Shown here piece by piece: positions 1 to 64,000 of a DNA stretch of 64,000 nucleotides. A program made the position numbers and the translations under genes. A model generated the notes under the pieces. The model saw nothing but the letters and a program-made list of their open reading frames with translations. It was not told where the DNA came from and made no database searches. The number at the start of each line of letters is the position of its first letter. The stretch's first letter is position 1. The DNA is from Iphione sp. A-MEVVRFRX5 (lineage: Eukaryota), in NCBI GenBank assembly GCA_976226885.1, contig OZ320323.1, positions 5,208,001 through 5,272,000 on the forward strand, read 5' to 3'.

Positions 1-239
1 GGAAACATGATCTGGCAGAAGTCCTCTGCCTTCAACGAGTTTCAAAGAACTACTAGATGGCAGCACTGCATGGCTTGGGCCAGCCTCTGTGGTCAGCAAT
101 CTGCTAGGCTCACAGAATCCCCTGTTGACAGTGGCCAAAACACAGACCCACGTGGGTATATATAACTCCTATCAAAGGAGGAAGAGTGTTAAGCTTCCAG
201 GGGACCAGCCATGTATTGGTAGGAACCCTCCCACCCACC

Positions 240-730
240 CCCAGGCCAGCCCTGCTACACTACATTCAGAAGCGGGATGTGGGGCAGTGCACTAGTGTAC
301 TCTAAGAGAGATAGCATGGCTGAATCTTGCTTCCCTACATTCAGTAGAGGGAAGTGGAGTGGTGTACTAGTATAGTCCAAGAGAGAACCTTGCTACAGGA
401 CACTTAGTAGAGGGAGGTGGGGTGGTGTACTAGTGTGCCCCAAGAGAGATAGACCTGCTACATCACATTTAGTAGGGGAAGAGGGGTGGTGTACTAGTGT
501 ACCCCTAGAGAGATAGTGTGGCTTAACCCTGCTACACTACATTCAGTATAGGGAGGTGGGGTGGCGTACTACAGTACTCTGCGAGAGATAAACCCTGCTA
601 CATGTCATTCATTAGAGGGAGGTGGGGTGGCGTACTACAGTACTCTGAGAGAGATAGCATGGCTAAATCCTTCTTCGCTACATTCAGTAGAGGGAGGTAG
701 GGCAGTATACCAGTGTACTCCAAGAGAGAT
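240..730. repeat. Minisatellite, ~75-80 bp x ~6-7
   Basis: ccctgctacactacattcagtagagggaggtggggtggtgtactag recurs. Confidence 0.8.
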
Positions 731-939
731 AGATTGCCAAATCATATCATGACCTATGACACTTACCCCATTACAAATGTAAACAGTCCTAGTGTTGTTT
801 TGATGTGGTTATGCAATATGGCAGTTGGTCAATTGTGCCAAGATGCTGGAAGCATATATGCACAGAAGGGAAAGAAAGTAAAAAGTATTTGAGTGAGTCA
901 TAGTACCATGACTCCAGACATAATTTATTGCTCTATATA

Positions 940-1114
940 CAGTAGAAACTATTTAAGACCACCCCCTGGGACCGACCAAAAGTGGTCTTAATAGTGAGTA
1001 TGGTTGCAAATAGGTAATGTAAACCATAGAAATTAATACTTTCGTTTCCATCTAAAATGATCTGAAATAGAATTTGGTTGCAAATCGATGTGATCATAAA
1101 TAGAGTTTCAACTA
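940..1114. mobile_element. Degenerate Tc1/mariner-pogo-type MITE
   Basis: TA|cagtagaaact..tttaagacc left end, degenerate inverted copy at right followed by TA. Confidence 0.4.
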
Positions 1115-1749
1115 TATTTCTGAAATCACATCATGGCAAACTGATGGGCTGAGTTCCAGTAGTGAGTATGCATAATTACCTCTTTGGTACTCGATAAACA
1201 TGATAAACACCTGTATTCTCTTCTTTATAGAATAGGTATCGAACGCCATGCAGTATTAAAGTCCTATGTTATAATACTAATGCTATAAGCAACTATACGG
1301 AAACAATATTTTCTATCCTGTTATATGCTTTTGTATTCTTGAAAATTACTTACACTTCCTCTTGTTCATTAGATTTTGATATGCATCACCAGCTGAAAAC
1401 CCAGTTATTGTTGAAATGTACGAAGAAACAAACCAAGCTGACGATGCAGCTATAAGCTGCGACATGGAGGCTAGACATCCTAAACCCCTGCCATGACCAG
1501 TGGGTGGGGGGTCACTTGCGTAAGGCCGTCTTTCTCTGTGTACAAGTATGCACTGGTATGCACTGGGATGTGGAGGGTGTGCACGCTCCCGAACGATGTT
1601 CCATGAACCTTTCCATGTGTGCATAACCAAGACAATAGAGACCCCTAGAGTTGAGAATCAATATTACTAGGTAATTGTATCATGTTTCACGCCCATAGTG
1701 CATAAAATAAACACATATGGGTATAGTACACTAGACAAGTGACGGTAAA

Positions 1750-2062
1750 ATTCTACTTTACCGGTCCCGACCGGACAACTTTCGCCGTGGCTAAGCTGTC
1801 AGCTAGGCTAGGCTAACCCTAACCCTACCCCTTTGTTTATCTTCAATATAGCTAACCCTAACCCTAACCCTAACCCTAAAGTAAAATTGCTAGTTCTAAA
1901 TTGTGGGGGGTTACCCCCCACACCCCCCTTGGATATTAATTGAGATACACATAGTATGAAAATATTGGGGACTATTTTCTGTCAGCATAGGTATGCTACA
2001 GTCAGTGGTAGGGTGTGATGCAACTGGCGTATTAATTCGCGGCGGGACCGATAAAGTAGAAT
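1750..2062. mobile_element. MITE-like element with 20-bp TIRs enclosing interstitial (TAACCC)n
   Basis: attctactttaccggtcccg (1750-1769) versus reverse complement of 2043-2062, 19/20 identical. Confidence 0.65.
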
Positions 2063-5000
2063 AGAGCCACAAGTGACAGGTGCAGCCAGGGCTGCAAATG
2101 GAGGTCATATTCTTCCTCTATAATGTTGAAATAGTACATGTGAATTAATAGTTGCCAAGATATAGTTTTTCTCTTCACACTTCTCGTGTTTGCTAGCCTC
2201 AAAAAGAGACTTCCTTCATTATCACTCACCTAAACACACCTGGCTTGGCAGGGCGAAATCAAAACAAACCCAGGGTGAGAATGAGGCTAGCTCCCTTCTA
2301 AGGTACATTTTGTGTGATAATTAAAAATCTACTCATCATATACACTTAAAAACTTGAGAGAATGGTCCTATATGCCTGTTCTATTCATGCACATAAAGAA
2401 ATCTTTTTTGCAGGGTGATTTTAATTACTTTGATGGCTTTATTAACCCTCCTGTAGGGATATGTACGCACCGGAAGTACGCTTTTTTCGCGTACACACAG
2501 GGTATTATGGGATTCTCTGAAATGGCCTCAGTGTCTGCCAGCCATGGGGGGGTCCTCAGAGGTGGGGGAAGGACCGCTCCTGAGCCGGTTGACTGGCTGA
2601 GTGTCTGCCAGCCCTGGGGGGTCCTCAGAGGTGGGGGAAGGACTGCTACCGACGATGCCACCTCAGGACGCCTGTGGCGGCCGTGGGGGGGTCCTCAGGG
2701 ATGGGGGAAGGACTGCTAGTGACCGGGCTGACTTGCTGAGCGTCTGGTGGTCCCACCTGGTTCCCTCCCACTCTGGCCCCCTTCCCCTCGGGCGCTCGCG
2801 GTCACGGCAGGGTGATTGACGCTCCCACCCTGTTCCCTCCCGCTCAAGCCCCCTCTTCTCGGTCGGTAGCGCTGACCGTAGTATGAGTCACGTTCCCACC
2901 CAGTTCCCTCCAGCTCTAGCCCCCTCCCCCTTGGGCCCTCACAGCCACAGTCATAGCAGCATGATTGACACTCCCACCTGGTTCCCTCCCGCTCTGGTAG
3001 CCAGGCTACTCCTGTATGACTGACATGCACTTCGTCCCAATGCAAACTCCGCCCACCGTCATCTTTACCACTGCACAGCCCATAGACACCCCACGAAAAC
3101 TCCTTGGAACATCTTATCTCTACCATCACACAACACCTCACAAGCCGGCTCAGACATCAAAGGATTAGCCCCGCCCACCATGACTCATTTTACTCGCCTC
3201 AAATAATGGAGGTCAGCTATCCGCGACGACACTCCTACGTATCGCGGATATGACCTCCATTGATAACAGAGACCTCGTATTTCACATACTACTGGACCCA
3301 GTTTTGTGTGCGTGTAATCTACGGACCCATGGAAAGACCACCTAAAGGTGATTTTGATTAACTTCCCGGTAGTTCAAGGGGGGGGGGGTCTTGACTGGAT
3401 AACTTGATGTCCCTTAGTCAGAATTACCCCCCCCCCCCCACTATATGCTTGGCGTGCAAATAGCAACAAATCACATTTTTTCTCTGTTGTTTTATTTGTT
3501 TCCACAGACACTTTACATCTACAGTATTGTGATCCCAGCGCCATCGTGGTAACGACCTGACCTCTACGCACATTCATTGGTCTGGGTGGTGAGGTAACAC
3601 TTGTTACCCTCCTAGTTGGCCACCTGGTATTTCTATATTTGTACAAAGGCGACTGTGTACCTTCCACACGCCTGTATGGCTTACATGGTTCAAACCTAAA
3701 CAATCACAGGGTTACAGAAATGAGTTTGCCTCGTTTTCATGCCGTCCACCAGGGGTCGCAGATAATTTCATATCCTATCCTTGAATGAAATACCTTTTAT
3801 AATCACTGAAAAGCACGATAAGTTTCTGTTGACGGCGGTTGTTTTTTTAAGATCCACGCTATATATGATCTCAGACCTCTCACTGAGTAAAAAGCCTCTT
3901 TTTTCGACGAAAAAAAACAGGGGAAAAAATGATCCTAACAGTTGGCGCAGTCGATCTGAAAACAACAGCAAATAATACATCCTGGTAACTATGAAAGTAA
4001 TCGCAAAATACAAAAAGAAACCATATATCGACAAATTTGAAAAGAACAATCAAAGTGGATATATGAGTCAACTTATATATGTATTTATACATATATATAT
4101 AACTGCACCTCTCTCTCAGATACAATAACTGAAGCAAATATATATATATTATATATATATATAGTTGAAAGGGACTAGACAATAAATTCTAATTCAGGAA
4201 CAAAAGCCATGTGACCTTGCAGTGATCAGACAAGCCATGATTTTGGGATCCACGAGCAGACTGTCAAGGTGCTGACTAGACGAGGCCATCTGCGTCCCTG
4301 AAAGTCACTATTACCATGGTAGATTACCATGGCAATGGTAAATACCATTACCATGGTAATCTACCGTTATCTACTCACAGCGTTTTGTGGAAATATCTGG
4401 TTGGTGCCTATACTGGTTTTATGGAAGCCTCATTTTAATCACCTCTACATTCACATTTGTGTAGATTATTTTACAGTCTGTGCCAAAGAAATGGCCACGT
4501 CTCTCANNNNNNNNNNNNNNNNNNNNNNNNNNNNNNNNNNNNNNNNNNNNNNNNNNNNNNNNNNNNNNNNNNNNNNNNNNNNNNNNNNNNNNNNNNNNNN
4601 NNNNNNNNNNNNNNNNNNNNNNNNNNNNNNNNNNNNNNNNNNACCGATTTGTGTACCAGTCCTGGAGAATGCATTGCAGAAAAAATGTATTTAAGTGAGA
4701 AAAAAAAATTTGCCTTAGAAAATTCATTTATATAATATTTTGTTTCAAGAAACAGCAGGAAATGTTATTTCATACAGGCTAGTAGCTTTGTAGAATGAAT
4801 GAAAAAAATAACAAAATATGCATTTTTCGTTAATTTCTTAGGCACCAGCCTTTGGAAGAGTATAAATTATACATCAATAGAATGATATGTGGTAGTACAT
4901 GCCTAAAACACTCCCAAAAGTTTTTAATGATAATGACCCTATTTTGTCAAATACAAGTAAAATGGTATATTCTCGGGGACTGGTACACAAATTGGTGGAA

Positions 5001-5579
5001 TTTCCCAAATATATACATGTATATATACTCACACACGTTAGAATATTCACATCAGTACGCAAAGATATGAATCAAAATGTTCACGGACAGCAGTCCATTT
5101 AAGGAGCCCCGAATGTGTCATGGTGTTTGCAACAATGCAAAAGATAAATTACAGAGGCAACCTCGTTCATGGAAAAGAACACTTCCTTGGATGGGCTGCT
5201 CTCACTGTGTAGGAGACAGTCAAGGAGAAAAATGCTTTCTTGTACGGTCTACTCTCACTGTGAAGATGTTTAAGTCTTTATCCCATATTTGATTGCAAAG
5301 CATCGACAATAACGATATCGACTTGTGGATGTCTAACGAGCATCTAAACATGCAACAATCTGGAACCTTTGCAGACGTTCATGGTACAGACAAAGAAAAT
5401 AAATTCATAATAATATAGGAGTATTTTTTTTACGTTCCTTTGACTGATACCTATACACTGAATGCTACTAAAGTTTGTTGTCTCGCCCATCCATGAAGAA
5501 GACACCTAAACAAAAAACCTGGCCTTAGCTCATCTCTGGATTTGCAGTAGACCCGATTTTACAATCAAATTCTAAAGCT

Positions 5580-6130
5580 TTAAGATAAGTCACATTTCAA
5601 CATTGCAGCTTAATGTAGATCTAACTCAGCTAACCTTTGTTTTTTGTGACAGACATAACGATGATTTAACAAGAAGAATCTGTAACTTACATGTAATTTG
5701 TTGGGCATACGTCACATTCACACCTTGGCAGCTTGAACCTGATCTAACTCAGCTAACATTTGGTTTTGTGGCAGACATTATGATTTAGCAAGCAGACTCT
5801 GTAACTTACATGAAATTTGTTGGGCATAAGTCACATTCACATGGCAACCATTGCAGTTTAAACCTGATCTAATGCAACTAATGTTTGGTTTTGTGGCAGA
5901 CATTATGTTGAATTTACAAAGATTCTATACCTTAGATGTTATTTGTTGGGCATAAGTCACATTCACCCAAGATAACCTTTGCAGCTTGAACTGAGTCTAA
6001 CTCAGCTAATGTTTGGATTGTGGCTGACACTATGATTTAACAAGCAGATTCTGTAACTTGCATGTAATTTGTTGGGCATATGTCACATTCACCTAAGGTA
6101 ACCTTTGCAGCTTGAATTGAATCGAATGAA
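5580..6130. repeat. Minisatellite, ~120 bp x ~5
   Basis: gtcacattcac...gcagcttgaacctgatctaactcagctaa recurs. Confidence 0.8.
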
Positions 6131-6639
6131 GATTTGTTGTAGATAGTGATGAATGCGAGTGCAATGTCACATTCAAGCCGGATCACAACACGGACCTAAA
6201 ATCTAGACAGGAAGGTCCACATTGTGGCATTCTATGGTATCACTAATACCCAAATACATTGACAAAGTCTGAAATGTGTGGGTGCTCCTAAAGGGTTGGT
6301 TTGAACTGTACTGTTGATACATATACACTGTCTTTACTTGGGCACCCCCGCAGAGGATTAATAAGCATGAAGGAAAACCATAAACCCGTTCCATGAGGTG
6401 GGTGGGTGGCGAGGACCAGATATCGAGGCGCTGGACTTGTTAAGCCATTGATAGACATAGATATGGCCCTAGGACACAGTACAGAGGCAGCTAGGACAAT
6501 ACATCGATTGATCGAACCTGATTCTCCCTTGACTAAGAAAATCGTACTAAAACATGATAATGCCTTGACATAAACCTGTGTTTAAAAAGACTATTTATTT
6601 TATACAGTTTGCAAGAGAACATGTAGAGATCTATGAGAT

Positions 6640-7260
6640 GAGGTAAACAGAAAGAGACCAACACATGCAAGTTTAGTTGAGTTAAACAGAAATGAACCAG
6701 TCTGACATATACATGTACAGATTAGGAGTACTGGGACACAGAAATGACCAGTTGACCATATAAACAGGTTTCAGAGATGAGGGACACAGAAAATGAGCAG
6801 TCTGACACATTCAGGAGATGAGGGAAACAGAAACCACCTAACATATACAGGTTTAGGAGTAGTGAGAAACAGAAACTGATCAGTCTGACACATTTAGGGG
6901 ACAAGAAAAACAGAAACAGTCTAACACATACAAGTTTAGGAGTTGCAAGAAACAGAAACTGACCAGTTGGCCATTCACGAGATGAGGGAAACAGAAACAA
7001 CCTAACATATACAGGTTTAGGAGTAGCGAGACACAGAAACTGATCAGTCTGATACATTTAGGAGATGAGGGAAACAGAAAGCACCTAACATATATAGAGG
7101 TTTAGCGGTAAATGGGAACAGACCAGTCTGACACATTTAGGTGATGAGGCAAACAGAAACAGCCTCACATATACAGGTTTTCGAGATGAGGAACACAGGA
7201 ACTGACCAGTCTGCCACAGGTAAAGGAAATGAGGGAAACAGAAATGGACCAGTCTATCAA
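6640..7260. repeat. Degenerate purine-rich minisatellite
   Basis: gagatgagggaaacagaaac...cagtctgacaca recurs. Confidence 0.75.
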
Positions 7261-8329
7261 CTGAATGTTCTTAAAGACTTAATAAGGCATTGCATTTGAA
7301 AAGCTGAGCTTTCAGTTTAGTCTTTGTTAAATTCTTTCACCTCATGTAGATCCACTGATTTCACATGGGAGCGACTACCTGCCGGACTAAGTCTACATGA
7401 ACATATGGTCCAACTACCATGCCTACAACTAAGTTTCCTTCTGGTGAAACTATTACGATTGGATGCATAGATCTATAGAGGCTAGTGTTCTAACCCAATG
7501 GATCTATCCTTCAAAGGTCTACCAACACCAGTACAAAGACTTGACTCCACAAGAAATGACTACTTCCTTGAGACAGCATCAGTAGAAGCTGGTGGGTGGC
7601 CTGCTGCTGGAGTACGTATTTCAGGCAGACCTTACATATCGAATACAAAAATATTCATTAGTATCATGATCATTATCATCATCATCATGATCATCATTCT
7701 AGGTTACTAGAAACCACAAATACTATCACAGCACACTTCAAAATTCTATTCAATATCTCTCTATATATCATACATTCTCAGGAGACATTTCAACAGGCAG
7801 GTTAGGACATGTAAACATCGACTGTCACATGTACATACCTTACAGAGTCATGTCACCGCGGGCAACCAGTAGCAGTGCCCTAAATAATTCATGGTCCGAT
7901 TATCATTATGCAGGAACAGAATCAGTTTGTTGGACTGACTGAGAAAACAACAAGAACTAGCAACAGTTTTGTCGACTTTTTGGTCCTGTACTCCATCAGT
8001 AAGTGTTACCGAAACAAGAGGGGTCACATTCACTGAATGGGTCCTTGAAGTTTTAACAAACGTTACTTGACCTCATACATACAACATGACTCTAATACTC
8101 ATGACTGAGAAGTCCACATGGATAGACATGGTTATCAAATACAGCAGGGTGCATTGGATATGTCTGTGATCTTCCTAAACTCAAAATCACAAGCCGCCCC
8201 TTTTGTACATGAAATACTCTTGAAGAGCCATTAAGTCAAGCTATTCTTACCACATTAACATGCTGAATATCGCCTGGATGGCACCAGGATATGCATGTAC
8301 ATCAATGACCATCTTTGAAACCATGGTGA

Positions 8330-8880
8330 GGCATCATGTTATGACAAACTCAGGTGACCAAATTAATGTACATGATATACATGTATGTCAAATGCTACCT
8401 TCTAACCCATGATGCAGCAATGGTGCCCCTTTAGTATGCTAAATACTCTTGGAAGAACCATCACGCCATGACAAGCTGAGGCAACCATGTCAATGCACAC
8501 AATGTACATGTACGTCCATTGCTACCTTCTAACCCAAGGTGCAGCTCTGGTGCCCCTTTCATACACTGTATACCATTGGAAGAACCATCATGTTGTGACA
8601 AGCTCGGGCAACCATGTCAATGCACACAATGTACATGTACGTCCATTGCTACCTTCTAACCCATGGTGCAGCTCTGGTGCCCCTTTCATACACTGTATAC
8701 CATTGGAAGAAACATCATGTTGTGACAAGCTCGGGCAACCATGTCAATGCACACAATGTACATTGCTACCTTCTAACCCATGGTGCAGCACTGGTACTCC
8801 TTTCTTACACTGAATACCCTTGGAAGAACCATCATGTCGTGACAAGCTTGGGTGACCATGTTAATGCACTGAACATCACT
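8330..8880. repeat. Minisatellite, ~120-127 bp x ~4
   Basis: caaccatgtcaatgcacacaatgtacat...ttgctaccttctaaccc recurs. Confidence 0.85.
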
Positions 8881-9849
8881 CCCGTCATCAGGATGAACAT
8901 GCATGCCAGTGACCAGGTTTGAACCATCAAGGGAGGATTTAAGGAGGCCCTCATCACAGGTTGGCAACCCTCCTCTTGTAGACAAACCGTTGGACATCAC
9001 AGTCAGCCTGTGGGGTTTTCTGGGAGTTGGCATGTGACTGAAGTAGTGCATTCGACACAAAGGACTATCAGCCCAAACCCAAAGACTGAGTGTTTCAATG
9101 ATGGAGTCCCTGTCTGTAGAGTGACTGAGAGCATCACACTCAATATCCCATTTGAGCAGTTCATATAATGGTAACAAGACTGGTTGGGCTTCTCAGAATA
9201 AAAAACAAATTATTGCTTTTTTTTATGACACACTCGCCTTATACTGGCTTATAGTGGGTATCATTTGCAATCAAGTTCAGAGGAAATACCATTGAGATTT
9301 GATAGCGTCCCAGAATATTTGTCTTTTTGGTAAGGGTGATTTTGGTCATGTACAATTTATGTAAACGGGAAGAAATAAAAAGTTTGACTTGAGGATGAGC
9401 AACAGGGTCACACACCTAAGATGCTATAGACAGTGATCGTACCTGACTGAGACCTCACAGCTAACTACATTCAACTGTTGGTGTTGGGAGTTGTGAGAAG
9501 GGACTGCACACTATCACTCGCTTCTCTACAAGTTTAATTCACTTTTCCTGTGGCTATCCTGAAGTGTAAGCTACCAACGCTTATTGGATTCTTTGTTCTA
9601 GATGGAATAGCAGTTCCTCTGGCTGTCCCCTTATCACAATGCCTTGCCTGGATGGGGCTGCTATGTACATGGAATAATGTTCCTGCTTATGTACACTCCT
9701 CAGCCCACCGGTCCCTACTATGTACACATTTGCACAGTCCACATATTGAGTTGACGCCTCACAAATCACCACTAAAACTCAGGACCATAATACTCCCCAA
9801 AATGGAATCACTATTTACTTTAAAAATGTACACGTACTACAGAGGACAT

Positions 9850-10670
9850 CATCAGGTACTGACAGTTAGTGTTGGCAGACATTGACAGTCTACACTGACA
9901 CTGACAGTCCATACTGACAGCAAGTGACAATCCATACTGAGACTGCAAGACACCGAGGGACATTAAGTCAGTGCTGACACTGACACATACTGACATTATG
10001 TACTGACAGATGTTGACACCATGTGCTGACATTGACAGATGCAAACCATACTGACAGATACCGATGGTTTGCACTGAACTGAAAGCTAATGCCACACAAT
10101 GACGGGTACAAACAATCTGTACTGGCAGACAATGACAGATACGGACTGTCTGTGCTGACAGCGAATGACAGGTACAGACCGTCTATATTGCTAATGACAG
10201 GTACAGATAGTCTATATTATCAATGACAGGTACAGACAGTCTGTGTTGACAATGGCAGTTAGAGACAGTTTGTACTGACAGACAATGACAGGTACAAACC
10301 ATCTGTACTGACAGAAAATGACAGGTACAGACAGTCTACATTGCCAGTGAGGTGTACACACAATCTGTGTTGACAATAGCAGGTAGAGACAGTTTACATT
10401 GACAGACAATGACAGGTACAAACCATCTGGACAATGACAGGTACAGACAGTATGTACTGATAGACAATGACAGGTACAGACACTCTGTATTGCCAGTGAG
10501 AGGTACCGTCATTCTGTACCGACAGACAATGGCAGGTACAGACGGTCTGTAATGACAGACAATGACAAGTACAAACCATCTGTACTGACGGACAATGACA
10601 GGTACAGACAGTCTGGACTGACAATGACAGGTACAGACATTCTGTACTGACAGGCAATGATAGGTACATG
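9850..10670. repeat. Degenerate ~35-bp minisatellite
   Basis: gacagacaatgacaggtacagacagtctgtact recurs. Confidence 0.8.
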
Positions 10671-11529
10671 TCTATATATTCATCCTGTCCTTGGCTTCTG
10701 AATCGACAAGCCACCTAAGTCTTGGAATGATTCAACAAAAGATTTTCCTAACCATCTGATATGAATTTGTCTAAAAAAATATCTTTTTTTTCTTTTATAG
10801 CGATTATTATGTTTAACTTCAACACTTTCCATTATACTTCTCCCTCCGAGCTGACCCAGTTTACAGTCCTACTTCAATACAACACTACGTCCAATCAGCA
10901 TGATCGACACCATCTTTACAACTGCCTCTACAAGACTACAATAATGGATTCATAATATACCAAACCCTGCCACTCCCCCCCCCCCACAGTAGAGTGACAC
11001 TCTACCGCACACAGACTGCCTTGATCTGGTGTAAGACTTCCACCTTGACGTATTATGCCTTCTTTTAAGCACAGGATGAATTCCACTCACGGGACTAACC
11101 AAGTACACAGCGAGTAACTAATACTATAACCCAGGACTTCTGTGCGTGAGGCAGAACTTGGGGGTTTAATGAGGACTTCAAGCAAAAATAGTCTTCATAT
11201 AGTGACACTTTCCACAGTCAGGAGATTTTTTCCGATACGCTTGATGTGCGAATGCATGCTCTATTGTTTACCTATCTAGTCAGCTTCCGAAAGCCGCCTT
11301 CTCCTGCAAAGCACTGCTGTGTTTCTCTTCACTGATACTAGTGGAGGTTCTCAGTGATACACACCAACCTATGTGTACCCTCAACAAGTGGACTGGTTCT
11401 TGCTTGTATTGTTGAACAGGAGTTCCTGCTCTTTAAACCGCTGCTGCAGCTGCAGCTGTTGAGTCCCGCCTCATGCTCCCCTTGACTGCCAGGGGGCTGC
11501 TAAGTCCTGCTAGGTAGCACCTTTAACTA

Positions 11530-12365
11530 TCACGAGTAGGCTGGCTTGCCACGTGTTTGCCTCATTGTCTCTGAGGTGGTGAGTTCCTCCTGCAGCAGCT
11601 GGAGAGTGGCCAGCAGCGACTCCCTCTCCTGCTTCAAGCTGTGGATCTCTTCCTGTTGGTGTGTCAAGTCAGAGATCAGCTGGGCGTTCTCCCTCTGCAC
11701 AGCCTCTGCCATGCCTGCCTGGTCGCGCCAGTGGTCAAGCTGTCGCTGCATGCTGTCGGCAACATCCTGATGCTGTGGTGACCCCTGGGGGTGGGGGTGA
11801 TGCAGAGGGTACATGACCCGCCCATCCATGGTGGTGGCGATCTTCTCCAGCTGTCGTCGGAGCATGTTGTTCTCTTCCTGCAGGGCGGTGTGCATCTCCT
11901 GCTGGGCTGGCCTGCTCTCCAGCTCCTCCTCCACCTGTACAATGCGCTCCCGGAGAGCTGTGTTCTCCCGCTTGACTCGCTCCAATGATGCCGACTGTGA
12001 CTGCATCTGCCGTAATGCCTCCCGCAGTGCCTGTGAGTCCTGAGACCTGCCCACACCTCCACCAGGTGGCGTTCCAGGCCGCTGGTCATAGTTTCGCACA
12101 CTAGGGGGCGTGCCTGGTCTCTGGTCATGACTTCGAACGGCAGGGGGTGTTCCTGGTCTTTGATCATGTGTTCTGCCAACAGGGGGCGTACCTGGTCTCT
12201 GGTCATGGCCTCTGACACCAGGGGGCGTGCTTGGTCTTTGATCGTAGGTTTTGACACCAGGAGGCGTTCCTGGGCGTCCATCATACGGTCGAACCCCAGG
12301 GGGTGCTGCGGTGGCCATTTTGTGTTTTTCATATGCGGTTAGACCCTCCAACTCCCTGTTTAATG
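11530..12365 (-). CDS. BLTP3: BLTP3 last coding exon: 13-aa repeats plus coiled coil, TGA stop
   Basis: ccttttcag| acceptor, phase 1, joins ORF 11530..12351. Confidence 0.9.
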
Positions 12366-12555
12366 CTGAAAAGGATAATAACCATATTATAACTATCAGT
12401 TTTCTAGTGGAAGAGCAATTTTCTGCTCAACCATCGTACTAAGAAAATTGTGGTTAAAGAGTGTTCTTTAAATAAACTTTATACGGCAACATAAAATCAT
12501 AGTAGCAATCACTAATATATATATTCAAATGAAGTGATCAGTAAGAAAAGCTTAC

Positions 12556-12667
12556 CAGTTGAAACCCTGAAGACGCCATCATTGGCTCGAGTCAAGGCCA
12601 GTCTGTCAATGTGGAAGTCCAGGGGGACTGGTTCTGGTGACGTCATATGTGTCGGTGGAGCATCATT
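12556..12667 (-). CDS. BLTP3: BLTP3 exon 19 (NDAPPTHMTSPEPVPLDFHIDRLALTRANDGVFRVST)
   Basis: ccactgtag| ... G|gtaagc, 112 nt, phase 0 to 1. Confidence 0.92.
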
Positions 12668-12689
12668 CTACAGTGGAGAGAAGCACATA

Positions 12690-13080
12690 TACAATGAAAT
12701 CAAGGTCAAACTCAAGGACATACAAGTAACTCTAGGTCAAACAAGAAGAAGGACATACAAGAGACTCAACGTCAAAAAAGGGACATACAAGTAACTAAAA
12801 GTCAAAGATGTTCTAAAAAGACGTTCAATTAAATCCAAGTTAAACAACAAAAGGACATACAAGTAACTTTAGGTTAAACAAGAAAAGGACAATCAACTCT
12901 AGATTAAACAAGAAGAGGGTATTCAATTAACTCTAGGTCAAACATGAAAAGGGAGTTCAATTATCTCTGAGTGAAATATGAACAAGACATACAATGAACT
13001 CTAGGTCAAATAAGAAAAAGACATTGAATAACTTTAGGTTAAAGAAGAAAAGGACACAATGAATAAATCTAAGGCAAACT
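12690..13080. repeat. Degenerate ~35-bp tandem just upstream of the exon 19 acceptor
   Basis: aagaaaaggacatacaagtaactctaggtcaaac recurs. Confidence 0.7.
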
Positions 13081-13699
13081 CAACCGTCCAGAGAAGCACT
13101 CTTTGTTATAGTTTTGGCTATCTTTATATTTATATTTATTTACATTTTATCTTTGCTATAGTTTTGGCTACCTTTATACAATAATATAGTCCTCCCTCAG
13201 TAACCGAAGACCTCATGACCAACAAAACTTGTATATCCAACCATGAGAAATGCACACTCTCTCTCCTTCTTTAATAGGTTACCCGATATGTAACATATAA
13301 NNNNNNNNNNNNNNNNNNNNNNNNNNNNNNNNNNNNNNNNNNNNNNNNNNNNNNNNNNNNNNNNNNNNNNNNNNNNNNNNNNNNNNNNNNNNNNNNNNNN
13401 NNNNNNNNNNNNNNNNNNNNNNNNNNNNNNNNNNNNNNNNNNNNNNNNNNNNNNNNNNNNNNNNNNNNNNNNNNNNNNNNNNNNNNNNNNNNNNNNNNNN
13501 NNNNNNNNNNNNNNTTAGCACTTGATGGTACTGGTAGAAGGAAGGTATTGGTTAGTGCATGTGAGTGCCCTGTCAAACCTAGAAATCTCTAAATAAGGTA
13601 TGTATGTTGGTGAGTATTTTACTAAAAGAGTAAAATTGACATAATTTCCCCTTTAGAATAATTTAATTACTACCAAAATTACACAGTGCTATGGGCCCA

Positions 13700-13846
13700 T
13701 CTATATAAGTACCATATATCAAAGACAATTGATTTGACTGAAGAGTTTTAGACCTATAAAACCCACAAGAGTGTGACGGAAGGTCGGACAGTCAGCCAGC
13801 AGCATTCCAAGGTCCCCCCCCCCTCTATGAGGTGGGGGACAATAAC
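13700..13846 (+). mobile_element. Dispersed repeat copy A with 3' C/G hairpin (Helitron/Helentron-associated-like)
   Basis: Shares acccac..gtgtgacgg..ggtc..ccctctatgaggtgggggacaata with the 57070-57212 copy. Confidence 0.55.
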
Positions 13847-14289
13847 TAAGGCAGAGTGAAGGGTAGGGAGGGGGACTAAGAGAGAGAATAAAGGGTAGGA
13901 AAGAGGGGCTTAGAGAGAGTGAGGGGGACTAACTGCATTAAATATTAAATACCTGTGAATAGCCCCTTAGATTCCAGGCTTGAGGACCACCATCAGTCTA
14001 TCATACACTAACTCGGCATACTCCAATCCCTTAGTGTATTTTGTCATATTGAACCAATGCATATTCTCTTGGAGTTCCTCACTCAAGCATCTTAATCAAT
14101 CTACAGTACATCTGAGACCCACTGAAGGGGTACTATACTCTTAACACATGGTAAATGCTGTAACTGTCCCCCCTCCGCCTCCCCCCAAAAAAGTCCAAAT
14201 GCTTCAAACAGTTTTATTACCCTAACGCAGTTGACTTCACTATGGAGGTCTTGCCAGTACTAACGAGTATAAGCATGGGACCTCCATGA

Positions 14290-14990
14290 CTATGTGGAAG
14301 TGATTTACCTGCAATGTGAACGTACAATCTGCCACACTTATATTCAGGGGCATGGGTGGAAGTGCTTTACCTGCAGTGTGAACGTACAGTCTGTCACACT
14401 TATATTCAGGGGCATGGGTGGAAGTGCTTTACCTGCAGTGTGAACGTACAATCTGCCATGCTTATATTCAGGGGCATGGGTGGAAGTGCTTTACCTGCAG
14501 TGTGAACGTACAGTCTGTCATGCTTATATTCAGGGGTATGGGTGGAACTGCTTTACCTGCAGTGTGAACATACAATCTGCCATGCTTATATTCAGGGGTA
14601 TGGGTGGAAGCGCTTTACCTGGAGTGTGAACGTACAGTCTGTCACGCTTATATTCAGGGGTATGGGTGGAAGTGCTTTACCTGCAGTGTGAACGTACAAT
14701 CTGCCATGCTTATACATGTATTTAGGGGTATGGGTGGAAATGCTTTACCTGCAGGGTGAACGTACAGTCTGTCACGCTTATATTCAGGGGCATGGGTGGA
14801 AGTGCTTTACCTGCAGTGTGAACGTACAATCTGCCATGCTTATACATGTATTTAGGGGTATGGGTGGAAATGCTTTACCTGCAGGGTGAACGTAGAGTCT
14901 GTCATGCTTATATTCAGGGGTATGGGTGGAAGTGCTTTACCTGGAGTGTGAACGTACAGTCTGTCACACTTATATTCAGGGGCATGGGTG
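14290..14990 (-). repeat. 62-bp tandem x11 copying the exon 18 3' end plus donor
   Basis: 11 copies of CAG|gtaaa counted. Confidence 0.9.
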
Positions 14991-15200
14991 GTGGGATGAC
15001 CTCATCTTCAATCAGGTCCACCAGGTTGGTGACACTTGACATGTAGAGCTTGAGCCGCAGTCCCGCCAGCACTGTTCGCAAGTGGCCCAGCTCCCCAGCT
15101 GTCTGAGCCAGGCTCTCCGCAGCTGGCCCCACCTGGTAACGTAACCGGACGGGCGGCTCGGCCACCGGCGGTGGCAGCTTCTCCTCGGTCTCCCTGCTCG
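14941..15200 (-). CDS. BLTP3: BLTP3 exon 18 (ASRETEEK...LIEDEVIPPPMPLNISVTDCTFTLQ)
   Basis: branch-like tactgac, tcttcttccag| ... CAG|gtaaag, 260 nt, phase 1 to 0. Confidence 0.9.
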
Positions 15201-16002
15201 CTGGAAGAAGATCCCACTCAGTCAGTAACCGTCAGCAGGACACGACAGATCAAACAACACTGGAGGTGGGGGTGTGAAGAGGTTGGGTGGGAGGCATGTA
15301 GGAGGGGTGTGGGGTGTGTGTTGGGACAAGGTAACATCGAAGAGAAATTCATGAGACACACATCAGAGTACACCTTACCACTCTGAACCTGAATGGGGCT
15401 TATACGATCTTTACTAAACATTATATATCATGTTATTCGTTCTGATGACACTTACGTCTTCATTATATATGTATGTACTTTTAGGCATTGCTGGACCTTA
15501 GCGTGTAGGACACACAAATAAGTCATTTCCAAAGATTTTCTCGGAACCATACTCTAATGAAGGCAAAAAAGTCATAACCAAAATAAATCAATAAAATTGT
15601 AAAAAAAAAAGTAATGGTTTAAAATGATACGTAATTTGTGAGGCCCAAAACTAGCATTTCAATCCTTTCAGTTGAAAGAATCCTCGTTCGGGGAGCGGCA
15701 CTTGCATGCTACTTCCAACTTCTCTACAGCTAGCGGCGCACCTCCCACGCGGAGAGCTCCACGCCGCCATAGTGAACAGTAGATGATAAAAAACAGAGGC
15801 ATGCTATTTTCCTGCCACTTCTAGGCAATGGACAAAGGTTCAAAACAATATATTACAAAACAGCACTTAGGAACAACGAACATATGAAGACTGGGTTATC
15901 TACGAGCATTTGTTAGAATGAAAATATCCAGTAAACATGTTCTTTTAACCTAATTTAAAAAAAAAACAAAAACATAAAAAAGCCTGCTGTATTTTTTAAA
16001 AA

Positions 16003-16020
16003 GACGCCATCTGGTGGCAA
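16003..16020 (-). promoter_or_regulatory. CTCF-like motif TTGCCACCAGATGGCGTC
   Basis: Close match to the CCACCAGNTGGCG core; similar motifs near 3745-3760, 19576-19592 and 40942-40956. Confidence 0.4.
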
Positions 16021-17299
16021 TATCTACAACTACCTATGTAGCACACGATGTGAGAGCAGCGCAGACTAGGAAGTATATTCACCGATCACTTTTGGGCTGA
16101 TTGGTCCCGCCACCCCGTCCCTGCCCCCGCCTGCCCCCCCCCCCCCCCCCACGAAGGTCACTGACACCTGTGCTTCGTTTTAATGCTTTAACTGCCATCT
16201 TTGATCCCTTGTAACTTAGCAACTATCTGACCCCCCCAAAAATACCAAATTTGCCGTGAATCATTGGTAATATACCCTCTTTATGCAAACATTCATAGGC
16301 AAATAATTCTATCTGTAAAATTAATAGAGACATTGAACCTTCCCACTGACTTCAATGCTACAGAGCTTTGTTTGTTTACGCTTGAACCTCCCGCCCGTTT
16401 TGAAGGATGCACTCCACTTAGTTAGATGTAACTGTAAATTACGTGATAAGCGATCAGTCAATTATTGGGATGAAAATATCACACGACGTCCACCTCTGGG
16501 ACTGAAGGAATATGGTCTCCCCTGCGTTCTGGTCTCCCTACGGTCTCTCATTATACAGGAAATATACTGTTTGGGACTATGATATAATGGTCTCCCCTGC
16601 CAATTGGTCTTTAAGTGAGAGTCCACTGTATTGGGATGAAAATATTGCACAGCATCAAAGGACCTTCTTCTGCCCCCCTGCATCCTATCACACTAGCCGG
16701 CGCCACATAGCAGCACATGAACTGCACTCGGACCTCGAGCAATCATAACAAGTCTTCTTTCGTCTCTGTACACTGAATTAGTAAACTTTGAACAAATGCA
16801 ATTGACAACACTTATACATGGAGCTGAATAATTAGATGGTGAGGATGATGAATTGGGGATTAGTACTGAACTAGCCCTGTGTTCATTAGTGTGTACGGTC
16901 TCACCAGACCACTGGCAAGACTTCCATCAGCTTTGTGACACAAATTAAAACTAGCTCCCTTTTCATTTGCTGGTGAGATATCCTGTTAGGAAGCAACGTG
17001 ACCTGAAATGGCACCCTTAATTAGATAAAAAAAAAACATGTTAAAAACGCTTAAGTGCACGTAAGAAAACTAGTGATGTAGTTTAACTGTCATCGCTACC
17101 TTATTACTTAAAAGCCACCTGACAAATGACATTAAATAAGAGGTTATTAAATGCCATTTCAAACTGAAATCCCTTCGTTTTCTGCAGTTATCTGCAGGTG
17201 ATCTGCAGGGAAAACAGCAGTTCTGATGAGGATGTGTACTTCAGAGAGAAATACCCCTTCACCAACCCTGTTTAATCTTCCAAGTAGGTGAGTAAGCCC

Positions 17300-17758
17300 C
17301 AGAGTGTATGTGTATGGAAGTAAGTTTGTATTTGGTTTTGTGTCTGTGTTTGTGTATGTGTATTGGTATGAGTTTTGGTCTATGCATGTGTTTGTATGTC
17401 TATGTGTGAGTTTGTGTTTGGATGAATGTGTATGTGTACTGTTTGTGTGTGTGCATGTATGAAAGTTACTTTATCTTTGGTTCTGTGTATGTGTACATGT
17501 GTGTGTCTGTTTTTGTGTATATGTATGTGTGCTTTGGTATGTGTTTCAGTGCGTGTGTTTCTGTGTCTATGTGTGCACCTGTGTTTGGATGTGTGTGTAT
17601 GTGTATATTTGTTTGTGTGTGTGCATGCATGAAAGTGAGTTTGTGTGTACGTGTATGTGGTATGTGTTTCAGTGTATGTATGTGTTTGTGTTTGGACGTA
17701 TGCTTATGGGAATGTGTTTACTTGTGTGTCTGTGTGTATATATGTGTGTGTGTGTACA
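17300..17758. repeat. (GT)-rich degenerate microsatellite
   Basis: Direct inspection. Confidence 0.85.
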
Positions 17759-18310
17759 GACGGGCCTCCTCCACCACCAAAGCTATTCTCTAGGCCTCCA
17801 TGCCCCTTCCTGGAGACCTCACTTCACGGCCACAGAGGACACGTCAAGGACACCGGTTCACATCTCACAGCCACAATGACCACAGCCATCATATCAGGTA
17901 TCAATCGACCAAAAGGACGCTGACCTCAATCTTCTTTTTTTTCGGGGTGGCATCAACAGGTGAAGGAGGTAGTCAGATCACCATGCAGTGGTAGTCGATG
18001 CCTGGGGATGAGTTTGGTTGTACTGCACAAAGCATAAAAGCCAAGAGTAGGACAACCAAAGGAGTCGCCAAACATGGACACTCCTTGCATGTGTTCATAC
18101 TGTCTTTATTTCATCTTATTTTTATTTATAAGGGGTGAGATAAAAGTTTGTACCTTATATACTTAGACGTGTATTCAGTTCTGTTCAAGGTTTGCCAAGA
18201 GTGCATCTTTCACGAAATTTAAAAAGCAATACTTTCTTACGTCGAGTGCTGCTTCATCGTGGGACTAATTCTGATACCCGTATGAAGAAGAAATGATATC
18301 ATGCACATAC

Positions 18311-18385
18311 TTTCAAAGACTTTTAACTGAGGTGAGGTCAAGAGGTCAAGAGGTCGAAACATGACCCCCTTCTTCATGCAGATCA
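18311..18385 (-). CDS. Candidate alternative exon carrying an ATG (18377) for a short isoform, or a 75-nt phase 1-1 cassette
   Basis: Pyrimidine-rich intron 18386-18505 ending cccag|, donor GAAA|gtatgt; in frame with exon 18. Confidence 0.5.
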
Positions 18386-18548
18386 CTGGGCACCGTGAGC
18401 ATTGTGGACTCGAGACAGACGGACAGACAGAGGTGGACAGGAGGAGGTGGACAGGACAGGACAGGCGGTGAAATGCGTTCGAGCAGCTATAAAATACAAG
18501 GTTACCTGAAGCCAGAGTCAGCAAAGTGACGAGATTGGGCCGAGAAGC

Positions 18549-18562
18549 GTTGCCTAGGTGAC
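18549..18562. promoter_or_regulatory. RFX X-box-like motif GTTGCCTAGGTGAC
   Basis: Match to X-box consensus inside a CpG-enriched intronic patch. Confidence 0.5.
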
Positions 18563-20029
18563 GGGATACACATGCCCAAAAAAGTCAAGTTGACATCTCC
18601 AGTTTGCAACGAGCATGCGCGGTGTCTAATAAGGTCGTTAAATGGTTTGACACGTCCAAAGATAAAAGACTCTTTATTTCAATCTACGGCTACTTCCAGA
18701 TCAGCTTTATCAGTTTTACTCTGACTGGGTCGGCCGCTGACAACTGCAGCCTGAGGGAGATTAGAGGTGGACTTAACGAGAATGTTACGACTAATAAAAG
18801 GTATGTGGACATCGAACGTGACTGAAACATGGCATTTAACTGTCATCACTCTTGACATTACTCTTACTTCCCTACCTATAAAAACACACATTTGTTTTAC
18901 GATTGTCTGTCGTATATCAAGAGGATTTTCGGCTCGAAACTTACAAAAACATGTCTGCCTTAATCATGCATCTTACGGCAGTTTGTAAGAGTCTAACTTT
19001 AACGCGGCTTCCACATAATCTCTGGATGGAAATGACGATCGTTTAGAATACGTGTCTGACGAGGTGTTACCAACTAATTTTATGAGAGAGCAAGCGGACA
19101 GGCTAAGCTGACACGTCGACACGGACAGGAGGCACACAGAGCGATAGAAACAGAAACAGAAACCGAAACTATCCCTCGTATCTGGCTCATGTCAGGGACA
19201 TTTCGGTACGGTTCACTTCGTGTAACGTTTACTCGAAGGTCAAATCTTTTAACTCTACGTCTACCGGGCACACAAGCTAGCTGGATGAAGAGGCTTTATC
19301 CATTGTAGTTGTGTCCGTGAGCGCTTATTATGCTGAGCCGAGGTGAGAGGCCATGACTAAACTATCGCAGTTCTGTGCTGGATAGAGGCCTGCTAGGAAA
19401 TGCTACCTACAAGAATCTCTATATATCAAGTGATGAGAGGGTTAAGGACGCCATCTTGATATTTAAAACTAGAGTCAATGCTTACAAGACCTACGTATTG
19501 AGCTTTGTTTTTTCTTTTTAGATTAATCTAAAATCTACTATTATCAATGAACTTATATAAAACTGTTGAGAACTCTTCCAGGTGGCAGCACTATGCACTA
19601 TCTTTGTAACATCTAAAGAATTGTATTCAAACATGTCACCAGCAACGACCTGAACATCGGCCTTTTTTTTGCCGAGTCAATGTTGTTGGAGAAAATATTG
19701 AAATAAAAAAATAACGCTAGTGCTGCTCCCTGATGGCTAGGATCGGCAGAACATCTAAAAGCTATTCCCACGAAGGCAATCCCAGTATAAACATCTACAT
19801 TTACTCACACACCTTCGCAGCTACGTGATCATACCAGACACAAGGAGGTCCAATCTAAAACATCGGCCATCTTGGATTGGCCAAGTCGAGGAAACCCTCT
19901 TGCTGATAACGTATGATCGTGCTTTCACTTCTAAGGAACAGTGCTATAGACACACAGATCTAAAATGCTGCTATTTCACGAGGCGTGACCCTCATGACCC
20001 GAGAGTGGGGTCAGAGGTCAAGGACTGAC

Positions 20030-20180
20030 CTGCGTTGAAGCGCTGGTGGAACTTGTCGAGGTTGATGTTGCCGTACTCGTGAGGAGTCACGTGATGCACC
20101 TGGGCGCTCACCGACATGTTGTCTCCTCTCATCTGGACGATGGCTTCGGTGTTGGCCAGTTTGAAGGACACCACTGACAC
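20030..20180 (-). CDS. BLTP3: BLTP3 exon 17 (VSVVSFKL...FHQRFNA)
   Basis: ggtag| ... G|gtcagt, 151 nt, phase 0 to 1. Confidence 0.88.
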
Positions 20181-20760
20181 CTACCGGCGGCGATCGGGAT
20201 CAAACGAGAGATGTCAATGAGAAGGCGAAGTATATTCTCTGTCTGCCTGTCTGTCAGTTTGACTTTAACATCAATCTTGCATTATATTTCACTAGATACG
20301 TGACTAGCTTAGCCCGAGGAGAACCCCAGTTAGGGTGTCAACAAAGGTCAGAAGGTCATAGGGTCAGACTGTAGCAAGCTTTACTAACGCGTCTTTGACA
20401 ACATTACCCATCCACTTATGTGGAAATGCATAACAATATATTAATACATGTACTTAGCATATGGCTTTGAACACCCACTTCTTTGTTATACTAAGGATGC
20501 ACAACATTAAATAAGTTTTGTGGCGCAACTGCACGAGAAAAATAACTGGTTCACTTTTATCTAATACATGTCTGTTTCAATGTGCTGGGGATCTCTTCCC
20601 AGCAGTAACCTCTTGACCCCATCAGTCTATGCCGATAAAGGGAGGTGACCACTGGGGGGAGAGAGGTATTTTCCTGCATGTGAACAGAGCCATTCGGCCG
20701 TCGTAGTCGGAGCTGACCGCTAGGGAGAGGTGACCGTGAGGAGAGGAGGCGTCTACTCAC

Positions 20761-20996
20761 CACCCCGCGCGCCCGGTCGGCCATGCCGCCGAAGCCGCCG
20801 CTGACGCTGGCCGACTCGTCGCGCCCGTCGCTGTCCGCCACCGACACCGACTCGGACGAGCTGTGGTGGGCCTCGAAGGCCGGCACCTCGGTGGCATTCT
20901 CCAGTTTGAGAAGAACAAAGTCTTCATCGTCACTAGAGGCGCCACTGCGCAGGGACAGCGAGTCCCAGTCATCGGCATCCTCCCTGACGTCCAGCG
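20761..20996 (-). CDS. BLTP3: BLTP3 exon 16 (ALDVREDADDWDSLS...ARGV)
   Basis: ccctgcccag| ... GTG|gtgagt, 236 nt, phase 1 to 0; acidic Ser-rich segment. Confidence 0.88.
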
Positions 20997-20999
20997 CTG

Positions 21000-21430
21000 G
21001 GCAGGGAAGATGGGGAGAGGAACAATGAGAGCGGTTAGAATAAGGATACATATATGTGTTCAAGATGATGACGATAAAAGGAAGACAGGGACAGGAACAA
21101 TGAGAGCGGTTAGAATAAGGATAATGAGAGCGGTTAGAATAAGGATACATCTATGTGTTCAAGATGAGGACGATAAAAGGAAGATGGGGAGAGGAACAAT
21201 GAGAGCGGTTATAATAAAGATAGATATATCTATGTTCAAGATGAGGACGATAAAAGGAAGACGGGGACAGGAACAATGAGATCGGTTAGAATAAGGATAC
21301 ATATATGTGTGTTCAAGATGAGGTCAATAAAGGGAAGAAGGGGACAGGAACACTGAAGAGGTTACAGTCAAGGTAGATATATGTGTGTTTAAGACAAGGT
21401 CGATAAAGGGAAGAGGGGGGCAGGAACAAT
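21000..21430 (-). repeat. ~80-bp tandem x ~6 copying the polypyrimidine tract before exon 16
   Basis: ggaagatggggagaggaacaatgagagcggttagaataaggatac recurs. Confidence 0.8.
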
Positions 21431-21712
21431 TTCACAAATCCATTTTAAAGTCTTTCATTTAGATGTACATACATTGTAAAACTGTACGTGTTGAAAGCAA
21501 AATATGATCCGCGTGTTACTCATTTTGACTTTGGATAACACAGAACAGAAATATCGGTATACCGCAATGACTCATCCAGTCTAAATAGACAATGCATGTA
21601 CAAGTAAATATCAAATTATGAATATCAAGTAGAAGAGAGCACGTGATGTGAGGATTTCAGGAAGAATACTTCATGGGCTCTGCACTTATCGCACCCCACA
21701 GGGCGTTCTTAC

Positions 21713-22162
21713 CTTTGACATTTTGCTTGACCTTTTCCGTCAGTCTACTCAGGTTGGAGAAGGCGTTATTGAATGACTTGCGTATCTCTCCGCCCTTCCT
21801 CTCCCGCTCCGTCGCCGGGTCGTAATGCAGGCTCTCCGAGCTCAGCGCCCTCCCGCGGTGCTGCGGGGAGGAGGACGATGAGTAGCCCCCCCCGCCACTG
21901 TTCATCTCGTGCGCCGTCGTCGACCCGTCCGAGATCTGGATCCGCGGGAAGAGGCTGGACACGTCGGCGGCGGCCGGGTTCCACTGGTGGCCGCGGGAGG
22001 GCGTCTCAGACAGGCCGTGCGGGACGCCGTCGAAGACCACAGGCTGCGCATGCGTGGCGAAGACCGGCTCTGGGCCTGTCAGCTCCGTGTCGCTGTGCGA
22101 CTTGAGCAGAGGCGCCGGAGTTTGCAGGCCATGAGACCGGCCCTCCGAGTTAATGCTACCAC
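21713..22162 (-). CDS. BLTP3: BLTP3 exon 15 (GGSINSEGR...KVKQNVK)
   Basis: ctcttgtag| ... G|gtaaga, 450 nt, phase 1-1, open throughout. Confidence 0.88.
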
Positions 22163-23155
22163 CTACAAGAGAATCACAACCACACGTTTAACACAGACCC
22201 TCCAAGTTAATGCTACAACCTATGAGAGAATCACAACGACACGTTTAACACAGACCCTCCAAGTTAATGTTACCACCTATGAGAGAATCCACACGTTTAA
22301 CACAGGCCCTCCAAGTTAATGTTACCACCTACAAGAGAATCACAACGACACGTTTAACACAGACCCTCCAAGTTAATGTTACCACCTATGAGAGAATCCA
22401 CACGTTTAACACAGACCCTCCAAGTCAATGCTACCACCTACAAGAGAATCACAACGACACGTTTAACACAGACCCTCCAAGTTAATGTTACCACCTATGA
22501 GAGAATCCACACGTTTAACACAGGCCCTCCAAGTCAATGCTACCACCTACAAGAGAATCACAACGACACGTTTAACACAGACCCTCCGAGTTAATGCTAC
22601 CACCTACGAGAGAATCACAAACACATATTTAACACAGATCCTCTAAGTTAATGCTACACCTGCGAGAGAATCACAAACACACATTTAACACAGGCCCTCC
22701 AAGTTAATGCCACCTACAAGAGAATCACAACCACACAATCACAATCACACAATTAACACAGACCTCCAAGTTAATGCTACACCTGTGAGAGAACCACAAA
22801 CGCACATTTAACACAGACCCTCCAAGTTAATGCTACCACCTGTGAGACAACCACAACCGCACGCTTAACACAGGCCCTCCGAGTTAATGCTACCACCTAC
22901 GAGAGAATCACAAACACATTTTTAACACAGACCCTCCAAGTTAATGCTACACCTGCGAGAGAATCACAAACACACATTTAACACAGACCCTCCTAGTTAA
23001 TGTTACCACCTATGAGAGAATCACAACCACACATTTAACACAGGCCCTCTGAGTTAATGCTACCATCTACAAGAGAATCATGAACACATGTTTAACACAG
23101 GCCCTCTGAGTTAATGCTACCACCTACCTGAGAACAACAAACACGTTAAACACAG
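22140..23155 (-). repeat. 52-57 bp tandem x ~18 copying the exon 15 acceptor plus first ~22 exon nt
   Basis: attctcttgtag|GTGGTAGCATTAACT recurs. Confidence 0.9.
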
Positions 23156-23499
23156 GCCTGTCATCTAAGAGAAGTGTGATTTCTGGTATCCCTGATCTGC
23201 GTTATTGCTTTCCACTGACATTTCCTATGAACAATTCCGAACAAAAGTGGAAAAGTATACAAATTAAAAGCAAACGTCTGCTTGACAATGATTTCCGCAC
23301 TTCTTGGACAATCAAACTTATTCCCTGTTTGATATTGATGAGCACCCTCTTATTAACTGACGGTTAAAATGGCGGACTCGGTGGAAGAGGTCATTATTTT
23401 ACAGCCTCGTCTATTCTACACGGGACTCTGGTGAGCTAAGTACGAAGATGTGAACAGAGTCGAGAACAGATATACCTCTGTTAGCAAAGTAGAATAGAA

Positions 23500-23640
23500 C
23501 CTCAGGACTGGGGACACCCATGGTTCCCAGTGGAACCTCAGGACTGGGGCATCAGGACTGGAGCCACCCATAGTTCCCAGTCGAACCCAGGACCAGGGAC
23601 ACCCATGGTTCCCAGTGCGACCTCAGGACTAGGGCAGAGT
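23500..23640. repeat. Short ~35-bp tandem
   Basis: ctcaggactgggg..cccatggttcccagt recurs. Confidence 0.7.
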
Positions 23641-23836
23641 CCAAGACAACACTGTGCCAGTGAATAATGTCGGAAATACGAGGTTGGTCGGTTATGGAGT
23701 CATTGGTAAGGAGGCGTGACTGTGGATCTGTATTACCTTCCCCCACTCCCCGCGCCCGTGACCCCCTTCCCTCCCCCTACATATCACCGACCCCCCTCCC
23801 CTCTCCCCCCCGGGGGGTGGGGGGGGGTTCACATAC

Positions 23837-25082
23837 CGAGAGCCGAGTCGTCCGCCACGTCTCGTGCCGCCGCCATCATTCGTGCTGCATCTTCGGGCAG
23901 GTCGTCGAGCATCTTGAGTTCGTCCGAGTCCTCGCGACTCGTCGTCCCCATGCCGCCGCCGCTTCCGCTTCCGCCGCCGGCGGCGGCCGACGAGGCGGGC
24001 ATCTCGGGGACGGGCGGGCAGATGAGCGCCACCTCCAGCTCCCTCAGCTTCACCGCCAGCACCAGGCTCTTCTCACCCGCCGCCAGGGGCGCGGGCGGCG
24101 GCGGCGCCTGCTGCTGCTGGCCAGCGCGCAGGCGCAAGATGGCGGCCGTGTCCTCCTTGAGCTCGGCGGAGAACTTGGTGAGCGTCTCGATGAGTCTCAT
24201 GAGGAAGACGTACTGGTAGTGGTTGAGTTGCAGGCTCACCCGCTGCCCCACCTGAACCAGCAGGTGCGTGTCCGCGCACGGTCGCTCCGGAAGCGCTCGC
24301 CGCGGGCGAGGCGCCGGCGCTACCGGAGCGCCCCCTACGTCGCCGTTCATGTAGCCCTGCTGAGGCAGTAGCGGCGGTGGCGAGGGCGACCCCCTCTCCC
24401 CCGCCGCCGCCGCCGCCGCCGCCGCTCCCACCGCCGTGCCGTCGTTGCTGTAGTACTGCTTCAGCAGGCTGGCCGACCCGGACCGCTCCAACACGCGCGG
24501 CGAGTTCCGGTCGCCTGCACCGCGCGCCGCCGCCGCCCGCGCCGAACTCTCGCTGGCGAGCGGCGTGGCCAGCCAGAGCGTGAGCGGGAAGGACTCGACG
24601 AAGGGCACGGGCCGACCGTGCGCGCTGGGCACGCCCAGGAACTCGAGCCAGAACTGGTCGACTGTCAGACACCACACGTCCTTGGTAGCGTCGAGCTTGA
24701 GCGAGTCCGTGCTCATGCTGAAGTAGGTGACGCCGCCCTCCGACCGCACGGCCGCCGCCAGGGCGCGCTCCGGGGGCGCCACCCTGCGGCCGAGTACAAT
24801 GTCACCGAAGGCCTGGTCGAGGTACACATCGTTCTCCTTCTGGACGTGCCGCCGGAAGAGGCTGGGCAGCGGCAGGAAGTCCTCGTCGCGCCGGGGAAAG
24901 TCGGCGCGGGCGGCGGCGAAGAGGGGTGATGCTTCGTAGGTGCGCAAGAGGGCGCCCAGATCGGCGAGCGAGGTGCGCTGCTCGAGGTGACAGTTGGTGA
25001 AGGTGAGGCGCGAGGCCTGCACCTGCAGACTGTCCGGGCGGTCCGGCTGGCCACGAGGGGGCGCCTCGGCGGGCAGGATCAC
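23837..25082 (-). CDS. BLTP3: BLTP3 exon 14 (1246 nt, very GC-rich)
   Basis: cttgtcag| ... G|gtatgt, phase 0 to 1; corresponds to ORF 23829..25082. Confidence 0.93.
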
Positions 25083-25299
25083 CTGACAAGGGGGAGTAAC
25101 ACGCCCGATATATTATACATATATAAACAAATACCTGAGGTTTAGGAAATAACCGACTTACTAGATAATGCCAGGAGGATTCTGGACAATGTTCTCATGG
25201 AGAATTTGACGAGATGGTTTGGAATTTTGCAAATAAAATATAATAGAAAAAGTAAATAGAAACAAACAAGAAGTGAATGAATTGACAGAGGGCATCTCT

Positions 25300-25680
25300 C
25301 CATCTGACTTACCCTTGGCACGACAGTATTGATCATATTGTCTATCTGACTTACCCCTGTCATGAGAGCATCTATCGTAATGTCTATCTGACTTACCCTT
25401 GTCACGAGAGCATCTATTGTAATGTCTATCTGACTTACCCTTCGCACAAGAACATCTATTGTAATGTCTATCTGACTTACCCTTGTCACGAGAGCATCTA
25501 TCATAATGTCTATCTGACTTGCCCTTGACACAAAAGCATCTATCATAATGTCTATCTGACTTATCCTTGACACAAGAGCATCCATCTTAATGTCTGTCTG
25601 ACTTACCCTTGGCACAAAAGCATCTATTGTAATGTCTGTCTGACTTACCCTTGGCATGAGAGCATCTATCTTAATGTCTG
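25300..25680 (-). repeat. 42-bp in-frame tandem x9 copying the exon 13 end plus donor
   Basis: ORF 25142..25711 reads (DIxIDALxxR-VSQ) nine times. Confidence 0.92.
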
Positions 25681-36900: not shown

Positions 36901-38459
36901 TCCTCTCTGAAGCTGACTACAGTTATCCAACCACATCCCCGGCTAATCGTTTAGGGATGCGGTTGGATGACCACGGTAAAGAGTTAATTATATCATACAA
37001 AGACACGATGCATAGTAGGTTGTTAAATGTAGCGGAATCCAGTGAGCATTCACAGGGCAAATCATTACTACACACTACCTAAATAGAGAAAACACATGAA
37101 CATGGGGATACATGCAAAAACGTGTTGTGAAGCTTTACATAGACAGCAGCTGACTTAGCAGCATGGGGAGGGAAGCCAGAGCAGAAGCAGATGAGTGAGG
37201 ATGTGAGTCGGTCCTTGAGAGGCTCACACATAAAGCTCACACACAAAGAAGGCCCTCAACCTACATGTACAGTGAAGGGGAGAGAGTACACCTATGAGTA
37301 CAGATCTACGGGTATACAAGGACTGGGCACTGGGAGGACGGCTACAGCCAAGATTGAAAGACCATGCAAAGTGTGTCTGTGGGTGATACTTTGAAACCCT
37401 TAAAATGAAATGTCTTAAAATGAGAGCAGGGAACGGTAACCTAGTGTCCCCCCTCCTTTCAGAGGCCCCATCTCCGAAGGCCAGAATGAAGAGGAGAAGG
37501 AGGAGGAGGAGGAGGAGTTTGCTGCAAGAAGCTGTAAAGCGACTGATAAAAGAAAGTATACCTGCTTCTTGACTACCGGTCCCCAAGGGATCGACTGAAA
37601 AGGGTATACATAAAAGGTGTGCCTCACCTTAATCGTATTATTATTATGTGATATGAAATGAGGATTTTATGTAAATGAGAAGACCTGGCATGTAGATACG
37701 CGAGTGCTGCAGGCACCTACTCTATGGCACTGCAGTCCCATAAACATACATAAAACAAACCAACCGATAGGGGTACTTTATGTAAATAAGAAGACCTGGC
37801 ATGGAGATATGCTGGTGCTGCACATGCCTACTCTATGGCACTGCAGTCACATAAACATACAAACATAGAACAAACCAACTGCTAGGGGTACTCTATTCAC
37901 ATGATCTACCAACAAAAGCGTGCTGTTAGATAGTCACTTCAAACAAATGCTTATTACAGGTCTGGATGTACAGAGAGTGGGTACAAGGAGGAGGGGGAGG
38001 AGGTGATAATAGGGGCAATGGACTTTATAATCAAGTCGCCATGTTTGTGTGGATAGCTGGACATTTTATAAAACGTTTATCTTAACAACGGCACAGAGCG
38101 CCTGTTCCACAGGGAGGCCTTACATGTGTATAAATGAGGATGATTTTATCAAAATGAATAACCATCTCATGATGCGACACAGCAAATGAACAAAAAAACT
38201 AATCTTCCAATGCCCAAAATTACTAACAAACGGAACATGGCTTTCAATAGGGGTGATAGACTGAGCAATTAGTAGATGAATGAGAGGGTACAACAATATT
38301 GACTGTAGCTAATGAAACAGGAATAAAAGAATAAGGTCTTTCTGAGCATGACATTCTATGATACATGTGGCAATGACCTGAGGCCACTGCCAAATGATCA
38401 TCACATATAGACATATATGAAGGTGTAATACTCAGCCTTTCCATCTAAACTTATCATGA

Positions 38460-38985
38460 TGAAACTACCTTGAATTATGTAATCACAGAGGTGGAGGTCA
38501 GTATGATGTGAAGGTCATTCTATTGTACAAGAGGTACAAGGCCTCTACACCCTTTTCATTGGAAGTGTAGAGGTGTACTCAATCTAGCCGGAGCCATGTC
38601 ATCACAGATGTGGAGGTCAGTGTGGCCAGTGTACCAGTGGTGCGAGGTCTTCACTATGTTCTACATCAAGATGTGGAGGTGGTTCTGAACCTACCTTGAG
38701 CCATGTTATCACAGATGTGGAGGTTACTGTGACCAGTGTACCAGTGGTGCAAGGTCTTTAATACCTTCTACATCAGGATGTGGAGGTCATTCTGAACCTA
38801 CCTGGAGCCATGTTGTCAAAGATGTGGAGGTCATTGTGGCCAGTGTACCAGTGGTGCAAAGTATCTACAACCTCATAATTGGAAGTGTGGTGGTATTCAG
38901 AACTTACCTGGAGCCATATCATCACAGAGGTGGAGGTCAACGCGGCCAGTGTACAAGTGGTACGAGGTCTCTACAACCTCATACT
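38460..38985 (-). repeat. ~105-110 bp tandem x4-5 copying the exon 9 end plus donor
   Basis: acctacctggagccatg..atcacagatgtggaggtca..gtggccagtgtac recurs and matches the exon. Confidence 0.85.
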
Positions 38986-39109
38986 TGGAGAATAGCTTGG
39001 CCATAGCGTTCTGACTCTTGGTTCCTGTACGTTGTTGTTGCTGCTGTTGTTGTTGTTGTTGATGCTGTTGCTGCCGAACTGCTTGGTTGGCTATTGAAGG
39101 TCCCTGAGC
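38908..39109 (-). CDS. BLTP3: BLTP3 exon 9 (poly-Q; VETSYHLYTGRVDLHLCDDMAP)
   Basis: tttcag| ... G|gtaagt, 202 nt, phase 0 to 1. Confidence 0.92.
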
Positions 39110-39889
39110 CTGAAACAACAGTGGTCCATACAAATACAGCTACTGAACTACGAGTACATACACACAAACATATACATATATACAGTTTATCATATGTACA
39201 TGAATTTACATTGGTTCCACCCAAAACCAATGACCTTGTAATAGACAATACAGCTTAACCTACTGATCTATTGGGCAACCAAACTTGCAAAACGTGATTA
39301 AAATGTTTTCACAACGAACAAATCCGTTAAAACTAACCAAATCATCATCAGCAGAAAACATCAGTCACAGAGGGGCAACTGTGAGCTGGAAAAGTGTCTG
39401 TGCTTTCGTTTGTCTAGTGAACAATGTGCTGACATGATTCAAGATAAGCTGATAACAGGCGAAGAATTGACAACCTCAGAGAAACATGTGTAATGCTAAA
39501 TATGCGCCGATTCCTACCGCAATCTGTAACGCTAACACTCTTCAAAACACTTTCTTTGTAAGAGGCCTACGAAATGATATATATTCTTCAATTGATTTCA
39601 GTATAAATGAACACTAACTCTCCTTCTATGACGCAGTCTTCCACTGCACAGTATTTTACAAAACAAACAACTTAAGAGAAGATTTACGCTTACTACTTGA
39701 ATATTCCCCTTGAGTTAATCAATAGATATTTGAACTAGACATAAAAAAATTTTAATTGTTACAGTTTATATAAACATTCAATTAGCTTTGACAAGCATTT
39801 GTTTCCAGCGCATAGGAAGTAAACAGTCTCTGTCAAGTGTGCATGCATGACAGTGCTGAATAGGCAAATATGGTTAAGGTAGGAGAGAG

Positions 39890-40055
39890 CAGGGAACACA
39901 CCTTGGGCTTCTCAATCGGCGAATTTGGTTAAAGCAGGAGAGAGGAACGCACCTTGAGCTTCTAAAGAGGTGAATATAGGAAGTGAGAGAGGAACACACC
40001 TTTTCAAAAGACAAATATGGTTAAAGTAGGAGAGACACACACCTTAAGCTTCTCA
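39890..40055 (-). repeat. ~45-50 bp tandem x4 copying the exon 8 end plus donor
   Basis: AAG|gtgtgt or AAG|gtgcgt at 40042, about 39999, 39952 and 39901. Confidence 0.75.
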
Positions 40056-40206
40056 GTAGCTCTCAACTTTGCTTGATGGGATGATTTTTGAATGACTTCT
40101 TTCAATGAGTTGGCAAAAACAATGGCTGCCTTGAGTTGCGAGTCAGTCAGCACCCACAGGAGGTCGTCTAGGTTGAACTGTACACGGGACGCCACCATGC
40201 CGCAGT
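40043..40206 (-). CDS. BLTP3: BLTP3 exon 8 (DCGMVASR...LDDLLWVLTDSQLKA...EKLK)
   Basis: tatcag| ... AAG|gtgtgt, 164 nt, phase 1 to 0. Confidence 0.93.
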
Positions 40207-40376
40207 CTGATAGATAAAGATAAGATTACTCAACAGTAATGCAGGTGCAGTTTAAACATGAGAGCTCATCAACTAGTCTTTCTCAATGATGATGCGGTTT
40301 GGGTTTGAATACAAGTGCTCATCAGCTAGTCTTTACTCAACAGTAATGCACTTTTAGTTTAAGTACAAAAGCTTAC

Positions 40377-40614
40377 CAGCTAGTCTTTTCTTAATGGTGA
40401 TGCGAGTCTTGCTCTGATTTGCTATAAGCCTCAATGGTGTGGTGGCCAGCGCTGGGTCGGATGCATCAAGCGCATTTGCCTCAATTCGAAGCGTCTGCCA
40501 CTCTGCCTCCTTGAAGATGAGGATCTCCCCCCTCAGTTCGTCCTTGACCCTTGTCAGACGCAGGTCAGCCAGCTGCCAGAGCGGCGTCTTACTCTGCACA
40601 ATGATGCGTGAGAT
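40377..40614 (-). CDS. BLTP3: BLTP3 exon 7 (ISRIIVQS...KKRLA)
   Basis: ttgcag| ... G|gtaagc, 238 nt, phase 0 to 1. Confidence 0.93.
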
Positions 40615-40986
40615 CTGCAACAAGAAGGGGCATAGACACGGCAATGAGGAAATGGAACCCAAAGCAGACGAAAAAAAACATAATTACCTATTAAGAACAC
40701 TTGAAAAAACAGCATCCCATTAAAGTACGTGTACGGAAAAGACGCCTGCAAAAGAGTGCGACTTATATTAAAGAAAACTAGAATGATAACAGTAACTAAG
40801 GGGAACGCAGTTCTTTCCGCACGCAGCGTCTAAACATGGCGACCTCCCGACAATCAGTAACAGTAATAAAGGTTGTTATATCCCGTATAAATCATTTTAC
40901 AGTCATTAAAAGGACAGTTACATGCCGAACTTACGATACATGGCGCCCCCTGGTAATGGGAGGGAGAGATCGGATGGCCTAGTTAC

Positions 40987-41095
40987 CTGGATAGAGGCCT
41001 GGAAGGTCGGGGCCTTGAAGTTCACGACGACCGAGTTGATGGAGACGAACATTCCGTCGATGATACGCTCAGCGAAGCCGTATTTCCCTCCAGTA
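40987..41095 (-). CDS. BLTP3: BLTP3 exon 6 (TGGKYGFAERIIDG...QASIQ)
   Basis: gccag| ... CAG|gtaact, 109 nt, phase 2 to 0, YGFAE motif. Confidence 0.93.
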
Positions 41096-42739
41096 CTGGC
41101 AGCAGAGGAAGATTACATGTATATCATAATATATCTCACAGGCTTCAAGCGAGGAGCCAGTGTAAACGATGCTCCTGAACCTTATCTCACCTCTATGTGG
41201 TATGGTCGACTGTGTAACACACTGTTAGGGTGACTAGTACAGAACTGTATACCACACTCTTGGGGTGATTGGTACAGAACCACACTCAGCCTCCAAACAG
41301 AACAAAATCATGCAAATTTGGCTGAAAAAAAACGACAAAACTCATGCAAATTCGGTCAACACACTTCATGTCCCATAATTTATGAGGTTAGACCACAATA
41401 TGACCAAAACCACGAGTGCCACCACTTGAGCTTGGAACGGAGGTGTGGTTGCAAACTGTACATTATTAACTATAACTGTGCCATCAGTACAATATACTCT
41501 ACATTTTTTTTCACGCAAAATTAGGGTGAGATGAAAGTAATACTGGTGTGCTTACATTGCTCTTCATGCTTGGGAGCTTATCTGGCTGTAGCCCACGAGG
41601 CTTCATGCAGTACAGCCAAATGAGCACCCAACCATGAACCACCACTCCATGGTGGTATTCTATGAATAGCAAGGCTACTCGATGGGGGTAGCGATGGTCT
41701 GTTCATTGTTAAATCTTGCTTTGTAAGCCTCACTGACACACACATATATATATATATATATAAATGTATATAATTTCGTAAATATACAATAACAGGGCAT
41801 CAGCAAGGCTGGGTCTCAGCCACTGTTGTACTAATAACAATGACAGTATTATATTTAATATTACAGTATACTGTATATGAAAATATTTTGACATACCAAA
41901 TGTTACACTGATCAATATTGATTTTATCATATGTAGTCCGTATATAATGGTGTATCATGTCTCGGTAGAAGAAAGGACAAGGAGACTGTAACCCTCCACT
42001 CTTTAACCGATACTGTAAGAAGAGTGACAGATGGAGAAATAAATACACTACAATGTACATTCGACACTAAAACAATACGAAGAGATCTGTACCAAAAAAA
42101 GAGTGGGGGGAGGCACTAGGTCTAATGGGGTAATTTACTGATCGTCCCTTTGCATAATGGCGTCAAATGATACTATGAGACGTTCTACTAGGTAGCGTGG
42201 AAGGCTTCCGCTACGACAGCGTCACTGTGACGTCATTGCGCAATGGGTTGAACTGATATAAAGTACATGGATTTAACGTTCATGAGCATTTGACATCTAC
42301 GCTAGACCAAAATGACGAGCTGTTATGTAAGGCTCACCGTGTGTTAGTGACAGGAAACTTACAAGGGGGAGAGTGGGACGGGTTTGGCAGTGGGTATGAC
42401 TGACAGAGGGCAAACCGTAACGGGTACAGAGTAAGAACGAGCCACAAAGACCAACGTTCAACAGACTTACTAACAACATGCTTTAGAAGCTAAAAAAAAA
42501 CAAGCCCTGACACTCAACTAAGGAACTAAAATATCCAAAGTAAATCAGCCCTTAAAAACCCGGGTTCTCCTAGGGAATACTACTGGACAGACGATCGTAT
42601 GAAAACAGCCTCTAACGCATACGATTAGTAACGGTTTATTCCTCCTAATTTAATAAATCTAAAAAATCTAATACGTTCCAAAACAGGTTCTCGGGGTGGG
42701 ACTAAAGGAATGCACTCACCTCTACTGGATGAGTGCATG

Positions 42740-42990
42740 ACCTCCAACACAAGGATTATGAGCCATAACGAAACCGACCAGTCTGTCTGTCCATGACTCC
42801 TGGACCTCCAACACAAGGACATGAGTCATAACGAAACCAAGCAGTCTGTCTCTCCATGACTCCAGGACCTCCAACACAAGGACATGAGTCATAACGAAAC
42901 CAACCAGTCTGTCTCTCCATGACTCCTGGACCTCCAACACAAGGATGCAAGTTGTAATGAAACCGACCAGTCCATCTCTCCAGGACTTCT
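42740..42990. repeat. 63-bp tandem x ~4
   Basis: gacctccaacacaaggacatgagtcataacgaaacc recurs. Confidence 0.85.
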
Positions 42991-43379
42991 GGACGACTCA
43001 GCCGCCAATACAACTCAATGTCTCAGTGATCGGAGTGAGTCTATCTGTGAGCAGCTCTTACATGTGACAGCCCTGGCGGCCACAGCTCTAGACATGGAGA
43101 GAGCAATCCATGTAAAAACAAACGAATCTGCCTAAAAGTAAGAACTGTTTAGAATTTCACACTACGTGAATGGTGGTGTGCCATCATGGGAGACATGGGT
43201 CTAAAACAACTTTATATTTTAGTTTTTTATGAGGAGTTGAGACAGACTGCTGGCTACGCACTGAGACTGTGAACGGGACCCGCACCCAAACCAACACCCA
43301 CACCCACACCCACACACACACATACACTATCCATGCACAAAGGGACAAGACGAGAACTAGTGCTGCCTCTCCTGTTTAC

Positions 43380-43418
43380 CTTGCTGCGGCGTCAGGCGGC
43401 GGGGCGGCGGATCCAGCA
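43380..43418 (-). CDS. BLTP3: BLTP3 exon 5, symmetric micro-exon (S-AGSAAPPPDAAA), possibly a cassette
   Basis: ctttctttaaccccag| ... AG|gtaaac, 39 nt, phase 2-2, GC-rich and open; skipping it keeps the frame. Confidence 0.7.
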
Positions 43419-43724
43419 CTGGGGTTAAAGAAAGCGACCGTCACTCAGGGTCTTCATCCCTACAGCTCTCCCACCCACCCCCTCCCCCCAATACTCAATA
43501 ATAGTTATAGTGACACTTATAAACCCCATCTTGAAATGAATAATAAGGACAGTCACGAAAACATGTCTGAATGGTCTGCCAACAGCCATTCAGTCAAGCG
43601 GAACTAATTTGTTCTAGCTGAATGAGCACACTATGACATAGCTACATGCCTTGGAATTTCCAATCTGCTTGTCTGTGTACTGGAAAGGAGAAAGTCTACT
43701 GAAATACATTAATTTGACCTTTAA

Positions 43725-43908
43725 ATTACTGGAAATGAGCAGAAATAAGCCAGTGCCATGTGCCCATGTAAGATGAACATCATATGGAAAATTCAGCTCA
43801 TTTGACTGGAGGGCATTGAAGTTTTAAGACCCGCAAGGTTGGGAAGGAAGGTCGGCTGGTTGCATAGCAGAATTCCTAAGCCCACCCCCCAAATAAGGTG
43901 GGGAACAA
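43725..43908 (+). mobile_element. Dispersed repeat copy C, same family
   Basis: aaatgagcagaaataagccagt...aaggtcgg...cccacc..ggtggggaacaat. Confidence 0.5.
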
Positions 43909-44089
43909 TGACAGTTACAGCTCCTCCTGTTTCCCTTCCTAAATACTAATACTAAATCTACCTATGCCATACAGAACAGATATTAGTTGATGTAATATAA
44001 CGTGTTGGTTAATACGGTATTAATTATATAAGAATTAAGTAAAACCTCTTTAGCGAGATCATTATGACTATTTAAATATTTACGTGTAC

Positions 44090-44560
44090 ATCTGTATTGA
44101 CATAGTGTCACTCACACCCCAACCCTTACCTGACCCTATATACAAGTACACCTGTATTGACATAGTATCATTCACACCCCACCCCTTATCTGTCCTTATA
44201 TACAAGTAAACCTGTATTGACATAGTGTCACTTGCACGCTGCCCCTTACCTATGCATATATACAAGTACACCTGTATTGACACAGTGCCACTCACACACT
44301 GCCCCTTACCTGTCCCTGTACATATGTATACCTGTACTGACATAGTGCCACTCACACGCTGCCCCTTACCTGTCCCTGTACATATGTATACCTGTACTGA
44401 CATAGTGCCACTCACACGCTGCCCCTTACCTGTCCCTGTACATATGTATACCTGTACTGACATAGTGCCATTTACACGCTGCCCCTTACCTAACCCTATA
44501 TACATGCATATGTACCCCTGTATTGACATGGTGTTATCCAGACGCTGCCTCTTACCTGTA
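44090..44560 (-). repeat. 60-bp tandem x8 starting at the exon 4 donor
   Basis: AG|gtaagg recurs every 60 nt. Confidence 0.88.
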
Positions 44561-44638
44561 GCTGGAGAGGTTGGAAACGTTGCACGGCTGGCGGGGGATG
44601 TCACACGTCTCCATGTCCACAACAATCTCATCAAGGTA
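44556..44638 (-). CDS. BLTP3: BLTP3 exon 4 (YLDEIVVDMETCDIPR...)
   Basis: gacag| ... AG|gtaaga, 83 nt, phase 0 to 2. Confidence 0.9.
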
Positions 44639-44734
44639 CTGTCAAATCAATACAAAAACATGAACACATTAAAAGAATCAGACATACTGATGCAGAAATT
44701 CACCGTAATCTGGAGGTTTTGCTTATGCACTTTG

Positions 44735-45160
44735 AATCACTAGGAAAGTATGGGTATGTACTTTGCATTACAAGGCGGGTTGAAGTATGTATTTTGAATC
44801 AACAGGAGGGTATGGGTAGGTACTTTGCATTGCAAGGCAGGTTCGAATATGTACTAAGTTTGAATCACTAGGAGGGTATGGGCAGGTACTTAAAATCGCA
44901 GTGTGGGTTCAAGTTTGTACTTTGAATCACTAGGAGGGTATGGGCAGGTACTTTAAATCACAGTGCGGGTGCAAGTTTGTACTTTGAATCAATAGGAGGG
45001 TATGGGCAGGTACTTTAAATCACACTGTGGGTTCAAGTTTGTACTTTGAATCAATAGGAGGGTATGGGCAGGTACTTTCATTCACAAGGTGGGTTCAAGT
45101 ATGTACTTTGAATCACTACTAGGAGGGCATGAGTTCAAGTATGTACTTTGAATCCCCAGG
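44735..45160. repeat. ~60-bp tandem x ~7
   Basis: tttgaatcactaggagggtatgggcaggtacttt recurs. Confidence 0.85.
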
Positions 45161-45246
45161 CAGATATGGAATGAAGCTACTTATACTCTACCCTCCAGTT
45201 ACTACAATCTCCACCTAAACACAGTAAGAAATGTTCCGTGACTTAC

Positions 45247-45285
45247 CAGACAAATTGGCTGGGCTTTCAATCGGGTCCACTGGAT
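45247..45285 (-). CDS. BLTP3: BLTP3 exon 3 (IQWTRLKAQPICL)
   Basis: tacag| ... CTG|gtaagt, 39 nt, matches recalled family motif IPWTKLKTHPICL. Confidence 0.93.
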
Positions 45286-45759
45286 CTGTAAGCAGTTGAT
45301 TAAATTTGTGTAAAAAACACGGAGAAAAATGGTTGACTTGTATAACAAAATATTAATGATGATGACTAGCGGACAGAATGGTGGAGTGGATAACCATGAC
45401 AACAATACAAACGATTCAGCGCAGATCCACTCCACTGTAAAAAAAGGGGGAATTAACTTGGTCACACAGCGCCAGGGTTAAAGGCCTGAATAAGAAATAA
45501 CCCTCTGCCTATTGACCGTACGTACATTGACACTAGCACGCACTGGTTACTGGGTGAATACCTACCCCCCCCCCTCCCCCCACCCATCCCACCTGCGAAC
45601 CTGCTGCTCATATGAAGGGGTATCCAGGTCAATGATGGGGGGTGAGGGGGTGAGGGAGGGGTGAAGGTAGGTAAAGGGGCGGGGGGTTGAGGGAGGGGTG
45701 AAGGTAGGTAAGGGGGAGGGGGGGCTTGCTCTACTACTGGGGTGGCGAGCTTGTGTTAA

Positions 45760-45990
45760 CTCACATCGAGGACGATTCATGAGCCGCTGGAGTAACTCGA
45801 GCCTGGCTGAGCTGCTCGACGGTGACAGCCGGCCAGAGCTGACGCCAGTCACATGACCGTGGTAACTAATGAGTGGCGGCGCCATGGCTACTGTTCGCCT
45901 AAATTACATGTTTTATTTATACGCGCAGCGTTCGGCCGGATGGGTGGACCGTAGAACGTGGGGCGGGGAATGAAATCTCCCAATAAACAG
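45760..45990. promoter_or_regulatory. CpG-rich intronic promoter-like patch (E/M-box GTCACATGAC 45848-45857, GC box about 45960-45968, donor CGAT|gtgagt at 45764)
   Basis: Motif content and CpG density relative to the flanking intron. Confidence 0.4.
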
Positions 45991-46739
45991 ACTACGACCG
46001 GAACAGTGAGACACACAGAACATCGGCAGCTTATTTAATCAAACCTTCACGGGGTGTTAACGCTTTCATCGCTAATAGTCGCCCACTTGTAGGTTCTGCA
46101 TACTCTCACAGATCAGATGTCGTCTTCACCTCTGACTCTATCCTCTAACAGTATAAATATTACTAAATGGATGAGAGGCAGAGCTGCGCTTTGGAAGGAT
46201 TCACCAGTATTCCGTCACAGGTTAGGTCAGGTAGAAATTGGCATGATATGTCAGGCTGGCCGGGCCTATCCCCTAATGTCACCATACCGACTGTGTGACA
46301 ACTGTATCATCGACTACTTGTATGGTTGTATTATGTCTAACTCACCAACTCATTTATTCACCCATTCATTCATTTATTCATTCAATCATTCACTCACACC
46401 CTAGATTACTCGTCCGCTCATTCGTCATCTCACACATTAACTCACTCACACTCACGGACTCACTCCTACAGTGAGGTATTCATTCACTCACTATTTATAC
46501 TCATTCATCCACTCACTCATTGATTTTGTCACTCTTTTGCCCAGTCATTCATTCACCCACTGACTCACTAACTCACTTATTCATCCACTACCTATTCACT
46601 CACTTACCCACTGAGTCTCTGTCTGACTCGCCCACTTACTGACTGGCAGTAGGCGCAGTGCTGTTGAGTTGTGTTAGCTATGAATTGTTCTGTTAAGAGG
46701 TGGGGACTGGAGTGGTCTGGTGGAGAGTTTGCCTGAGTG

Positions 46740-47470
46740 AAAGCAGCCCCTGACAGCCACTCCTGACAGTAGCGTGCGACACCGTCAGTATGAAAGGTGC
46801 CCTAGGGTGTCACTGCCTGACACCCACTCCCAACAGTAGCACACTGCACCTTCACTATATGAAAGCAGCCCCTGGTGTCGCTGCCTGACAGCCACTCCCA
46901 ACAGTAGTGTGCCGCACTGTCAGTATGAAAGCAGCCCCTGGCTGTTGCTGCCTGACACCCACTCCCAACAGTAGTGTGCTGCACTGTCAGTATGAAAGCA
47001 GCCCCTGGCTGTCACTGCCTGACAGCCACTCCCAACAGTAGTGTGCCGCACTGTCAGTATGAAAGCAGACCCTGCTGTCGCTGCCTGACAGCCACTCCCA
47101 ACAGTAGTGTGCCGCACTGTCAGTATGAAAGCAGCCCCTGGTGTCGCTGCCTGACAGCCACTCCCAACAGTAGTGTGCCGCACTGTCAGTATGAAAGCAG
47201 CCCCTGGCTGTCGCTGCCTGACAGCTACTCCTCACAGTAGTGTGCCGCACCTTCAGTATGAAAGCAGCCCCTGGGTGTCACTGCCTGACACCCCCTTCCA
47301 ACAGCAGCACACGGCACCTTCACTATATGAAAGCAGCCCCTGGTGTCACTGCTTGACAGCCACTCCCGACAGTAGTGTGCCGCACTGTCAGTATGAAAGC
47401 AGCCCCCCGGGTGTCTCTGCCTGACAGCTACTCCTCCCAGTAGTGTGCCGCACTGTCAGTATGAATAGCT
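46740..47470. repeat. ~66-bp tandem x ~11
   Basis: cagtatgaaagcagcccctgg..gctgcctgacagccactcccaacagtagtgtgccgcactgt recurs. Confidence 0.9.
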
Positions 47471-47831
47471 GCTGACATCGATACTACTCCTTCTCACAAC
47501 TTAGGTATTTCCTCTTAGGTATTTCCATATCTCTCCTGAAATCATCTCCACACATATCAAATGATACACTACATATTCAGTCCAAATACGTGCTGACTTC
47601 GACATTGTCCCTCATCACTTCTCTGTACTTGGCGAGTCTCTCCACAAATCAAGTCCTGCCCCAACAGTAGCATGCTGCACTTTCAGTATGAATAGCTGCT
47701 AATATCCATAATGCTTATCAGGTTTTAGCGGTTTTTAGTCTCTCCTGGAACAGACTCCATGTGGGTGTGAAAAAAAACCCAGCCTATAAATTCTACATGA
47801 GGATCAGCAGCAATATCATATACATGTAAAT

Positions 47832-48760
47832 GTGAGTCAACCTGTGGAGATCAGGACTGGTTTAAATGATACAAATCAGAACCCACTTGTGAAGATCGGG
47901 ACCGGTATAAATGATACAAATCAGAACCAACCTGTGGAGATCAGGACCGGTTTAAATGATACAAATCAGAACCCACTTGTGAAGATCGGGACCGGTTTAA
48001 ATGATATAAATCAGAACCAACTTGTGAAGATCGGGACCAACATAAATGATACAAATCAGAACCAACCTGTGAAGATCGGGACCAACATAAATGATACAAA
48101 TCAGAACCAACTTGTGGAGATCAGGACCGGTATAAATGATACAAATCAGAACCAACCTGTGAAGATTGCGACCAATATAAATGATACAAATCAGAACCCA
48201 CTTGTGAAGATCGGGACCGGTTTAAATGATACAAATCAGAACCAACCTGTGGAGATCAGGACCGGTTTAAATGATACAAATCAGAACCCACTTGTGAAGA
48301 TCGGGACCAGTTTAAATGATATAAATCAGAACCAACTTGTGAAGATCAGGACCAACATAAATGATACAAATCAGAACCAACCTGTGAAGATCGGGACCAA
48401 CATAAATGATACAAATCAGAACCAACTTGTGGAGATCAGGACCGGTATAAATGATACAAATCAGAACCAACCTGTGAAGATTGCGACCAATATAAATGAT
48501 ACAAATCAGAACCCACTTGTGAGGATTGGGACCGGTTTAAATGATACAAATCAGAACCAACTTGTGAAGATCGGGACCGGTATAAATGATATAAATCAGA
48601 ACCAACTTGTGGAGATCGGGACCAGTATAAATGATACAAATCAGAACCAAACTGTAATGATTGTGAAGCATCAAAGACAAAAATCCAGTCAGAACAACTC
48701 TCTGATGATTGGGACCGGTATGGATGATTCAAATCAGGACCAACCTGTAATAATTGGGGC
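47832..48760 (+). repeat. 45-bp tandem x ~19-20 with a 7-unit higher-order repeat; stop-free on the + strand
   Basis: ORF 47832..48791, unit NDTNQNQ(P/L)V(K/E)I(G/R)T(G/N)(I/L). Confidence 0.9.
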
Positions 48761-51079
48761 CAATATGAATGGTACAGGTGTCAAGAAATAGTCGGATATT
48801 GAGGGTTTGTTCTCCAGGAAATTGCCATTTTACTGCAGGGAAAGTCGTCAGCAAATTGCATACTTTCAGAAACATGTATTGAGTATTCGGATATATATGT
48901 AGTGTCCTGGCTGTATATGATAAAGGACAGATGAAGGTCATCGGCGAAGGTCACCTATAGAGGTCATCAGTGAAGGTTGTGCATGAAGGTTACACAGTGA
49001 TCGTGCTTGCCGTAAGCTCTTCATTTATATATATATGATATAGTTATACACACACATATATATATCGTAGAGAGAAAAAAATAATCGCACTCAGGATGGT
49101 GTGAATACATAAAGTAAAACAAATACCACTGTTAGTTTGGCTGGGTGCAATAACGGGAAAGATAAAGATAATAACTACAGGATAGGATAGACCAAGCAGG
49201 GCTGCACGTTTAATATGTACGACACAATCAGGCACTGAGTGATTCCTGTAATAAGAACAGAAACAATGACCTGGTCTGCCTGCGTCGTGTCAATGTTAGG
49301 AGACAGGAGGAGCATGCCACACATGGGGAAGCGACATGCACCACCTTGGCACACGCCAAATACACGTTCTGTTCATTTTTGGTTAACATAGATCCTTCTT
49401 TCGTTGCGCTCTTCAACGCCCGGTATATATAATTCTGAGATAAATACAGAATATATGAAAGTGGTTCACTGCTGTCGCTAGACCGGCTTGAGTTATGAAG
49501 CTCCTTTTGACGGACTTTTATTTGGTAAATTAAAATTCTATTATTAATTATCATTATTATTACTATTATTACCATTATTATTATATCTCATTATTCGTAA
49601 AAAGTTATAATATAACAGCTAGTGCCATTTCTTCCTGGCATCTTCCTTTCGTTGCCTAAACATGGCCGCAGGACGTCTCAGGCAGCACCCCTAGTGTGAC
49701 TATCAACTTCTGAAACTCTTTTCCCCTAATGCCGCAATGATGCTCTCATATATCTCAGATAGCAAATCTCAAATACTACCAAAGAAAGTCCCGATAAAAA
49801 ATTCCATTCCAAAGTAATCCTAATACTCNNNNNNNNNNNNNNNNNNNNNNNNNNNNNNNNNNNNNNNNNNNNNNNNNNNNNNNNNNNNNNNNNNNNNNNN
49901 NNNNNNNNNNNNNNNNNNNNNNNNNNNNNNNNNNNNNNNNNNNNNNNNNNNNNNNNNNNNNNNNNNNNNNNNNNNNNNNNNNNNNNNNNNNNNNNNNNNA
50001 ATGTATCAGACTGAATGTGACGGTATATATATATATATATATATATCTTTAGAGTCGGCCCCACCTCTTACATCATGTATATATAAAGGTATCTGCATCC
50101 CCAGACGCAAAAAGATAGCTATTCAAACAACACTAGGGAATTAAAGAATATGAGGATACATCGACAGTTGGCGTTTGAAAATTATCAGAATTTAGGTTGA
50201 CAGGCTCTAGCGGCCACTCAGGAACGGGGAGGGGGTGGTTTGATGTTACTGCTGAAGTTACACTGTATAAATATCTATGTATATACATATATATTACACG
50301 AAACATCAATAATGTTCTGTTACAAGTATATGGGACTGAACACATACCACACAAGAGGTTCAGAATGTAATGTATGAGATCATAGAGGACTGTTGCGTGC
50401 ACATATCACACATGAGAGGTTAAGAATATAATGTACAAGGGTATAGAGGACAGTAGGCAGTGTGCGCTAAAGGTCGGGAAGCACTGGAGGATAAAGACCT
50501 GCAAGTACGAATAGAACCGCTGGACTGCAACGTGGTGGCGACAATTCAATAGAAATAACCTGTTTACAGCCCAGATATAGCCCTGGAGGCTAAAGCTAAT
50601 ACAGGTTTGCGTGGCCGGCATGTCTATATATACATCGATGTAGAGATGAAGATATAATACTAGTAATATTCCACGTATGGTCAAACGAACACACTCGGAG
50701 CAACTTTGTCTGTTCAAACTGGCATAACGATCTCAGGCCTGTGCAAAAACGACCGTCGTTGTTATTTTGGAAAATTAAGTACAAATTCCACACAGTTTGT
50801 TGGGGACCGCTTAATTTAATAGAGTGACGGAACAAAAATACATAGATTTACATAATTATCCCTCTTTAATATGACCACTTCTTATTCAGACCATTTAAGG
50901 GCAGAACCAATGGTGGTTGTATTAGTGAAGTGACACTGTACCTTCTTTCACATTTAGTCATAGGGTGAATAAAACCCGGCCATTCACACCTTGAGGATCT
51001 GAATCAATATCAGTCCATTTCAGTCGACCAAACAGATCAAACAGGATGCAATAAAGTTCCACCTCCAGTCCGGTCTACA

Positions 51080-51570
51080 CAGAAAACTAATGGTCTATAC
51101 CATAGATACACCTTGACCTGATGTAGTCTACACAGAAAACTTTCAGTCTGTACTGTCCTAAGAAAGGCAAATCTATTTTTAGTCTACACAGAAAACTTTC
51201 AATCTGTACTCTCCTCCGAGAGGTAAACCTCCGACTACATCTAGTCTTCACAGAAAAGTAAGCATCTACACCATCTTATGAGATGTAAACCTCAACCCAC
51301 ATCTAGTCTACACAGAAAATATACAGTCTGTGCTCTCTTAGGAGAGGTAAACCTCAACCCACATCTAGTCTACACAGAAAATATACAGTCTGTGCTCTCT
51401 TAGGAGAGGTAAACCTCCACCTACATTTAGTCTATACAGAATACTAACGGCCTGTACCAACCTATCAGAGGTACACCTTGACCTGACCTAGTCTACACAG
51501 AAAACTAATGGTCTGTGCTCGTCTACGAGAGGAAAACCCCCACCTATGTTTAATCTACACAGAGAAACAG
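51080..51570. repeat. ~60-bp tandem x ~8
   Basis: tagtctacacagaaaa...aggtaaacctc recurs. Confidence 0.8.
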
Positions 51571-52189
51571 TGGTCTGGATGGTTGCACCGTCCCAATGGA
51601 GGTAGACCTTCTCCCGTCCTAGGAACTTGTGCCAACCAACACAGGAACAATGTACATACAGCTCTAAACCAATACGTACTTTAGTAGTCCAACAGACTGC
51701 CCTGGTACGAATGCTGGTGAGGTTATGATCGTTGAGCAAGCAACCGAAAACGTAGGCAAACATCATAAAAAAATGGGTCAAAATGGAGGAAAAACAAGAT
51801 TTGGTCACGCCATTCTTGGAGAGGCGGTATTAAAAAAGGGATCGTTGCTTCAGGCTGCCATAAATCATTTACAGGAGGTGACTCTCATTGACACTGATCT
51901 CAACCCTTTTAATAAAAAGTATGTGTATGTGTGTGAGGGAAAGNNNNNNNNNNNNNNNNNNNNNNNNNNNNNNNNNNNNNNNNNNNNNNNNNNNNNNNNN
52001 NNNNNNNNNNNNNNNNNNNNNNNNNNNNNNNNNNNNNNNNNNNNNNNNNNNNNNNNNNNNNNNNNNNNNNNNNNNNNNNNNNNNNNNNNNNNNNNNNNNN
52101 NNNNNNNNNNNNNCTCATTTGGTCATTGTCATTTCCACTCGTCTCCACTCCTTTAACGTACTGGACTGTGGCTGAGGAGACGACCCTAC

Positions 52190-52352
52190 CTTGATGGCGA
52201 CTTTATTGCAGGTGGCGCCGGTGAGTCTGAGCCAGGTGGGTAAGTCCAGCAACTCCATCAGCACGACCTCATCCAGCTCCAAGTTGCTCATCTCTCCCTC
52301 GCCCTTCAGCGTGCTCAAGTGGATCTTGTCCGGCGAAAGGTTTTTCGTAAAT
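52190..52352 (-). CDS. BLTP3: BLTP3 exon 2 (FTKNLSPDKI...CNKVAIK)
   Basis: cttcag| acceptor, AAG|gtaggg donor, 163 nt, phase 2 to 0. Confidence 0.95.
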
Positions 52353-54234
52353 CTGAAGTGAAGAGAACACTATTCATCAATGTGTATAAATGTGTTACTT
52401 CAAAAACTTTCGTTTTTCCATCTATTCACATGAATGAATGACAGGATCATTATATCTTTATTCCAAAAACTCATGTACAGTACATCAGACCTAACACTGT
52501 AAAGTTAAACTTTCCATTTCCCACCTACTCATGTGTATCAATGACCGGAGTATTATATCTTCATTTCAAAAGCTCACGTACAATGAGTCATCTATCATAA
52601 AAGAACTAATCATTCATGCATGTACGTTCATGCATGTCAATGGAAACGCAGATTTTTTTTCAGGTCTAAGAAGTTGTGGTGATCTTTCCCGTTAGTTCAT
52701 CAAGATATGTATGATGCACACACTGAGTACATGGCACATAAATCTACAGGCTACGTAACTGTGGGGGACAAGGTTTAAAATGGACATTTTCCCTGAAACT
52801 AGGAATGAAACGTGTGGTCCCGAACGTGTCAACTATAAAGCGAATACATTCTAAGAAACGGCACCATCGCAACAGATGTACCTGGTCTGAAAAACAAAAG
52901 TGTGGCATTAGGAGCTTTAACAAAACCAAGTCTTGAGAAATGAATAGGGACATAAACTAAAATCAGAGTATGCTGGCAGGTATATATAACACACATTTCT
53001 CACTGCTTTTAGGGAGCAACGCAACCTGAAAACTCACTTTGGAGGAAGACACGTGGGTGTATTTTTTCGAGGAGATAGAAAAAAATACTCATCAAGATCT
53101 CAGTTCATGCGTTCATTATGAAGGTGCTTTGTCAGTGAAATAAAAAGGCCCCACTGACCTTGACAGTACTGTAATAGATATACGCCATGCCAGTCACCCG
53201 AACCAAGTCCCAAAAAATAACAGAATTGACAGGTATCTTTGCACTTAGACTGGATTCGCGTCCGGAAATGTTTCAAGGTTATTTTCCGGTCTGGCCTGAA
53301 CGCAGAGGATTTGGGGGAAAGAGAGTTCCTTATACAGTGTATAGATATAAGCAATGAACCACTAGCTGTGTGCATACACCAACTGGGCCATGTTACTATC
53401 ATGGCACCATTGGGGTAGATGGTAATAAAACATATAAAGAGTCGATGTGCAGACGTAACAATAAGCACCACTTAATGGGGTCACTGGAAAGTAGCTAGCA
53501 TATTGTTTAACAGGTAACATCCATTGTAGTCATACGTCAGTGGGATATGACCTAGGTAACTTCTGTTATAGTCATCTATCCATCTATCCATCTATCAGTG
53601 TGGTTATGAACAAGGGTCAGGGGTTAAATTGAAAATTGACCAGGAGTGAACCAGGTCAGAGTTTGAAGTTGAAAGTGTACTTGGGGGTCATGAACTATTG
53701 GTATATAATAACCTCGATTTCATCCAAACTTTTCAGAGGGCTCTGATGATCTGCCTAATACATGTGTACTCTGCCAAATAAGGATCAACTAAACTGGAAA
53801 CCTGTGTTGTCTTACACCTCCAATGATAATGAATGGAACATCAGAACTAAATTCTCTCTACGAGAGAGGCCCAGCAACATAAGGCAAAATATTCCAGAAC
53901 ACAGACATGCGCTACAAACACATACACAACACGTATGCCATGCTGAAACTTTAGTGTCATGTAAATGTGCTATGTGAAAGTATCACAGAAGAGTACATAT
54001 CAGGCAACTAGTAATAATTATGGATAGATTCGTGATAACTCTTGAACGATTCACAAATGTCACGTTAGATAAAAAAGATTAGCAGCATCAACTTCAGAAC
54101 GCACTCGTATAATAGGATCGATAATGGAGAGATAATATTGTTTAAAAGTTTATCCGCCATTTACTAGAGAGTACTGATCAATACGCCAGGGCCATCTGGG
54201 AGGTACAAGCATATATGCATATGCGTATGAATCT

Positions 54235-55270
54235 ATCACTGGCCACTCAGCTGAGTGGAACTATCAGTATACATGTATAAACATTTATGTACCACTGGCC
54301 ACTCAGCTGAGTGGAACTATCAGTATACATGTATAAACATTTATGTACCACTGGCCACTGAGCTGAGTGGAGCTATAAGTACACACAGTATGCGCATCTA
54401 TGTACTACTGGCCACTCAGCTTATTGGAGCCACAAGTATACATGTATATGTTATGTACATGTGTATATACCTATATCCAAATACCACTAGCCACTCAGCT
54501 GAGTAGAGCTGCATGTCTTATGTATGTACATGTACGTATGTCTTAATGCCACTGGCTGCTTAGGTGTGAAAAATTATAAGTATACATGTACATATACATC
54601 TTATGTACATGATCATATGTCTTCATACCACTGGCCACTCAGCTGAGTAGAGCCACAACTCTACATGTATGTCTTGTGCATGTATGTATGTCTTCATACC
54701 ACTGGCCACTTCGGTGTGTGAAATTATAAGTACATACATTTATGTACCACTGGCCACTCAGCTGAGTGGAGCTATAAGTACACACAGTATGCACATCTCT
54801 GTACTACTGGCCACTCAGCTGAGTGGAGCTATGAGTACACACAGTATGCACATCTCTGTACTACTGGCCATTCAGCTGAGTGGAGCTATGAGTACACACA
54901 GTATGCGTGTCTACATCACGTCTTCAGACAGAGTCAGTCCAACAATACTTTACAAGGATGGATGTTCAGACAGAGATAGTGCTCCAGTACTGTACATGGA
55001 GGGACAGTTTCACATACTCAGTCCTTCATTATTGTAAAGGTTAAATATAAGAACAGTCACACACACCCAGTCCTCTAGTCATGTACATGGTGGAACGGTC
55101 ACACACTCAGTCCTCCAGTACTATACACGGAGGAATAGTTCAACAGACTCAGTCCTCCAGTACTGTAATTTACATGGATGGACAGTCATACAGAGTCTAT
55201 CCTCCACCAAAGTGCATGGAAGGATGGTCACACAGACTCAATACTGTGCATCTATGGTCACACGGACTCT
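54235..55270. repeat. Two adjacent degenerate minisatellites
   Basis: ccactggccactcagctgagtgga (54235-54900) and cacacactcagtcctccagtac (54905-55270). Confidence 0.8.
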
Positions 55271-56512
55271 GAATATAAAAGGATATTAACAGTAACACGG
55301 GTATTGAAATATGGACAGAACAAAACTAAAATCACAGATAAAAGGGATCTTTTTTAAAGTAGTAGCAAGGTGGATGGAAAGGTGAAGCTGTGTGTAATAA
55401 CATTTTTAACTGCACTCTTGGTATGGTGGGTGGGTAGGGAAGGCAAATGGAAGTAAGGTAGGTGGTAGGGTGAAGGTGTTGTGTTTTTGCACTCTGGGTA
55501 TGGTTGTGGGTACAGGAGGTGGTAGTCAGGTGGATGATAAGACATAAGTGTGTGTACTAACTATTATGAATTTTTATTACAACCTGGGTAGAATGAGTTA
55601 GTACCAAAATCATGCTAACCCTTAAGAAATAAGAGTGTGGGCCTGCGAGGCCTATTGTCCCCCGCTATCGAGTGCCCATTTCATGCTTGATTGCACTTCC
55701 CTTTGGCAAAGAGAGAAAGAATTTGAGTGAGTGAGTGAGTGAGTGAGTGAGTGAGTGAGTGAGTGTGGGTGTTTGTGCATGTGTTCCAGTAGCTATGAGG
55801 TGGTGGTGTTGGTGTTGGTGTTGGTGTTNNNNNNNNNNNNNNNNNNNNNNNNNNNNNNNNNNNNNNNNNNNNNNNNNNNNNNNNNNNNNNNNNNNNNNNN
55901 NNNNNNNNNNNNNNNNNNNNNNNNNNNNNNNNNNNNNNNNNNNNNNNNNNNNNNNNNNNNNNNNNNNNNNNNNNNNNNNNNNNNNNNNNNNNNNNNNNNN
56001 NNNNNNNNNNNNNNNNNNNNNNNNNNNNNNNNNNNNNNNNNNNNNNNNNNNNNNNNNNNNNNNNNNNNNNNNNNNNNNNAAGCCCTTAGCTATCATGCCT
56101 GACCTAGTAGCTACAAGGTGCTGGGGCTAGAAGCAGGGTATTGGTGAGCATGTGTGTATATAAGTGTATTGTCAGATTGTATGTTTGTGGGTGCTCTTTC
56201 ACTTTCAGAATACTTAAATTACATGTACATGTACTACCAAAATCACATAGTGTCATGCGTCCATATATATGTCATATACGTCATGTATGTGAATAAAGAC
56301 AGCAGGAGGTTCCCATTGGCTGTACCCCTTGTCCACCACAACAAAGCACAACAGTAGCTAAGGAGAGCATTCCATCTCAACTGTAACGTCACTTAAATTG
56401 TGAATTTTAACTTATTTTTGTCTTGTGATACTCCTGTAATAAAGAGATGTTCTGTTAACTCCACTCCGGCCTTGTTACCTCCTTTCAATATATATATATA
56501 TAGATATATATA

Positions 56513-57063
56513 CAATCAAACGTCTCAATTACGGACACCCTCTGTTCTTTTCCAAATCGTCCGCATTTCAGACGTGGTCGGTTTGTAGATCTGTTATCAG
56601 GATATGACTTGGGGGTAAGTAAGAGTGCTAAAAGTACTGAATTTGATGACTCAAAGTCCAAAAAGTGCTGAATTTGACGACAAAATGTCCAAAAAGTGCT
56701 GAATTTGACGATTAAAAGTCCAAAAAGTGTTGAATTTGATGACTGAACAGGGGTTCTTCATGTCTACCTTAGAAAATAACTTCTGAGGACTCTCTGTAGG
56801 CCCAAATTTGCATGCCACGGGGGTGAAGTGTACATTTCGCGTTGATGTGTGAAATTTACATCTAAGGGGGCTATGCACCCCCCCCCCCCAAAGTTGAGCA
56901 ACAGGAGGTGTCTGTAGGGGGGCGTGGGGCGAAATTTGTCATCCGCATTGCAGACGTGTTGGTATAATGGTTAACTATAGGAAACATTTTGGTTCTTTTT
57001 CAAATCGTCCACATTTGGGACGCGTTTGCATCCCAGGGGTGTCCGCCAGGGGACGTCGCATTG
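56513..57063. mobile_element. Degenerate TA-flanked MITE with internal subrepeats and a ~32-bp tandem
   Basis: TA|caat..acgtc..cggacaccc at both ends in inverted orientation. Confidence 0.45.
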
Positions 57064-57069
57064 TATATA

Positions 57070-57212
57070 TAAGTATCATGTATCAAAATCAGTTCATTTC
57101 AGTAAAGGGTTTTAGAGTCATAAGACCCACAGGAGTGTGACGGAGAGGTCAGATGGTCGGACAGCAGTATTTCTAAGGTCTCCCCTCCCTCTATGAGGTG
57201 GGGGACAATAAG
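57070..57212 (+). mobile_element. Dispersed repeat copy D, same family
   Basis: ataagacccacaggagtgtgacgg...ccctctatgaggtgggggacaataag. Confidence 0.55.
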
Positions 57213-58320
57213 TGTGTACAATATTAAGCAATATTATCAACAACTGCAAATGATAATTTCCACAAAGCAACTTGTTTGGGTAAAATAGTTGGCTGAATAT
57301 AAAAAAAAAGATGTTTCTACTTAATCAAACAATATTGGCTCCTACACATCTGCGCCTGAGAAAACTTTCATTCATCGGGTACCGGTACCCATCTACGTGT
57401 TCTTTCTCCTGACCTACTGCCACTGCCCTGTCAGCGTGCAGTGTATGTACACCACTCATTCAATGCAATCTCCTGCATTTAATACTTAGTACTACAAGCA
57501 CCATTACTTGTTTAATATCTACTCCAGGCCGAGTCAGGTCAGACTGGAGGTTCATACTAGGAGCTGGCTAGGTGCCTGTGTGGCTTGCCAAATTAACACG
57601 TGCCAAAAACTCGTGCATAAACATAGTTTCTTGGTGACCTTTCGCCCCCTCCCTTTTGTACAAAGAGTTCTGCTTGTCCCATCTGAACCACGGTGGCTAA
57701 GGCAAAATATTTCACGATCTGAATTCTTACTATGTCCTTGGTAATCTGTCATACATTCTGGGGTCCGTAACAAATGAAATATGCTGCTAATTTGAAATTC
57801 TTCACACTTATCATTCAATTTATGGTTTGGAATTTCATTGTGTTAACTTGTAAAGTACTTTGTACATTATAGGCCCATTATAATTACGCCCCTACAATTA
57901 GAAATCAGAGTATAAAAGGTGCTGCATTGGCTTCTACGTAACGTCTGAAGAACCTTTTTTTTAAAATCTGTTTTAATATAATGAATGTAACTGTAAATGC
58001 AATGAACATACACGTCAATTCAGAACTATTTCTACAAGTCAAAGTATTCACAGAGATGAATGATTATTATTTCTCGGCAACACGTAAGTTGTCCTACAAA
58101 TTGTGTTAATGTGATTATAACCCAAAAAAGCTCTGTCCCATAAGCTTGACATAACGATGTGCAAATTATATCAACACGAATCACTGTATCCGTAGGGTTC
58201 CTGCTGCTGCAGAGCTGGAGACTTGACAACCCTCTGTATCGCTGCTTCGAAAATAAAATGGTGAAATTATCAGTTAACTGACGATACAAAGCATACATCA
58301 AGATAATGGTCACTACTTAC

Positions 58321-58364
58321 TTTGACAGGTGTTTTAAAATCTGGCTTTTGATTATAGATGCCAT
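58321..58364 (-). CDS. BLTP3: BLTP3 exon 1 (MASIIKSQILKHLSK)
   Basis: ATG at 58364, 44 nt, donor AA|gtaagt, phase 2. Confidence 0.93.
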
Positions 58365-58414
58365 GATTAGCGTAATTCCTGTGCTTTTTCCCCACTACCG
58401 AAAACGTCAAAATA

Positions 58415-58432
58415 TCAAGTTGCCGCCATGTT
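58415..58432 (-). promoter_or_regulatory. YY1-like motif ACATGGCGGC doubling as a 4-codon uORF (MAAT*) upstream of the BLTP3 ATG
   Basis: ATG GCG GCA ACT TGA at 58429..58415, ending 50 nt before the main ATG. Confidence 0.45.
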
Positions 58433-58838
58433 GTATTTAGTGCGGAGATATCTTTCCGTGTGATAAGATGAGATGCCATATAAGAATAAATGATTCATTT
58501 TTTAATGAATATTTACGCTAAAGTGATTAAAACAATTACCAAATAAAGTTTAAAAGTCATAACGGTAAATATTTATTTCTGCGTAACTAATGTTGACATC
58601 AGTGGTTGAGCGCGTAAATATGAGTTGACTTTGCCACATTATAAGGCTGGAATAATGAATTCGCAGCCCAATGAAAATGGTACTCTCCAGGAGTTTCAAG
58701 GTATGCCTTTAACAATGAAACTTCAGTACTCCTCTTGTCTTTCCCAAGCAGGGCTGTCAAGGTTTTGCTTCCCAGTTGTGTGTGATGTTGGTGAACCTTC
58801 ACTTACACCACAGACATGCATCACTCCGAAGCAGGACG

Positions 58839-58912
58839 TTTCGCTACCTCCCCATTTCGACCCCTACCATTTCGCTACCTCCCCATTTCGCTACTTCCCC
58901 ATTTCGCTACCA
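58839..58912. repeat. Short tandem (ttcgctacctccccat) x ~4
   Basis: Direct inspection. Confidence 0.75.
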
Positions 58913-59154
58913 CATGAGCATTACCAGCTAGAATACTACTAATTATTGCGATTTTCAATTTTAGGATTTATTGTGAAGACTTTTAATGCAACTTGTTCAT
59001 GTTGTTTTAAAGCTCGTACAGGTACGACTAATCATACGTCGGCGGCTAGACTGGTACCCATACCCTAACTTTGTAGTTCCAACATTTTCCACCAGATGTC
59101 TGTACTGGTCATATGCCTGTTGCAGTACCAAGATTTTGTATCTTGAATGGAGAC

Positions 59155-59548
59155 CTCTCCCCCTCTCTCTCCCTCCCTCCCTCTTTCCCTCTCCCTCTTC
59201 CTTCCTCCTTCTCTCACTCCCTCTCTTTCTCCCTCCTNNNNNNNNNNNNNNNNNNNNNNNNNNNNNNNNNNNNNNNNNNNNNNNNNNNNNNNNNNNNNNN
59301 NNNNNNNNNNNNNNNNNNNNNNNNNNNNNNNNNNNNNNNNNNNNNNNNNNNNNNNNNNNNNNNNNNNNNNNNNNNNNNNNNNNNNNNNNNNNNNNNNNNN
59401 NNNNNNNNNNNNNNNNNNNNNNNNNNNNNNNNNNNNNNNNNNNNNNNNNNNNNNNNNNNNNNNNNNNNNNNNCTCTCCCTCCCTCTGTCCCTCCTTCTCT
59501 TCCTCCCTCCTCTCTCTCCCTCCCTCCTTCCTTTCCTCTTTGCCTCCC
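59155..59548. repeat. CT-rich microsatellite spanning an N gap, abutting the truncated DIRS end
   Basis: Pyrimidine tract on both sides of Ns 59238-59472. Confidence 0.85.
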
Positions 59549-59557
59549 TACTTTCTC

Positions 59558-60165
59558 TCACTGATCAAACGGTTTGAAAATCAGAGTGGGATTCTCAAAC
59601 GTGTCCCTGGAATGCTTGAGTCTGCCTGAGACTCGGATGTAGCAAGCGTCGTGTTCGAAGCGTATGTCCGCTCGTCTGGTCACCTGCAGCATCTGTACCC
59701 TCTGACCGGAGGCCAGAAGGCAAAGCGTGATGGTCTTCTTCGTCAGCAGTTCCAGGTTGAGGGTGTGAGCCTCACCCCACTTGGCCAGTTCTCTGAGGAC
59801 TGGGCCGACATCCCAGACCTCCTTGAACTTCGCTATGAAGGGCCTGGCCCTGCGTACCCCTTTCATAAACCTGGTCACGTGGGGGTGGTTGCCGAACGTC
59901 AGGTTGCCCTCCAGTATCACGAAGCTGGAGAGCAAACACCTGCCCGAGTTGATGTACGGGCCAGTCCTTCGAGGAACTCGAGCACCTGCACCAGAGTGGG
60001 TGCCCTCGAGTCGACTTGGTGCTCCACGCAGTGGGCCTCGAAACTCGTCAGCAGTGAGAGGTAGTTCTTTTTGGACAAGGCCGACCAGCCCTCCGCCATG
60101 CTTGTCGCTATTGCGTCTGGTATGCCGACGTCCCGGAGCTTGGTCGTCAGAGGGTTAATATCCAC
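59558..60165 (-). pseudogene. DIRS tyrosine recombinase, frameshifted near 59960 and truncated before the catalytic C-terminus
   Basis: SAM-like N-domain (..VLEFLEGL) in one frame, YINSGRCLLSSF..HPHVTRFMKGV..LASGQRVQ in another; no H-x-x-R or Tyr boxes before the CT microsatellite. Confidence 0.85.
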
Positions 60166-62066
60166 AGGGACATTCTGTTCCCTGCGCCTCTGTGTTGCTC
60201 CTGCACTCCCCGCAACAGCGTGTCCTGGTCCACCGGGATTCTCCTCTCTGCTCGGCGAGGGAGCGTCCTGGCCGCGTTGAACCGGGGCTGGGTCTTCCAG
60301 AACGGTATGACCAGCAGCCCTCGCGGCCTCTCCCGGCGGATCTTCTGCAGCACCCTGGGTATAATGACAAAGGGAGGGAAAATGAGTGCGTTAAGTCCTG
60401 ACCAGTCAAGGGTAAAGGCATCGGTTGCAATGGCATTTTGATTATAGGTCCAGGAGACATATCTATCACATTTATGGTTGAGGCTAGATGCAAACAGGTC
60501 AATGTTAATGTTCAGGCGCCCCCCCCCTTCTTGTTCGAGGAGGGTGGCGAACACGTCTGGGTTCAAAGCCCACTCCCCGCAGTCTTTGAATTGACGACTT
60601 GCTTCATCTGCCTCAATGTTGTCAACCCCTGGGCAAAAGGCCATAGTGAGCGTGATGTCACGCTTCTCGCAAAACACCAGGATCTCCCTGGCTAGGTCAT
60701 TGCATGGCGGAGACCTGGCCGACCCTTTGTTCTGTATTGTAAGCAGGGTCGTCGGGTTGTCCGTGTGCACTCGCATGTGCTTCCCTGAGCACAAGTGCTC
60801 CTCGCGTTTGAGTGCTGCTTTCACAGCCCATAACTCCAACTCCTTTATGTGCCTGCGTGCCATCTTTGTGGTCCAGGCCTCTCCGTACGACCGGTCCGTC
60901 GTCTCCACATATACACCCCACCCCGTCTTGGAGGCGTCGGTGTATATCTCCACCTGCACTGGTGGGTCCTTTATTTGTCTGGTGTCCCTGCCTACATGGC
61001 GCAGCCACCATTGTAGATCTCGTCTGGACCGTTCGGACAGGGAGGCTGGCCCGTCGAAGTCGCCTCCGGCTTCCACCAGCGCTCTGTTCTTGTCCAATAC
61101 AATGTTCATTGTATACAAGTGGGCTAGCGGTATGGCGTTCGCCGTTGCTTGGAGTTTGCCGGCCAAGGCAGCTAGCTGCCGGACCAAGGGGGAGTCCTTG
61201 GAAAGGAAGTCCCTGCAAACGTTCTTTAGCTCCTCCACCTTGGCTCCCGGTAGCCGGACCATGAGTGATTCGGAATCAATCACGAATCCCAGATGTTCGA
61301 TCCGTTTCACAGGGCGCAGCACGGATTTGTCAGGATGGATCAAGAAACCCAAATCCTGGAGGGTCTCCACCAGTATGCGCGTGCCCTGGGCAACTACTGC
61401 CGCATCACTGTGGCAGATGATGATGTCGTCCAGGTAGGCCGACACTATTGCATCTGTGTGCTGCCGCACGTCCCCCAACACTGCCCGCATCATCTGGGTG
61501 AAGATCCGCGGTGCGGATGCCAGTCCGTTCGGGAGGCACGTGAAACGATACCTACGTTCCCCCAGTATGAACTGGAGGAAATCTCTGTCTCGGTCCCTCA
61601 CTGGAACCGAGAAGTAGGCGTGCATGATGTCTACCGAGGTGAAGTAGAAATCTCTCCCCACCAGAGGTAAGAAGGACGAAAGGTTCTCCATCTTGAAGTG
61701 CTGGTGGGGGACCCACTGGTTGAACTTTTTCAAGTTCAGTATAATCCGGTGTGATCCGTCTTTCTTGGGCCTCAGGAAAATCGTCGACACGAACTCCCGT
61801 GCCGACGGTGAGGCCTCCTCCACTACCCCTTCCTCCAGCAGGCCGTCTACCAGCCTGCGGAAAATCTCAAAGTCCTTGTGAGACTCTGGAATGAAAGGGG
61901 TGCGGTCCTGAGACGGCTGTCCCGTGAGGTCCAGGGTTACTCCCCTGGCCAGGCCCCTGATATAAGTCCTAGTGGTCAGGGCGTCCCATCTGTCGGCCCT
62001 GTCTGCCAGCCTGCCTGCCTTGAATGGCCCTGGAGTAATTGCAATGTCCAGGGGGGGGCACCGTAC
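60147..62066 (-). CDS. DIRS pol: reverse transcriptase, RNase H, Dam-like methyltransferase domain
   Basis: GRL..W N-terminal motif, LPNGLASAPRIFT, YLDD, YTDASKTGWG, HTDN, DNIEADEASR, DLFAS and FPPF; frame open from 62066 but no ATG before the RT core. Confidence 0.92.
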   Translation of the reverse strand, partial: VRCPPLDIAITPGPFKAGRLADRADRWDALTTRTYIRGLARGVTLDLTGQPSQDRTPFIPESHKDFEIFRRLVDGLLEEGVVEEASPSAREFVSTIFLRPKKDGSHRIILNLKKFNQWVPHQHFKMENLSSFLPLVGRDFYFTSVDIMHAYFSVPVRDRDRDFLQFILGERRYRFTCLPNGLASAPRIFTQMMRAVLGDVRQHTDAIVSAYLDDIIICHSDAAVVAQGTRILVETLQDLGFLIHPDKSVLRPVKRIEHLGFVIDSESLMVRLPGAKVEELKNVCRDFLSKDSPLVRQLAALAGKLQATANAIPLAHLYTMNIVLDKNRALVEAGGDFDGPASLSERSRRDLQWWLRHVGRDTRQIKDPPVQVEIYTDASKTGWGVYVETTDRSYGEAWTTKMARRHIKELELWAVKAALKREEHLCSGKHMRVHTDNPTTLLTIQNKGSARSPPCNDLAREILVFCEKRDITLTMAFCPGVDNIEADEASRQFKDCGEWALNPDVFATLLEQEGGGRLNINIDLFASSLNHKCDRYVSWTYNQNAIATDAFTLDWSGLNALIFPPFVIIPRVLQKIRRERPRGLLVIPFWKTQPRFNAARTLPRRAERRIPVDQDTLLRGVQEQHRGAGNRMSLWILTL

Positions 62067-62120
62067 TCAATTCAATAGCATGCACAAGAGGAGATGGAGA
62101 AGATGAGGGAGCACCCACCT

Positions 62121-63848
62121 CTACTTCCTCCTCTGCTTCTGGTGGCACTGGCTGTTCTTGTTGTTGTGGTTGTTGGCAGGCCTCTTGGCCTGCCGGCGCT
62201 GCCCGTTTTTTGGCCGCGGTTTGTTGTCCCTGCTGCTGTTGCTGCTGTGGCTGCTCCGGCTGTTCTGACTGCTGCTGTACCCCGGCCTGTTGGACTGCTG
62301 CTGCTGCCCTGACTGCCTAGGGGGTGCCGACGCTTGTCTCGGTGGCCGTCGGACCGTGAGGGTCTGCTCCAGCTTCTTTGCCTCGGAGCACTCCCTCACC
62401 CGGTCAGGGATATTCTCCCCTAGGAGAAGCTCCCAATCGTCTTGCGGCCCCGTCTGGCAGAGTCGTCTGTACGCTGGCGGCAGCCTGAAGCGGATTATGT
62501 CGCGCCTCTGGTGGTTGGAGAGGAACGATCCCCTCCCCATCAAGCGCAGTGACGTCGTCACCCTCATCACGACCTCCTTCGGGTCCAAGGGCGTATCGGC
62601 GTCGTAGGCGCTGGCTATCTCGATCAACGGCAGGGCGGCGAACTGGTTCAGGTGCATAATTTCGGCCGCCTGCCGGTCCCGGCTCACGTCCCCTTCCTTG
62701 AGCACCAGCTCCGGATTCAACTTGGTCTGCTTTAGAACCGTCAGGTTCTCCGGCCGCTCCAGGGTATCTGTAAGTTCCTTGGCTTTTGACCGCGTCAGGG
62801 GGTAGTTCCAGTAGGTCGACACGAGTCGCTCTACTGCTGGTGACGCCGCCTTCGTGGTGCGGTCCTCTGACGCCGGTCTCTCCGCCTGGAACTCATCTAG
62901 CCCTCCCTGGGTCACCAGGGGGGCAGGGGCCGGGGTCGCCGGGTCTGGTCGAACGACGTCCGGCATCGAAGGGGCCGCGTCGTCGATGTCCATCGGGACG
63001 TCCTTCGGGTCGTCCAAGGGAGTGTCCGGGATGAGTGAGGCCCCATCCGTCAGGGCCCACTCGTCCCCCATATCCACCTCGCTGGAGGATTCCGGGGAGG
63101 ACACATAGTGCCTCCTCCGCTTGTGGCGTCTGTCTGGCGGAGTCTCGCTCTGTCCATGGAGCCCCATGCGGTCGGCGCAGGTCTCGGCCATGCACCTCAT
63201 GGTCATGAGCATCTGGTCCTTGGAGAAGAGACTTCCCCAACTTCCGGAACTTGACCGACGAGAGTGTCCCCTCAAGTCGTGTCTGCCTCTCGAGTCGGAT
63301 CTCGATCTCGATGAGTCCGAAGAGGACCCCGATCGAGAACGAACCCGTCTCTTCCGCTTCTTCGCCGGCCTGCCCCGGGGCTCCGGGATGGCCTTGGAGG
63401 CCACCTCCATCTTGGATCCCCCAGCTTTGGGGGTCTCCACTCCCTTGGAGTTCCCTCCATGGTTGGAGGCTCCTCCTGGCTTGGAAGTGCCCCCCGGCTT
63501 GGGGGTGCTTCCGCTCTTGCCTCCAGGTCTCGGCCCTCCTCCCGATTTGGAGGTTCCCGGCTTGGGGTCCTTGGAGGCCGAATTCTTGGAGGTCAGATTC
63601 CTAGATGAGTGCTGTTTGGGTGCAGCTGGAGTCCTGGGGGTTCCCGAACCGGAACCTCCCAAGACCAGAACCGGTCCGGCTGCCGACCCCTTCCCCAGAT
63701 CCAGGGCTGGATCGGGTTGGGTGTCATCAAGATCCACCCTAGGGGGTGGAACTTGCCCACACTGGAGAGAGGGGAAAGTTATCTCAGAGTCCATATCCGA
63801 CCCTGAGCTGAACTTTACCACCTCAATCTCAGCTGCTTGGTCGGTCAT
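62121..63848 (-). CDS. DIRS ORF1 gag-like protein, 575 aa
   Basis: Uninterrupted ATG-initiated ORF, low-complexity N-terminus, position upstream of pol. Confidence 0.8.
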   Translation of the reverse strand: MTDQAAEIEVVKFSSGSDMDSEITFPSLQCGQVPPPRVDLDDTQPDPALDLGKGSAAGPVLVLGGSGSGTPRTPAAPKQHSSRNLTSKNSASKDPKPGTSKSGGGPRPGGKSGSTPKPGGTSKPGGASNHGGNSKGVETPKAGGSKMEVASKAIPEPRGRPAKKRKRRVRSRSGSSSDSSRSRSDSRGRHDLRGHSRRSSSGSWGSLFSKDQMLMTMRCMAETCADRMGLHGQSETPPDRRHKRRRHYVSSPESSSEVDMGDEWALTDGASLIPDTPLDDPKDVPMDIDDAAPSMPDVVRPDPATPAPAPLVTQGGLDEFQAERPASEDRTTKAASPAVERLVSTYWNYPLTRSKAKELTDTLERPENLTVLKQTKLNPELVLKEGDVSRDRQAAEIMHLNQFAALPLIEIASAYDADTPLDPKEVVMRVTTSLRLMGRGSFLSNHQRRDIIRFRLPPAYRRLCQTGPQDDWELLLGENIPDRVRECSEAKKLEQTLTVRRPPRQASAPPRQSGQQQQSNRPGYSSSQNSRSSHSSNSSRDNKPRPKNGQRRQAKRPANNHNNKNSQCHQKQRRK

Positions 63849-64000
63849 CTTTCCTCGTTGAGTGGTTGACTGAGAGTAGCTCTTGGTCTTCCTAGCTGGT
63901 CAGCAGGTGATCAGCAGATGCCAGAACCCTGTCCAGGGGGCTCCTTATGAACCCCTCCAGGGTGCTTACACCCAGGTCTGGACTTGCTTACACCCAGGTC

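What the first reader, a model, noticed from the sequence alone, without database searches (positions are those of the whole stretch)
14290..44640. Systematic tandem duplication of exon edges: ladders of copied splice sites at eight or more BLTP3 junctions
Seen: many intronic minisatellites are not random intron DNA. Their unit is the exon terminus plus its splice site, with the functional site at one end of the array. Donor ladders: exon 4 (x8), exon 8 (x4), exon 9 (x4-5), exon 10 (x3), exon 13 (x9), exon 18 (x11). Acceptor ladders: exon 15 (x18) and candidate exon X1 (x2). The exon 16 polypyrimidine tract is also copied (x6). Established: tandem duplication of AG|GT-containing segments is a proposed route to intron gain and splice-site turnover. 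Inference: this lineage either has a mutational bias that seeds repeats at exon-intron boundaries or tolerates/selects splice-site arrays (decoys, U1 loading platforms, recursive splicing). I am not aware of this density being described for a single gene.
Basis: partly seen in the sequence, partly recalled or inferred. Interest (0 to 1): 0.82.

Follow-up and report, generated by a model that had tools for sequence, protein, structure and literature searches.

The report
Minisatellites copying splice junctions ("mirages")
In one worm gene for a lipid-transfer protein (BLTP3), seven intronic tandem repeats are built from the edge of the neighbouring exon plus its splice site; this is the "mirage" minisatellite already known from amphioxus, here unusually dense but with no sign that the extra splice sites are used or selected.

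Summary
The window holds a minus-strand BLTP3 gene (19 exons, ATG 58364, stop 11530, 1,701 codons). Seven of its 36 splice junctions head a tandem array whose unit is the exon edge plus the splice site. Six are donors (e4 x8, e6 x3, e8 x4-5, e9 x3, e13 x9, e18 x11) and one is an acceptor (e15 x18). Two more arrays (e16, e19) copy only the polypyrimidine tract and stop 7-8 nt before the AG. I found no ladder at my exon 10.

This kind is known: "mirage" minisatellites of amphioxus, and the human F7 intron-7 VNTR, where the most upstream donor is chosen. This scan already reported it in another gene of the same genome (s1-351984).

Only the exon-proximal sites give an open frame. Decoy use would give a stop or frameshift in six of seven ladders. 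The GT/AG of decoys is no better conserved than other columns. A related species shares the intron positions e9-e18 but has none of the arrays. So they are young and most likely neutral passengers, not intron births or conserved regulators.

Junction enrichment is 2-4 fold (P 0.003-0.09, depending on the null), so suggestive only. No RNA run was listed, so splice-site use is inferred.

The parts
11530..58364 (-).
   Evidence: Pfam PF24917 hits are colinear along the exons. Splice sites were placed by script. The frame is open through all exons with 0 internal stops.
44086..44559 (-). e4 donor ladder: 60-bp unit, 8 donor copies (7 with GT). The array starts about 4 nt inside the exon (exon ends at 44556).
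40226..40404 (-). e6 donor mirage: 54-bp unit (27 nt exon + 27 nt intron), 3 copies. Decoy GT is mutated to AT. The array fills most of the 170-nt intron.
38480..38989 (-). e8 donor mirage: 107-bp unit (about 81 nt exon + 26 nt intron), 4-5 copies. The exon ends at 38908.
   Evidence: The exon end matches the Pfam profile to position 335.
35522..35730 (-). e9 donor mirage: 81-bp unit (about 30 nt exon + 51 nt intron), 3 copies. The exon ends at 35695. TRF reports only 35522-35678.
25302..25679 (-). e13 donor ladder: 42-bp unit (31 nt exon + GTAAGTCAGAC), 9 copies, 7 with intact GT. It is the only ladder that stays in frame and open.
22141..23155 (-). e15 acceptor ladder: 57-bp unit (polypyrimidine tract + AG + about 22-25 nt of exon), 18 copies, all with AG. 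It has 109-bp higher-order units. The functional copy is last (exon starts at 22162).
21024..21430 (-). 77-bp array whose unit starts with the exon 16 polypyrimidine tract. There are 6 tract copies. The array ends 7-8 nt before the AG (exon starts at 20996).
14294..14991 (-). e18 donor ladder: 62/68-bp unit (51 nt exon + 11 nt intron), 11 copies, all with GTAAAG or GTAAAT. The exon ends at 14941.
   Evidence: Pfam profile position 1292 ends e18 and position 1293 starts e19.
12668..13056 (-). 34-bp array (about 10 copies). Its last, degenerate unit supplies the polypyrimidine tract of the exon 19 acceptor (exon starts at 12667).

Best explanation
These are 'mirage' minisatellites. In a genome that makes minisatellites at a very high rate, a first tandem duplication of 40-110 bp happened to straddle a splice junction. 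Unequal exchange then grew the array into the intron. The exon-proximal copy remains the working splice site and the other copies are intronic passengers. For donors this fits 5'-to-3' choice of the first site, as shown for the human F7 VNTR. For the acceptor ladder, only the last AG is followed by the real exon and its donor.

Shown: the anatomy, the exon origin of the units, the open frame only with proximal sites, and the absence of the arrays in a relative.

Inferred: which sites the spliceosome uses, the growth mechanism, and neutrality.

The 2-4 fold excess at junctions is left partly unexplained. A local mutational or retention bias near exons is likely.
For: - Units hold 22-81 nt of exon sequence that is ancestral. 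It matches the BLTP3 Pfam profile up to the junction and the orthologous exons of a relative at 58-91% amino-acid identity.
- Using the exon-proximal site at every ladder gives 5,106 nt without a stop.
- Decoy use gives a premature stop or frameshift in all ladders except e13.
- Decoy GT/AG columns are not better kept than random adjacent column pairs: the share of pairs at least as conserved runs from 0.18 to 0.89.
- Higher-order periods (57/109/218 and 62/130) and 84-91% matches between copies are typical of unequal-exchange turnover.
- The relative has the same intron positions e9-e18 but no junction array.
- The exon share of the unit ranges from 0.07 to 0.82, as expected for seeds that straddle the junction at random rather than break at it.
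- Precedents: amphioxus mirages do not disturb splicing (PMC3087553, PMC3902484), and F7 pseudo-sites stay silent because the most upstream donor is taken (PMC1557585).
Against: - No RNA data were available, so use of the proximal sites rests on the reading frame only.
- Pure chance placement predicts 1.5-3.5 junction arrays, not 6-7. Two further arrays stop within 8 nt of an AG. Something beyond neutral random seeding seems to act.
- Decoys in e13, e15 and e18 are nearly all intact (7/9, 18/18, 11/11). That could also reflect selection rather than youth.
Confidence: 0.72

Rival explanations
1. A lineage-specific mutational bias creates tandem duplications preferentially at exon-intron junctions. 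Candidate causes are breaks or fork stalling at exon-positioned nucleosome edges, transcription- or splicing-coupled damage, and higher duplication rates in the GC-richer exon DNA. On this view the mirages mark a mechanism, not chance straddling.
For: - 6-7 junction arrays against 1.5-2.0 expected (P 0.003-0.012).
- Two more arrays end 7-8 nt from an acceptor, and one starts 4 nt inside an exon.
- By my tally, array density is about 1.9 per kb in short introns and 0.8 per kb in long ones.
- Four in-frame arrays sit inside exons despite selection.
- Many first-reader notes report the same pattern in other windows of this genome (unchecked).
Against: - With the per-intron null the excess is weak (3.5 expected, P 0.09 for 6 and 0.027 for 7).
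- Breakpoints are not at the junction itself. The exon share of the unit varies from 0.07 to 0.82.
- 6 donors against 1 acceptor is not significant.
- This is one gene only, and no mechanism is shown.
Confidence: 0.3
2. The ladders are selected, functional arrays. They would act as decoys or U1-binding platforms that strengthen the upstream exon, as recursive splice sites, or (for e13) as a tunable in-frame 14-residue insert.
For: - Decoy sites score as high as the real ones in e4, e13, e15 and e18.
- The e13 ladder is in frame and open through 9 units.
- Each e15 unit carries a polypyrimidine tract, then AG, directly followed by GT.
Against: - There is no extra conservation of GT/AG.
- Decoys are decayed in e6, e8 and e9.
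- Use of the decoys is non-productive in 6 of 7 ladders.
- The arrays are absent in the relative.
- The introns are short (0.2-3.5 kb), unlike known recursive-splicing introns (my own knowledge).
Confidence: 0.1
3. The arrays are traces of intron gain or splice-site sliding by tandem duplication of AG|GT-containing exon segments (Rogers model).
For: The units contain AG|GT, and the e6-e7 intron (170 nt) is mostly array.
Against: - Intron positions e9-e18 are shared with a relative that lacks the arrays.
- The exons meet at consecutive Pfam profile positions (224/224 and 1292/1293).
- Exon 7 does not start with sequence like the start of the intron.
Confidence: 0.04
4. The arrays are assembly artefacts, that is, mis-expanded repeats.
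For: The window has six N gaps. Repeat copy number is hard to assemble. An amphioxus mirage was mis-assembled in a draft genome (PMC3087553).
Against: - Copies differ by 9-16% and show ordered higher-order patterns, unlike collapsed or duplicated reads.
- No N gap touches a junction array.
- The same pattern is noted in many windows.
Confidence: 0.04

Closest known systems
Amphioxus 'mirage' minisatellites (Adh3, troponin C, globins BflGb6/9, PGBD5)
   Same: They are tandem minisatellite units that span an exon-intron boundary, at both 5' and 3' boundaries. Units are 10-160 bp. Many copies keep AG/GT. The functional copy sits at the exon end. Regular splicing is reported as undisturbed (PMC3087553, PMC3902484).
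   Different: This is a different phylum: earlier notes of this scan take it for an annelid-type worm. The density is higher, with 7 of 36 junctions in one gene plus two tract-only arrays. There is no RNA or polymorphism evidence here.
Human F7 intron 7 37-bp VNTR
   Same: The first repeat unit spans the exon-donor boundary. Identical pseudo-donors follow the real one and stay silent, because the most upstream site is selected (PMC1557585). This is the best model for the e13 and e18 ladders.
   Different: It is a single junction in a mammal and has been tested by experiment. Here there are several junctions, including an acceptor ladder, and none has been tested.
Intron gain by tandem duplication of AGGT segments (Rogers model; vertebrate and plant cases, PMC3265369, PMC4974935)
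   Same: It involves tandem duplication of a segment that carries splice signals.
   Different: In that model the duplication creates a new intron inside an exon. Here the introns are old and shared with a relative, and the copies merely lengthen them.
Earthworm metallothionein exon-4 duplications and intronic minisatellites (PMC12783039)
   Same: It is an annelid gene with duplicated exon copies that do not appear in the transcript, and with minisatellite-rich introns.
   Different: Those are whole-exon duplications in one gene family. They are not described as junction-spanning arrays.

Membership tests
Mirage minisatellites (amphioxus type) | Head-to-tail array of minisatellite-sized units | tested here: met
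   TRF periods are 42-107 bp, with 3-18 copies and 72-89% matches.
Mirage minisatellites (amphioxus type) | The unit spans an exon-intron boundary (exon edge plus splice signal) | tested here: met
   Six arrays hold 22-81 nt of exon plus GT or AG. One (e4) holds about 4 nt of exon plus the donor. The exon parts match Pfam PF24917 and the orthologous exons.
Mirage minisatellites (amphioxus type) | The authentic junction is the terminal, exon-side copy and the other copies lie in the intron | tested here: met
   Only the proximal sites give an open frame of 1,701 codons.
Mirage minisatellites (amphioxus type) | Regular splicing is not disturbed (shown by cDNA) | not testable with these tools
   No RNA run was listed, and no same-species transcript protein is in the database.
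Mirage minisatellites (amphioxus type) | Length instability or polymorphism between haplotypes | not testable with these tools
   No reads or second haplotype were available. Higher-order periods hint at turnover.
F7-type donor pseudo-site VNTR | Pseudo-donors identical to the authentic donor, directly downstream of it | tested here: met
   e13: 6 of 8 decoys are identical to AGG|GTAAGT. e18: 9 of 10 decoys are identical to CAG|GTAAAG.
F7-type donor pseudo-site VNTR | Pseudo-sites stay silent and the most upstream site is used | not testable with these tools
   This is inferred from the reading frame only.
Intron gain by tandem duplication (Rogers model) | The intron is absent in relatives and bounded by the two copies of the duplicated segment | tested here: not met
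   The relative has the same introns for e9-e18, and the exons join at adjacent Pfam positions. The introns from e1 to e9 were not compared.
Recursive splice sites | A 3' splice site juxtaposed to a 5' splice site, used stepwise in very long introns | tested here: inconclusive
   e15 units carry a polypyrimidine tract, then AG|GTGGTA. But the intron is 1.7 kb, the GT side is weak, and there is no RNA to test.

The most novel reading that the evidence does not exclude
This worm lineage has a DNA-level process that seeds tandem duplications preferentially across exon-intron junctions. The process might be tied to exon-positioned nucleosomes, to transcription or splicing, or to recombination hotspots. 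Mirages would then be its footprint, and it would continuously supply spare splice sites and raw material for exon-edge evolution.
Probability: 0.3. Interest if true: 0.8.

Novelty: new member of a known kind. Interest (0 to 1): 0.5.

Why it matters
Mirages have been reported gene by gene, almost only in amphioxus, and their origin is stated to be unclear (PMC3087553). A genome in which about a fifth of the junctions of a single gene carry one would allow three things:
- A genome-wide test of whether tandem duplication is biased towards splice junctions.
- A measure of how spliceosomes ignore up to 17 equally good neighbouring sites.
- A look at how often such arrays feed splice-site turnover or in-frame exon extension. 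The e13 ladder is a natural candidate.

For annotation the point is practical. Gene predictors can pick a decoy copy and break the frame.

Tried and rejected
- RNA evidence: the one run search (kind rna, window 20500-26400) listed nothing. Read laying could therefore not be used, and DNA runs were not retrievable either.
- Protein word search with exon 14 gave only four single-exon calls at 31-56% identity and no same-species transcript.
- Contigs of P0002 and P0003 had no DNA.
- The original mirage paper (PMC117041) is not held.
- Rfam: no hit in the window.
- Arrays 42739-42994 and 29629-29857 were checked and set aside. Their units show no similarity to any exon edge of the gene, although they contain GT motifs.
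- My exon 10 donor has no repeat.
- A hypothetical exon 12 between e11 and e13 was not found by conservation, and the frame is intact without it.
- Test for selection on decoy signals: negative.
- The costly representative protein search was not used because the protein identity was not in doubt.
Full report
**What is there**

The window is very rich in minisatellites: 105 TRF rows. A BLTP3 gene lies on the minus strand.
- Stop-free minus-strand segments hit Pfam PF24917 (BLTP3A_B) in colinear order. The profile positions are e2 16-69, e5 108-148, e6 147-224, e7 224-282, e8 273-335, e9 341-367, e10 372-514, e11 513-550, e14 579-775, e17 1157-1201, e18 1219-1292 and e19 1293-1327.
- I placed every acceptor and donor by unique sequence anchors and found the last exon by frame.
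- The model has 19 exons. The ATG is at 58364 and the stop at 11532-11530. The coding length is 5,106 nt, or 1,701 codons.
- An in-script stop-codon count on this model found no internal stop. The joined product was not printed, saved or searched.
- The model uses the exon-proximal site at every repeated junction.

**Checking the ladders**

I read each array on the minus strand and located every copy of the 24-nt junction motif. Seven junctions head an array built from their own sequence.

| Junction | Coordinates | Unit | Copies | Exon part of unit | State of GT/AG |
|---|---|---|---|---|---|
| e4 donor | 44086-44559 | 60 bp | 8 | about 4 nt | 7 of 8 have GT |
| e6 donor | 40226-40404 | 54 bp | 3 | 27 nt | both decoys have AT in place of GT |
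| e8 donor | 38480-38989 | 107 bp | 4-5 | about 81 nt | 3 of 4 decoys have GT |
| e9 donor | 35522-35730 | 81 bp | 3 | about 30 nt | 1 of 2 decoys has GT |
| e13 donor | 25302-25679 | 42 bp | 9 | 31 nt (+11 nt intron) | 7 of 9 have GT |
| e18 donor | 14294-14991 | 62/68 bp | 11 | 51 nt (+11 nt intron) | all 11 have GT |
| e15 acceptor | 22141-23155 | 57 bp | 18 | about 22-25 nt | all 18 have AG |

- The 77-bp array at 21024-21430 copies the exon 16 polypyrimidine tract six times. It stops 7-8 nt before the AG.
- The 34-bp array at 12714-13056 runs, through one degenerate unit, into the exon 19 tract.
- A blind scan of all 36 junction 24-mers against their own and all other introns found own-intron copies only at the seven junctions. 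The exception is a GT-microsatellite artefact at e7. The rates are 0.57 per kb in the own intron and 0.023 per kb in other introns.
Its 'exon 8, 9, 10' fit my e6, e8 and e9, and my e10 donor has no ladder.

**Direction of copying**

The exon is the source, not the product.
- The duplicated exon ends match the family profile right up to the junction. For example, e18 ends at profile position 1292 and e19 starts at 1293.
- They also match the exons of a related species, which are 58-91% identical in protein.

**Comparison with a relative**

Exon 14 found a 56%-identical ORF on a 1-Mb ENA contig. I read 28.6 kb of that locus (L001, L002).
- It has the same exons e9 to e18 in the same order.
- It has few tandem repeats, and none contains a junction.
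- The e9, e13, e15, e16 and e18 arrays are therefore younger than the split of the two species. The introns are older than the arrays.
- This argues against intron gain and against long-term function.

**Would the decoys matter?**
- A position weight matrix from the gene's own sites scores many decoys as high as the real site. This holds for e4, e13 and e18, and for several e15 copies.
- Using any decoy donor in e4, e6, e8 or e18 meets a stop within nine codons.
- In e9 the shift is 92 or 173 nt, so the frame is lost.
- Every upstream e15 acceptor adds sequence that contains a stop.
- Only the e13 ladder stays in frame and open, adding 14 residues per unit.
- Across the aligned copies, the GT/AG columns are not better conserved than random adjacent column pairs. 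The share of pairs at least as conserved runs from 0.18 to 0.89 in the seven arrays.
- So there is no sign of selection either to keep or to destroy the signals.
- Higher-order periods (57/109/218 and 62/130) point to growth by unequal exchange.

**Is it more than chance?**

An array contains a junction only if its first duplicated unit did. There are 32 non-coding arrays and 36 junctions.

| Null model | Expected | P for 6 observed | P for 7 observed (with e9) |
|---|---|---|---|
| Random seed placement in the gene | 1.5 | 0.004 | not computed |
| Same, arrays collapsed to one unit | 2.0 | 0.012 | 0.003 |
| Placement conditioned on the intron that holds each array | 3.5 | 0.09 | 0.027 |

- The third null is very conservative. 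It takes the crowding of arrays in short introns as given.
- Counting arrays within 50 nt of a junction gives 9 observed against 2.9 expected (P 0.002).
- The excess is therefore 2-4 fold. From one gene it is suggestive, not decisive.
- Many first-reader notes, and one follow-up (s1-351984), report the same pattern elsewhere in this genome. I did not test those.

**What it is**

This is the known 'mirage' minisatellite.
[quoted passage not shown] They were later seen in amphioxus troponin C, globin and PGBD5 genes.
- They occur at both 5' and 3' boundaries, and splicing is unaffected.
- The mechanism of origin is called unclear (PMC3087553; PMC3902484).
- The human F7 intron-7 VNTR is the worked-out functional model. 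Identical pseudo-donors follow the real one and stay silent, because the most upstream site is taken (PMC1557585).
- I found no description of mirages in annelids in the held literature. One earthworm paper notes exon duplicates that are absent from transcripts (PMC12783039).

**Limits**
- No RNA run was listed. Site use is therefore inferred from the reading frame.
- No reads could be laid, so copy numbers and the artefact rival rest on internal evidence. The copies are diverged and ordered, and no N gap touches a junction array.
- The introns from e1 to e9 could not be compared with the relative.

**Verdict**

The kind is known and was already reported by this scan in another gene of the same genome. 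The arrays are most likely neutral, young passengers that are tolerated because splice-site choice is positional. An unexplained 2-4 fold excess at junctions deserves a genome-wide test.

Noticed in passing
window 32906-32965 (minus); L001 about 499-558: This is a 60-nt, in-frame, stop-free cassette exon candidate between e10 and e11. It would add EWPPQAIDENTWDANTCCGF. It has an acceptor and a GTAAT donor. It is more strongly conserved at the nucleotide level with the relative than its flanks (alignment mean 77%). TGACCT (branch-point-like CTGAC) repeats precede it in both species.
   Followed up: partly
window 18492-18589 (minus); L001 14649-14746: This is a block of about 98 nt in intron 17, nearly identical to the relative. 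It contains an X-box-like GTCACCTAGGCAAC and ends in CTTCAG|GTAAC. It could be a conserved alternative first exon or a regulatory element (see note s1-347283). Rfam gave no hit.
   Followed up: partly
window 12060-12273 (minus, inside e20): This is an in-frame coding minisatellite of 39 bp x 5.5, giving 13-residue repeats (PGTPPGV..DQR) before the C-terminal coiled coil. Other in-frame coding repeats are at 39031-39070 (poly-Q), 34875-34931 and 11876-11924.
   Followed up: no
window 59600-63900 (minus): A retrotransposon lies upstream of the BLTP3 start. The ORF at 60150-61823 has RVT_1 and RT_RNaseH domains. A 575-aa ORF upstream of it has no Pfam hit. Recombinase-like sequence follows. The element looks like a DIRS/Ngaro type.
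   Followed up: partly
window 40207-40376: The e6-e7 intron is only 170 nt, and about three quarters of it is mirage copies. Arrays also make up 57-67% of introns e3-e4, e13-e14 and e15-e16. Intron length in this gene is therefore largely set by minisatellites.
   Followed up: partly
window 1852-1879: An interstitial telomere-like repeat, (CTAACC) x 4.7.
   Followed up: no
L001 2785-3588 and 11178-11234: In the relative, a G-rich 19-bp array (43 copies) starts about 20 nt after the e11 donor, and a 28-bp repeat lies about 45 nt after the e14 donor. Both are close to donors but do not contain them.
   Followed up: partly
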